Assembly (NCBI GenBank): GCA_946965045.2
Contig: OX337239.1
Span: 1,240,001 to 1,304,000 of the forward strand
Source of the DNA: Epithemia pelagica
Lineage: Eukaryota > Protista > Bacillariophyta
Length of the DNA: 64,000 nucleotides
Direction of reading: 5' to 3'
Each line of letters starts with the position of its first letter. Within the stretch, counting starts at the first letter, position 1. The position numbers and the translations under genes were made by a program. A model generated the notes under the pieces. It did not search any database. It was not told the origin of the DNA and saw only the letters and a list, made by a program, of their open reading frames with translations. Positions 1 to 64,000 of the stretch are shown one piece after another.

Positions 1-1636
1 TGAAAACACCCTCGTCGTCGTATTCCAATTCATCACTGTTGTTGCTGCTATCTTGGGAGTCCTTTTGGTCTGAGACTGGGACAGAGCGACTCTTAAGGAA
101 CCTTGACAACCCTTCCGATGATTCATCCTCTGGTCCGTCTTTTTCGACAGACAGCGAGTCGCGATCCTCCGGTGTCAAAACGGCAACTGTCATCAGCCCT
201 CCATGATCCACCCTCCACAGGTTGGTCCGACAGTCAGGCATTTCAATTCCCGGTGTTGGTCCATTCATCTTTGTCCGGAGAACGGAAACAAGGGGAAATT
301 GAGACGCTTCCTGATCCTGCTCTTGTCGATCGAATGAATCGCTGCGGTCAAGTATTGCTGCCATCGAACCGAGACACTCAACGCGCAATTGGCGGTCTTC
401 GAGCAATTCTTGTTCCGAAGGGATGAATGGCATGTAACCACTATTCCGTCGTCCTTCATTGTCTCTCAAACTCCAACGACGTGCGCTGGTCATGTTGTCT
501 TTCATAAGTTTTCGTGCACTAAGTTTGGCTTTATTGGCGGTGGCAATCCAACGACGTAGCTTGTTTTGCTTCACGTTCTTTGCTTCTGATCCTTTGGAAA
601 CGGAATCCACTGACCGTTCCTTGTTGTTGTCCATCCGCATCTCCTCCTCCTGGCGAGCAGGACGTCGATTGTCTTTCTGTTTCATCATCTTCTTATCGTC
701 CAACAATCGTACACTTATTGTCGAATCGTTTGCAGTGTCATACGAAATCGACGAGAATGTCATGGAACGAGCAGGGTTTACAACGTCCAGTTGACTCTTG
801 TCGTCATCTAACACAGCAGACAAATCCCTGTCTTCGTCACGGTCCTCTGTTGGTACGACGACAATGGGAGGACATTCATTTTCATCCCTCTCCTCGTACT
901 CCTCCTCCTGGTCCATATCTTGGTCAAGGTCTACCGATGTTTGTGTCAGATCGTCTTGTTCACTGATTTTGGATGTAGCGGGGTGCATGAACTCAATTTC
1001 AATTTCGTCCTCCACCAAGAACGACGCGTTGAAGAGATCCGGCGTAGACTGGATTGTCGTCATTTGGTCGTTGTAGCCGTCATCCTCTTCCATGGACGTC
1101 ACTACGACATTAGGGACCTGGACGACCTCACAGGCTTCTCCGGACATGACAATTTTCACCGACGACGACAACAACAACCCAACGGAGCGAGCATCGTCGC
1201 TGTCGTCTTTATTTTTTTTGTCATGATCAGTCTCAACACCTGACTGGATTGTAATCGCATCCACCATGTCATCAATATCTGCATGTTGACCCGTTGTGTT
1301 TGGGTCCGATCGAGGAGATTCGTGGTCCGATACGGATCTTGTCGATCTCTCGTCTTGCATCGTCATTGATGGTTTGTTGCAAAGAGCCGGTAATTCCTTG
1401 GTACTTTCAAGGAGAATGAGTTCGACACAATCTGCTTCAGCAGAACAAAGAATATGAACCATTGGTTCCTCAACAAGAACCGTATCCTTCTTCTCACTGT
1501 TCATCTCATGGTCGTCTTGTTCTTCACGTCGATAGATCTCGGCTGCATCTACGATGGAAAGGCTCAGGTCCTCACTGGTCATTGCCGACCCAAGAGGAGA
1601 CGAATCACTATTAGTTCCTCTGCTGGCTATTGTCAT
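1..1636 (-). CDS. Hypothetical acidic, low-complexity protein, 3' end runs off the window
   Basis: Manual translation from ATG at 1636 (MTIASRGTNSDSSPLG...MTMQDERSTRSV...EEEYEERDENE...KLRRWIATANKAKLSARKLMK) stays open to base 1; absent from the ORF track because no stop is reached. No recognisable domain. Confidence 0.7.
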   Translation of the reverse strand, partial: MTIASRGTNSDSSPLGSAMTSEDLSLSIVDAAEIYRREEQDDHEMNSEKKDTVLVEEPMVHILCSAEADCVELILLESTKELPALCNKPSMTMQDERSTRSVSDHESPRSDPNTTGQHADIDDMVDAITIQSGVETDHDKKNKDDSDDARSVGLLLSSSVKIVMSGEACEVVQVPNVVVTSMEEDDGYNDQMTTIQSTPDLFNASFLVEDEIEIEFMHPATSKISEQDDLTQTSVDLDQDMDQEEEYEERDENECPPIVVVPTEDRDEDRDLSAVLDDDKSQLDVVNPARSMTFSSISYDTANDSTISVRLLDDKKMMKQKDNRRPARQEEEMRMDNNKERSVDSVSKGSEAKNVKQNKLRRWIATANKAKLSARKLMKDNMTSARRWSLRDNEGRRNSGYMPFIPSEQELLEDRQLRVECLGSMAAILDRSDSFDRQEQDQEASQFPLVSVLRTKMNGPTPGIEMPDCRTNLWRVDHGGLMTVAVLTPEDRDSLSVEKDGPEDESSEGLSRFLKSRSVPVSDQKDSQDSSNNSDELEYDDEGVF

Positions 1637-3094
1637 GAGAGAAGATGGTCCAACCTTTCTTGTATGCGAATACACAATGATGATGTATCGAAATCAACAA
1701 GGACTTTATGACCCAAAGAAACAACACAGTATTGCGGATATCTCACCGACTGAGCTTCTGGGTATGGCGGATGAGGAATCCACAAACTCTCACACAAGCA
1801 CGCACATACACACAACGAGAGTAATTCTGAGCGCCAACGGTGGCTCGACGACAGTGCTTGAGAGGGGCGATACCGTGATGATATGGAGAGAGTTTGTCGC
1901 CCCTCATCACCGAGTGTGCGCACATGAGTCTGTCTGCATTCCAAGACATGGTGGAAGGCTGTTTTTTTGTTCTTTTGTCTGTTGGGAAGGAGCCGCGCAA
2001 AAGACAACAACACTGCGAAAGTTGTGTCCGGCGTCGTTGGTTGTCTTGTACACACACCACACCTTCGAGACGGAACGTTGGACTTTTACGACATATAAAT
2101 AATGATCTTCTTGGTCTGTCTTATAATTAGAGAAAGCGTTGGATTTTTTCTTCCAGCACTGCGCACATCCCTTCATCCACACAACATAATCATGCTCCAA
2201 CCTGTTCGTTCCGTTGGTGCACCTTTCGACAGGGTGCACGATCATTGCGCTCTGTCCTGTCCGGTTGAATCATTTTGCTCGTCCAACAGAGGCAGCCTTT
2301 CCTGAAAGACTAGAATGCCCAAGAAGTACAAGGTTCATCTGATCCTAAGACCGATTCCAGACCAAATGACACATAATGCAACAACCCATTGTGATCATTG
2401 AGGAGGGAGAAAAATCTGGGGATCGTCGCATAAAAGCGACCCAACGGATACAAAGCGACCTACATGCGTCTAGTGGTTGAAAAACTTTTCCTTCGAATGA
2501 GAGCGGCGATGGGCCATGAATCGCCATAGACTCGTTTGGGCACCATCAATCATCGAAAAGGAAGAATCGTCTTGTGTTGGCTTTGTTGGTATTCGGTATT
2601 CGGTGCGAAGGGTGAATGAAAGTGAATGAAAGGGACTTGGTTCTCGGGGTCCTTGGGCTATGTTTGTTGTGTCAGTGTAGATCTCGCCGGGCGTGGAGGG
2701 TAAAGACTTGGCGTGACTCTAACTGTGGCGCCAACCGTTATACTACCCATCGCTATCATTTCCCCGAGTCGTGGACATACTTCATTAAAAATTGCACCAT
2801 TCGCTTGTCGTACCAATCTGCAACCGCTTGGAAATCTCTCACACAACAATGACGGTGGAGGCGCTCGTTCCAACCCGAAATCCGGTTTGGTGTGTGGTGT
2901 GTTGGCTGTTGGCGCTATCGTGTTGTTCTTCTGTTGTTCTTGCATCCTGCTTCTCAGCTCGGTCAAACTGTGTCCTTTGGTTTGTTCGCGGTTGCTCCAA
3001 TCAAACAGGATTTGAAAATCTTGGAGGCAACACAAGAAGCCGAGACGACTGAAATTGTAACCCAAAAAATATCGACGACAAGCAATCGCACACC

Positions 3095-4263
3095 ATGGGA
3101 GATGCTTCAATGACGAACAACGACTCTTCCTCATGTTGGGCGGTCAATGGCAATGGCATTGTCTATCAAGAGTTTTCCTGTCTGTATCCGGCATTGGAGC
3201 CATTCTATTTCAAGTAAGTATGAAATGCGAATTGACGTGTTGGGCGTCGACAAGCAACAAAAAGGTGTCTGACCAAATTTGTTTTCACATTAATGTATAT
3301 TTTGTCGCGACGCAACCTGGATCATGAACTTGTGTACTGGATACTCAGCTTTGAAAAGTATTATGACCCAATCCCTGTCTCGAATTGGATGGTGGGCCAC
3401 CCCTTGCTTCCTATTGTGACCTGTGTACTCTATGCCGTCTTAATTGTGGCTGGCCAAGCCTATTTTGATACTCGCGAGCGATGGCATTGGCGGTACACCA
3501 TGGCTGCCTGGAATTTGTTCTTGTCCGTCTTTTCCTTTATTGGCATGCTGCGAACCTCCTTTCATTTGGTTCACAATTTGACGACGCGATCCGTCCATGA
3601 CAATTTTTGCCACAATCCACAAGAAGCCTACGGCAGTGGATCCACCGGCTTGTGGGTCCAACTCTTTATCCTTTCCAAATTCCCGTAGGTATCTTTCTTG
3701 TTGTGAAAGATTGTGTCATTTTTGGAAGATTTGTCGACGCCCTTTTCTGACTGGTTACTTTTGCCTTATTTCACCGTAGGGAATTGTTTGATACCTTTTT
3801 CATTGTCATTCACAAAAAGAAGTTGATTTTCTTGCATTGGTACCACCATATCACGGTGCTCTTGTATTGCTGGCATTCTTATGTGACCAAATCTCCTCCC
3901 GGCATTTTCTTTGTCGTCATGAACTACACCGTCCATGCAATCATGTACTTTTATTACTTTTTGATGGCGGCTCGACTCAAACCCAAATTCTTGAATCCCA
4001 TCTTTATCACGGCGGCCCAAATTTCTCAAATGTTTGTCGGTGTCATTGTCACATGTTTGGGATTTTACTATTACAAGACCGACGCCTCTTGCCAAATTGA
4101 AGCCGAAAACAATACGGCGGCCTTTGTCATGTACGGATCCTACCTCTTTTTGTTTATGCAATTCTTTGTTGGACGATATGCCAGCAGCAGCAACAACAAC
4201 AAGAAAAAGGCACCATCCGGAGCCGAGTCTGTCGCAGCCAATGCCAAAGTGAAGAGAGTGTAA
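3095..4263 (+). CDS. ELO/GNS1-family fatty acid elongase (ELOVL6-like)
   Basis: join(3095..3213,3349..3684,3780..4263) with GT-AG introns keeps the frame (PFYFN|FEKYY; SKFP|ELFDT). Motifs KxxELxDT, LHWYHH (HxxHH), MNYTVHAIMYFYY, TAAQISQM; Lys-rich C-terminus. Confidence 0.95.
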
Positions 4264-4903
4264 GGACGACAATCCCTCCTTGCCTCCGATCAATCACCAT
4301 GAGTTCGGTTTGCTGGACATGAACTTGTGTGTGCGGAAAGTCCCGCATCTGAAACGCTATTTCTCTAAAACGAACAAAAAAAGGCTCTTCTATTCTTCTC
4401 TCCTCTCTGGACCATGAACATTCTGACTATTACCTACTCTTGTTACATGTGTTTGTATCCATTATTTATTATCACTACTCTAATTCCTGAACGTTACAAT
4501 GCTTTTTGGATTCTCGTGGTTCGGTACGTTTTTTGAAAACTGCTCCTCTCTAGAGGCAAGCGATGCCGAAACTAGAGTTTGCTAAAGAATACACACCTCA
4601 AATAACTATAAGGATAATGGGTAGCTATTCTGGAAATGGAAAGAGCAACTCATAGCCATGCCAAAGATAGGGGCGGCGACGACCGACGACCCCACAAAGA
4701 CAAAACAGAGAAAGAGGGGCGGAGAACAACGAAGACGATCTTCTCTGTGTCAACTAAAGAGCAGGCACAGAAGACGACAGACTCATCATCACCACACTCG
4801 AAAAAGGAAATAAGCCGACGCAGCTGGCGGTGTGTGAGAGATTGAGCAAGAGTAACATTGATCAAAGCCAGAACAAAAAAAATAGCCAAAGACTGAAACC
4901 ATC

Positions 4904-8013
<3,110 letters not shown>

Positions 8014-8781
8014 TCATCTTGAGATTGCACTGAAGGTCTATTGGTTCTGGGTATTTGTTGGTGTCGTCCTCAATTCATAAGAACATTGACTATGCCTATG
8101 CCGAATAGTTAGCATACTTCCCTCTTCCAAGAAGTTCACACCTCACTACGAGTACGGATAGCTTTGTTCATTCCCAGCCGTTGTCATTCTTGTCATAAGA
8201 AAGAGGGAAACTTCCATCCGAGCCATTCTTCTCCTGTGGCCACGCGCGCATCATCCACAAAATCCCTATCGGTATTATATATTGATTAGTATTTAAAAAT
8301 TGATAGTGAATAGTTTCAACACCGCTGGGGATACAATTTCCGCTCGATTTTGGGTTGGATGCAAATTTTCCATGTTTTCTCACATGTTTGATTCTTTTGT
8401 GGACCCATGGCGAGAATGTTCATATCGTTCGACCATGATACAGTATTTCCATTTCCCCCTTCTTCTAACCCATGATGACGATATTGCCATTGAAGTGAAT
8501 GGTGAATGTTCAATCATATGAGCATCCCTTGATGAATACCACAGCCGACAACAAAACGATCTCCGTAAAAGTCATGGCCGAAAACCTCTGCCGACTTTGT
8601 TGTATTCGACCAAAGGACGAAATCTATGTATTTTTGGCTTGTGGAGATGGTGATTCGTGTTCCAATCGTCGAACAGAATGTGTGTGATGAAAACGTCTCC
8701 ACTTCACCGACATCAACATCACTCATACTTCCAAGCCTTGCTGTGTATCGTCGTACTTGTCACCAACCAACCTAATAGCAA

Positions 8782-10530
8782 ATGATACGAGCATTTATTA
8801 TACTGGGTATCGTCGCGCCTTGGAGCATCGACTTCGTCACAGCTCGCTTTGACTCAGTACATGAGACAGCAGAAGAAGAAGATGCGTCGGAGACATCCAT
8901 TACCAAACAAGAGGCCGCTCAACGAATGATTGAAGCACTACAAGCTGTAGCGAGTGGTGATGCCCAAAACGTGGACCATGGGTTGGAGGACGAACTGTCT
9001 AACCTCTTTGGACAGTATCACAATGCCAATTATAAGGATGTGACCATGGACGACAAAGGTGATCATCGCATGTTCCAGGACCGAGCCAGCTCGTTTTACG
9101 CTGATCGGTATGTCGCCAACATGCTTGATATTGTCAACGATCCTGATTGCCGGACCAACATCCTCGATGCGTCGTCGGTAGACTTTGACGAGGGACAGGT
9201 GGTGAAGGTCTTGACTAAATGTGGCGTGGCTCATGTCCGGAATGCCATTCCACGCCACATTCTGGAACCGTACAAGAGAAATGTTACATCCTACATGATG
9301 GGTCTGGAAAATGGACGTGTGGCCAGTGACGGTCAAACGACACTGGGAGAACGGTACTTTATTCACGAAACCAGTCGCCATCGCTATGATGTATCCTTTC
9401 CCAAAGAACTCTTGAACGAGGATATCATGGCACCCGATCTCATTCTCGATGTTGTCTCGGATCACCGCGTGATTGGGTACGTTTGCCAACAGAAGGACAT
9501 GACGTCAATGGTAGAACGAGTCTTTCGCTAACAGAGCTTCATCATTTTCATTTCCTTACGTGTTTGCTTCGACAATCATTTCAGCGACAAGGTGGTGATG
9601 CGGGATTTTGGAGCTATTGTTTCGGAACCAGGGTCCAAGCTTCAGCACTGGCACGGGGATGGTCATATATATGGAGGCATGTTTGAAACTCATGGACTGG
9701 CCGGAAACGACTTGCCACCCTTCTCTGTTGGCGTCATGATTCCGTTGCTCAACACGACCATCCAACATGGTCCCACCGAATTTTGCATGGGACGCAATGC
9801 CATTGAAGGAATCTATAGCGATGAGGAAGAAACTCCAGAGTTTCATGACAATGATCTCCGGGAAGCCTATCTGGATGCCCAGAGCTATTTCAACGAGAAC
9901 AATTGCCCACCAAGTTTCTTGCGCACACCCCTCCCTCAATTTGGTGATGCTTTATTCTTTTACTTTAACGTGGAGCACCGTGGAGGAGAAAACAGGAGCC
10001 CAGACGTACGAACCGTCTTGTACCAAACGTACGTCCAGCCGTGGTACACGGATGACAATTTTGACGAGGATCCAGTGCACGACATTGGGTCCACACCCGA
10101 GTTGCAAAAAATGTTTGGTCGTGTTCGGGCGGCCGTTCCAGATTACGAACAACCTGAAGACCCCTCAGTGACTTATGGTCTGGATGATTTGGAGAAAATG
10201 GGCAAATTTGAACCACAGGGAGGTCACAAAGCGACAGAGCGTTCAAAGTCGGAACGAGAAGAGATCACTGTGAGTAATGTTGATGTCGAATTGGACAACG
10301 TCACTCTTTGTGTCATCCATGAAACTGATCCAACGGAATGTACGGAGGCCCCGAAGCCCAATGAGGGAATTCTAGTTCGAGCGTACCATGGAGAAGAGCT
10401 CCGTGTGTACCATGATGATGCACTGCTCAAGACATGGACCATTCAAGGGAATGAGCAACTCTTTATTTCCTATGCGTACTTTGACAATTGCTTGTGGGAG
10501 GACAAGTGTGGTTCGGGGGCTAAGGCCTAA
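8782..10530 (+). CDS. Secreted PhyH-like Fe(II)/2-oxoglutarate dioxygenase
   Basis: join(8782..9476,9585..10530) is in frame (VIG|DKVVM). Signal peptide MIRAFIILGIVAPW; QHWHGD (HxD), HGPTEF, GDALFF, EHRGGENRS, R-x-x-L-Y motifs. Confidence 0.8.
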
Positions 10531-10559
10531 TACATATTACTCCTAGCAGAACAAGAGCT

Positions 10560-10618
10560 ACATGCGATTGTTGTTGGAATCTGTAGCCCTAACATGCGAT
10601 TGTTGTTAAAATCTGTAG
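10560..10618. repeat. 32-bp-period tandem duplication
   Basis: acatgcgattgttgttggaatctgtag (10560) and acatgcgattgttgttaaaatctgtag (10592). Confidence 0.85.
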
Positions 10619-11001
10619 AGGTCCACGGAATCAACGCATGAGAGTGAGGTTGGGAGCAACATTATTTGTCTTCTAGATTGTTTTTGTTTGATTATTACTC
10701 TCAGCGCCTGGAGTCAATCCTCTATTCATAGTTATGCTAGAGTTCCAGTCGAACACTAGTCCATTCCGTGTTTCTTCAAATCCTCGGTGGGGCGGCTAAA
10801 GACTTGCGGCACTTCATAAGCCACCCAAAGGCGTGCAACGGGGGGTGTTAGTTTGCTCAGGCAGCAATATGATTGGGTGAGACCATGTCGTTCCACACAA
10901 AACACTTAAAGGAAAACTCAGAACGACATGTCTTACCATTTCAAAAATCAGTCCCCCCATCGCCCCCCAAACACGGATTGGCAGCTTGAAAATCTCACCA
11001 A

Positions 11002-14000
11002 GTGAGATTCCAAGTGCCGATCCGGTCGGTCGCGGCCGCCAAGTCTCATCTCGGAAAGACGACAATGAGACATTGGCCACTTTTCTGGCCATCTCATCTC
11101 GTCGATGACACACCTGTAGAAAACGTAATAGAAAAGATGGTTAGTAGGTCACACCAAACAACACAATCTTGGGCTGCTCAACAGGCTGCAGCAAGGGCGG
11201 CAATGGGCCCCCAATCCCAACGACGAGGGAACATTTACAGTCGCTTGCCAGTGCCACAGGGGCAGCGACGCTCGGGCAACCAAACCATGACAGGAGTAGT
11301 GGAGTTTGAGCCCCACATAGACTGTTATGTCTGCAGGGCTGTCCACAATGGACAAAACAAGCCACACAGAGCCCACCACATGCTCTGTCCACTCAACAAA
11401 ACAACAAAGGGCAAGGCAAAGACACAGGAGAAGGGCCAGATCCAACGACTGCTCGACAAAGCAGCAAAACAACACAAGAAGAACAACAATAGGCCAATGA
11501 ATGGCACAGAACAACTCACCCCAGGCAATGTCAGTGAGGAGGCACTGGGTGCCTTTTTTTCTGTTCGCAACAACACGACGAAACAAGTGAAGACAACGGG
11601 CAAGCTCACGTTGGAGTCGTTGGCGACGAAGAAAAAGCCAGTAGAAAGGAAGGTTGGGAAAACATGTGACAGTCACATACCAACGAGTGCACGCATGTCG
11701 GTCGAAAATTTCAAAACAGAAATTCTACATAGGACAAACATGCTGGTTGAGGCGAGTTCGATTGCTCCCAAGACCATGCGGGCTCTCGCGTCACTTATTC
11801 AGGACACGTGCCTTCGTTCAAAGCGGAGTACAACGGTTCTAGAAGATTTTTTCGAAGGTATGGAGTTTTGTGTACCGGCTTGCTCTGGGAACACGTGTCC
11901 ATTGTACGACTCGTTTGTGGGACAGAAACTCTATGTAGTAGATTGGGAACTCTTTTTTCCAAACCAAGTACTGTTTTGTCCTACATGTGGAGGTAATCTC
12001 CAGCGGACGCGGACTAATTTCTCCAAGAACAAGTCGCTTTTCCCCCAATTCGGAATAAATGGTCCCCCAAGCTACGCGATCGTGATGCACTATAGGTGCT
12101 CGGCATGTGGTGCCAATCACCAAGGCAACGAATCGCAATTTCTCGCGAAACTTCCTCCCCACATGGCCATGGCGTACCCAGTCGACCCGAAATACGCGGT
12201 CGGCAACTCGCACCTCAAGACTGACGCGACGAGACTCATGGAGCGGCTCATGGTGACTCATGGGAATGCAATTCTATGTGCAGAATATCTCTATGAATCA
12301 ATCAACCAGTGCTATATGGACAAAACTATGAGATTCTACTCGGAGCTCCTAGCGACAGACCAAGCAAGTGACCAACCTTATCCAAAGAAGGATGGCGAAT
12401 GGCTCGTGTCTTATCCCCCTCAAGCGGACACCCTTCGTCAGATATACGAGCAGGGTGCTTACTCAGACTCTGTGTGGTGGGGAGTATCCGATGTTGACCG
12501 ACACCAGCGAGAAATACAAATGGTGAAGTGTAGATTGTCGTTTGCTCAGGACCACACCTGGGAGGTGGTCAAGAACTACCTTTCCAGTTGCAAGGCAAAG
12601 GTCCTGTGGGATGTTTGCACCGAGACAGGCGAGATTGCCTGTCTTGTCTTGGTGCAATCAACAAAGCTGCAAGAGATTGCCCATGCAGCAGAGAAATTGT
12701 CGCGTCGTATCGGGTTTTCTCCCGTAATTATGTATTCCGATACCTGGCCCCACAAGGATGACTTTTGGGAACTGATACTCGGAGCACGGTTGATTGGCAG
12801 GTTGGGGTTATTTCATTTTTTGCAGCGAATTACAAAGACGCTTCGACAGCGTCATTGCGACCATGGGCAAGCACTTCGTGATTTGAAGGCTTGCATCTAT
12901 GAAGAGCACGATGAAGACCTTCAGAAAGTCATCCATGCCCTCAAGACCGGATTGTTGGGAAAGGAATACACAGAAGAAGAGATTTGTGAGATGAGAGCAA
13001 CGAAAGTCTTTGCTCAACGATACAACAAATACATACGAAAAAGGATTCGTTCGGCCGAAGTCATCAAAGGGAAACTCGACGAATTCAAGGTGAGGTACAA
13101 AGTCACCGCCTCAGATGGACAACCAGCTGCTCGTGGCCGTCTTGACCCAAAGTCGGGCCAGACTCTCTTCACTCCAGAAACACACGATGCCCTGGTGAAT
13201 TGCAAAGAGAAGGCTCAGTTTTTGGCCGACCCAAAACCAATCGAAGAGATGTATTGTGAGTTGCCACCGAATCGCAATGCAAAACATGGTCTCCCTGAGT
13301 TTCGTGCTTACCGTGGCGAGAGCAAGTTGGAGTCGTTTCACGACAACCTTGCTCATTTTGGGAACTGTGGGATGCGCGAGTCATTGGCAGATGCACTAAA
13401 TTTGTGCGGAACTGCCAGGTACAATCGTACCATTCGACACAAGCTCGCTCTGTTGGATATGAATCCAACAGAGCGAGCGCAAATCCCAGCTGGATGGGAG
13501 TCGGTTGCGCCGTTTGACAACCACTTGCAACTCGAATTTATAAACAAAATGGCAAGGGCAACTGGTGTTAGTGGGCCATTCGCCAACGTAGAACAAATCC
13601 CAGAGGACAACGGAGAACGATTTTTGTCTACTTACCTCAAGCAACAAATGGAAAGAGACAAAACCGTGCCAAAGCATCCGCTCAATGATCGCTGTCAGTG
13701 TTCGTTGTGTCAGGGCAATGCCAAGAGATTGCCCCATGACAGCTCCATTCCACCCTTTGCTTCGTCAGCTTCCTCCTCGTCTGTTGTTGTGTCTGCTTCA
13801 TCACCAACCATGGCCGAGATTTATTTGAATCCGTATTTTCCCCAAAGAGGACGGAAACAACCCAAGAGCACCGTCCAAATCGAAGAAATATCCGAAGAAA
13901 TAGACAACAGCATCAGTTGTTGCGGTGATGTAGCACCAGAACAGTCGGTTCCGGTTGCGAAGGACGCAAACAAACGAAAAGCCGGCAACAACACAACAAC

Positions 14001-14463
14001 AGAATCCAACAATCCATCCAAAAAGCAACGCATAGAGCAGCAAACGAATGAGACAGAAACTGGTGAGATGGAAGCTACACCAGGAAATGCAACAAGGGAA
14101 GTGGTAAGCTTACCTTCTTTGTCACGACAACAGGCCCAGTTGCATACGGCGACACAGCAGAGCAACACGCAACAAACAAAACAAACAACAAATCACCATG
14201 CACCACCAGCACAGCAATGCAATCGTCCACCATTCTTTGGACTCCCTGTTGCCATGGCCAAGTACTCCAACCTGTTGCCGCCACCACCACTCCATCCAGC
14301 TTTGTACCCGTGCCATCCGTTCGGCTATCCTCATCGTCCATCGCCACGAACTCAAATCCAGTTTTGTTGCGTGAAGCACAAAGAATACTACGACAGTGGC
14401 AAGAGGGGACGACCACCACACAGCAAAGACTGTCCAAAGCGGAATTTCCGAGGCTTCGATTGA
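11002..14463 (+). CDS. Putative DDE-type transposase with Cys-rich (DUF6729-like) N-terminal region and terminal Zn-finger-like motifs
   Basis: Intronless 1153-codon ORF (first ATG at 11065). CPTC...YRCSAC Cys region; candidate catalytic motifs FAQDHT, MYSDTW, RLGLFHFLQR (D/C-x-x-H-like position) and RGESKLESFH; CYVC...HRAHHMLC and CCVKH...PPHSKDC at the ends. Family assignment is from recalled motif similarity only. Confidence 0.6.
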   Translation: MRFQVPIRSVAAAKSHLGKTTMRHWPLFWPSHLVDDTPVENVIEKMVSRSHQTTQSWAAQQAAARAAMGPQSQRRGNIYSRLPVPQGQRRSGNQTMTGVVEFEPHIDCYVCRAVHNGQNKPHRAHHMLCPLNKTTKGKAKTQEKGQIQRLLDKAAKQHKKNNNRPMNGTEQLTPGNVSEEALGAFFSVRNNTTKQVKTTGKLTLESLATKKKPVERKVGKTCDSHIPTSARMSVENFKTEILHRTNMLVEASSIAPKTMRALASLIQDTCLRSKRSTTVLEDFFEGMEFCVPACSGNTCPLYDSFVGQKLYVVDWELFFPNQVLFCPTCGGNLQRTRTNFSKNKSLFPQFGINGPPSYAIVMHYRCSACGANHQGNESQFLAKLPPHMAMAYPVDPKYAVGNSHLKTDATRLMERLMVTHGNAILCAEYLYESINQCYMDKTMRFYSELLATDQASDQPYPKKDGEWLVSYPPQADTLRQIYEQGAYSDSVWWGVSDVDRHQREIQMVKCRLSFAQDHTWEVVKNYLSSCKAKVLWDVCTETGEIACLVLVQSTKLQEIAHAAEKLSRRIGFSPVIMYSDTWPHKDDFWELILGARLIGRLGLFHFLQRITKTLRQRHCDHGQALRDLKACIYEEHDEDLQKVIHALKTGLLGKEYTEEEICEMRATKVFAQRYNKYIRKRIRSAEVIKGKLDEFKVRYKVTASDGQPAARGRLDPKSGQTLFTPETHDALVNCKEKAQFLADPKPIEEMYCELPPNRNAKHGLPEFRAYRGESKLESFHDNLAHFGNCGMRESLADALNLCGTARYNRTIRHKLALLDMNPTERAQIPAGWESVAPFDNHLQLEFINKMARATGVSGPFANVEQIPEDNGERFLSTYLKQQMERDKTVPKHPLNDRCQCSLCQGNAKRLPHDSSIPPFASSASSSSVVVSASSPTMAEIYLNPYFPQRGRKQPKSTVQIEEISEEIDNSISCCGDVAPEQSVPVAKDANKRKAGNNTTTESNNPSKKQRIEQQTNETETGEMEATPGNATREVVSLPSLSRQQAQLHTATQQSNTQQTKQTTNHHAPPAQQCNRPPFFGLPVAMAKYSNLLPPPPLHPALYPCHPFGYPHRPSPRTQIQFCCVKHKEYYDSGKRGRPPHSKDCPKRNFRGFD

Positions 14464-15528
14464 TCCGGGCTGTCCATTTGTCGAGACGACAGGAAGGAAG
14501 ATCCAATGGCACACCGAAAGACATGGCGATGCCATCCAGCCATCACAACCAATCCACCCACCCAAAAACCACCTTCATTACCACCACTGCATGCCCCATC
14601 ATCGCTCCAATTACAAGAACTTAAAACATGAATCGACCAACAACCTGAATACCTGAATGACCAAGAACACAACAAGCACGACAAGATAGTTAGTAACAAA
14701 AATACGAAAAACAGAATTTATGAGACATCCATATCTTCTCTAGCCACCGTAGCACATGGAAAGGGCACCCGGAAAGTGACAAGGCTCTTGCGGAATTCGG
14801 GTGTCAAGTCAAACCTGTTGAACGACAGACAATTAAAGGTGAGAGGCCAATAAAGACAGAATGTTGCTACCGGTCTTGTAAGGGGAAAAATGCTTCCACG
14901 TACTTACCTGCCTGATCCCCCTCTGAGGACATGAAAGGTGATGTTACGACATGTCACAACAATCCTCGAAAATGCGAATGAAACGATCGAACCAGAACGA
15001 TGGAATCCAGCTGCCAAAACTCTCCCCTTTTTCCTCCCCTTCTTCTTCCTCTCCTCCCCCTCCCCTTCTCTCTTCTGCCTTGGGCCCCCCCATTTTCGTG
15101 CAAGGAAGGACAGGGATAATGGACGTGTAACATATTATGATACCAGATGGCGCCCTTGCACTGCAAGGGACGAGGCGCATGTGACCAGTCACCCCTATCC
15201 GAATTCTGAGACGCTATTGAAAGTCTTTTTTACGAATAGTTTAGGTGTAAGACACACTTCCAGTTTTCAGTGAGACATGTAGGTCTTGTCCGCATCTAAT
15301 CATTCATTTGTGCAAGAAGTGGTGACCCGGGCATAAACAGAGAACATGTGCAACTGAAACCTGAAACAGAGGGGAGAAGAGAGGTAAGGTTATTCTAGTT
15401 TCGCCTCGATGGGTCTTGATTCATGATGTCACAGCAAGATAGAATGCAAGACACTACGACTAGAATACTCGTGTCCGTAATCCGTAGTCCGTACTAGTGT
15501 CAGGAGTACCACACACGAATTTTCTTAC

Positions 15529-16860
15529 AATCCCTCGGTATCAGTGTCCACTGCTTAGCTGTTTTTTGTCTGTGCCATCATTTTAGGTTCCCAGGTGGAC
15601 ACAGACATCATTTTTTGCTTTTGAGACAAATAGAAATGATCAAATGGCAAATTAGCACGCATACCCAGCTGGAGTTTTCACAGTTTGAAACAGACGCATG
15701 CCCAGCAAGCGGCCGTGCGTGGATAACTGCTGGTTGCTCCATAATTCATAATGACAAGCACACAATTCTTTTCTCTTGTTGCCGAAGCACATCGTACGAA
15801 TGGCATTCCAGGTGAGTGTGATCCGTTGCCAATTGCCATGACAATTACATAGCTCATGCTCACTGATCACTGACACTTGTCACTTTTGTTTGCTCTGCTC
15901 ATGGGAAGAGAGGCGATCATCTGTTGTGTCTCTGGGTAGCTCATTACGTGCCATTCTACATGTTGAAATGACGGATTTTTGATAACTTTCATTCGATTCA
16001 TAAACAGACTGCAGACATTGTTTTCTTTATATACTAGGAGTAGAAATAGAACTCAAGTGCTATTCATTCGTAGAGTTCAGTGCATTCTGAATTCGTTGCA
16101 GATCTCTTTTCTGTTTTGAGCATGGCAATGACTCTCAGTTTCACCATGAACACAAGCAGCTCTCACACGCTACAGCTACAACTTTTGACTCTATGATCTG
16201 ATAGACATGGAAAGTAGGGTGTGGCAAGAGCAAGAGGGCTTCCCATCTATTTGAAGCAAAAACAACAAAGTGTTCGGTCATTGAGAAATGAGATGATGCT
16301 ACAACCTATGACAATAGTGAATCATCTATCCTACAGAACAAAACAATTACTCCTACATCAACAAATGAGACGGGTAAGATACTCCAGTTGACATCAAGCG
16401 GCTTGTTCCTAGTCTACTCGTTCAACAAGAGACAAGCCAAAGGATCATGCATGAACAAGAGGAAAGATTGCAGCAGTGATGAGTGAGAAGAAAGAAAAAG
16501 AAACAAGAAGATTAGAAATAAGCCACAGTAGTGAGAAGTGAGAAGCAGTACAGGTTCAGCCCAGCATGTTGCATCCATTGTTCTCACCTCACGTCATGGT
16601 CAAGCATTTGGCTCGGTTTTTGGTGTTTTGTGACAGACGAGGACGGGAGGGTTGCCCAAAAAATTTGAATCGTGGTGACCAGAGGACAACCACCAACCGT
16701 CAACTGTCACATGCACGCTGGCCTTGCTCCAACCCTGAGGAATTTTATTGGGTAGACAGACAGACGAAAAACATAAAATGCTGGCTGTGTCCACGTGGGA
16801 ACCTGTGAAGGTGGCACAGACAAAAAACAGCTAAGCAGTGGACACTGATACCGAGGGATT
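15529..16860. mobile_element. Non-autonomous TIR transposon (MITE), ~1.33 kb
   Basis: 15529-15577 is a perfect 49-bp reverse complement of 16812-16860 (aatccctcggtatcagtgtccactgcttagctgttttttgtctgtgcca); imperfect complementarity extends to ~95 bp. No substantial internal ORF. Confidence 0.85.
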
Positions 16861-16911
16861 CCGTTGGGGGTTGGGGTGCAAAGTGCAAAGTGCAAATCTG
16901 TTAGGAGTAAT

Positions 16912-17130
16912 GGCTCTGTATCGGTGACCACCTATAAACCGTACGTACGTCGTCCGCACAGAACTCTGTCCTTCTCCCCCATAAAATCTTCCAAAAGCAA
17001 ATCGTCATGTAGAATGGCCGGCGTGCAAGTGACAGTTGAAGGTTGGCCGGCGTCCTCAAATCAACACGATTCAAATTCCAGACGCTCGCGAGCGACAGCT
17101 CATAAAAACCGTGAGAGCAAAATCTGAAGG
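16912..17130 (+). mobile_element. Terminus of a second, related TIR element
   Basis: ggctctgtatcggtgaccac resembles the MITE TIR (ccctcggtatcagtgtccac). 17016-17075 is an inverted, diverged copy of MITE subterminal 16667-16723 (ggcc.gcgtgca.gtgacagttga.ggttgg...cacgattcaaatt). Confidence 0.55.
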
Positions 17131-18710
17131 GCCCTACAATATCACGGTACCGGTAAGACCATCGGCCATGGCACATGAACCGCGGACGAATCATTGTATA
17201 CTGTAGACAGAGCGCGTCTTTCCTTCAGTTGTTGTTTGTGCCTTCTGTTTCTTCTTAGGATTGATAGGAGATTGGTAGTGTTTCGCCCATTTTCCATTTT
17301 CTCATTGTAGGGCATGTCACATCCATGGTTCGAGTTGTCTACTAGGTAGGGGACGATTTGGTTTCTTACTCTTAGGAGTAGTAATCCAAGTTACCGAGGG
17401 ATTCTTGCAATTATATTGTATCGTTTCCCTGCAAAAAATACTCGTAAGGTGTCTGAAGAAATTTCCCCACAGATACAGACACAGACAGCACATGACACCA
17501 ATAGTAGTGTACACCGTACACTACTACTACAATTACCAACCATCAATTACAACCAAGAGTATACGAAATATGAGAGTGGACTTTTGTAGGGCTGGTATCC
17601 GTATAGAAGAGTCTGCTTCACCTTACGAGTAACGAGGACGAGTAGTACTCGTACTCGTACAAGTATTTTTCTCCATTCTCGTAGCTTCCAGAAGGTACCT
17701 GATCCTTGATAGGCTTAAGTCCAGACACGCCCTCCATTCTTTTTATATCAACAGTGATGCATAATGCCTTGCCAATTGTGATGTGCCATTCTTTATTTGA
17801 AAATTGACTGGTTGTAGAGCTACCATTCAAAGCCCACGTCACCTATGATCCCCAGCGCTATCAAATATTATACTTTGATTATGTTGAGTACTATTTATTT
17901 CAAAATGTAGTGGAGAGAAGTATCGGGGAGTGCCCTCCAGATTTTCAAATCCGACTGCCCGTAAGCAGGATGGAACACTTTTTTATTTCGAAATGACGAG
18001 TAGAGAAATTATAATTGCCCTTGCTTATGTTTTGTATTGCCCTTCGAAGTCCTAATCGTTGGGCTGGAATGGCAAACCAGCCCAACGAGACACCTGAGTG
18101 GATGCCGATTGAACGCAAATGTTACAAGGAGCAATCTATAAATTCGGTTCTGTAAGTGGTCAATGGGACGACCCGGGGAGACAGGAGAAGCCGAAACAAT
18201 AAGTTACTGCTCTGGTTTGATTCTATTCCAAGTCCAATACGAAGAGAGTTAGAGGTTGATCTACTTGCAAACAAGACGAAGCCAATAGAAAATCATCCAA
18301 CCATACAGGGCCCTTCAAAGGATTCTTTCCAAAACATTCGTTGTGCAGCCATTCTTTTTTCCTTGTACCATTCTAAAGAAAGATTTCGATACCTTGTTAG
18401 TGTGCAAGATTGAAGATGACAATGTGTGCCATGACGATTCTTCGTGCGCCCAGTTTGTGGCTGATTCTGGGTCTTTGCTACCTCGTGCACGCCAAAAACC
18501 CCAACGCATCAAATGAAGAAGGCAACATTCCAGTTGATGTACCAGGACTGAAGGGTCGACTTCCTCGACAGGTTCTGAATCAAGTCACAGACGCTGACAT
18601 TGCCAAGTTTCGCGAGCAGCATCCTGGTTTGGCTAAAGATGCCGTATTGGAGCTCCACGCCGTGGTGGGGTTGAGGATTGAAATGGATCGCGATGGAGAT
18701 TGGCGGTCCT

Positions 18711-18978
18711 TCTCATTGTGAAGGAGTTTTCTGTTCCACCCGACGAGTTGTTCGTAGAATGTCCGAATGAGGCGGCCGTTCCGTTGAGGGAGGTTCCCAT
18801 GGTCATTCGGAAAAGTTCCGGTTTGCAGTTCGTAAGATTCTGCTAGGGACGAATGTAAACTGTAGTGCAAGTTTTGTTATTTCTCAAATTATGACTAGGA
18901 GCTAAGTTGGGTGTAGTGCGAGGTCGATATTTTGTTGCATGTGTGGGAGTGAATGGAAGAGGCGCATGGACGCTGATA
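18711..18978 (-). repeat. 3' LTR
   Basis: Direct repeat of 25497-25764; preceded on the minus strand by purine-rich AAGGGCGAG (PPT, 18979-18987). Confidence 0.97.
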
Positions 18979-18996
18979 CTCGCCCTTGACCGAGGG

Positions 18997-21900
18997 CTAC
19001 CAACCCATGATCTTTTTGCGAGCCGTTTCGAAAGGTCCTGTGTCCAATGGTTTGGTAAAGGCATCGCCAAGTTGATCTGTCGTTGCGATCGCTTTCATGA
19101 AGATGCCGTTTGGATCAGTGCTGTTGGGTGAGTTGATGTGTGCGCGGAACCAGTGATATTTGATTCCAATGTGTTTGCTACGTGGTGTCATTCGCGGTGG
19201 ATCTTTCGTCGCCAGTTGTAAGGCGGCTTGATTGTCTTCCCAGACGGTGCAAACGAAACTTGGGCCCGCTGGATTCAGATGCAAATGAGTAATAATCTTG
19301 GCAAATTGATTGCGTAGTGGAAGGAGTGTACGCATACTGGTTGAGGCAGCAATATACTCGGCTTCCATGGTTGAGAGTGCAATCTCAGTTTGTAGTTTAC
19401 TGCTCCATGTGATAGGGGATTGACCGATGGTAATGATGAACCCGGTGCGCGACCGTACGGAAGTTGGATCATCGGGGTTCTCGTTACTCCACAGGCCAGC
19501 GAAATCGGCGTCCACATAACAATGCAGACTCAGATCCTTGGATGGTTTTAGGATTAGGCCCCTCTCTGCGGTTCCCATGAGGTAGCGACCGATTCGTTTT
19601 AGTGCCTCTCCATGTAGTGCTGTGGGGTTGTTGCTGAATCGTGCCGTTTGGTTGATGGCGAATGCGCAGTCGGGTCGCGTGTTATTCCCAAGGTAGAGGA
19701 GCATGCCCACCACGGATCGGTAATTGTAGTCGGCGTTGAGTGGTGTTCCGTCCAGGTCTTTTCCAATTGTTTTCGTGGCAGGTGTAGCCTTGGGATTGGA
19801 TTTTTCGAGTCCCAATGCGCTGATGATGCTACGAGTCAAGTGCGGTTGTCGTAGCTCGACGGTGCCATTCTCATGATGCTTGATTTCAACTCCGAGGTAC
19901 GTTGGGAGATCTCCGAGATGTTCGTAGTCCATCTTCGTCTGTGTCAGTCCCTCGAGGATTCGATTGACGCTTGCTTCGTCGTGTCCACAAATCACTGCGT
20001 CGTCAACGTACGTGATCATCACACAGCCCATTCCGATGAAGAGACATGGGTCGGAACCGTCAGGCTTGAGTCCAATTTGTTCCAGTTTGTTGCGTAGGTA
20101 ATCGTACCATAGTCGTGGTGCCCGACAATCGCCGTAAAGACTCTTGGTCACTTCTAGGACTTTGTCGCTCTGGCCTGCCCCATACCCTTGTGGCAGATTG
20201 ACATAGATCGGTTCGGGTAGATCCGATTGGACAAAGGCGTTCTTGAAATCGATTGAGACCGTGTGTAGATTGTGTTGGATGGACAAGTTGAGAAGAAGAC
20301 GGACGGTTGGCCAATCAATCACTGGTGCGAAGGTATCGTCTCGGCTAAAAGATGCCTTCTGCTGATCTCCACGGACGACCAACCTTGCTTTATACCGTGA
20401 GATGGTCCCATCTGGTTTCCGTTTCCGTACAAAGGTCCACATAACGTCTACGATCTCCTTTCCTTTCGCTTGGATACGAGGGACAAGTTTGAATGTTTTC
20501 TTGTTCTCGAGTTCGTTTAACTCCTTGTCCATAGCCGCAATCCACTTGTCCTGTTCTTCCTGAGACAACAAACGGATGTCGAAGTAGGATGGCGCGTCTT
20601 CGTTAATGGCTTTGGCACTGAAGTAGAGTGGATGCCAATCGTCGATGATGCCTAATGGCGACTGGATTTGAGCCAAGAGCCGCGAATCAAAAGTAGATGT
20701 GAGCTTGTCTGGGTCAAATCCGTTAGGAAAATCCCACTTGATGGAGTTGGCATAGTGTCCAAAAGCTGTTGGATCGTCGTTGATAGCCGTCATGGAGAAA
20801 CGTTGCTCTGTGACACTTGTGTGTGCCCAAGAGCTGTCTTGATGGGAATCCACATTGTCTGGAAATCGTACTGGAGCGCGACGTTGACGGTGAGGTCGGC
20901 CTGTAGTGGGTTCATGCGTCGCATCAGAGGCTGGACTTGGTGACGACTCGCCCGTTTTTAAACGGGGTGACGACTCGCCCGTTTTTGAACGAGGTGACGA
21001 CTCGCCCGATTTTGAGCTGGGTGACGACTCGCCCGGTTTGGATCGAGGTGTGGTAGGCATGTCGTCGGAAGTGGAATCGAAAGAGTCAGTCTCGTCAGTC
21101 TCGGCAAGAGGTGACAGAGGAGTGATATCGTCCAATTGGATGGGTGTCACGTTAGGATGAGATTCAAGAGTCGTCCGGCGATGGTTACGACCAAGATCTA
21201 ATGGTGTGCTTGGTGTAGTAGGCTGGTCGTGTGACGGTTGCTCTGCTCGCTCGCCCTCGGGGACATGCGGAACTGGAAGGGACGAAGTGTCGTCGAAGGA
21301 TACCTTGGGAAGGGACCAGACTGAATCCAAGTCGGGTAACGGTCCATCACGTGTCGGATCGTGGTCGTCGAGATAATGATCGCGGGTAAAGAAGTCGGGT
21401 AAACTGTTGTCTTGGGGGAATGACCACGTGCTGTTGACAGACATAAATAATTCGTCGTACACCACATGAAACTGGGGGGAAATGTGGCCAGTGTCCAAAT
21501 TCCGAATCATGCCCACCAGACTAGAATGTTGGGGAGAGAAACCCAAGAACTGACCACGACGAGACCGGCGTGCCCACTTGGGAAGTTTCTTACCGTCCTG
21601 CAGTTTTGGATCCAACACATAACTGGGACAACCCCACACACGAACTCGACGCAGCAGAGTACAATCGATCTTGGTGCCAGAGAACACTTCCATTGGACAC
21701 ATGTCGTTGTCTTCTTGAGGGACGTGATTGTAGATCCAGGTGGCGTATTCAAGGGCCATGGGCCATAAAGACGGTGAAAATGCTGACGGCCATCGAATGT
21801 GACAATGGATCATCATGGCTCGGGCCATGTATGTAACTGTTTGAATCGCCCGTTCAGCACCTGCATTGGCATGATGAGCTCCGACACCAGAGAGTGTGCT

Positions 21901-23751
21901 CAAGGGAGAAGGAAAAGTGTTCCGATTGGTCTTGAGAGATTCCTGAAAAGCGTCTGAGGTAAAGACACCGTTATCAGAATGGTATCGAGTAACCTGTCGG
22001 CCAGCCTGATGGAGGGAGACTTCGAATTGGTTCTTGGAATTAATGGTGTCGCTGCTACCAAGGGAGACTTGTGGATAGCAGAAAATGGCTTTTGAGCCAT
22101 GGTCAAAGAAAATGGTACCACCCACAAAGCGATGCTCTGGTCTTTCACGGCCTCGTGTGTGCCAAAGGCGGCCTCGAACGGTGGACTCGAAGTGATCCAT
22201 TGAAACCAATTCACCGGGAGAGAGTTTTCGGTCTGTTGGAGTCAAATGGCCTGCTTGGGAGTGTGGTACATTAGCCTTGGACTGGGTTGGCCGACGTCGA
22301 GCTTTGGCGTACAAGCATGCCAGGCATTGTGGTGCATCACAACTACCACTGCTCTTGAATGTGCAAGGTAGACATGATGATGTGCCATCGCTTGGGTCAG
22401 AGTTCGAGTTGTCACGATAGAGCCTCTGGAGACGACGCATGTGAATATGTCCCAAGCGTTGATGATCCAACAACAATTGTTTCTGTGGTCGGCTCAAGTT
22501 CCGATTCATCTCGTCCAAGGGATTTTCGTCATGTTCGGCCAAGAACTGATGCAATGTGAGCTGATTATTGGTCACAGATGCAGTTTCCAAGTGACATCGA
22601 CACCACTGATTAAATCCACAACGACAATCAACCGGTCGGTGCTGGGCCGTTGCTTGAGTGTGATTCTTGATGTGCTTCACTCGAACGATGGGAAGATTAC
22701 TGGAATAGTCGATGGGTACGGTAATACGCCGTTCGGATTCCTTGTCAATCATAATGCTTGCGAATGATTGGTTGCTGACGAAAGTTGGGAAACGTTGGTC
22801 TTGACGGAGGTAAGCAGCGTTAATCTGTGGAGAACAAAGTCTTGTACCAGCTGCCTTACAGAGGTTGGCTGGATAGACCCATCGTCGTACAGTGCCGTCT
22901 TCGTGAATGGCGTCATATCCAACAATACCGGTACCGATGATAGGAAAGCGGTTGTCACTTGCGGCAGTGGACATGGATCCGTAATTACCGTATACCAGCT
23001 CAACAAAATCATCCTCACGCATGGTTAAGCCATTGGAGGCGCCAGTGTCAAGGATGATGGGTACCACTGGATCACTTGGAGCGTCGTCAGTGTGAGCGAC
23101 TTGAGATACGATCATGGTCGGATCAATATGATGCATGGCATAACGGTATGTGAAACGGGGTGTCTCACAATTCGCACGTAAAAGGTTGCTAAAATCTGGA
23201 CCAAGGGTATAGATCTTGGGATCGCTTGACAAAGGTAACAACTTGAGCTTGTCGTGACAATCAACCGTGTGATTGTGCAAACGTAAAGCACGTATCGTGG
23301 GCCAATGGTTCCAATTCGTGGCAGATCTTGACTTGGACCATGTGCGTCTTCGTGTTCTCGTACCATGCTCGCCCCTGACCCGTGGAGGAGTGAAACTCAT
23401 GACTCCCAAAGGGTAAGTTGACGACGTGAACATGAGGAGATGAAAGGCAAGGTAAAGGACCGAAAGTGGAGTCAAACAAATCACGTGATCGGATAAGCAA
23501 AGGCGACTATCGAAACCACTAGGAGGAAAATGGAACGGAGGTTTGGGAAGCAATCGATTGAGGTGACGAAGGTGAGCTCGACTGGACGACGTAAACCGAT
23601 ACAAGCAACCAACCAAAGTCAACACAAAACAATCAACCGTCGAGATCAAACAAAACCAACCACAGAGGCATAGCCAACAAAGAATGGTGTCCAACCAAGG
23701 AGGATAGAGGGCATTGGAGTGCTGGAGAAACACCCGCCCTAGCGAAAATCC
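18997..23751 (-). CDS. pol: Copia Pol polyprotein (protease, integrase, RT, RNase H), probably expressed by -1 frameshift
   Basis: IILDTGAS (protease); HQRLGH...CLAC, SMDHFES, SDNG, AERAIQ (integrase); DFKNAF, KSLYG, YVDD (RT); YVDADFAG, EAEY, EDNQ, DAFTK (RNase H). The frame is -1 relative to gag. Confidence 0.96.
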   Translation of the reverse strand, partial: GFSLGRVFLQHSNALYPPWLDTILCWLCLCGWFCLISTVDCFVLTLVGCLYRFTSSSRAHLRHLNRLLPKPPFHFPPSGFDSRLCLSDHVICLTPLSVLYLAFHLLMFTSSTYPLGVMSFTPPRVRGEHGTRTRRRTWSKSRSATNWNHWPTIRALRLHNHTVDCHDKLKLLPLSSDPKIYTLGPDFSNLLRANCETPRFTYRYAMHHIDPTMIVSQVAHTDDAPSDPVVPIILDTGASNGLTMREDDFVELVYGNYGSMSTAASDNRFPIIGTGIVGYDAIHEDGTVRRWVYPANLCKAAGTRLCSPQINAAYLRQDQRFPTFVSNQSFASIMIDKESERRITVPIDYSSNLPIVRVKHIKNHTQATAQHRPVDCRCGFNQWCRCHLETASVTNNQLTLHQFLAEHDENPLDEMNRNLSRPQKQLLLDHQRLGHIHMRRLQRLYRDNSNSDPSDGTSSCLPCTFKSSGSCDAPQCLACLYAKARRRPTQSKANVPHSQAGHLTPTDRKLSPGELVSMDHFESTVRGRLWHTRGRERPEHRFVGGTIFFDHGSKAIFCYPQVSLGSSDTINSKNQFEVSLHQAGRQVTRYHSDNGVFTSDAFQESLKTNRNTFPSPLSTLSGVGAHHANAGAERAIQTVTYMARAMMIHCHIRWPSAFSPSLWPMALEYATWIYNHVPQEDNDMCPMEVFSGTKIDCTLLRRVRVWGCPSYVLDPKLQDGKKLPKWARRSRRGQFLGFSPQHSSLVGMIRNLDTGHISPQFHVVYDELFMSVNSTWSFPQDNSLPDFFTRDHYLDDHDPTRDGPLPDLDSVWSLPKVSFDDTSSLPVPHVPEGERAEQPSHDQPTTPSTPLDLGRNHRRTTLESHPNVTPIQLDDITPLSPLAETDETDSFDSTSDDMPTTPRSKPGESSPSSKSGESSPRSKTGESSPRLKTGESSPSPASDATHEPTTGRPHRQRRAPVRFPDNVDSHQDSSWAHTSVTEQRFSMTAINDDPTAFGHYANSIKWDFPNGFDPDKLTSTFDSRLLAQIQSPLGIIDDWHPLYFSAKAINEDAPSYFDIRLLSQEEQDKWIAAMDKELNELENKKTFKLVPRIQAKGKEIVDVMWTFVRKRKPDGTISRYKARLVVRGDQQKASFSRDDTFAPVIDWPTVRLLLNLSIQHNLHTVSIDFKNAFVQSDLPEPIYVNLPQGYGAGQSDKVLEVTKSLYGDCRAPRLWYDYLRNKLEQIGLKPDGSDPCLFIGMGCVMITYVDDAVICGHDEASVNRILEGLTQTKMDYEHLGDLPTYLGVEIKHHENGTVELRQPHLTRSIISALGLEKSNPKATPATKTIGKDLDGTPLNADYNYRSVVGMLLYLGNNTRPDCAFAINQTARFSNNPTALHGEALKRIGRYLMGTAERGLILKPSKDLSLHCYVDADFAGLWSNENPDDPTSVRSRTGFIITIGQSPITWSSKLQTEIALSTMEAEYIAASTSMRTLLPLRNQFAKIITHLHLNPAGPSFVCTVWEDNQAALQLATKDPPRMTPRSKHIGIKYHWFRAHINSPNSTDPNGIFMKAIATTDQLGDAFTKPLDTGPFETARKKIMGW
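20939..21046 (-). repeat. 27-bp x4 coding minisatellite in the IN-RT linker (SKxGESSPx)
   Basis: tgacgactcgccc recurs at 20941, 20968, 20995 and 21022. Confidence 0.9.
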
Positions 23752-25148
23752 CGCAAGGAGGTAAGGGCAACATTGGCGTAAGTCTGGGTTGGTGCAGCAG
23801 TCGGTGTAGCAGTGGCACTGTCAGTCAAAGGGGTGTCGGCGGCTGGAGGAGAATCCGTAGTGTTCGCAATGGCAGCCGTGTCAGAGGGTGTGGCTGCAGG
23901 AGAGCGGCTGGAATTCACCTTGGTGGGGTCATGACGGTCTGTGCTGTGGTTACCCCAACGGCCGATGCCGTTTGGAGTACCATTCGGACACAAGGCACAC
24001 CACCACAATTTGCGCTTGGGATTCGTCGGATGAGGCTTGGAGTTGGCCTCACCAGGACCAGGAGGAGTAGTGTCGATCGGTAAAGGTGGACGACGACCAT
24101 TGTTCGACTTGGGGGTTCCAACCGGAGCAGCTTTCTTGGTCTCAGTGAGAGCAGGAAAAGCGGAGGTATCAGTCTTGACGGTCGGAAGCCATTTCTCGGA
24201 CAACAAAAGAGAATGGTATTTTGCCACGACACGTTCGCGTAATCCGAAAAAGTCTTGAAGGATGGGGTCGTCATGATTCTCCAAATAGTCCATCATGCTG
24301 AGAAACTTTGGAACCGTGCAAGTGAGAAGTCGTTCGACGAAGATACTGCAAATGTCGGCCGGGACATGTCCACTTAAGTTCAAACGTAGAACCACATTGT
24401 TAAACGTAGAGCAAAACTGATTTATGTTTTCACCAGGATAGGCAGTGACACTGTGTTTCTCCAATCGGCGGACGATACCACGAGCGGCGTCGGTAGTAGT
24501 CGTCATGAGTTGCGTGAGGATCATATGAAGAACCAAGGGCCCACCCTGCTCGTTGTCAGGGATCGTGACCAAGCGATTTTCAAGATCGGCACGAAGAGTC
24601 CCATCACAGGAGGCAAGCAACAAGTCCTGAGTCCAAGACAGATTCTGCGGGTGCAGACTATCGGTGGTGCGTTCGGCATAGATCTGGTTGCTCAAGCGGA
24701 CTTGAGCCTCGGAGAGCGAACAAGCATGGTCGAGTAAGCTCAAAGTAGCACCTGACGAGTCTAAAAGGCCGGTTTCTTCATCAACAGGAAGGATATCAAA
24801 CACCGAATGCATGCAGTACGTCGTAAGACGTGTCTTGAGTGTATAAAGTTGCATCATAATCTTGTTGTTGTCGTCGAAGAAGGATTTGTCATCGGTCGTA
24901 CTGACAACGGCCCAGGTGAAACTGAAGGGAGGAGTAAGTCCAACAACGGCTTCATTACGAAAGTCAAACAGCGTCTTCCCGGATAAGGAACTGCGATAGG
25001 CTGGAGAGACCGTGTCGGCGAAAGCTCCGAGTTCAAAAGTACGACTCTTGGCGGCAGTCAAAGTGATACCATTCATCTGAGTATCGGCTGAAAGGGAACC
25101 GACTCCAGAGGTCTTCTTGGGCGTTGAAACAGGAGTAGGGATCTTCAT
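23739..25148 (-). CDS. gag: Copia Gag
   Basis: From MKIPTP (ATG 25148) to TAG. Contains YPGENINQF and a CCHH-type knuckle WCALC...WGNHSTDRH. The frame stays open upstream to 25592. Confidence 0.88.
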   Translation of the reverse strand: MKIPTPVSTPKKTSGVGSLSADTQMNGITLTAAKSRTFELGAFADTVSPAYRSSLSGKTLFDFRNEAVVGLTPPFSFTWAVVSTTDDKSFFDDNNKIMMQLYTLKTRLTTYCMHSVFDILPVDEETGLLDSSGATLSLLDHACSLSEAQVRLSNQIYAERTTDSLHPQNLSWTQDLLLASCDGTLRADLENRLVTIPDNEQGGPLVLHMILTQLMTTTTDAARGIVRRLEKHSVTAYPGENINQFCSTFNNVVLRLNLSGHVPADICSIFVERLLTCTVPKFLSMMDYLENHDDPILQDFFGLRERVVAKYHSLLLSEKWLPTVKTDTSAFPALTETKKAAPVGTPKSNNGRRPPLPIDTTPPGPGEANSKPHPTNPKRKLWWCALCPNGTPNGIGRWGNHSTDRHDPTKVNSSRSPAATPSDTAAIANTTDSPPAADTPLTDSATATPTAAPTQTYANVALTSLRDFR

Positions 25149-25484
25149 GGTCTCAAAGATAGTAGGCAAAGGCAAGGAACTCAACAGCAAAGGTAAGCGG
25201 TAAGTTTGAGTCTGTTTTGGTTTGGACCAAAAAGTGAGTGTTAGTTCCCGTGCTCCAAGTTGTGTTGGGCCCAGTAACGGAGTGTTCTGGTTGGTGGACC
25301 AAGTCTCCAACTGCAATGTTGACTCCCAGTTGCCGAATGTCGGTCGCGTCAGGGTTCGGATTCGTGTAGGGGGCACAAATGAAATTTGTCGTACCACGAA
25401 TGAATCGTTAAGTAAAACAATTCTTGTCGGTAAGTAAATGGTCATCAGTAAGGTGAATACTGTTACAACCCAGTGGAACCGCTT

Positions 25485-25496
25485 GGGCTCATAACC
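25485..25496 (-). promoter_or_regulatory. Primer-binding site complementary to the anticodon arm of initiator tRNA-Met (half-tRNA priming)
   Basis: GGTTATGAGCCC immediately follows the 5' LTR and is complementary to GGGCUCAUAACC of tRNAiMet, the priming mode known for Drosophila copia and yeast Ty5. Confidence 0.85.
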
Positions 25497-25764
25497 TCTC
25501 ATTGTGAAGGAGTTTTCTGTTCCACCCGACGAGTTGTTCGTAGAATGTCCGAATGAGGCGGCCGTTCCGTTGAGGGAGGTTCCCATGGTCATTCGGAAAA
25601 GTTCCGGTTTGCAGTTCGTAAGATTCTGCTAGGGACGAATGTAAACTGTAGTGCAAGTTTTGTTATTTCTCAAATTATGACTAGGAGCTAAGTTGGGTGT
25701 AGTGCGAGGTCGATATTTTGTTGCATGTGTGGGAGTGAATGGAAGAGGCGCATGGACGCTGATA
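25497..25764 (-). repeat. 5' LTR
   Basis: Direct repeat of 18711-18978; sense-strand termini TATCA...TGAGA. Confidence 0.97.
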
Positions 25765-26892
25765 GTCCTGCATGGCAAAAGATACCTATCCAGCTGAAGC
25801 TATTGACAAAGAAACGGTTATTACTGTGAACCGTCAACTACGAAGACGACCGTCCTGGGTAACAGGCATTCCGCGTAACCGAGACAATCCCAACATGATC
25901 TGCAACGTATACAACCAAGTACTACAAAATGTCTTTTTCAAGGTGGAGAAAAACCCCGGATTTTTCTGTTTTCCAGTTATTGGAAAAGTCTTTGCCTGTG
26001 TGTCGCCAAGTCAGCTTGATTTGGAGCATTATGCGGGGTGGAAAATTGATGACGGGGGCGTAGAACTTGATGGGGAGAAGATAATGGAGAAATTAGTGAA
26101 GAAAAAGCCTTGGATGCAGCCATCGACATTGTTGAAGTCACCAGTACAAACTACTTTCATGATATTTGCTGGACGCTGGTGTTGCGGAACTTGAACGTGA
26201 ATTGTGACCCTGCGACCGATCCCATCGCACGTCTGAGCAGCCGTACCTGTACAGCCAATTTGCTTCCCGAATTTCGTGACTACGTGAACTCTACAAGAAA
26301 TAAAATGTCGCCAGAAAATTTGATTGCTCGTTACGGAGTACACTTGTTTCATACTTTGGTACACGAGGATGAGGATGGGGTCATTGGATGCGCCTATTTA
26401 GACGCGATTTGTCTTGGCGAGTATTCATCGTCTGTAAATAGACTTGCCGATCCCTCTTTCGATGCAAACCTTCGACTTTTGGCTCACGAAATTGGACACA
26501 ACTTGGGAGGTCATCATGTTGACAACCCAGCAAATCTCATGTACCCATTCATAATGCCAGAAGCAAATCAAAGCTTTCTGGACGAGACCAAAACAAACTT
26601 TACCAACCGACAGAATTTTCTGAAGGATTTGGTGGATCAAGGATATCGTCCGGAATAAAATTGTATCCAAGACGACTATACGTTCCCACCCACTGAGTCG
26701 CCGACCACAAGTTTGGCAACAGCCGAGACATCACCACCACCGACGAGCGCTCCTACAGAAACACCAACAGCTATGCCAACGTCTCACCCCACTATCTTAC
26801 CGACTTCGGAACCAACGAAGGTCCCAACAAAGGTACCCACGGGATCACCAACCTCGTATCCCACAGCTTCGCCCACATTTACCCCGACAGCT

Positions 26893-29800
26893 GCTCCCAC
26901 AGAAAACCCAACAGCTCTGCCGACGTCTCAACCGACTGTATCACCGACCATACAGCCAACAGGGGTACCAACAACATCACCAACGGGATCTCCAACGTCG
27001 TTGCCGACAGATACTCCAACTTTCCTACCGACAAGTGCTCCAACAGGAAACCCAACAGCAATGCCAACGTCTCAACCGACTGCATCCCCGACCTCACAGC
27101 CAACAGAGGTACCAACAGCATCACCAACTGGATCACCAACGTCGTTTCCGACAGATTTGTCCACATTGACACCGACAAGTGCTCCAACAGAAAATCCAAC
27201 AGCTTTGCCAACGTTTCAACCAACTGTATCACCGACTTCAGAACCAACGGAAGTACCAACAGGATCACCAACGTCGTCTCCGACAGATACTCCCACGTCA
27301 GCACCGACAAGTGTTCCCACAGGAAACCCAACAGCTCTACCAACAGGTCAACCAACTGCACCACCGACCTTGCAGCCAACGGCTGTACCAACGGGATCAC
27401 CAATATCTTTTCCAACAGATTCTCCCACAGTCACACCGACAAGTGCTCCGACAGGAAATCCAACACTTTCTCCAACATCACAACCGACTGCATCACCAAC
27501 CTCTCAGCCAACGATGGTGCCTACTGGATCACCAACCTTTGGTCCGACATGGACTCCCACAGAATCCCTGACAGATTCTCCAACTCAGTTACCCACGACT
27601 TCTCCAACCGGTCGGCCGACGAATATACCCACTGATGATCCAACAGATCTTCCCACATCATTGCCCACCACAAATGCACCAACCTTTGAACCTACAGAAT
27701 CACCGACAACCGACCCAACTGATTCCCCAACATCTACACCGACGGATTCACCAACACAAGGTCCAACAGGTAACCCTACCGACTTACCAAGTTTGACACC
27801 CACTTCGAAACCGACATCCAATCCCACTCAACGTCCATCAAGCTCTCCCACACCGATGCCAACGACTGAACCCCCCAGTTCACCAACAAGAGATCCAGCA
27901 GCGAATCCAACTGGCTCACCAACATTGGAGCCGACGTTCAATCCAACCGGCCTTCCGACGGAGACTCCGACAGCAATGCCTACAGGAATTCCAACTTCTG
28001 GTCCGACGTCAATACCCACGACTACTCCCACCAGTTCCCCAACGAGTTCACCAACAGAAGTACCAACATCTTTGCCGTCAAGCGAGCCAACTCAGCACCC
28101 AACAACATCACCGACGAACACTCCAACCAGAAATCCTACGGCTTCCCCGACAAAGGAACCTACTAGTGTTCCTACGTTTCTACCAACAGATTTGCCAACA
28201 TTGACACCGACCAGTGCTCCCACAGAAAACCCAACAGCTCTGCCGACGTCTCAACCGACTGTATCACCGACTTTTCAACCAACCGAAGTCCCAACGGAGG
28301 TTCCAACGGGATCTCCAACGTCGTTGCCGACAGATACTCCAACTTTCCTACCGACAAGTGCTCCAACAGGAAACCCAACAGCAATGCCAACGTCTCAACC
28401 GACTGCATCCCCGACCTCACAGCCAACAGAGGTACCAACAGCATCACCAACTGGATCACCAACGTCGTTTCCGACAGATTTGCCCACATTGACACCGACG
28501 AGTGCTCCAACAGAAAATCCAACAGCTTTGCCAACGTTTCAACCAACTGTATCACCGACTTCAGAACCAACGGAAGTACCATCGGGATCACCAACGTCGT
28601 CTCCGACAGATACTCCCACGTCAGCACCGACAAGTGTTCCCACAGGAAACCCAACAGCTCTACCAACAGGTCAACCAACTGCACCACCGACCTTGCAGCC
28701 AACGGCTGTACCAACGGGGTCACCAATATCTTTTCCAACAGATTCTCTCACAGTCACACCGACAAGTGCTCCGACAGGAAATCCAACACTTTCTCCAACA
28801 TCACAACCGACTGCATCACCAACCTCTCAGCCAACGATGGTGCCTACTGGATCACCAACCTTTGGTTCGACATGGACTCCCACAGAATCCCCGACAGATT
28901 CTCCAACTCAGTTACCCACGACTTCTCCAACCGGTCGGCCGACGAATATACCCACTGATGATCCAACAGATCTTCCCACATCATTGCCCACCACAAATGC
29001 ACCAACCTTTGAACCTACAGAATCACCGACAACCGACCCAACTGATTCCCCAACATCTACACCGACGGATTCACCAACACAAGGTCCAACAGGTAACCCT
29101 ACCGACTTACCAAGTTTGACACCCACTTCGAAACCGACATCCAATCCAACTCAACGTCCATCAAGCTCTCCCACACCGATGCCAACGACTGAACCCCCCA
29201 GTTCACCAACAAGAGATCCAGCAGCGAATCCAACTGGCTCACCAACATTGGAGCCGACGTTCAATCCAACCGGCCTTCCGACGGAGACTCCGACAGCAAT
29301 GCCTACAGGAATTCCAACTTCTGGTCCGACGTCAATACCCACGACTACTCCCACCAGTTCCCCAACGAGTTCACCAACAGAAGTACCAACATCTTTGCCG
29401 TCAAGCGAGCCAACTCAGCACCCAACAACATCACCGACGAACACTCCAACCAGAAATCCTACGGCTTCCCCGACAAAGGAACCTACTAGTGTTCCTACGT
29501 TTCTACCAACAGATTTGCCAACATTGACACCGACCACAGTGCTCCCACAGAAAACCCAACAGCTCTGCCGACGTCTCAACCGACTGTATCACCGACTTTT
29601 CAACCAACGGAAGTCCCAACGGAGGTTCCAACGGGATCTCCAACGTCGTTGCCGACAGATACTCCAACTTTCCTACCGACAAGTGCTCCAACAGGAAACC
29701 CAACAGCAATGCCAACGTCTCAACCGACTGCATCCCCGACCTCACAGCCAACAGAGGTACCAACAGCATCACCAACTGGATCACCAACGTCGTTTCCGAC

Positions 29801-30513
29801 AGATTTGCCCACATTGACACCGACAAGTGCTCCAACAGAAAATCCAACAGCTTTGCCAACGTTTCAACCAACTGTATCACCGACTTCAGAACCAACGGAA
29901 GTACCATCGGGATCACCAACGTCGTCTCCGACAGATACTCCCACGTCAGCACCGACAAGTGTTCCCACAGGAAACCCAACAGCTCTACCAACAGGTCAAC
30001 CAACTGCACCACCGACCTTGCAGCCAACGGCTGTACCAACGGGATCACCAATATCTTTTCCAACAGATTCTCCCACAGTCACACCGACAAGTGCTCCGAC
30101 AGAAAATCCAACACTTTCTCCAACATCACAACCGACTGCATCACCAACCTCTCAGCCAACGATGGTGCCTACTGGATCACCAACCTTTGGTCCGACATGG
30201 ACTCCCACAGAATCCCTGACAGATTCTCCAACTCAGTTACCCACGACTTCTCCAACCGGTCGGCCGACGAATATACCCACTGATGATCCAACAGATCTTC
30301 CCACATCATTGCCCACCACAAATGCACCAACCTTTGAACCTACAGAATCACCGACAACCGACCCAACTGATTCCCCAACATCTACACCGACGGATTCACC
30401 AACACAAGGTCCAACAGGTAACCCTACCGACTTACCAAGTTTGACACCCACTTCGAAACCGACATCCAATCCCACTCAACGTCCATCAAGCTCTCCCACA
30501 CCGATGCCAACGA
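26893..30513 (+). repeat. ~2.7 near-identical tandem copies of a 1323-bp (441-aa) PT-rich unit
   Basis: gctcccacagaaaacccaacagctctgccg recurs at 26893, 28216 (+1323) and 29541 (+1325; 2-bp insertion causing a frameshift). Confidence 0.93.
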
Positions 30514-30632
30514 CGGAATTTCCCATACCGCAAACGGACGAGGCTAGCGAGAGTCAAGGTTTGGTAAGTCCCACGTCGATTCCAACTTCCATGCCATCGG
30601 CGACTCCAACGAAGCGTCCAACGACAGCGCGT

Positions 30633-30684
30633 ATGAGGGCACGAATGAGAGCACGAATGAGGGCAAGAATGAGGGCACGAATGG
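30633..30684 (+). repeat. 12-bp microrepeat encoding (MRAR)n C-terminal tail
   Basis: atgagggcacga-like unit, about 4.5 copies; translates as ARMRARMRARMRARMRARMG in the PT frame. Confidence 0.85.
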
Positions 30685-30953
30685 GGGTGCAGTAAGATGA
30701 AGTTTATCATTACTCAATATAGTTCCCTGTGTGTCCAACTCAGTACTACATTCATATTTCATATCATTTACAACTGCTTTTGTGATTTGGGAGCAAGGGA
30801 ACATTTGTGATTGCGGTGCTGTCGAAGTTGTGGCTGTTTGGATTCTCTGACTCTTTATGACATATTGTGGTTATCTTTGGTCACACTTATCCCGTCGAGA
30901 GTCAAGATTGTTGCCTCATATGGTGGTGTACGTTACAGATAATGCAAGGATGA

Positions 30954-31738
30954 GTGGTCGCTGCTTGTGATTGTGATGACTGCACGACCACCAGGGCTTG
31001 CACGAATGACCAAGACAGCCAGTTTCAAGCCACAAAGAACGTATACGATAGCACCAAGTGCATCAATCACCCTGTCGCACGATTAGATATGCAAACTCGT
31101 TGGGCCATTGCCCGAGAGCATCATTCGGAAAACAGTTTACGCAGGGTCCATCAAGAAGTGCTACAAATTAAGCAATCTCGTCAACTAGCCACTTTGCAGC
31201 AACCAGAGGAGAATGACGAACAACAAGAAGCACCACAGGAACACTTGACCACACAAGGTTCCGCGACCCAAACAGAATCATCATCATTGAGTCGGGGGGA
31301 ACGATTGCATCTAAAGATGCAACAGATGGAGCAAGAACGAAAGGAGAAAATGGATCGAGAATGGAAAAGGTACAACTGCGCAAGCAAAAACAACGAGAAC
31401 AAATGCATCGTGGAGGTAGTTTTGCTCGCAGAAACAGCAACAGCAACAGCAACAACAACAACAAAAGCAAGAGTTTGAGTCCGCCCCGATCATTCTTGAC
31501 CTCGGAGAGTAGTTCAAATTCAGTGAGGCGGGCCGTTCGACCAGTTCAGAACGGCCTTCTCGTCGAGTTGGCCCAATGCGTCTGCGCCGGGTGCGTAACC
31601 GCACCGTCGATCATGATGATACCAACTAACTTGTTTGTTGTTCAAAAGAGTCCATTGCGTGTGCGAAGGGACTTTGAAACCCGAATGAGGAAACCGGAGA
31701 TGAGACGGACCCAAAGTGATGGTAGTGTAAATTGGTGA
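30954..31738 (+). pseudogene. Hypothetical coiled-coil/low-complexity gene split by an apparent 1-nt frameshift near 31355
   Basis: ORF 30954-31478 (…MQQMEQERKEK) and overlapping ORF 31361-31738 (MEKVQLRKQKQREQ…RRTQSDGSVNW) read as one plausible protein. Start codon not established. Confidence 0.4.
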
Positions 31739-32667
31739 TGGTATTCTGTTGTTTCGTGAATTGGCTTGAATGTGAATGATGGCGGTGTATCAGATGGGAC
31801 ATGTCCGCATGGCAATGTCGCCGGTAGTGGATGCGTCGATGTGCTCTATGTTATTGGTGCATGGTCCTGGTTCTGGAGTTTTGTGGTCACCACCAGCGCT
31901 GGTGGGACTTGTCTCTCTTCATACTGTGAATACATGTTCTGTGTGCATCTACGAATATAGTAATACATTTATGGTTTATTTTAGTGTCTTTGGTATCGCG
32001 TACAATGTGTTACTGTCTTCGAGAACAATGGAGCGTTTGTTGTTGCGCTGTTATCGAAGTTGTGGCTGCTATGACTTTCCTTCCAGCGGTGCCACATTTC
32101 AGCTGGAGTACTATCATCCATCACACGTTGTGGTTTTGCGAGCCGCCACCCATCAACCATCTCGTGGAGTTCCGAGCAACCTAAGAAAGAGGTATCTCAC
32201 ACTACACGAATACTGAGAAGAGACATGGATTTCTCATTAATGTATTGCAAAGTACTGATAGGTACCAACAAACAAAACGTTTCTCACTGTCAGCCCCGTC
32301 AAAGCCGCAGACACAAGACACAGTGGCCCGCATGTTCATGAAGTGATTGACAGGAGAGTAGCGGCCAAAGTGAAAAAAGCTGGCGTCGGGATGGGAAAAG
32401 TGCTCAATAATCTCCCTACTTTACGGAGAAGTTACAGAACCGAATCCACCCAAGGTATCGTGTACCAGGACCCTCCCAGCAGTGGCTGGAGAAGTGTGAA
32501 TGCTCTGAAAGGGTACATTGGTGGCAATTGCATCGACAGAGTAGACAGACACTGTGTTGTCGTAGCAAATCGCATACATTTCTCGACACCCTGTGTGGTA
32601 CTCAAAGTTGATAGGCCAGCCACACAACTCTGACTATGATGTTGTTGCTGATTGCGTTTCGTTCTTC

Positions 32668-34285
32668 TTATCCTTCTTGCTGGGATAAGGCATCTTGGAG
32701 TTGGCCTAGTAACTTTTGACGAAAGGAAGTAGGATGAACGTGAGTATTGCACCATTGCAACAACCCGTATTCAATTTGTCCTTCCAATTCTCCCTGTCGT
32801 TGTTCTTGTTCTTGTTGCCGAGCAATAACATGTTGCGGTCCCTTGTTGCTCGCATCCATGTGATTGTCTCCGTTGTTCCACTTCCTTCTTGTAGTATGGG
32901 TCAGGGTATCGATCCATACACGAAAGGCCAAGGCCATGGTGCTGCCGCTGATGCTCGTAGAACCAGCCGTATCATGATGAGTTGCGGTCGCTGTGAACTC
33001 ATGACTTGGGCCCACCGCAAGCGAAATGGCTCGCACTAAATCGGACGTAATTCGGGAGCGCGCTTCATCCTTGTCGACTGATGATGATGATGATGATGAT
33101 GATGATGGTTGTTGTGGTTGATGATCCACCAAGACTGCGAGGGTCGCTTGTGCACGCAAAGCCAAAGCCTGTGCCAAGGCAGATGATCCAACGGTAGACA
33201 GGTCTGCTTGCGGTGATGATGTTTGTTCCAATTTGGCAATGACACTGGACAAGAGTCGAATCTGTTCTTGTGCGTCTGTGTTGCAACACATCCAAAGAAC
33301 AAATTGCATGGATTAAAAGCCTGTGTGAGGGACACGTTTCGATAGACCGGTAGGCTTTTCAGAGTGAATACAACGTACCTTGTATTTGTTTGGCCTTGTC
33401 CATGACATTGCATGCAGCAATCAACAAGGTGGACATTGGTGGTATTTTGTACATTGACAACATGGACGAAGATGGGTGTTGCTGCCATTGAGATGCAATC
33501 ATGGAGGCATTGGTCAAGCCATGCATGTTTATCGAGTAACTCTTGCTGTCATTGTTGATCGAAGAATCCTGTTTGTCTTGTCGGAGCGGCCACCAAGATG
33601 GCGATGAGGAAGATAGAGCATTTGAACAAGAGACTGATTGGAAGTGCAACTGAGCATTGGGTCCATGCTCACAGTGCGATTGACAGGAAGAGGACTCAAC
33701 GTGCGGTTGTACGGCAATCGTGGGCAGGGTGGATGCAGTATCATGATTCTGTGGATCGTTGCGGACGGAAGCGGCCACCCCATCGAGCAAATACGTCATG
33801 GTTTGTCGCAAGTGAGGATACTTCTTGGCACAATGCTTGTCTTGGCAAACTTGACAAGAGATTTTGAGTACTTGTTGCGGTGGCGATGACTTGGGAGCAG
33901 GTTTTTCGCTACCACGGCAGTTTTTGTTGTTGGAGCTATCCTTTGATGAAGGTTCATTCGGTGCTGAAGAAAGGGCCGACGACTTCAACATGGACGATGA
34001 CCGAAACGACAAACAGTCATGTGGTGAGCAGACATCACTGGCGCCGACAAATTTGCTTTGGGAACAAGAGAAAGATCCTTTTCTGTGGTCATGCAATGAT
34101 AAAAACGGACGAACAGTGGTCGAATAACGTCCAATTGAAGGACTCCAGGCTCGGACCGCCATCCAGGATGTTGGGACCACAAGCAACAGAGGGAGAAACA
34201 GAAGATCGACCATATCCCGACGAAAACGAAAACGACGACGTTGCACAACAGAAAGGCCGGATGGAAACGACGTATCACTTGTCAT
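32668..34285 (-). CDS. Probable plastid-targeted protein with thioredoxin-like [2Fe-2S] ferredoxin-type Cys motifs and helical C-terminus
   Basis: complement(join(32668..33275,33379..34285)) is in frame (QIQ|DAQEQ). Signal-like MVDLLFLPLLLVV...RAW-SP; CQVCQDKHC and SSCQSHCEHGPN resemble the TRX-like Fd family. Confidence 0.55.
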
Positions 34286-36219
34286 GATTGTCGTAATGCT
34301 TCTTTTGAATGATGTATATTATGGTTGAGATCGTGTCCATGCGATCCGATCACCATTACCACCGTATCTTCCTTGATCCGCGACCGCGAGCTCTTTTTGT
34401 GTCTTTTCGCCATCTGTTCTATGCCAATCTCTATCAAACGATAGCCACTCCTCTACTAGTCGCTAGTCTTAGCCCTCTAGTTACTATTGATCTTCAAGAA
34501 GCTCTAGACAAACGACGATAAGTCAAAGTCATCGTATGGAGGTCCTACAAAACATCCATGACCTGACTGTGGACGTCCAGAACTAATCGAGCCACTGACT
34601 GTTCTTGTGGAGATGAGGTCCCACGTCGAAGAACCATGAGACCAACAACCATCCGGGGCGATATCCATGCCGTCTTGATGACGTGGTATAAATCGTCCCT
34701 TTTCATCAGTATTGCCTTATGCTACTGAAAACCTCGTAGAGACCTGTGCCATGACAACCGCAACCCTGATATGCAACGGTTTGTGGTTCGTTTCGTGATA
34801 TGGCCTCAGCGATATAACCCGTTTCCAATATGGCAGACACCAGGTACCAGGTCCCCAGCGGCTCTTGAAAAGAAGATGAGCAGCAAAGCTGAGAGCACCA
34901 GGTCCTATCATATCAAACGCCATGGTCATGGAAATATGCGAGTGGAATTCGTGTGATCGTGCCGCCCATTGACTCTTCCAACTCTTTTCAAGGGGAATCG
35001 ATTCCTCCTAACATTGCTGCTTGTAATGGTATAAATTTCGTGAGGGGGTTCTTCGCGTGGCGCGCCATTGGGTCGTTTACTGGGACTCTCCTTAAGAAGG
35101 CTTCCCCGAAGCCGACACTCATCTTTTGTAGGGCAAGATACTCACCCAATGAAACCGGTAGGGATAGTGTTGGGTTCTCCCTCCAAGCGACACACGACAC
35201 ACGACTCGTCGAAAAACATTTCGCGCCGCTCCCGAGTCCCGAGAGATCATGAACCACGAACCACGATTTGTGAAAAAAGTTTGGCTTTCTTTATCCCAGA
35301 GTAATAGTAGAGCATATAAAACTGTGATTGCCGTAAAAACATTTTCCTCTCGTTTCCATAGAACCAAACAGCCATCTCATGATGTAGCTCCTTCTCCCTT
35401 CATGTTAGATTTTTCATGTACGAAGATTGAAGACAAAGAGACCAGGACTGAAGAGTAGCCGAAGAGACTAGAAGAATCGAACGAAGTGACCACGTAGACT
35501 CAAAGAAGGGATCCCGCCAGTTGGAACATGGAGTGCATAGACAACCAAAGGGATCGCGCCTTCTCTTAGTATGGTATGTGGCCATGACATGGTACTTTTT
35601 ATTTACAGCCACACTCACACCGACATAGTTGTTTCAGATCGGTTTTTCAGGGTTGTCGATGTACGATGATTTTCGATATCACGAGAACACTTGAGATGAA
35701 TGACTGATGATGGTTTTGTCGTACTTATCTTAGAGGGATGCTTAAATGGCCTTCAAAAAGCCTTAGATATCTCTCATCCTTCGGTACTGCGACTTTTTTT
35801 CAGAATTCACTTGTCATTCATGTTTGGTACTTGATCGACAAGCGAACCGTCATGATGACTTGACGGGCAGTACTCAACGAAGAGAACAGGACCTCAAGAA
35901 GCATTGTCTTTCCTCGACATGCTTTGTTTATTCTTCCCATGGCATGAAAGGGCCATGTGATGGCGATTGGGAATCGTTAAGGAAAGGGGGCCCATTGATA
36001 CTGTAACCGTCATCCTACAAGAATTTCAAGGCGACGACAAAATGATAGTCTGGCGGGAGTACACTTGTCCGTGAAAGCCGTCCACAATAGTAATAACAAT
36101 ATCACCCGTCAGGTTGAGAAAAAACGCGAAATCACGACGAGTTCATTGTCGGAATCGAGTTGGAAGAAATCGGCTCCCTAATCACAAAATGTTGGTGCCG
36201 CCGTGAATACTACTACGAT

Positions 36220-37875
36220 TTACATACTATCCCATTTGAACTCTCCGTCTGACATGACATCACCATGATTCCTATGATGGCTAGTACGTTCTTGTCCCCT
36301 TTCATTGTGTGGATGGTTTTGTTGCGCCGTGGCCTCTTTTGCCTCGTGCCTTTCGCGCTCTTGTGAGAAAGATGACGGCTGTTGCCGTCTTCCCAGAGGC
36401 GATTGCTTCCATTCCTGATGACGGAGGTTGCGTCCTAAACCGGAATTGTTTCCCTGGTACGGCATTCGCGTCACTTCTGGCTGGGATTGTACGGCCATGA
36501 ACGTATGTGATGCTCGATATTGATTCCTTGCCACAATGGGATTTCTGGCAGGTTCTGGTGGAAGAAATGCTTGGTGGTAATGGACTTGTGAAGGCCTCCT
36601 CGAAAAATTCTGGCGATCTTCTTTCAAATCAACAGTGCTCAGATGACGACGATGCCTTTCATTTTCGCTTTGACATTCGCCACTCTTCGGCATGGCTGCT
36701 GCAGAACTAGTTGGCCATGGATGAGGTGCACCTTTTGCACTACCGTCCTGAAGTAACCTTATCCCCGCCTCGACCGGGTCAACATGGCGGGCACGTGGGT
36801 TAGAATAGTCCTTGTGCTTTTCTCTCATTGCCATGATGCCCGCTCTGTCCCCCAAAACATTGAGCGCATGGTAATGATCACCTGTACCCCATGCTGTTCC
36901 CGATCTTGGAGTGTGCGCATATGGCCCAATGTGGCTGACGCTCATGGGACGAGGATCGGGTGTGGTTGGTTCACAAGTGGTTGTGGTTCTGTACGGTGTG
37001 ACTTTGCTCTCCCATGTGTTCGCAAAAGAACGACCGGTGATAGAGGAACCAAATGTCGTTGGGTTCATCTTATTGTGCGTTTTGGAAGTCGCGCAACTGG
37101 TTTTTTGTGGGAATCTTGTATGACCAAAGGTCTTTTCCCGTGTTTGATGACGAGCAGTTTTAGTTGTCATGGATTCAGCAGAATTCGACATTGGAGGGAC
37201 GGTCAAAGGAATTGAAGAAAGGAGAGAAGCATGGTCCCTGCTCTTGGCCTCTTTTCCGATCGATATCATGGTTTCTTCTTCTCCAAGTGTGAGAGGATTC
37301 ATTGTTTCTGACGGTGCGACCGGGTTGTTTTCGATTAACAGCCACGGTTTCGATTTCTTGGTTCTTCGTCGATCGATGTCATTGTACGTGCGAAGGGCAT
37401 GGGAAACCTTTTCTCGTCGGGACGTCGTGTCAATTTCTAAGTATGTCTTGAGATCCGGCTCGTACTTCAGAAAACGACCACCATAGGCTTGCACAATATC
37501 CAAGACGAGTCGAGTGAGTCTCGACTTTTCACTTCGTGTGGCCGTGGGTGATTGATAGGCTTTGTGATGCATCGCAATCACTACATTGTATCGAAGGTTT
37601 CCGGGATGCTTGTGGACCAAACTGTTGTGAGAACATATCACGTCTGTTGCTTGCAACTCAAGCAAATGTGGCTGCTCATCTCGCGACAGGAGGGATGCCG
37701 ACCCTGTGACATTTTCCTCATTCTTAGTTGTACTAGGACAAATACTGGCCTCCTCTTCCATGTTAGTAAGGGTCTCGTTCATATCTCTTGTTTGATACTT
37801 TACCACGTTGTGTCTATGGTTCTCTGGTTGGTCATTGCTTCCACACTGCAGGTGATTGGTATGCAATAAAATCAT
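36220..37875 (-). CDS. DUF6824-like domain protein (diatom-expanded family)
   Basis: DVICSHN...HPGNLRY...KSRL...IV...GGRFLK...REKVSHALR motif followed by a low-complexity tail. Confidence 0.85.
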   Translation of the reverse strand: MILLHTNHLQCGSNDQPENHRHNVVKYQTRDMNETLTNMEEEASICPSTTKNEENVTGSASLLSRDEQPHLLELQATDVICSHNSLVHKHPGNLRYNVVIAMHHKAYQSPTATRSEKSRLTRLVLDIVQAYGGRFLKYEPDLKTYLEIDTTSRREKVSHALRTYNDIDRRRTKKSKPWLLIENNPVAPSETMNPLTLGEEETMISIGKEAKSRDHASLLSSIPLTVPPMSNSAESMTTKTARHQTREKTFGHTRFPQKTSCATSKTHNKMNPTTFGSSITGRSFANTWESKVTPYRTTTTCEPTTPDPRPMSVSHIGPYAHTPRSGTAWGTGDHYHALNVLGDRAGIMAMREKHKDYSNPRARHVDPVEAGIRLLQDGSAKGAPHPWPTSSAAAMPKSGECQSENERHRRHLSTVDLKEDRQNFSRRPSQVHYHQAFLPPEPARNPIVARNQYRASHTFMAVQSQPEVTRMPYQGNNSGLGRNLRHQEWKQSPLGRRQQPSSFSQERERHEAKEATAQQNHPHNERGQERTSHHRNHGDVMSDGEFKWDSM

Positions 37876-39475
37876 GATGTTTCTCTGAGAGTCAAACTAT
37901 GATTGTCTTGCAGGGTGACCGTAGAAGAAAACGCAGTCATTTAAAAAATAAGATAAATGCGCTTCGTTGTCCGGCCACTGTGCGCAGAACTCTACTCTTC
38001 TACTCCTTAGGAGTAGATTGAGACATGTTAGCGCTCTGGATAGAAATGAAAGCGGAGCGATGATGACATAGTCTTTCCAAAATCGTGACAACAACGCTTT
38101 GCAGTCCCCTCGAAGAAAATACGAGCTCGCCTCGCTTGCGAGAACGAGTATAAAACACTCTACGATGCTCAATACTAAAACAATAGAAGAGTCCGAGCCA
38201 GATAATTCTTGTTTCAGTGTTTTCTTATCGAGCCCAACACAACTAATCGATCCTGTCGAGTCACAGAGCTGTATGGGCATATATAATTCACAGAGACAAT
38301 GTAATATCTCTGCTCGCAGGGCATAGATTGAATCACATAGGGCAATTGTATCCTGGCTCGATAGGTATCCATTGTGTGGTGTCTTCTTGGGAAATTGTGA
38401 ACGAACGAGAAAAATACAGAGACGTGTGTTCGACCCATCAACAGCACGGGATTACGGATAACATGCAACACAAAGAGAGGACCTTTAAGGCAAGAGTTTC
38501 TTCTCATTGCTGAAATCTGAACTACAATCACAGTGTCAAGAATCCCTCATGGCGACACGAAAATCCTTACCTAGCAAGTGGTTCCTATAACCCTATAACT
38601 CAGTGCCACCGGCGACTGGTTCAGCTATGGTTCTACATTGAAATGGATCCACATTGCAAAAGGCATCACATGTGGGGTTAGGTATGTCGACTTCTTACCG
38701 TACAATTCAGCGGGAACAAAAGCCACCGACTAATATCGCCGTGCCGAGGGAGTCCTCGTCTTTCAATTTTGTCTGCAGGTTCAGCAGCATCGCCGGGCAC
38801 TAAAGATAGAGAAATAATCCCGCCATATAGCATCATCCTTTCTGATACTTATCTCTTATCATGGTGGATCTTCCGCGTACCAGTTTGTGAGGAATACGCA
38901 GGACGACCGACGTAGACTTTCTGGAGCAAGAGTGTTACGAATGCTTTGGAAGCATGTAAAAACGTTGATCTTGCCGGGCTTCCTGTCTGTGATCTCGTTC
39001 AAATAAGACATGACCGTTTGATACTAGGACTGTGTTGTCCTTCAAAACTCCAGGAATAACTCGTCCGACTTAGAAGGTGTGTCACTTCCTATTAAAAAAA
39101 ACTCACAACGTCACTCTCTGTTGAGTAGGTAGGTGGAAGCCAGAAATCACGTATCGTTCTACGTCAAATGCGAAGAATTCGTAAAAATCAAAAGACAGGA
39201 GGATGACAGCGAAGGACAGGCTTGATGACAGATGTTAGTTCAAGGTGGTCAACAGTACTTCTTCTGTGTCTGGGCGCAACATTGTGCAAGTCGGGCTTTG
39301 TTCCCTGTTTCACAGCAATTTTGAAGTCTTTTTCATTTGCTGACTATCGTTATTTTAATAGATTCGTTGTGAAGACAACTGGGTATCGGATACAGTGTGG
39401 TATTCTTCTGTCGTCTTGGTGGGAGGCGGGAGGGTCTACTGTTGGGTCGTTTCATTATAGACCGAATCTTCTCTC

Positions 39476-40045
39476 TTAGAGCAACAAGGTTGGTTCCCCA
39501 CTGTCGTCGTCTGGATCAAACAAAACAATGTCTGATTCTTCTTCATCGTCACGGTCATAGGGTGTTGCTTCATCCCAGGCAGACGATGCGGCCTCGTCTC
39601 CACCCTGTTGTTGTTTCTTGTGTTGCGCCACAGCTTGCCAGTCTTCATCTGTGGCTTGTCGTTCCTTACTCGGTGTTTGAGCTTGCGCTCGAGCCCGTGC
39701 GGCAGCCAAATACGCGGCCTCCGATGTCGGATATTTAGTCTTTAATTGCTGCAATTCCTGCTGCAAAGAACCGGTTTCCAAAATCAACTTTTCGTCATCA
39801 CTATTATTCTCAGGAGGGCTGCTCCAACAAACGGTAGGATGAATCTTGTTACAGGTGAAACTGTGAATGTTTCTCTGGGATGAAGCTGTCGTGGTGAGTA
39901 CGGAAAAGGCAGCTGTGGTGGTGGTGGCGGTGGTCAAGAAGAGCAAAATTGCACGGCTTGCTGTGCTGCTACTCCCAGTGCTTGTCGCTGTCACCAAAGC
40001 ATTAATCCAGAGCCACTGGATTACAAGGAACCGCGATAACATCAT
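39476..40045 (-). CDS. Hypothetical protein, probably plastid-targeted
   Basis: Hydrophobic N-terminus from MMLSRFLVIQW, an AAF-S motif, a Ser/Thr-rich transit region, then KYPTSEAAYLAAARARA and an acidic end. Confidence 0.6.
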   Translation of the reverse strand: MMLSRFLVIQWLWINALVTATSTGSSSTASRAILLFLTTATTTTAAFSVLTTTASSQRNIHSFTCNKIHPTVCWSSPPENNSDDEKLILETGSLQQELQQLKTKYPTSEAAYLAAARARAQAQTPSKERQATDEDWQAVAQHKKQQQGGDEAASSAWDEATPYDRDDEEESDIVLFDPDDDSGEPTLLL

Positions 40046-40525
40046 TGTTGTCCCAGTATCCGGTTGTCTCTGGTTTCGACGTGTCTTTAGGGATTCTGCG
40101 GGTGTCTGATGTTCTGTTGAATATGAATGGACATCATGAATCATGATGATGACATGATGGAAAGTTCATTTTTGATGGGTCGCGGATGGAAGTGGCACGC
40201 TCGTCTGGCCGTCGTTTCTCCTGTGGTTTGATAGCAGATAGCATATCTAGCATGCACTTCTATTTTTAGCTGGAAGAATGAAGCATGTGTTCTTTCAAAC
40301 ATAAAAGAGGCAAGTACAACGTACAACAGAAACGATTTCACTACGGGAAGTCCTTTTACTTGTACCCAAGAGACTCTAGGTGGGAGATGGATTTCATTTC
40401 CTTAGCTACGGTGAGGTAGAAAGTTGCTGCGGTCGAGACTCAACCAAAGGTAATTGTGTGTGCGTGCTTTCGATGCCCATTCGTTCGTTTGGGCCAGGAA
40501 TACCTGGATTTCCCATTTTCATATA

Positions 40526-40777
40526 TTACGATGTACTCGTGGCGGCATCGTGTTTGCGTACCAATTCGGTCAAGGCCATGTCCCCCTCAGATTTGAACCG
40601 AATGTATCCGCTCGTGCAAAAGGCCGTGGCATCACCTGTGGCCAATCCAGTTTCCGGATCGACATTGGCGACATGAATTTGGACCGAGGCATGATCCTTG
40701 GCCGTCAACAAGCGATTCGTCCACGAGCATTTGCGGGGGACGTACAAATCCACAGTAGCACCAGATTCGTTTTGCAT
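40526..40777 (-). CDS. RPS21: 40S ribosomal protein S21e
   Basis: MQNESG..VDLYVPRKCSWTNRLLTAKDHASVQI signature; 83 aa. Confidence 0.97.
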   Translation of the reverse strand: MQNESGATVDLYVPRKCSWTNRLLTAKDHASVQIHVANVDPETGLATGDATAFCTSGYIRFKSEGDMALTELVRKHDAATSTS

Positions 40778-41602
40778 GTTGTTTCAGTACTGGTCAAAAG
40801 TTTTAGGTGCTGTAAAAATATTTCAGAGAGAAGGGTGGGCGACAACGACCAACCGCCATATCATAGTCATTTCCCAGATGAAGTATGATTGAAACGTGGT
40901 ATGTTGTTGCGTTGTGTTTATGCCGCACCAGATAACACAATCGGTTGGTGTTGAATCAATATTCGAAGAAGTCGTCGCAATCCCATATAATATCAGTTCC
41001 GTCCAAACGAATCAAATTCAAATAGTCGTCGAGAGACACAGGATAACACAGCAAGAAGAACCATCTTGTGAGTGGTTTGCGATCAGTCAATCAATGGGTT
41101 GTACAATAAGCCATGGGATTTTTGCCACACTTTTGAACAATGTAGTGACCGATGGGCTGAACAGACAATGATTTTCTACTAGAAGGAAAGTCGGTGGTCT
41201 TGCGTTTGTTTGTTCACGTACCAAGTTGTCTGCTTCTATTTGTTTGCCTCCTCTTTGGCAGCCGTTCTTGTTGTGTTGGTCTGCCATGTCTACCGTTTAC
41301 CGCTTTACTAGAACCAAAGTCACCGAGGACCCGACCAAAGCACCGACCGCGTTACCATCCCGAGTCTGTCTGTATGTGTGGATCTTCTTCAAAAAGATCC
41401 CTCGCACGTTTCGGTCACTCGGCATCCGGTGCGCAAATGTACATGTCTGTTGCATCCACGAAAAATCAAACATCAACGCCAGAAAAGGAATCTTGACCTC
41501 TCACTTACGCAAAACCTTTTCAAACTTGCCCGAGGGTCCTGATTGAAACAATCACGTTGTCGTCCTTGTTGATTGTTACGCTCATTATAGATTTGAACTT
41601 CC

Positions 41603-44600
41603 ATGTCTTCTTCCAAACTATCCTCAACCTCTTGGGTTTGTTCCCTTCCCAGTCTGTCCAACCAATGTTTGGAATCCTTGTTGATTCCCTCCGTGGCGTG
41701 GGTGACGGATCATGACTTGCAATATCAACAAGACGATGGTGGTTCGACGGTCTTGTCGTGTACGCATCATCACCAGTGGTCCAATGTGCAAAGGCCTTCC
41801 ACCGTCATGGCGCGAGGATGGGTGGGGGCCGTCCGTGTTTTGGCTAAACAAGCATCGGCCACCACGTCTGACTGCTTATCCTGGACAGCCATTCACGATG
41901 CCTGGATTGAGGCAGCCCATTCCACCTTGTGGCCCATTTGGAAACATTCGCTGCAACAACAAACATCCGCAACAGCAACCAGTGGTAGGTACCTGCATCA
42001 AGAATGTTCAACAAGACGAAAGAGGGAAAAGCAAAGAGGATAAGCGTATGGTTGAGGATTCTCACATTATGCCTTGCTGTTTTGTCAATGTTTCATTAGA
42101 AACGTCCGCCTTGCTGGAAGGTGCCACATGGGATTTTGTTCAACGTTTGGATCGTCAGTTGCACTTGAATACGTTTTTGGTACAAAATGTGGCATCGGTG
42201 GTGGATGTCGTATTGGTTCAAATGTTGGCCAGCATCTTGTTTGGTACAACGGCAAGTACATCCACTTTGACCAAACTTCCACTCCACGTTCATCGATGGA
42301 TGACAACCGTCTTGCACAAGCTGCAAGCCTGTTTCCCCTATCGTAGTATGGCGGGAGGATGGCGCTCAATTGGATTGCAACGAGACAATATTTGGCAAAT
42401 GTGGCTGGAACAATTGGAGACCAAGTGTACCATTGTCGAGAGCACTGCTGCCGCGGTGGAACCAACCACCACCACCACCACGACCGCACCTACAACCAAG
42501 CCGCAAGAAACGACCAGTGTCAAGAACAACCAGAAACAGAAAAAGACTGAGACGCCTGCAGTTGCAGCGACCCCTACTCCTGCAGCCAAGGCAGAGACGC
42601 CATCGTCCGTGTCGGATGACGATTCGAACAATCCCATTTTGCAAAAGCTGCAAGCAAGTGGCGTGCCGTTTGAATTGTACAATCACGCGGCCTGTCATAC
42701 GGCAGAAGAACTCGTCCAAAATGTCCCATTGTCGGACGCGTCGCATTCCCATACCAAAAACTTGTTCGTCCGCGACAAGAAACATGGCCATTTCTTGGTC
42801 ACCTTGGCCGCCACCAACACCACCTTTTCCACCAAATTCTTGGCCACAGCACTCAAGTTGAAAGGCAAGACCAATTTGCGATTGGCTGATGCGGCTATCT
42901 TGCAAGCCAAGTTGCAAGTTAAACCAGGATGTGTCGGGCCTCTCTGCATGGCCTTGGCCAAACAAGAGGAGGATCCCAAGGAGAACGTAACGCTGGTGCT
43001 GGACCAATCGCTTCTTTCCTGCACCAAGATTCATTCTCATGCCTTGCGTAACGATGCTAGCGTTCAACTAACACCAGACGATTTCCAATCCTTTTTGACC
43101 AAACACTGTAATGTAACGCCTGTGTTGGTAGATTTTGGAGCATCCGCAACAGGAGTAGAAAGCAGCGATGCGGCACCTGCCAAGTCCAAACCACAGGAAA
43201 AGAAGGTCGAGGCCCCCAAATCCAAGGCTCCCAGCAAGGCCGCCTCGACGGTTTCAACTGCATCGTCGAAAAAGAGCAACAAAAAGGGTGAAACTCTTTT
43301 GGCCTTGCAATGGAAAAAGCTGGAGAATTTTGCTTCCTGGTATTCCGATGTAATTGTCTTGTCGGAAATGATTTCCTATTACGATATCTCCGGGTGTTAT
43401 ATTTTGCGCCCATGGTCGTATAAAATGTGGGAATTGATTCAGTATTGGTTCAATGACCGGATTCAAGAATTGGGTGTTGAAAATGCCTACTTTCCCCTCT
43501 TTGTTTCACAAGACCGCCTGGAACGCGAAAAGGACCACGTCGAAGGCTTTGCCCCCGAAGTGGCTTGGGTTACCAAGTCGGGCAGTGGCGATTTGGCCCA
43601 GCCAATTGCCGTTCGTCCCACTTCCGAGACGATTATGTATCCAGCCTATTCGGATTGGATTCAGTCGCATCGTGACTTGCCTCTCAAATTAAACCAATGG
43701 AGTAATGTGGTACGATGGGAATTCAAATACCCTACCCCGTTTTTGCGTACACGTGAATTTTTGTGGCAAGAAGGACATACCGCCCATGCCACATATGAAG
43801 AAGCGGATGAGATGGTAATGCAAGCCTTGGATTTGTACCGACGTGTCTATGAAGAGTTGTTGGCAGTCCCCGTTGTTCCAGGGTATAAGACCGAGAAGGA
43901 AAAGTTTGCCGGAGGATACCGTACCACAACGGTGGAAGCTTATATTGCCGGGTCGGGACGGGCTATTCAAGGTGCTACGTCGCACAATCTGGGACAAAAC
44001 TTTGGCAAAATGTTTGATATTAACTTCCAAAATGACAAGGGCGAATCGCAAGTGCCGTGGCAGACGTCATGGGGATTAACGACCCGAACGATTGGTGTCA
44101 TGGTCATGGTGCATGGTGACGATACAGGCTTGGTCTTGCCTCCTCGCGTCGCGCCTCTTCAAGTGGTGATTGTACCCATTGTTAGCAAAAAGTTTACCCG
44201 CGAACAAGCCGCTCCCTATTGCGAAGGTATTTTGCAAGATTTGCAACAACAAAAAATTCGAGTCAAGTACGATGATCGATCCCTGTACAATCCTGGATGG
44301 AAGTATAATCACTGGGAGCAAAAGGGTGTCCCAATTCGTATTGAAGTGGGACCACGGGATGTCGACAACAAGTCAGCGCGCATTGTGATTCGGCACAATC
44401 AAGACAAGCAAGACATGCCTGTGGACGGATTGGGCAAAGCACTTGTGGCGTTGTTGGAGACGATTCAACAAGACATGTTTACAAAGGCCAAAGAAGCTCG
44501 TGATTCCCACTTCGTTCAAGTGACGGATTGGAAAGACTTTGTTCCCAATTTGGAAAAGCATAATTTGGTTTTGACGCCCTGGTGTGGTGGCAAGTACGAA

Positions 44601-44807
44601 GAATGGGAAGACACTGTCAAGGAAAAGAGTCGTCAAGAGTCCTTGGCAGCGCGTGGAGAAGACGCCGAAGACGAAAAAACGTCTACAAGCGTGGCCGCCA
44701 AGACCTTGTGTATCCCCTTTGATCAGCCAGAATTGCCAGCTGGAACCAAATGCATTATTAGTGGCATGGATGCTACCTGTTGGGTACTCTGGGGACGATC
44801 CTATTAA
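41603..44807 (+). CDS. proS: Cytosolic prolyl-tRNA synthetase with N-terminal GST-like and ProX/YbaK editing domains
   Basis: join(41603..41984,42100..44807) is in frame (ATS-E-TSALL). ProX motifs HTKNLFVRDKK and GCVGPL; class II motifs VRPTSET, VRWEFK..PFLRTREFLWQEGHT, QGATSHNLGQNF, SWGLTTRTIG; C-terminal WVLWGRSY. Confidence 0.96.
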
Positions 44808-45214
44808 ACAACTCTCGTCTCGTTCTCAGGGCACAACGACAGGCAGGAAAACTCACGAATTCCCGTATAAACAAAAAGAAATGGAAACAGCGTACGTGTG
44901 GTTTGAAAGTAATGACCACCTGGAAACTTTCTGGAAACTTCAGATTAATCATCATAACATTATAATCATTCCTTATCATTATGATTAATCCATGGGGGTG
45001 CTTTTCTTTGCAAGATAGCACTCGCTTATTGAATATGAGGTACTTGCGTAGTTTCCAATACCCTCTTCTGTTTCTGTGGTGACTACATATACAGCGTACG
45101 CCCATGTATCGATAGATGAATGGCATTGTTCGGTGTACATGCGCATGTTGCGGATCCCTGCTATCCCCAACGATTGTTCTACTACGGTGTCTTCCAATCT
45201 CCCTGGAGGGTCCA

Positions 45215-46281
45215 TTATAGAATGTAAGCATTCAAGGCAGCTCCTACGGAAAAGGCCTCGGGAGTGGCATCAATACAGGCTTGTCGTTCTTCGTCCGTCC
45301 ACTTGGCGGCCATGGTTTCAATCGACTCCTTGACGGCATTCTTGATTTCCTTCAGATTGCCCTCCCACTGTTGTCCAAACGGCAAACAAGAGAGAAACCA
45401 TCAGCAAACGAAAATGTACAACGAAAATTCATGAGACCCTGGGGCCAATGACATGCTGTATAACTCAAGCGTCATAGTTGAAACGCAGGAATCGACCAAC
45501 CGAAACATACCTTGTAAAATTCCATAGGTGGATCGGGAACATCTTCAAACAACTGTTTTTTCATGGCTTGTCCAATCATCCGTCCCCCTGCCGTATGGGC
45601 AAAGTAAAAATTGTAATAATGGCACACAAGCGCGGGAATGTTATTTCTCAACTGTTGCAATACCTCAGCATATTGGCGTCCGGCCGCACCGACCGAGACG
45701 GTCAATGTTGTACTGGGCATGAGGGACATTTGCGTCTTTTTTGGACTGGACGAGGGAAAATACACATCCATCATCCAATCCACATCATGTCGCAAGGCTG
45801 TCGTTCGTTCCAATCCAGTTTGGCGAAAGGCTTCCAACTCTGGCAATTGCTCCACCAACTCTTCAAAGGTGGCGTAGACATACTGAGAATCGATCAAGTA
45901 TTGCAAATAGTCCGCATGGGTGGGAGGGGCTTTCTTTGTGGCCTCTTTCGACGGAGCTTGACCTTCTTGTGGCGCTTGTTCCCTGGTATGCAACCGCATG
46001 GCAGCCCCCCGCAATTCCGAATCAATAAACGAATATGATGTGCTTGCTGTCGCAGCAGTCGAGTCGGCCGTCTCAGTGGCAGTCGACGACAATGCCACCG
46101 TCGAAAACTGTGGCAGTGGTAAAATGGAGCGTTGAACGAGTCGTCCTTGTTGTTGTTGTTGTGGAGGCACCATGAGCACAAAGGCCATTGTCAATCTTGT
46201 GGAGCTGCATGTCACCACAACCAAGAGGAGGAGGAGACCAAACCGGTTCCATGATGATACGGGTGATTGGGAAGATATCAT
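45215..46281 (-). CDS. Plastid-targeted heme oxygenase
   Basis: complement(join(45215..45367,45511..46281)). AMRLHT (heme-ligand His), YLIDSQYVY, GLERTTAL, HYYNFYFAHTAGGRMIG; signal peptide plus AF motif. Confidence 0.92.
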
Positions 46282-46985
46282 CCTGTGTTCAATTCAATCG
46301 AGAGGGCAAACCAAAGGTTAACAAGGAGAAAAATAGGGGTGCTTGTGCTTCCGGTAGGACTTGTAGCTATGAGGGGTGGAGAAACAAGAGTGCTTCCAAC
46401 TCTAGTTTGCCACACTGGGAAGATGAGGCTGCAATTGATGTTTCTTGGGTAATGGTCAACACTTTCTTTCCGTGTTGTATGGTGTTGCCTAATCTTCGTT
46501 CTATTCGTCGAATTCTGGGTACTGTGGAGGAACAGTGAAATTGAAATATGAAATACACCATGAACATGAACGGCCCGAGGCAGGGTTGTGAATTACAAAT
46601 TACCCATTTTAGCACAATTCCAAGAATTATAATAAAATTACCCTAACATCACCAATTCATCTTATCTTCCACAATCCCCATCGCATTTGAATAAATTACC
46701 TAATTATCTTTCATATGTTTCCCACCATAGAGCAAATTACTATATTCAATTCTAGTCTCCTAGCTCCATGTAATTGAGACCCTTATTCCATTCCCCCCCT
46801 CTCACGATCCATATAATTAGTCCCCAATTACACATCATACCCCCCATTGAATTATCAAATCACTCCCTATCCACATGTATTACTGGAATTTGGTCGAATA
46901 ATAATGAACTTCTATAGAGTTTTCTTTGCTCATTCGTTACAACAACAGATGAGGAATGGTGAATGAAAGAACACACCATGTACCA

Positions 46986-47074
46986 TGCACCTCCACCACC
47001 ACCACTCATTTGCGTTTGTGCAGATCTTGCACCTCCACCACCACCACTCATTTGCGTTTGGTTTGTGCAGATCT
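46986..47074. repeat. 42-bp tandem duplication upstream of the transposase
   Basis: tgcacctccaccaccaccactcatttgcgtttg...gcagatct at 46986 and 47028. Confidence 0.9.
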
Positions 47075-47183
47075 GCAGATCCGTTTCTCTCCCTCTCTTC
47101 AACAACACTCAGACTCTCTTCCCCCTCCATCGTCATACTTCTTTCCATTTGTTGCAAGTTATTATTGATACACCTATTGCAAC

Positions 47184-50100
47184 ATGGCTCCCCCTTCCTC
47201 ACCAAAGAAGAAACCCAAACCACCACCGAAGAAGAAACAGTCCTCCAGCACCAAGAAGAAAAGCGCTCCCAACAAAAAGAAGCCTTCTGCTTTAGAGGCT
47301 CAACAAGCTTTGATCGAGAAGGATTTTGGTGAGGATGTACAGGCAACCAAAGACGTGAACCAAATGGAGAAAGATGTTCTCCCTGTGTACACAAGCATTC
47401 CTACTCTCTTTTTTGGTACCAAATCCTCTTCACAATATTGGGATTGGTCAATTCATATCAACTGGATTGAATTCGAGAAACTCGTCTCAAACAATAGAGA
47501 AGAGCTCGAGTCTTCTTTATACCCCGGATACCACAAAATAATCAAACTCTTCGATTCCTTAGTTGCCATCGATGAAGAGAAGACCAAGACTTTGTCGCCT
47601 CCTGATCTGAGAGACAAGTTTTGGAAAATGTCCCGACGTGTTCTCATCTGTCCTAGATGTTTCAAGAACAAGTCACAATCACTATCTGATTCGGTTATGG
47701 TTTGCTCGCACGACAAGGCCTCTAACATCTACCAACACATTAAAGGCCATCACAAAGATCTCTATGACACTATACAGGCTGGCGGAAGTATATTGGGGCG
47801 GAATCCGAAACCCCCACCGTCTAACCAAAAGAAGCTATCAGGATTCAAAGCGCCAGTCCAACCACGCAAACAAGCCACCAAGGAACTCCAACGCCTCATG
47901 TATGAGTTCATCAATGACTGTTGTCTTCCAGCAGTAACAGTCGAGAAGCCCCAGTTCCGTGCTTTGTTGAAATATGCCTTTGACAACGGTTCCCAGTTAA
48001 AAGACTCTCGAGCTGAAGCCATGAGCCGACGGGAAATCACTCAGATACGGGTATCGTCGTACCAGGAGTTCATTGATGTTGTTTCCGATCTTGCACGAAA
48101 AGTCCGAGCTGAATACCGTCGCCTTTGTCAACATGAAATCCCATTCGCCACAGTGTGCCACGACATTTGGCAAGCACGGAAACACGACGTGCTGGGAGTA
48201 ACTATCATGTTATGTGACCCACGCAACTGCGTCATCTATCGCATACCAATCGGTCTGGCAGAAACACAAGGACATGCTGCTGTTGACGTTGCTGCCCTAA
48301 CGCATTCTCTTCTTAAAGCCGTGGGATTTCGTCCATCTGACCTTTGTGCTACAGTGAACGATAATACTTCCGCAGCAGTGCTAGCGGGAAAGTACATTGT
48401 TGGAGAGCATGCGAGTAAGGGCAAATGTGACATGCACCGTGCAGAATTGGTGCTCAAGCATGCTACTGGTTTGATTCAGCGTTATCAAAACAAGACTTTG
48501 ATCGATTCCTTTCCAGCATTTGTCGACGCCTGGCAGGTTGCTAAGGAGTTTGCTTCGTACCTCTGTTCCAGAAAAGCATATCACCGATTCGAAAAATTCA
48601 AGTCTGTTGTCTCATCTCTTGGATGGGTTGTTGTGTCCATCCCACTCCCCAACGATACTCGAGTGGGCGGCTGTGTGTTATCCATGGAGACGCTTCTCCG
48701 CATACTGTATCCAATGAAGGAGTATGCCTCTAAAGCCGTTGAGTCGGATCCTCACTTTATTACCCTCTTCAACAAGATCGACTGGACATTGATCTCGCAG
48801 TTTGAAGGAATTCTCCATCCGCTTCGTGGAGTCTCGCTATCATTGCAAACTGATGAACCAGGTTCTGGATCGGCTTCCCTGTTGGAAATCTATACATGTC
48901 GATTCCTTATCAAACACATGCGAACAGGTGTTGTTGGTTGTCTTCCTACCAATCTAAACTATGGTCAACAGTGGGACGCCAGCATCACCATGAAGGAGCT
49001 CGATGAAAAAAAACGGAAAAAGGTCAAGTTTGAGAAACTCGAGAAAGGACCTCGAGACCTAATCCGTCGCATACTCAAGGAATACGATTCATACTTAACC
49101 AACAAGGACGAAGACGGTCTCAAGGCCATGTGTGCCAACCCCCTACTTGTGAATGTGTATGAAGAACATCTCGTCGAATTAGGAGCCTACAATGAAGATG
49201 AAGTAAAAGAAATAAGGCGGCTTTTTATCGAAGACATGGTGAAACAATTCACAAACAAGAAAGTCTCACAAATTGGTGCTTTGATTGCCAAACAAGGAAA
49301 CATGGCAGTGTCGAACAAGAACACCGCTACCGATACTACAAGTACGGCTCGTACGGTTCATGCAACTGCTTCCAACGCGACCACGGGCGGGAAAGCCACT
49401 GCAAACAACGATTCCGATTCCGATTCTGATACCTATGTCCCACTCAACCCATTTGAGAAAATTCGAAGATCGAGGGAGTTGAAAAAACAGGCACGACTAC
49501 AATTGAGTGGGACGGCTGTAATGGGCGGTCAAGAAGCAGAAATCGTTGCGGCATTGCGGAAAGTATGCACAGAAGCATTCGACGAATACCGTTCCATGTG
49601 TTCGAAGAAGGTGGAACATCAGTGGGATACTGTTATACAGAATTATCCCACGAAGCAGTTGGATAAAGATTCAGAGAAGTGGACAGACGATGAGACAAAC
49701 GAGTTTCTCGAATACTGTTCGGAACACAACTTCCTGAAGGTTGGCAAATACTTTGACGTGATGAAATGGTGGGATGATAACAAAGGTGATTATCCCTATG
49801 TGTTTGTTAGCGCAATCATCTGGCTCACTAAGCCCGCTACAAACGCCTTCCAGGAACGCATCTTCTCTTTGGGAACGTGGTTTTCACAAAATAAGCTGAT
49901 GTCTAATCTTTTGAAAAAACATTTCGAAATGAGGACCATGGACTGCCTAACAAGGGAGCTGAGACGAGAAATCCAGCAACGGGAATCCGAATTGGAAGCT
50001 GTGAAGAGGAACAAGACAAAAGGCTCCACTCTGTCCAAGTATGTTGATAAGCGTCGTCTAGAAAGTGAGAAAGGTGATGGTACTGCTGACAAAGAGATTG

Positions 50101-51221
50101 AAGTTGTGGAAAAAGCAGATGAGACCTTGAATGAAGAAAGTGCCTCTCAACAAAAGACGGCCGTTAGGACAAAGTCCATTCAAACTGCCACTGAAGGTTT
50201 TAAGAAATATGTTCGAGCGGCAAAGTTCCCTGAGTCTGGTCCAATCTCCAAGGTTTCCGAAGATCCAACGTTAGAGATGACGTATTATCCACTGTCGGAT
50301 GACGACGAGCCAGATGGGAAACAAAGAGCCACTGCTAGTGGAAAGAAAGGACAGAGATCACCTACAACAGAGGAAGCGGATGGCAAACCACCGGCAATCA
50401 ACAAGAAAGCAAACAATGAAGCACCTGCAAAACCTAAGCAGTGGAACAGAGTCGTTTACACACGAGTCAGTGGTAAGCCGACATTAGATGACGCGGACTC
50501 AGTCATCTATTCCTTAGGAACTGCTGAAAGTATGGATGAAGACAGTGACTGCGCTATGAATCAAGTTGTCCGTGACATAGTCAAAAATCCCGAAAAGGTT
50601 GTTGTACTTGAGTCACTTGCAGGAAGTTCTGACGAGATTCCCTTAGAAGTTGAGGTAGTGAATGAGTCAAAGGGGGGAGAAAAGAGAAAGACAGTCAGTT
50701 CGGATTCCAAACAATCTCGGAAGAAGCAAAAGACGAAACAAACTACCATGACTGTAGCGGTACGGACATCGCCACCGAGGCGTGCAAAAGAAAAGTCACG
50801 CAATACACCTCCATCGGCAAAGCTAGTGCGTTCGGATGCAGCCAAAGGAAGTGGAAGTAAGAACAAAGCAAAGAAAACACGTGGAAAGTCAAAAGAAATC
50901 ACCCAGTCCAAAGAAGACGCCCATAGTTTGGTCGAGGAAGACACACCCGGTGATCCACATAACGATCATGGAACGGATAAAGACAACAACGATTCCGAAG
51001 ACGACGAAGAGAGAAATCAAGATGGGCATGAAGGGGTGGATGTAGAAGAGATCAATGGCGACGAAGGTGATGAATATGATAGTAACAACGAGAATGATGT
51101 AGGAGAATCTATGGAGGAGCAGGAAGAAGACTTTGCCGTTGATGAGGGTGATGAGTGTGACGAGAGTGATGAGCAGGGTGATGAGGAGGGTGATGTGGAG
51201 GGTGACGATGAGAACGAGTAA
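47184..51221 (+). CDS. hAT-family transposase, 1345 aa
   Basis: Lys-rich NLS-like start; BED-like finger CPRC...HIKGHH; catalytic D (CHDIW), D (VNDNT), CDMH (CxxH), NDTRV, and E in the dimerisation region PATNAFQERIFS; long acidic tail. Confidence 0.93.
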   Translation: MAPPSSPKKKPKPPPKKKQSSSTKKKSAPNKKKPSALEAQQALIEKDFGEDVQATKDVNQMEKDVLPVYTSIPTLFFGTKSSSQYWDWSIHINWIEFEKLVSNNREELESSLYPGYHKIIKLFDSLVAIDEEKTKTLSPPDLRDKFWKMSRRVLICPRCFKNKSQSLSDSVMVCSHDKASNIYQHIKGHHKDLYDTIQAGGSILGRNPKPPPSNQKKLSGFKAPVQPRKQATKELQRLMYEFINDCCLPAVTVEKPQFRALLKYAFDNGSQLKDSRAEAMSRREITQIRVSSYQEFIDVVSDLARKVRAEYRRLCQHEIPFATVCHDIWQARKHDVLGVTIMLCDPRNCVIYRIPIGLAETQGHAAVDVAALTHSLLKAVGFRPSDLCATVNDNTSAAVLAGKYIVGEHASKGKCDMHRAELVLKHATGLIQRYQNKTLIDSFPAFVDAWQVAKEFASYLCSRKAYHRFEKFKSVVSSLGWVVVSIPLPNDTRVGGCVLSMETLLRILYPMKEYASKAVESDPHFITLFNKIDWTLISQFEGILHPLRGVSLSLQTDEPGSGSASLLEIYTCRFLIKHMRTGVVGCLPTNLNYGQQWDASITMKELDEKKRKKVKFEKLEKGPRDLIRRILKEYDSYLTNKDEDGLKAMCANPLLVNVYEEHLVELGAYNEDEVKEIRRLFIEDMVKQFTNKKVSQIGALIAKQGNMAVSNKNTATDTTSTARTVHATASNATTGGKATANNDSDSDSDTYVPLNPFEKIRRSRELKKQARLQLSGTAVMGGQEAEIVAALRKVCTEAFDEYRSMCSKKVEHQWDTVIQNYPTKQLDKDSEKWTDDETNEFLEYCSEHNFLKVGKYFDVMKWWDDNKGDYPYVFVSAIIWLTKPATNAFQERIFSLGTWFSQNKLMSNLLKKHFEMRTMDCLTRELRREIQQRESELEAVKRNKTKGSTLSKYVDKRRLESEKGDGTADKEIEVVEKADETLNEESASQQKTAVRTKSIQTATEGFKKYVRAAKFPESGPISKVSEDPTLEMTYYPLSDDDEPDGKQRATASGKKGQRSPTTEEADGKPPAINKKANNEAPAKPKQWNRVVYTRVSGKPTLDDADSVIYSLGTAESMDEDSDCAMNQVVRDIVKNPEKVVVLESLAGSSDEIPLEVEVVNESKGGEKRKTVSSDSKQSRKKQKTKQTTMTVAVRTSPPRRAKEKSRNTPPSAKLVRSDAAKGSGSKNKAKKTRGKSKEITQSKEDAHSLVEEDTPGDPHNDHGTDKDNNDSEDDEERNQDGHEGVDVEEINGDEGDEYDSNNENDVGESMEEQEEDFAVDEGDECDESDEQGDEEGDVEGDDENE

Positions 51222-51275
51222 AATTGTAGGAGACCTACGAAGAAGACATTACATGATACATGATTAGTTTACTAT

Positions 51276-53099
51276 CTATAACTGTTTATAACTACCGTAT
51301 TTTCGAACGAGTTGTTGGACTCTGTCTTTTAATTCGTCACTCATTTCGGATTCGGCAATGATGGATTGCAGCTTGTGTCTATTCTCCGACACTGCACTTT
51401 GACTCAATGATCCAAACATTGGGTTAATAGACGACCAGTCAGTGGGATGAACCCATGATTCAAGATACTTGGATGTTAAATATCCACCTGTATCCTTCGG
51501 TACCCAACCCAAAAATTGGGTCCATCTGATCACGTGAATATCAGAAGGAATACCATCCGATCGACCAAATGATGACTCGACAATAATCGCGGCGGTTTTG
51601 TATCCGATACCAGTGAGGGTAGACAGTTCTTCGATCGTGATGTTGGAAGGAATTCGCCCACCATAATGCTTCATAAAGTAGTTTGCTGCATTAATTATGC
51701 GTTCTGTGTTCTGGTAATACCGACCCGGTTCCGAGAACATGGAGCAGATTGCATCAGGTCCGAATTGATCGCTGGCATCGATCACAGCTCTTGAAGACGT
51801 GATCCCAAAAGAAAATATACGTGGCATGACTCGGCTAAGTTGAGAATCCGAAGTGCTCGATGACATACAGATAGTCATGAGGAACATGAAGGCCCTGTCT
51901 GCCTGTCGGTCATCTTTTCGAATTGATGCGTCAATCCATTCTTCCCAATTGTCTCTTGGGGAGATTATTCCCATGGACTTGGCCTTTTCGTGGACAGACA
52001 ACAGAGCAATAAGGTCGAACTTCCAAATCAAAGTCTGAATGGGACAGAAAATAGGAAGGTATGGAGGTTTGTCAAATACTTTTTTTAGCATTGGTGGGTC
52101 GTGAGGCATAATGCGGCGCTTTTCCTTTGTGCAATATTGGATTGTTTTTTTGGATCGCGACAACGATTTGAGAAACTTGGACATTTCTTGATTTCGGGCA
52201 CGAGTTGGATATAAGTGATAAGCCTGTCGATGGACGGGGTGTGCTTTTCTGGGTGAATGTGAAGGAGATTTCCGCTTCAACAGTGTCTGATTTGGAGAAT
52301 CTGATGGAGTATCGGTGGGAGTGTTAGATTCAGACGTTGGATCAGTGGTAGTACAAGTTTCTGGAGACTCGGGGACTGCTTTTTGGGATAGTTTTGTAAG
52401 CAGGTTGGAATATTCATCCCTGATACATCGCAGGTATGGTGAAATGTTTCTTGGTATATACACAGAACATGATGATTTGGATAAAGAAGAACATGGTTCT
52501 AGGAAACAGTCGGTGGTCATCTTCTGTGGTGATTGCTTGCAATATATAGTTGTGTCCGTGGATAATATCCACGAAAGAGCCATTGACTGAATGGAAGACT
52601 GTAGTGGTTGTTCGTTTGCTTGCTCTTGTTCGATGGAGGAAAAGCATTCAAGGGACTGTTGATTGTGTACGAGTTTGAAATGTGGTTTGCAATGAACATG
52701 AAGGATGATTGTTGTACTACCAGGGGGTTGATCAACAAAATGGAAGTGTTGATGTTGCCAGGGACCGGAAATTTCTGTAGTATTGTAGTCTTCCAATATG
52801 GTTTGGAGAACGATTGCTGAAATCAATTCAACTTGCGCAGAAAATGAAAGCAGATCTACTCGGCAGTCATGAGAGGCAGATCCAGTGGTATTGTGGGTTT
52901 GGTAGGAGATATGACCGTCCACTGAGAGTAGCCAATTGATTGTTGCTTGTTCAATGGATTTCAGCATCTCAATTCTGGATGAGGTATTTGTTGTTGTACC
53001 AACGTTGGACCAGATGGCAAATAACTCCAAGTTGCAATGCATGATGTACATTGGTCTGCAGAAAGATTGGAATTGAAGTGATGGAAGTTCCTTGTTCAT
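51276..53099 (-). CDS. Endonuclease III/NTH1-like HhH-GPD DNA glycosylase/AP lyase with unknown N-terminal extension (transposon cargo)
   Basis: CMSSSTSD (cf. LSSQTKD), HYGGRIP, HhH LSTLTGIGYKTA (catalytic Lys), GIPSDIHV (catalytic Asp), LESWVHPTDWSSIN (cf. LEEWLP..W..IN). No C-terminal 4Fe-4S Cys motif. Confidence 0.9.
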   Translation of the reverse strand: MNKELPSLQFQSFCRPMYIMHCNLELFAIWSNVGTTTNTSSRIEMLKSIEQATINWLLSVDGHISYQTHNTTGSASHDCRVDLLSFSAQVELISAIVLQTILEDYNTTEISGPWQHQHFHFVDQPPGSTTIILHVHCKPHFKLVHNQQSLECFSSIEQEQANEQPLQSSIQSMALSWILSTDTTIYCKQSPQKMTTDCFLEPCSSLSKSSCSVYIPRNISPYLRCIRDEYSNLLTKLSQKAVPESPETCTTTDPTSESNTPTDTPSDSPNQTLLKRKSPSHSPRKAHPVHRQAYHLYPTRARNQEMSKFLKSLSRSKKTIQYCTKEKRRIMPHDPPMLKKVFDKPPYLPIFCPIQTLIWKFDLIALLSVHEKAKSMGIISPRDNWEEWIDASIRKDDRQADRAFMFLMTICMSSSTSDSQLSRVMPRIFSFGITSSRAVIDASDQFGPDAICSMFSEPGRYYQNTERIINAANYFMKHYGGRIPSNITIEELSTLTGIGYKTAAIIVESSFGRSDGIPSDIHVIRWTQFLGWVPKDTGGYLTSKYLESWVHPTDWSSINPMFGSLSQSAVSENRHKLQSIIAESEMSDELKDRVQQLVRKYGSYKQL

Positions 53100-53974
53100 T
53101 ATTGGTTATTGTGAAGAAGTCAACAGGACAAGCTGTAGAGGTACAACGACGAATGAACACAGAACACATGACCTCTGGGAGCACGAATTCTGAGCACTGA
53201 GTACTGAGCACTACGCACTAATCAACACTGTGAACTGCATGGGAGCGTAAAAAATTATGATAATTTGGTAATTAATTGGGTAATAGAATGGAAATTTATT
53301 CAATTACTCATTGGTGTGGTAATTTAATAATTCTTAAAAATGAATTCTAGGTGGTGCGTTGAATATTGTTATTGAAACGGACCAATTCCAAGGCAAAGTG
53401 TGTGAGAAGGAAATTATGGTAATTTTTATAAATTAATTCAAACGGACAAGGAATTGGGAAAATTACAATAATTCAATTCGAAGACAATTGAGTGGATTTG
53501 TTAATTCAATAATTATATTCTAAATTATATTAGGGTTAAATTAATTTTGATATTAAATTAAAGAGAGAATACAAGGAGTAATAAATTATAAAATTCCATT
53601 ATTAAGTGATTGTGCGGTAATTCACAACCCTGGCCCGAGGTGTTGACGTTTGTTCTTTGGAAAGATATACGTCAGAAGTTTTTTCGTGTATACGACGCAC
53701 CACGGGGCGACCCCGTGCCAAGCACGCGCGACCACATGATGGATTTCATGCGACTGAGGAAACATCAATCTACAGGTAGACATCGTAGCATTGCTCCCTA
53801 CTGGAGCCTGGAGTACTCCTACTCCTAGGAGTACCTCATACCCCATCATCGGATGAGAGACGTTCTTGTAGGTCGATGTACAACAAAACAAAACAAAACT
53901 ATTGTAGTTTAATCCTGGTCGAACGTGGGACAAAAAGGCACGACATGCCGCAGAGACATGCTACAGTCTGCAGT

Positions 53975-55582
53975 TTACGTGGAAGCACGAGGCTGCCGTT
54001 GCGATAGGTTCTGCAGCAGCCACGAAGGACGACGGAAGGAACGGCGTCGTTTGGGTGGTGCCCGCGGGTAGGGTTGTTCTGGTAGATCCTCCTCCTTCCC
54101 CTGCTGCAACTTGGTCGTGGCCTCGTGACTCGTGGGAGTTTGCATCATGGTGGTGGTGTTGTTGCTCTTCTTGCTGGTTTGGTTTCGGTGAAACCATTTG
54201 GAAACATCCAAAGGACTCTTTGAACTACCAGTGTTGCCAGAGTCACGACGACAAACGCGACGGGCCGAACGTCGACGGCATGATTTTTCTTCTGGTACGA
54301 GTAGTTGTGGACCATTCGTTGGTTCCACCACCAGCGCAGTAGTGGTTGGAGGGGAGGAGGATGCGGTCACGGTAATGGTGGCCCGACGACGAAGACGAGA
54401 GGATGGTGCTGTGTTTTTGCTGCCAAGTCCTTGCTTACTGGTTTTGGTGGCCCCTGTCGCTGGTACAGAGTGGTGAACACTGACAAATTTGGTGCTGCTC
54501 TTCCAGGAAAGACCCCGAGCCAGACCACCCAGTCCATTGCCGGGGCGACGAACATTGTTGTTGTTGTTGTCGGGGGCTTGGTGTTCTGGACTAGTACGAA
54601 ACTGCAGAAGCAGTCGAACGCTCGACCAGGAATGTCGGCGTTTTCTTCTTTGATTCTCATGACCCGTATCATCGTTGCCGCTAACCGTGCTGTCACAGTT
54701 GCTACTAATATCGGAAATGTCATCCTCATCCAGAGTACAGTATTCTTGTTGATCATCATCATCATCAAGTTGCTTCCGGTAGTGGGCTGCCTTGAGGTCA
54801 ATCTCTTCGGAATCTTCATCATCAGGATCTTTATCCATGAAGGCCAATGACGATACTGTGCTGGCAATCCTAGCAATGTTGTTGTGATTGCTGTCGTCGT
54901 CCACGGTCCGCGTTTCCAAAAAGGTCTTGATCGTAGGAGGAGGAGGGGGTGGGGTAGGTTGGTCTCCGTCGTGAAGATCATGGAGACTGCCGGGGGTACG
55001 CGATGGTAACGAGGAGGAGGAAGAACCCGTCACACTCGTGACCCGGGGCACATCTCGTATGTCTTTTGGCCATGAGGTTTCACCGCTCGTGTGGAACCAG
55101 GACGACGCCTTGGGAAGGGAGGAGGGATGACCCGTCCTCGAGATGGGCGCACTGTGTTTTTTGGCAGAACTGGGCCGTCGTCGTTGGGGCAAAGAACACG
55201 AGGCAACCCCCGTAGTGCGAAACGTAGTCGTTGTCGTCTGTGGACGGCCCCTCCCGGCATCTTCCAACGCAACGTTGGTGGAAAAGTGGTGCAATGCCGT
55301 GTCTACGGTGGGCTCGTTTGGAATGCTTCCAATCATCATGGTTGTTGTAGTGGTAGGATGGTCCTCAACCCCACAACTATGGATGGAGGGCCACGAGTCT
55401 GACACGGAAACAGGAGCACCATGTCCGGAACGAAACATGACCATGCTCGGAACGCTATCGTCAATCTCGTGTTCGTTGGAAGAGTTGGAGATACGTTTCG
55501 ACCTCCGTGCCTTGTGTTGGCTGATTTTCATGAATGGATTGTTGGACTGGGTCATGATAGTCTCTTTCTTGTGCAGGTTCAT
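53975..55582 (-). CDS. Hypothetical Ser/Thr/Arg-rich low-complexity protein
   Basis: 535-codon ORF with ATG start; no domain recognised. Confidence 0.65.
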   Translation of the reverse strand: MNLHKKETIMTQSNNPFMKISQHKARRSKRISNSSNEHEIDDSVPSMVMFRSGHGAPVSVSDSWPSIHSCGVEDHPTTTTTMMIGSIPNEPTVDTALHHFSTNVALEDAGRGRPQTTTTTFRTTGVASCSLPQRRRPSSAKKHSAPISRTGHPSSLPKASSWFHTSGETSWPKDIRDVPRVTSVTGSSSSSLPSRTPGSLHDLHDGDQPTPPPPPPTIKTFLETRTVDDDSNHNNIARIASTVSSLAFMDKDPDDEDSEEIDLKAAHYRKQLDDDDDQQEYCTLDEDDISDISSNCDSTVSGNDDTGHENQRRKRRHSWSSVRLLLQFRTSPEHQAPDNNNNNVRRPGNGLGGLARGLSWKSSTKFVSVHHSVPATGATKTSKQGLGSKNTAPSSRLRRRATITVTASSSPPTTTALVVEPTNGPQLLVPEEKSCRRRSARRVCRRDSGNTGSSKSPLDVSKWFHRNQTSKKSNNTTTMMQTPTSHEATTKLQQGKEEDLPEQPYPRAPPKRRRSFRRPSWLLQNLSQRQPRAST

Positions 55583-57149
55583 GAGTACACACCAAAAGTG
55601 TTGCTCCTTTTTTGTTCAATCCGGTTGGCAAATTCGCAATGGGAGAAAGCTGGTAGGAATGTCAGATGCCAGTGCTCTATTGCTCTGGATGACCCGAATT
55701 GTGAGCCGGATGAATGTATATGGATTGTGGATGCAGCGTACCTTCCCACTTCTCAGGGTTCGAGAACCCATGAATGAACTCACAATATTCCCATAAACCC
55801 AAACTCTCTTGTAGAGGAAAACATCACATCCTCAGCGTGAGATGAGAAGATTCATGACAAAACGCAGTGTGCATCCTGAAAATCGCGCGGGGGGTTGGAT
55901 ATGCTTCCGAATCTTCCAATCCAACTTGCATCCCGGATTGTGTGGCGGAGTTCTTTTTTTTCGTTTGCGATTTGCGATATAATATTATGATGTGTGCATC
56001 TTTTGCCTCTGGGTCGAAACTGGCATATGAAACACCGACCACATGCGGAAGCGCAGAGTGGGGATTGGGGAAAGTCTGCAGATACACGCGAAAAATCGAG
56101 ATTCGTCAAGATTCGGTCTGGAGTCTGTGTTGAATGAGAGGGAAAGAGGAGCAACGTCATCGTCAAGAGTAATGCAGAAATCGATTTCGAACATGCAAAA
56201 ACTATGCACATTCATGGTTTAGGTTTGGTAGCCTCCTTTCTTCATCATAGGGTCCGCATCACCACTACGAACTTTGTGTTGCCAATGGCGACAGTGGTTC
56301 GTCATGACACACTGTGTGAACCGTGCATGTCCAACGGAATCTGGTATGGATTCGAGACTGCAGGAACAAACGCAGGGTGAGATTCCGCTGGCGCACTCTC
56401 TACAGCTCGATGGTTCGTTCCTCTTTGTTTCGGCCACAAAACTGCCTTACGAATCGCGTGATCCATTCAATTGTCATTCGATGAGCAAGTAGGGGCGACA
56501 AGCAACAGTGTTTTGATGTTCCGTTGCGTGTGGTTGTTCCGCCCGTCATTTCACGGGGGTGACAGGAGGTGGACCCACATGATGGCCATGGAACCGGGAT
56601 TTGAACGAGAATCGGGGGGTTCTTGTCATGGTTGGCATGAGTCATCAGTCATCAGTTGGCATGCGATGAAATTTTTCGGTGAATACGCGCGCAGGAAGGA
56701 CCGAAAAAATAAAAAATGACGAAACACGAACACGACCCACTATACAATAGGGAGCGCACGCGCACCGGAGGTCCGAGAGCATCGTCTTCTATAGCTCAGA
56801 AAGTACAACGAGCTTATTAAATATTTAATTCCCGGACTCGTTGAGACTACACAAGACAGACACTCCCACGACCACGACACCTTCTTTCTTCTGTCGACAG
56901 TCGACATGGAATTCAACACTGCAGAGTCGCCTGCGCATTGCTTCCACATGTTCGCATAGGTATACACTGCCACGAAGTGTATTATCTATGCGGCAGTCCG
57001 TCCGTTGCCTGCCACGAGTTGCGGCCAAGACGGTTTGCATTTTGCATTGATCTCATATTTTTTTGGTCAGCCAACAAGACTCTCATCAAACAACTACAAC
57101 AACACCTTTTTTGCGTCGTTCCAAGGATCCACCAACAAGTAGCATCACC

Positions 57150-58126
57150 ATGACGAAATCAACCGTTCAAGAAAACCCATTGGTACGTGTCCTTTGGTGG
57201 AGCGTCCGTTCCCTCTTGGTATATCCGTGTATATGGATTGCGCATTCGAGGATCTTGCCAGTGCCCGTTCCATCCCCCTCTCACGCCTCTTTTTTCACTG
57301 TTTTGTACAGGAACTCAAACCCTTGGTGGCCGAGTTTGTCGCCATGACCTTGTTTGTCTGGGTGGGTTGTGGTACCGCCGTGTCTTCGCAAGCTTTGACT
57401 GCCTTTTCCCCTGAGACCACCAATGACAATTCCTTCTTGACGGCTGTCGCCTTGGCCTTTGGATTTGGCATTGTCGTGTTGGCCTATTCCATTGCTCCTC
57501 TTTCCGGTGGACACATTAATCCTGCCGTCACAACAAGTTTGTTTTGCATTGGCGAGATTGGAGCCGTCAAGGCGGCCGCCTACATTGCCGTCCAATGCCT
57601 CGGAGCCATTTTGGGCGCGGCCCTCGTTTGGGGTAGTACGGCCAGTGATACCTTGAAGACTGCCACTGGTGATCAACCGCCCTTCTTGTTGGGCACCAAT
57701 GTCGTGGCCGAAGATTTGAGTTTGGCGAGTGCCTTTTTGGCCGAGGCCATGGGAACCTTTTTGTTGGTGTGGACGGTCGTCTTGACGGCCGTCTCCAAAA
57801 AGAGCATTGCGGCCAATGTGGCACCCTTGGCCATTGGATTGTCTGTCACCTTGGCTCATTTGGTCTTGATTCCCTTGACCGGTTGTGGAATTAATCCTGC
57901 CAGGTCTTTGGGTCCCATGGTGGTTGTCATTTTTGCCGGAGACAAGGTGGGCTACGAAGGATGGTGGATCTACTACACGGCACCCTTTGTGGGAGGTGCC
58001 GTGGCGGCCTTTGTCACGCAGTTTTTGTTTTTGAAGGACGAAGAAACCTCGGACGATGTGGAAGAAACAGAAGAACACGAATACGAAGCCAATCAAGATG
58101 CGGCTTCCGACGAACCGGACGAGTAA
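57150..58126 (+). CDS. Aquaporin (MIP family)
   Basis: join(57150..57182,57311..58126). AEF in TM1, SGGHINPAVT and GCGINPARSLG NPA boxes, six TM segments, acidic C-tail. Confidence 0.96.
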
Positions 58127-59858
58127 ACTCGTGTCTTGCAAGTTGAGAATGACGGTTGCTCCCTCGGAACGGAACCCAAGATTCGGTATCATTTCGCAGT
58201 GTTTCGATGTTTACCATGTATGATGCATATATTGATTTCTATATCTTTCACCTTTGGGTATCCCAGCTTGTCCATTGCTGTGTGTGTACCAAAGGTTGCT
58301 ACCTCCCAAGGGTCCAGCAAGAAGATGATCACGCAGAAACAAAAGATGAGTAACAGGATGGTGTCTTTTTTTCTGTGCTTGCCATGACCTATTGTTTGTT
58401 ATGTGTTGTGTATTGTGCCAGTGAGAAGACGACAAAAGGAGACTTGTTTGCAGAACTACCTGCCCAAAAGTAAGAGGAAGGGCATTGTGTGGACAAGCTC
58501 CACATGCTATAAAATAACTTTTGTGAAGTTGTGAAGTTCATGCTTGTGTTTCGATCTCCTCTACGTGGTCGCTATCTAGATTACTCTTGCCTGTTCCTTT
58601 CTACTCCTATACATGAGAGTACCATGCCACCCATGAAGGTCTTTTAGGAGGAGTATTACTACTCCTAGCGTAGAGTTAGGGTACCGACCACACACCAGAC
58701 CACAAATTGGACCAATGGAGATTTTTTGCCAAAAGGTGAAAGACACCAAGGCATATTCCAGAATCATTCGGCCGTTGACGCGATTTGGACGTTGATAAAG
58801 GCCTTGAGGTCTCAAACAATGTATCATAACCTTGGGATAGCGGCATAATTTATGCATGAGAACAGCAAATGCAATCAACGCACGAATAGTACACTCGCAC
58901 ATTCACAAATATCCGCTAGAGGGCAACAAATTCTGCAAAGTCTAGGCACTAGGCATACCCATTTCATTGGAATCACTTTCGAAACCTCGGGCAATTAATC
59001 CTTCCATCTTTCCAGAAAAAGAAGAAACTTCTTCGAATGATCTGAAGACAAATGAAGCTACTGATAACAATTTGACGGAAGCTGGACTTCCATCCGAGAA
59101 AACAGAGAAGCTCGTCAAAGGATAAAAGTAACCCAGCTCCGTAGGCTTTTCGCTTGACTTGGCCATGATCGTATTCCTTGCAGAGCCCAAACTCAACAAA
59201 CTGCCAGTAGCAATGTAGAGCTAAGCGTCCAATATCGTGATTCGAAGCCCCCAAAGATGTTAGGAGTAGGTACTAGGTACCTCAGTTGGCTCTAAGGTCT
59301 AAGGTGCCGTCTACAAGCTGTACGAGAAGGAAGTAGGACCAATGAAACAGTTTGTGGTTATAGAGATACTCGTAAGGTTAGAGGTTAGAGGGAACTTGGA
59401 ACCTTGTTGCTCGTAGATTTTGAACATTAAGTAGCTGTGACTAGCAGGAACAGAAAACAAAATTGCCCCAAGCCATCTGTGACTGAACAATAGATTTGGT
59501 CACAGTTCGATGGGACTCGATGGAATTTTTAGCATAGAAAAACCTGAAGTGGAGATAGATTTGCATGATCCTCGGCAAGCGAGGCGAGCTCATTATTTTT
59601 TGTAGGGAGGGAAGCTGCCCCCTTTCACATCATAACAATAATATTACATGTAGCAGTAACACGTAGTTGCACTTCTTCTTCTCTGACCTCTATTAGCTAC
59701 TCGCCTATGGATAGTGGTCACAGCGACCAAGCACCAAAATGCCTTTGTGCCTCGAATTACTGGTCTAGTCCAGTTGTGGACAGAAAACAAAACTTGGTGT
59801 GAGATACCATCTACCGGTTGTAGAGACCAGAAAAGGGAGCCTGCGTAGCAATAAGACT

Positions 59859-61655
59859 ATGATTTTACTGCCAACGAATCAACTTTACAGTGGGAGGAGC
59901 AATAATCAACAAGAAGAACACAGCGAAAAATTTCCCGAGAACTCATCCCGACTACCTGCGAAACGAGAAATGGATAATGCAGTCCCCACAAGGGACAGTA
60001 TGGAAAGAAGTAAAAGTATCAGCGCGACTAGAACCGCGGACAGGGGATTTTCTTGGTTCGCTCCGGTTGGAACTACAGAGGCGTTGCGCCCAACCTCACG
60101 CTTGAGAAAAGAACGGTCAAAGTTTGTTGAACTGAGAGTTACAGATATTATTTGTTCGCGAAATAGTTTGGTTCAGAAACATCCTGGGAACCTACGGTAT
60201 AATATTGTGATCAGGATGTATCGTAAGGAGTATCAGTCTCCCAAAGCGACAAGGGATGAAAAGTCGAGAATTTCTCGTCATGTGTTGGACATTGTACAGG
60301 CCTATGGTGGTCGTTTTGTCAAGTAGGAGCCTGATGAAAAAGGGTACATCGAAATTGACATGACGGCCCGACGAGAAAAGGTATCCCATGCCCTTCGCTC
60401 GTACACAGATATTGATCGACGCAGAACCAAGAAATCGAAACCCTGGTTGTTACTTGGAGAAAATCAGGTGGCACCGATTGGGCAAGCAGCAGCGAGTCAG
60501 TTTACATGTGAAGCGCAAGAACGGACGAAAATGAAGATGAATCAGGCCGAGAAAGTGGATCCTCCACTTTCGACAATTCCTCTTATCATTCCTCCAGTGT
60601 ACCCATGCCCAAATGTATCGATTCCTTCAAGTACTTCTTTTACAAACGCACAGCACGGCAACTCGTCTCCGTCCTCTCTACGTCTGACGACCATTCAAGG
60701 AACCAGTTTGCTAGACTGCCAGGTGCCGGGTCTCACGGATTTGGGACCGTCACAAACGAGCCATGAATGCGCTAGTACCACGGCCAGCAATTCCACACCA
60801 TGCCTCTATCAGACAAGCCTTCCAACAACCAGTGTGCTTGGTGGTCCGATACCGGACCTCACGGATTTGGGACCGTCACTAACGAGCCGTGAATGCGCAA
60901 GTCCCTTGGCGAGCAATGCCACACCATTCCACGCTGCAGCAACAATGGGACCATCGGTTCCCAGTCCTTCCATGAAAGACGGTGACCTTCCGCGATATAA
61001 CTCTTCAATACATCGGCCGGTCTGGACGTCTGAAGTTCTTGACGCAACGAATGAGTTCGACGACATCGGAGATCTTCGCGAAGGCATTTCTCGTCAAAAT
61101 TTCTTTTTGCAGGCGGGCCCAATTGCTATGGACCACCAGTTGATGGATGAAAGAAGTGAACAGAGTCTCCTATGTCCATATGCAGCGAGTGACCAAAGAA
61201 GCGTAACCGAAATTGATGAATATCAAGAACCATTCATTTCGGAACACGGAACGCATCGTCGACTCAATAGTTTTCTGTACGAACAGCTGAACAGTCTTTC
61301 AACTGGACAAACACATGTCCAGGATTCCCAGTCAGCCAGGACTCAAGCAATCGGGACTAGGGATCATCAAGGTCATCAATGGCTCATGGAAGGCTTTGAG
61401 CAAACACGAAGAACGGCTACGCCATGGTCAGAATGTCGATTCCTTGGACCAAGCTCGCCAGTACCAAGAACCGCAAGGTGGCGAACTCAGATTCTGACAG
61501 CAAGCATGCTTCGCGAAGCATATAACCCGTTAAACAACAGCGGTCCTCGGGGGAAGCGACTTTGTCGTCAAGGTCTGTGTCGCAGGTACCGCCGAGTACC
61601 GCAGATAAGAAAGCATATCCCACGATTTTCGGTAAGATCACAGGGATCAAGGTGA
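59859..61655 (+). pseudogene. DUF6824-like paralog with one in-frame TAG (60324-60326)
   Basis: MILLPTNQL start parallels MILLHTNHL of the 37875 gene. GGRFVK*EPD aligns to GGRFLKYEPD; the downstream ORF 60360-61655 is in the same frame. Internal 126-bp duplication at 60726/60852. Confidence 0.8.
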
Positions 61656-61757
61656 CTTGAAGTCTCCTTCAAGACAAGAGCCACCACAAGACGGGAGTAG
61701 TTGAAGTTCTTACTCCTCGTAAGCTGTAGTAGTTTTACGTTCCATTTAGTCTCTGCC

Positions 61758-63971
61758 TCAAAACGAAGAGAACAATGCACTACTGCTTTGGTCACCACTC
61801 TCGGTGGACTTGTAGGAGTACGCGGTCGAACCGGTTGCATTCCCAAATGAGGATGGTGGTGGAGGAGGTCGTGTTGGTCTTCGATGACGCAACAGTTCGG
61901 TAGTTTCTCCGTCACTCATGGCATCGTTCTCTTCGTTGTTGTTCTTGTCATTGTCCAATTTTCCAAGGTTCTGTGAAAGAGACTGTGGTTGGACCTCTGA
62001 TTGTGTTTTCTCTTCTACCATTGGTTGTTGCTCTTCGTGAACCACTGGAACGACGGAAGATCCCCGAGCCGACGACGATAAGATTTGTTGGACCAAATGC
62101 GGTTTTTGTTGGACAATTTGAGCAATGTGGGGTGGCATGTTGGCCACAAAATCGGGTGGCAACGACCACATGCTACTGGTTTCGGGCACGGAGGCAGCTG
62201 GAGAAGGAGATTTGGCTTCTGTACCTCGATGCTGGATTCGAACATAGTGTGGTTCTTGTTGTCGTCCTTTGGATTGCTGCCATGACGGTGTGGCGCTGGC
62301 GTGCATCATTCCCGGAACGTGTGATTGTGGACCAGTTTGCTGCATTGTACTCGTGGCAATCGCCGGCTGGCCATTGTTCAGGCTGTTTGTGTTGGTCGCG
62401 AACGTTGGTAATTCCATCCCAAATCGATCATTCATCCGTTGATTGATTTGATTGTAGTAAGAACGATGATGAGAGCCAAATGTTTCTGGTGATTGACCCG
62501 ATGATGTCCTTGTTGAGCCAGCAGCAGTTGCGAGAGGATGCTCCGTCGCTGTGTCGACGAAATTTGAGCCGGCATTGATTCCGTGGGGTTCTGGGAACGA
62601 GGATACATCCATAGGCGTCAGAGCTGGAGTCGTGGTAGAAGTCGCAGCAGCAGGGGTGGTGGCGACTCCGTTGTCATCCTTGTGTGATGTACTTCCCTCA
62701 TGACTGGTCGATGGATACCGTTGTTCCAAATGCTTATGAATCCATTCTTGTACTAGCAATACTTGCCCATAGGGCAAGCACGTGGCTTGTCGAATTTCGG
62801 CCGCTGATGCTCGATTGAGTTGCCAACATGTGACTTCTTCCGGTCCCAAATACGACACGAGTTGGTCGGCCATGTGCTTTTGATCTTCTATGCGCGCCAT
62901 TTGGTACAACCAGTCCATGGACTCGGCTGGTGACCACTGCCGCCACCGAGACAAGAATACTGGATCCTGCCACCACACCACTGCACCAGCCGAGGTGGAG
63001 CTAGGATAGAAGTTGCCCATTGCATCTCTTGTGGCTGCGTCGTTCTCTTCTTGTCGTAGCGGTTCGAGTTCGTGTGATTCATTGTAGGAGCAATAGGAGT
63101 CTGTCAATGATGCATTGTAGGAATAAGAAGACGAAGATCCACGCAGTCCCAACCAGGCCCACCACGACCTCCTCGTGCTACCACCACCAACACCACGAAC
63201 CTGTTGGGCTGTGGCACTGGTGCCAATTTCGTCGCCTCTGCTGCTACTGCTAGGAGTATGTTGCCACACACTGTACACCAAATTCGTACATTGACGTGTG
63301 TGGCTACTGTGAATCACGGGTGACGAAGCGTCCTCGGCCGGGTTCTGATGGGAATGGAAACCCCAATTGTTCCATCCCCGTGTTGTGGTCTCGTTCCAGG
63401 CCAGGTAGGTAAAGGTTGTACAGGCCACCAAGACTGATGTTGTCGTCGAAACGAGGATCCACCAGGCGCCGGCGTGAGTCGCCGATGGAGACGATGAGCC
63501 AGTCCATATCAACAAACAGGCCAATAAAAGTTCCTGTACTAGCATCCCCACAAAACAACTAGGCACGGCCAAATCCAACGGCCCCAACAAAATGGTTCCC
63601 ACCATCCATGCCCTTTGGGATTGTCGACTATTAGTATCAGAAGGCTTTGCTTTTGCATCGGAGACTGGTCCCAAATTGTTCGTTCGTGCAAGTCTTCCTC
63701 CTGTTCTGAACAATGCTCCATGACCATCATCATCGTCCTGGTTTCCTTGTTGCTGTTGAGTGCTTAGTTGAGTGACAAAATAATGAGCCGTTACGGTGTA
63801 GGCCAAGGACGCCAAAAAGAGTGCGTGCGCAAACAACAAGGAAACATGGCTAGCGTTGACAAACGACACGTCCGCCAATATCGTTGAAGTGGTACTTGCG
63901 GTCGATTGCGAAAGACTCAACGAAGACGATGGAAGGGACATGGTCAACCAGAGTAAAGCAATCCATTGCAT
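61758..63971 (-). CDS. Hypothetical multi-pass membrane protein with a SAM-like domain
   Basis: Signal-like N-terminus and 3-4 hydrophobic segments; WSPAESMDWL...EEVTCWQL...LPYGQVLLVQEWI resembles the sterile-alpha-motif pattern. Confidence 0.6.
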   Translation of the reverse strand: MQWIALLWLTMSLPSSSLSLSQSTASTTSTILADVSFVNASHVSLLFAHALFLASLAYTVTAHYFVTQLSTQQQQGNQDDDDGHGALFRTGGRLARTNNLGPVSDAKAKPSDTNSRQSQRAWMVGTILLGPLDLAVPSCFVGMLVQELLLACLLIWTGSSSPSATHAGAWWILVSTTTSVLVACTTFTYLAWNETTTRGWNNWGFHSHQNPAEDASSPVIHSSHTRQCTNLVYSVWQHTPSSSSRGDEIGTSATAQQVRGVGGGSTRRSWWAWLGLRGSSSSYSYNASLTDSYCSYNESHELEPLRQEENDAATRDAMGNFYPSSTSAGAVVWWQDPVFLSRWRQWSPAESMDWLYQMARIEDQKHMADQLVSYLGPEEVTCWQLNRASAAEIRQATCLPYGQVLLVQEWIHKHLEQRYPSTSHEGSTSHKDDNGVATTPAAATSTTTPALTPMDVSSFPEPHGINAGSNFVDTATEHPLATAAGSTRTSSGQSPETFGSHHRSYYNQINQRMNDRFGMELPTFATNTNSLNNGQPAIATSTMQQTGPQSHVPGMMHASATPSWQQSKGRQQEPHYVRIQHRGTEAKSPSPAASVPETSSMWSLPPDFVANMPPHIAQIVQQKPHLVQQILSSSARGSSVVPVVHEEQQPMVEEKTQSEVQPQSLSQNLGKLDNDKNNNEENDAMSDGETTELLRHRRPTRPPPPPSSFGNATGSTAYSYKSTESGDQSSSALFSSF

Positions 63972-64000
63972 CCGCTCTTGTGGAGTGGTTGTTGCAATGG

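What the first reader, a model, noticed from the sequence alone, without database searches (positions are those of the whole stretch)
46573..53640. Intact hAT transposon carrying a catalytically complete NTH1/endonuclease III-like DNA glycosylase as a second gene
Seen: perfect 16-bp TIRs and a perfect 8-bp TSD bracket exactly two uninterrupted, intronless, convergent ORFs - a full hAT transposase and a 607-aa protein whose C-terminal ~170 aa match the HhH-GPD/Nth fold with catalytic Lys (GIGYKTA) and Asp (PSDIHV). Known: hAT elements typically encode only a transposase; Nth-family enzymes are bifunctional glycosylase/AP lyases; the plant 5mC demethylases DME/ROS1 belong to the same superfamily; diatoms methylate TEs. 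Inference: a transposon-borne base-excision enzyme could act as an anti-silencing factor (removing methylated or modified cytosines from the element), process damaged or hairpin ends during transposition, or nick target DNA. I know of no described hAT family with this cargo.
Basis: partly seen in the sequence, partly recalled or inferred. Interest (0 to 1): 0.92.

Follow-up and report, generated by a model that had tools for sequence, protein, structure and literature searches.

The report
hAT transposon with own DNA glycosylase
This is an intact copy of an old, diversified family of cut-and-paste (hAT) transposons, probably in a diatom, that always carries beside its transposase a second gene for an endonuclease III-type DNA base-excision enzyme; I found no published description of a transposon with this cargo, and what it does is still untested.

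Summary
An 8-bp TSD (GCCCGAGG) and perfect 16-bp TIRs bracket a 7,052-bp element with two convergent intact ORFs: a 1,345-aa hAT transposase and a 607-aa protein. The C-terminus of the second protein is an NTH1/endonuclease III-like HhH-GPD domain with the catalytic Lys and Asp.

It is not a recent passive capture. At least 11 subfamilies below 50% identity occur in the same assembly. The same layout also occurs in a sediment metagenome and in an unrelated SRA run, and seven fetched copies have different perfect TSDs. Transposase and glycosylase trees have the same topology for 8 elements. The glycosylase domains form one clade (support 100) apart from 95 cellular Nth homologues. Lys is kept in 31/31 and Asp in 32/33 representatives, and dN/dS is about 0.2.

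The whole family has lost the 4Fe-4S cluster. Its N-terminal 245 residues are a confidently folded, internally duplicated module with no known relative. A spliced RNA assembly holds the glycosylase ORF at low depth, from a sibling copy, and no transposase.

Function is inferred, not shown; anti-silencing is the leading guess. The scan has already noted this family about 45 times elsewhere in this genome, with four concordant follow-ups.

The parts
46573..46580 (.). Left target-site duplication GCCCGAGG
   Evidence: Identical 8-mer at 53633-53640
46581..46596 (+). Left terminal inverted repeat CAGGGTTGTGAATTAC
   Evidence: Perfect 16-nt inverted match to 53617-53632. DNA-run contigs break exactly at 46581. 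The CAGGGTTGTG core is shared by sister subfamilies.
46597..47183 (+). Transposase-side subterminal region and promoter/5' UTR, with GAATTAC-type short repeats and a 42-bp tandem duplication at 46986-47060
   Evidence: AATTAC/TGAATTA motifs occur 10 times in the two 300-bp ends against about 0.3 expected from the interior. In sister subfamilies the motif changes in step with the inner half of the TIR. Duplication: (D4); it is absent from copy L011.
47184..51221 (+). hAT transposase, 1345 aa: BED-like zinc finger (CPRCF...HIKGHH, aa 156-190), D327 (HDIWQ), D393 (NDNTS), CDMHRAEL block, E891 (QERIFS), hAT dimerisation region aa 843-897, and a long charged low-complexity tail from about aa 930
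   Evidence: Pfam PF05699 E 2.4e-7. Hermes match over the ERxFS block. All listed motifs are invariant in 7 transposases of 33-74% identity. Coordinates.
51222..51275 (.). 54-bp spacer between the two convergent stop codons
   Evidence: Spacers of 42-153 bp in sister elements.
51279..51962 (-). Clusterless NTH1/endonuclease III-like HhH-GPD glycosylase domain plus C-terminal helices (aa about 380-607). Catalytic K501 codon at 51597-51599 and D520 codon at 51540-51542.
   Evidence: phmmer against NTHL1 E 1.3e-11; family profile E 1.1e-19. AF2 model pLDDT 85.6, with best Foldseek hits NTHL1 and EndoIII-DNA complexes. K 31/31 and D 32/33 in the family. No C-x6-C-x2-C-x5-C motif in 0 of 67 family proteins.
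51963..52364 (-). Linker: a disordered Ser/Thr/Pro-rich stretch (aa 246-299) and a conserved basic segment (TR...SRSK..I.Y...RH.PG..PK, then PRDxWExW)
   Evidence: pLDDT below 50 for aa 246-295. Conserved columns T299, R300, S314, Y322, R329, P381-W388.
52365..53099 (-). Orphan N-terminal region (aa 1-245): two tandem copies of a beta-hairpin/two-helix/strand module, each with a W-[LM]-I-R helix (W56, W177)
   Evidence: AF2 pLDDT 89.9, pTM 0.82. Internal repeat aa 3-71 against 126-192, hhalign probability 96.6%, E 6e-10. No match in PDB, AFDB, Atlas or Pfam.
53100..53616 (-). Glycosylase-side subterminal region and promoter/5' UTR, with the same short repeats
53617..53632 (-). Right terminal inverted repeat
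53633..53640 (.). Right target-site duplication GCCCGAGG

Best explanation
The element is an autonomous, recently mobile two-gene hAT transposon. This part is shown. Its second gene encodes a working bifunctional DNA glycosylase/AP lyase that descends from a eukaryote-type NTH1 (endonuclease III). It has lost the Fe-S cluster and gained a family-specific, duplicated N-terminal module. The gene was acquired once by the ancestor of this hAT lineage and has been inherited with the transposase ever since under purifying selection, so it serves the element. That much is strongly inferred. The most likely mechanism is weakly inferred, at about 0.35 on its own. The enzyme would be brought to element DNA or chromatin by its N-terminal module or by the transposase. 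There it would flip out and excise a modified or damaged pyrimidine (5-methylcytosine or a derivative, or its deamination or oxidation product) and nick the site with its Lys-Asp lyase chemistry. Host base-excision repair would then restore unmodified cytosine. The effect would be to keep the element's promoters and ends transcribable and transposable, which is a counter-silencing or self-maintenance function.
For: Transposon anatomy: perfect TIRs and TSD. Transposase motifs invariant across subfamilies. Mobility: sister copies sit at different loci with different perfect TSDs. These are L002 and L003 (same subfamily, TTGTTCAC and ATTCAGGC), L004, L007, L009 and L010. A 98.3%-identical sibling, L011, also exists. 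Stable linkage: every fetched relative of the 607-aa protein lies convergent to a hAT transposase. This holds in the same assembly, in sediment metagenomes and in an independent SRA run. Co-inheritance: the glycosylase and transposase ML trees of 8 elements have identical topology with high support. Single origin: 24 transposon glycosylase domains form one clade (SH-aLRT 100, stem 0.72) against 95 cellular Nth-like proteins. Selection: dN/dS is 0.195 overall for L001 against L003 and 0.14-0.37 for each domain where it could be computed. The HhH-GPD domain has the lowest dN. K501 is kept in 31/31 and D520 in 32/33 representatives that are at most 50% identical. Fold: the AF2 model matches NTHL1 and DNA-bound EndoIII, and the family profile hits NTHL1 at E 1e-19. 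Expression: run X4 is RNA, since it shows GT..AG joints that the DNA run lacks. It holds 51425-52756 inside the ORF at depth 3-5. Precedent for transposon-borne enzymes aimed at cytosine methylation: TET/JBP genes in fungal DNA transposons, including hAT7 (PMC12730594).
Against: No biochemical or methylation data exist, so substrate and benefit are guesses. By sequence the domain groups with NTH1/EndoIII, which act on oxidised pyrimidines. DME/ROS1 are not detected even at E 1. A review states that 5mC excision is known only from the plant DML family (PMC9861306). The subterminal repeats that look like transposase-binding sites are A/T-rich and contain no CpG, so restoring methylation-blocked transposase binding is unlikely. 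CpG observed/expected in the elements (0.76-0.84) is somewhat lower than in their flanks (0.86-1.0), so the elements are not visibly protected from CpG decay. The RNA contig carries the variants of a sibling copy (51699T, 51705G), not of this copy. Its depth is about 1% of that of neighbouring host genes, and transposase RNA was not seen. Between the two young copies the glycosylase shows 7 synonymous and 11 non-synonymous differences, which gives no signal of constraint at that time scale.
Confidence: 0.55

Rival explanations
1. The enzyme is a cofactor for transposition or for repair afterwards. Its AP-lyase/nicking chemistry, or its ability to recruit the base-excision repair machinery, would help process the donor-site break, the 8-bp gaps at the new insertion, or damaged element ends. 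Alternatively the protein is an obligatory partner of the transposase, like the Myb-like second protein of Harbinger elements.
For: The pairing with the transposase is strict and ancient, and the trees are identical. The orphan N-terminal module and the basic linker could bind the transposase or element DNA. Weak structural echoes of helix-turn-helix DNA-binding domains appear, but only at Z 3.5-4.7, which is noise level. Two of nine loci show transposition-linked rearrangements.
Against: Known hAT elements (Ac, hobo, Hermes) transpose with the transposase alone (established knowledge). hAT chemistry leaves no abasic site for a lyase to act on. Strict conservation of the base-flipping catalytic pair points to base excision rather than a scaffolding role.
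Confidence: 0.22
2. The enzyme is a self-repair device against mutational decay. It would remove deaminated 5mC (T:G), uracil or oxidised pyrimidines from element copies, slowing the C-to-T erosion that methylated transposons suffer.
For: Its NTH1 ancestry fits oxidised-pyrimidine repair. Differences between copies are mostly transitions: 42 C>T/G>A and 26 T>C/A>G out of 113.
Against: The known T:G mismatch glycosylases of this superfamily (MIG, MBD4) lack the catalytic Lys, whereas this family keeps it (established knowledge). A diffusible repair enzyme benefits the whole genome, so selection for it on a transposon would be weak unless it is targeted. The elements have lower CpG observed/expected than their flanks.
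Confidence: 0.15
3. The domain is catalytically inert and serves only as a DNA-binding or lesion-binding adaptor.
For: Loss of the Fe-S cluster. The void-filling Gln of the NTHL1 LSSQTKD motif is replaced by Ser (MSSSTSD).
Against: The Lys and Asp are invariant across about 35 representatives at 50% identity or less. So are the HhH glycines and the GIP-D-HV loop. Clusterless active relatives exist in the superfamily, for example OGG1, and MutYX 8uuc listed.
Confidence: 0.05
4. It is a recent passive capture of a host NTH1 fragment, or a host gene that merely happens to lie next to a transposase.
For: hAT and other DNA transposons do sometimes pick up host fragments (established knowledge).
Against: The TIRs and TSD enclose both genes at 8 or more independent loci. 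The subfamilies are only 30-60% identical yet show co-phylogeny. The transposon glycosylases are monophyletic on a long stem. dN/dS is about 0.2.
Confidence: 0.02

Closest known systems
Eukaryotic NTH1/NTHL1 and bacterial endonuclease III (Nth), bifunctional HhH-GPD glycosylase/AP lyases
   Same: They share the HhH-GPD fold and the catalytic Lys in the hairpin and Asp in the GPD loop. NTHL1 is the best sequence match (profile E 1e-19) and the best structural match.
   Different: The 4Fe-4S cluster is absent and is replaced by two helices. The hairpin reads G-[IV]-G-[YH]-K-T instead of G-V-G-P-K-M, and MSSSTSD replaces LSSQTKD. About 380 extra N-terminal residues carry an orphan duplicated module. 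The gene sits inside a transposon. It falls below Pfam's HhH-GPD gathering score (14.2 against 26.2 bits).
Plant DME/ROS1 (DML) 5-methylcytosine glycosylases
   Same: They belong to the same superfamily, are bifunctional Lys/Asp enzymes, are large multi-domain proteins, and act against silencing.
   Different: No sequence match at E 1 or below. The Fe-S cluster is absent, and neither the DML-specific split catalytic domain nor the conserved C-terminal domain is present. DML enzymes are host genes reported only from plants and green algae (PMC9861306).
TET/JBP-carrying DNA transposons of fungi (KDZ, hAT7, IS3EU, EnSpm and others; PMC12730594)
   Same: These are DNA transposons, hAT among them, that carry a DNA-base-modifying enzyme as a second gene, which is speculated to remove silencing marks.
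   Different: The enzyme class differs (dioxygenase against glycosylase/lyase). According to that paper the fungal TET genes were passed often and passively between transposon superfamilies. Here there is one acquisition followed by strict co-divergence with one hAT lineage.
Ac, hobo, Hermes: classical hAT elements
   Same: They share the 8-bp TSD, short TIRs beginning CAG, subterminal short repeats, and a BED/DDE/hAT-dimerisation transposase.
   Different: Classical elements have one gene. Here there is a second, convergent gene, and the transposase is long (1150-1365 aa) with a charged tail.
VANDAL (Mutator-like) elements with the VANC anti-silencing protein, Arabidopsis (Hosaka et al. 2017, reference 8 of PMC12730594; details from my own knowledge)
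   Same: A DNA transposon encodes an accessory protein that counteracts DNA-methylation-based silencing of its own family.
   Different: VANC is a sequence-specific DNA-binding protein without known enzymatic activity, and the transposon superfamily is different.

Membership tests
hAT superfamily of DNA transposons | 8-bp target-site duplication | tested here: met
   GCCCGAGG on both sides here. Six further copies also have perfect 8-bp TSDs, each with a different sequence.
hAT superfamily of DNA transposons | Short TIRs (about 10-25 bp) beginning with C/T-A-G | tested here: met
   CAGGGTTGTGAATTAC, 16/16. The CAGGGTTGTG core is shared across subfamilies.
hAT superfamily of DNA transposons | Transposase with a C-terminal hAT dimerisation domain that carries the catalytic Glu | tested here: met
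   PF05699 scores 30.9 bits against a cut-off of 21.4. Hermes aligns over ...ERxFS. E891 is invariant.
hAT superfamily of DNA transposons | DDE catalytic triad in an RNase H-like core, and a BED-type zinc finger | tested here: inconclusive
   Candidate D327 (HDIWQ), D393 (NDNTS) and a CxxC...H...H finger are invariant in 7 diverged transposases. Their equivalence to Hermes D180/D248 rests on motif resemblance, not on a structural alignment.
Endonuclease III / NTH1 (Nth) family | HhH-GPD fold | tested here: met
   The AF2 model matches 7rdt, 1orn, 1p59 and 2abk (E 1e-6 to 1e-3; TM by target 0.6-0.7).
Endonuclease III / NTH1 (Nth) family | Catalytic Lys in the helix-hairpin-helix and Asp about 19 residues downstream | tested here: met
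   K501 and D520 align to the NTHL1 and EndoIII residues. They are conserved in 31/31 and 32/33 family representatives.
Endonuclease III / NTH1 (Nth) family | C-terminal C-x6-C-x2-C-x5-C motif ligating a 4Fe-4S cluster | tested here: not met
   0 of 67 family proteins carry the motif, against 45 of 108 nearest cellular homologues. The alignment to NTHL1 shows the Cys loop replaced. The protein is therefore derived from Nth but is not a canonical member.
Endonuclease III / NTH1 (Nth) family | Glycosylase/beta-lyase activity on oxidised pyrimidines | not testable with these tools
   This needs enzyme assays.
DME/ROS1 (DML) 5mC glycosylases | Sequence membership of the DML clade, with its split glycosylase domain and conserved C-terminal domain | tested here: not met
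   The family profile finds NTHL1, EndoIII and OGG1 in the PDB but no ROS1/DME chain at E 1 or below. No such chain is among the top 50 Foldseek hits either.
DME/ROS1 (DML) 5mC glycosylases | 4Fe-4S cluster | tested here: not met
DME/ROS1 (DML) 5mC glycosylases | Excision of 5-methylcytosine | not testable with these tools
   This needs enzyme assays and methylation maps.

The most novel reading that the evidence does not exclude
The transposon-encoded, clusterless NTH1 derivative is a true DNA demethylase. On this reading it excises 5-methylcytosine, or a diatom-specific modified cytosine or thymine, from its own element. That would be an independent, transposon-driven invention of glycosylase-based active demethylation outside plants, targeted by a new type of duplicated DNA- or chromatin-reading module.
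Probability: 0.22. Interest if true: 0.92.

Novelty: new variant of a known kind. Interest (0 to 1): 0.77.

Why it matters
Transposons that carry enzymes acting on DNA bases are rare. The known cases are TET/JBP dioxygenases in fungal elements. A hAT lineage that has kept a catalytically intact base-excision enzyme through deep diversification would be a second, mechanistically different case. It suggests that transposons can use base-excision repair for their own ends, whether against silencing, against mutational decay or during transposition.

It also offers three practical things. The first is a naturally clusterless NTH1 derivative, useful for asking what the Fe-S cluster does. The second is a new, confidently folded orphan domain. 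The third is a candidate tool, a compact bifunctional glycosylase with a possible targeting module. Because diatoms methylate transposons but have no described active demethylase, the family makes the question of active demethylation in this group directly testable.

Tried and rejected
- **Pfam on ORF2.** It gave only sub-threshold HHH and HhH-GPD hits. That is why the gene is unannotated, and it is not evidence against the fold.
- **Fold of the N-terminal module.** I searched Foldseek PDB, AFDB clusters, VIA-align wide, the ESM Atlas by shape and by features, and Pfam on 22 members. Nothing rose above noise. A faint DUF6824 hit (probability 0.77, TM 0.41) and helix-turn-helix-like hits at Z 3.5-4.7 are not reliable.
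- **JGI metagenome scan with the family alignment.** Alignment A2 was too diverse to give a search pattern. A1 matched 114 stretches but none was confirmed.
- **dN/dS between most subfamilies.** dS is saturated, so only the L001/L003 and L004/L010 segments were usable.
- **The idea that the glycosylase frees methylated transposase-binding sites, as for Ac.** The subterminal repeats contain no CpG.
- **CpG depletion as a read-out of protection.** The elements are slightly more depleted than their flanks, so there is no support.
- **Linkage test on contig L013.** The contig ends 484 nt after the transposase stop, so it is uninformative.
- **Organism identity.** It was not established here.
- **Empty-site or excision polymorphism at this locus.** It could not be tested, because the element plus its flanks exceeds the 6-kb limit for laying reads.
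Full report
**1. Observation**

The coordinates are exact.
- GCCCGAGG occurs at 46573-46580 and again at 53633-53640.
- Immediately inside these lie CAGGGTTGTGAATTAC (46581-46596) and its perfect reverse complement (53617-53632).
- With up to 3 mismatches these are the only two matches to the 16-mer in the 64-kb window.
- In a DNA run, assembly contigs break exactly at 46581, as expected for the edge of a repeated element.
- The 7,052-bp interior holds two long uninterrupted ORFs in convergent orientation, 54 bp apart: 47184-51221 (+), 1345 aa, and 51276-53099 (-), 607 aa.

**2. The transposase**

- ORF1 passes Pfam's cut-off for the hAT dimerisation domain.
- It aligns with Hermes transposase over the block that carries the catalytic Glu.
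- I aligned it with six sister transposases of 33-74% identity. The following are invariant: a BED-like CxxC...H...H finger, HDIWQ (D327), NDNT (D393), CDMH-AEL and QERIFS (E891).
- Both 300-bp ends are enriched in short repeats resembling the inner half of the TIR. In this element they are AATTAC/TGAATTA, 10 copies against about 0.3 expected.
- In each sister subfamily the repeat changes in step with its own TIR, which is the classical pattern of hAT transposase-binding sites.

**3. The second protein**

- Residues 402-567 align with human NTHL1 (E 1.3e-11) and with bacterial endonuclease III. K501 (GIGYKTA) and D520 (GIPSDIHV) fall on the catalytic Lys and Asp.
- A family profile raises the NTHL1 match to E 1e-19 and EndoIII to 1e-13. 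OGG1 is marginal. MutY and DME/ROS1 are not found at E 1 or below.
- An AlphaFold2 model built on 35 family sequences has mean pLDDT 85.6. Its best structural neighbours are NTHL1 and the DNA-bound EndoIII complexes, followed by NTH1 proteins of plants, animals and fungi.

- **Loss of the Fe-S cluster.** The four-cysteine motif that ligates the 4Fe-4S cluster is missing in all 67 family proteins examined, while 45 of the 108 nearest cellular homologues show it. In the alignment the NTHL1 Cys loop is replaced by non-Cys helices.
- **An orphan N-terminal module.** Residues 1-245 fold with high confidence (pLDDT 89.9, pTM 0.82) into two tandem copies of one module. The repeat is residues 3-71 against 126-192 (hhalign probability 96.6%, E 6e-10). 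This module has no detectable relative in PDB, AFDB clusters, the ESM Atlas or Pfam.

A disordered linker and a conserved basic segment join the two parts.

**4. It is a family, not a one-off capture**

- A word-indexed search found four relatives at 30-42% identity over the whole length.
- An exhaustive profile search found about 42 representatives (clustered at 50% identity) at E below 1e-30. A gap follows, down to ordinary Nth proteins at about 1e-22.
- Every relative whose context I fetched lies convergent to a hAT transposase. There are seven further subfamilies or copies in the same assembly, two contigs of a sediment metagenome and one contig of an unrelated SRA run.
- L002 and L003 are two copies of one subfamily at different loci, with different perfect TSDs. 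L004, L007, L009 and L010 also have perfect 8-bp TSDs and TIRs sharing the CAGGGTTGTG core.
- Cluster listings show 3-10 near-identical members per subfamily and at least 11 subfamilies in this assembly. None carries an NCBI or UniRef name; two JGI entries are called 'endonuclease III'.
- The transposase search mirrors this: 28 clusters, nearly all from the same assembly.

**5. Co-inheritance and selection**

- ML trees of the glycosylase and of the transposase from the same eight elements have the same topology with high support. There are 10,395 unrooted topologies for eight taxa.
- 24 transposon glycosylase domains form a single clade (SH-aLRT 100, stem 0.72) against the 95 closest cellular homologues. 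One acquisition followed by co-divergence is the simplest history.
- dS is saturated for most pairs. For L001 against L003, dN/dS is 0.195. By segment it is 0.37 for the N-terminal repeats and 0.21 for the linker. The HhH-GPD domain has the lowest dN. L004 against L010 gives 0.14-0.18.
- Across representatives at 50% identity or less, K501 is kept in 31/31 and D520 in 32/33. The HhH glycines, the GIP-D-HV loop and many core residues are kept too.
- The window copy and its 98.3%-identical sibling L011 differ by 36 synonymous and 36 non-synonymous changes in the transposase, and by 7 and 11 in the glycosylase. That is about what recent neutral drift of inserted copies would give.

**6. Expression**

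- Run X4 is RNA. It shows a 115-nt GT..AG joint and a 143-nt CT..AC joint in the flanking host genes that the DNA run X1 lacks, and it has no coverage of intergenic DNA or of the element's left end.
- On the element, X4 holds four contigs covering 51425-52756, all inside ORF2, at depth 3-5. Neighbouring host genes reach about 400. Nothing lies on the transposase.
- The contig carries 51699T and 51705G, which are the alleles of sibling L011. Transcription is therefore shown for the subfamily, not for this copy.

**7. What it most likely does**

Shown: this is an intact, recently mobile two-gene hAT element.

Strongly inferred: the second gene is a working bifunctional glycosylase/lyase kept because it benefits the element.

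The substrate and the benefit are not known.
- I rank counter-silencing or self-maintenance by excision of a modified or damaged pyrimidine first, at about 0.35 for the specific mechanism. The reasons are the Lys/Asp chemistry shared with the plant 5mC glycosylases, the fungal TET-carrying transposons as precedent (PMC12730594), and the extra module that could give targeting.
- Against it, the domain is of NTH1 type and not DML type. 5mC glycosylases are reported only from plants (PMC9861306). The putative transposase-binding repeats lack CpG. The elements are not protected from CpG depletion.
- A transposition or repair cofactor role (0.22) and a role against mutational decay (0.15) remain open.
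- An inert adaptor (0.05) and a passive capture (0.02) are unlikely.

**8. Comparison with known systems and novelty**

- The element meets the hAT criteria I could test.
- The enzyme is derived from Nth but fails one defining feature, the Fe-S cluster. It is not a DME/ROS1 member.
- Full-text searches for hAT or transposon-encoded glycosylases found nothing comparable.
- I class it as a new variant of a known kind: a hAT transposon with a new class of enzymatic cargo.
- The scan has already noted this family about 45 times elsewhere in this genome. Four follow-up agents reached the same general reading, and my tests agree.
- This report adds the following, though I could not see the full earlier reports to check what they contain: family-wide cluster loss, the duplicated orphan module, the identical-topology and monophyly tests, the RNA evidence with its caveat, and the argument from CpG-free binding repeats.

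**9. Side observation**

At two of nine loci (L011 and L004) the element sits exactly at the junction of a roughly 5-kb tandem direct duplication of host DNA. Reversed-ends transposition of maize Ac produces this structure (PMC3744419).

Noticed in passing
L011:4485-21443 (sibling copy of this element): The 98.3%-identical sibling is flanked on both sides by the same 4,979-bp host segment in direct orientation (4485-9463 = 16465-21443, 99.94% identical). The first 5 nt of the transposase-side TIR are missing. This A-element-A layout resembles the tandem direct duplications made by reversed-ends transposition of maize Ac (PMC3744419).
   Followed up: partly
L004:4028-21776: This is a second case of the same layout. 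The host segment 4028-8986 and onward (HisKA and DLH genes) recurs straight after the element, from 16845 (96.5-97.2% identical). The element also has doubled termini. An outer pair CAGGGTTGTGTA lies at 9535 and 16844 with TSD ATCCCAAA, and an inner pair lies at 9547 and 16214. This looks like insertion into a short related element. Its transposase is split into 916-aa and 329-aa ORFs.
   Followed up: partly
window 41984-42098 and 45368-45510: RNA run X4 shows spliced joints here (GT..AG on the + strand, CT..AC meaning a minus-strand intron) in the two host genes left of the element. The ORF 45472-46281 is therefore not the full coding sequence of that gene.
   Followed up: no
window 46986-47060: A perfect 33-nt repeat spaced 42 bp apart (His/Pro-rich if translated) lies just upstream of the transposase start codon. 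The sibling copy L011 lacks one unit, so this is a recent length polymorphism between copies.
   Followed up: partly
window 51222-51275 and sister elements: The two convergent genes end only 42-153 bp apart in every subfamily. Their 3' UTRs probably overlap and could give double-stranded RNA, a possible trigger for small-RNA silencing that the element would have to tolerate or use.
   Followed up: no
L001:9559-16300: This copy of subfamily P0002 is decayed. There is an in-frame stop near the 5' end of the transposase, and no recognisable transposase-side TIR or matching TSD. The glycosylase ORF is still intact (636 aa).
   Followed up: partly
L005, L006 (sediment metagenome PRJEB13118) and L009: The metagenomic elements group with subfamily L009 of this genome in both gene trees. 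The flanks of L005 do not form a TSD (ATGGGAAC against CAGTCAAA), perhaps because a multi-copy element was assembled chimerically.
   Followed up: no
window 18706-25769: Another first-stage note reports a Copia element here, and its CpG observed/expected is 0.99. I used it only as a composition comparator.
   Followed up: no
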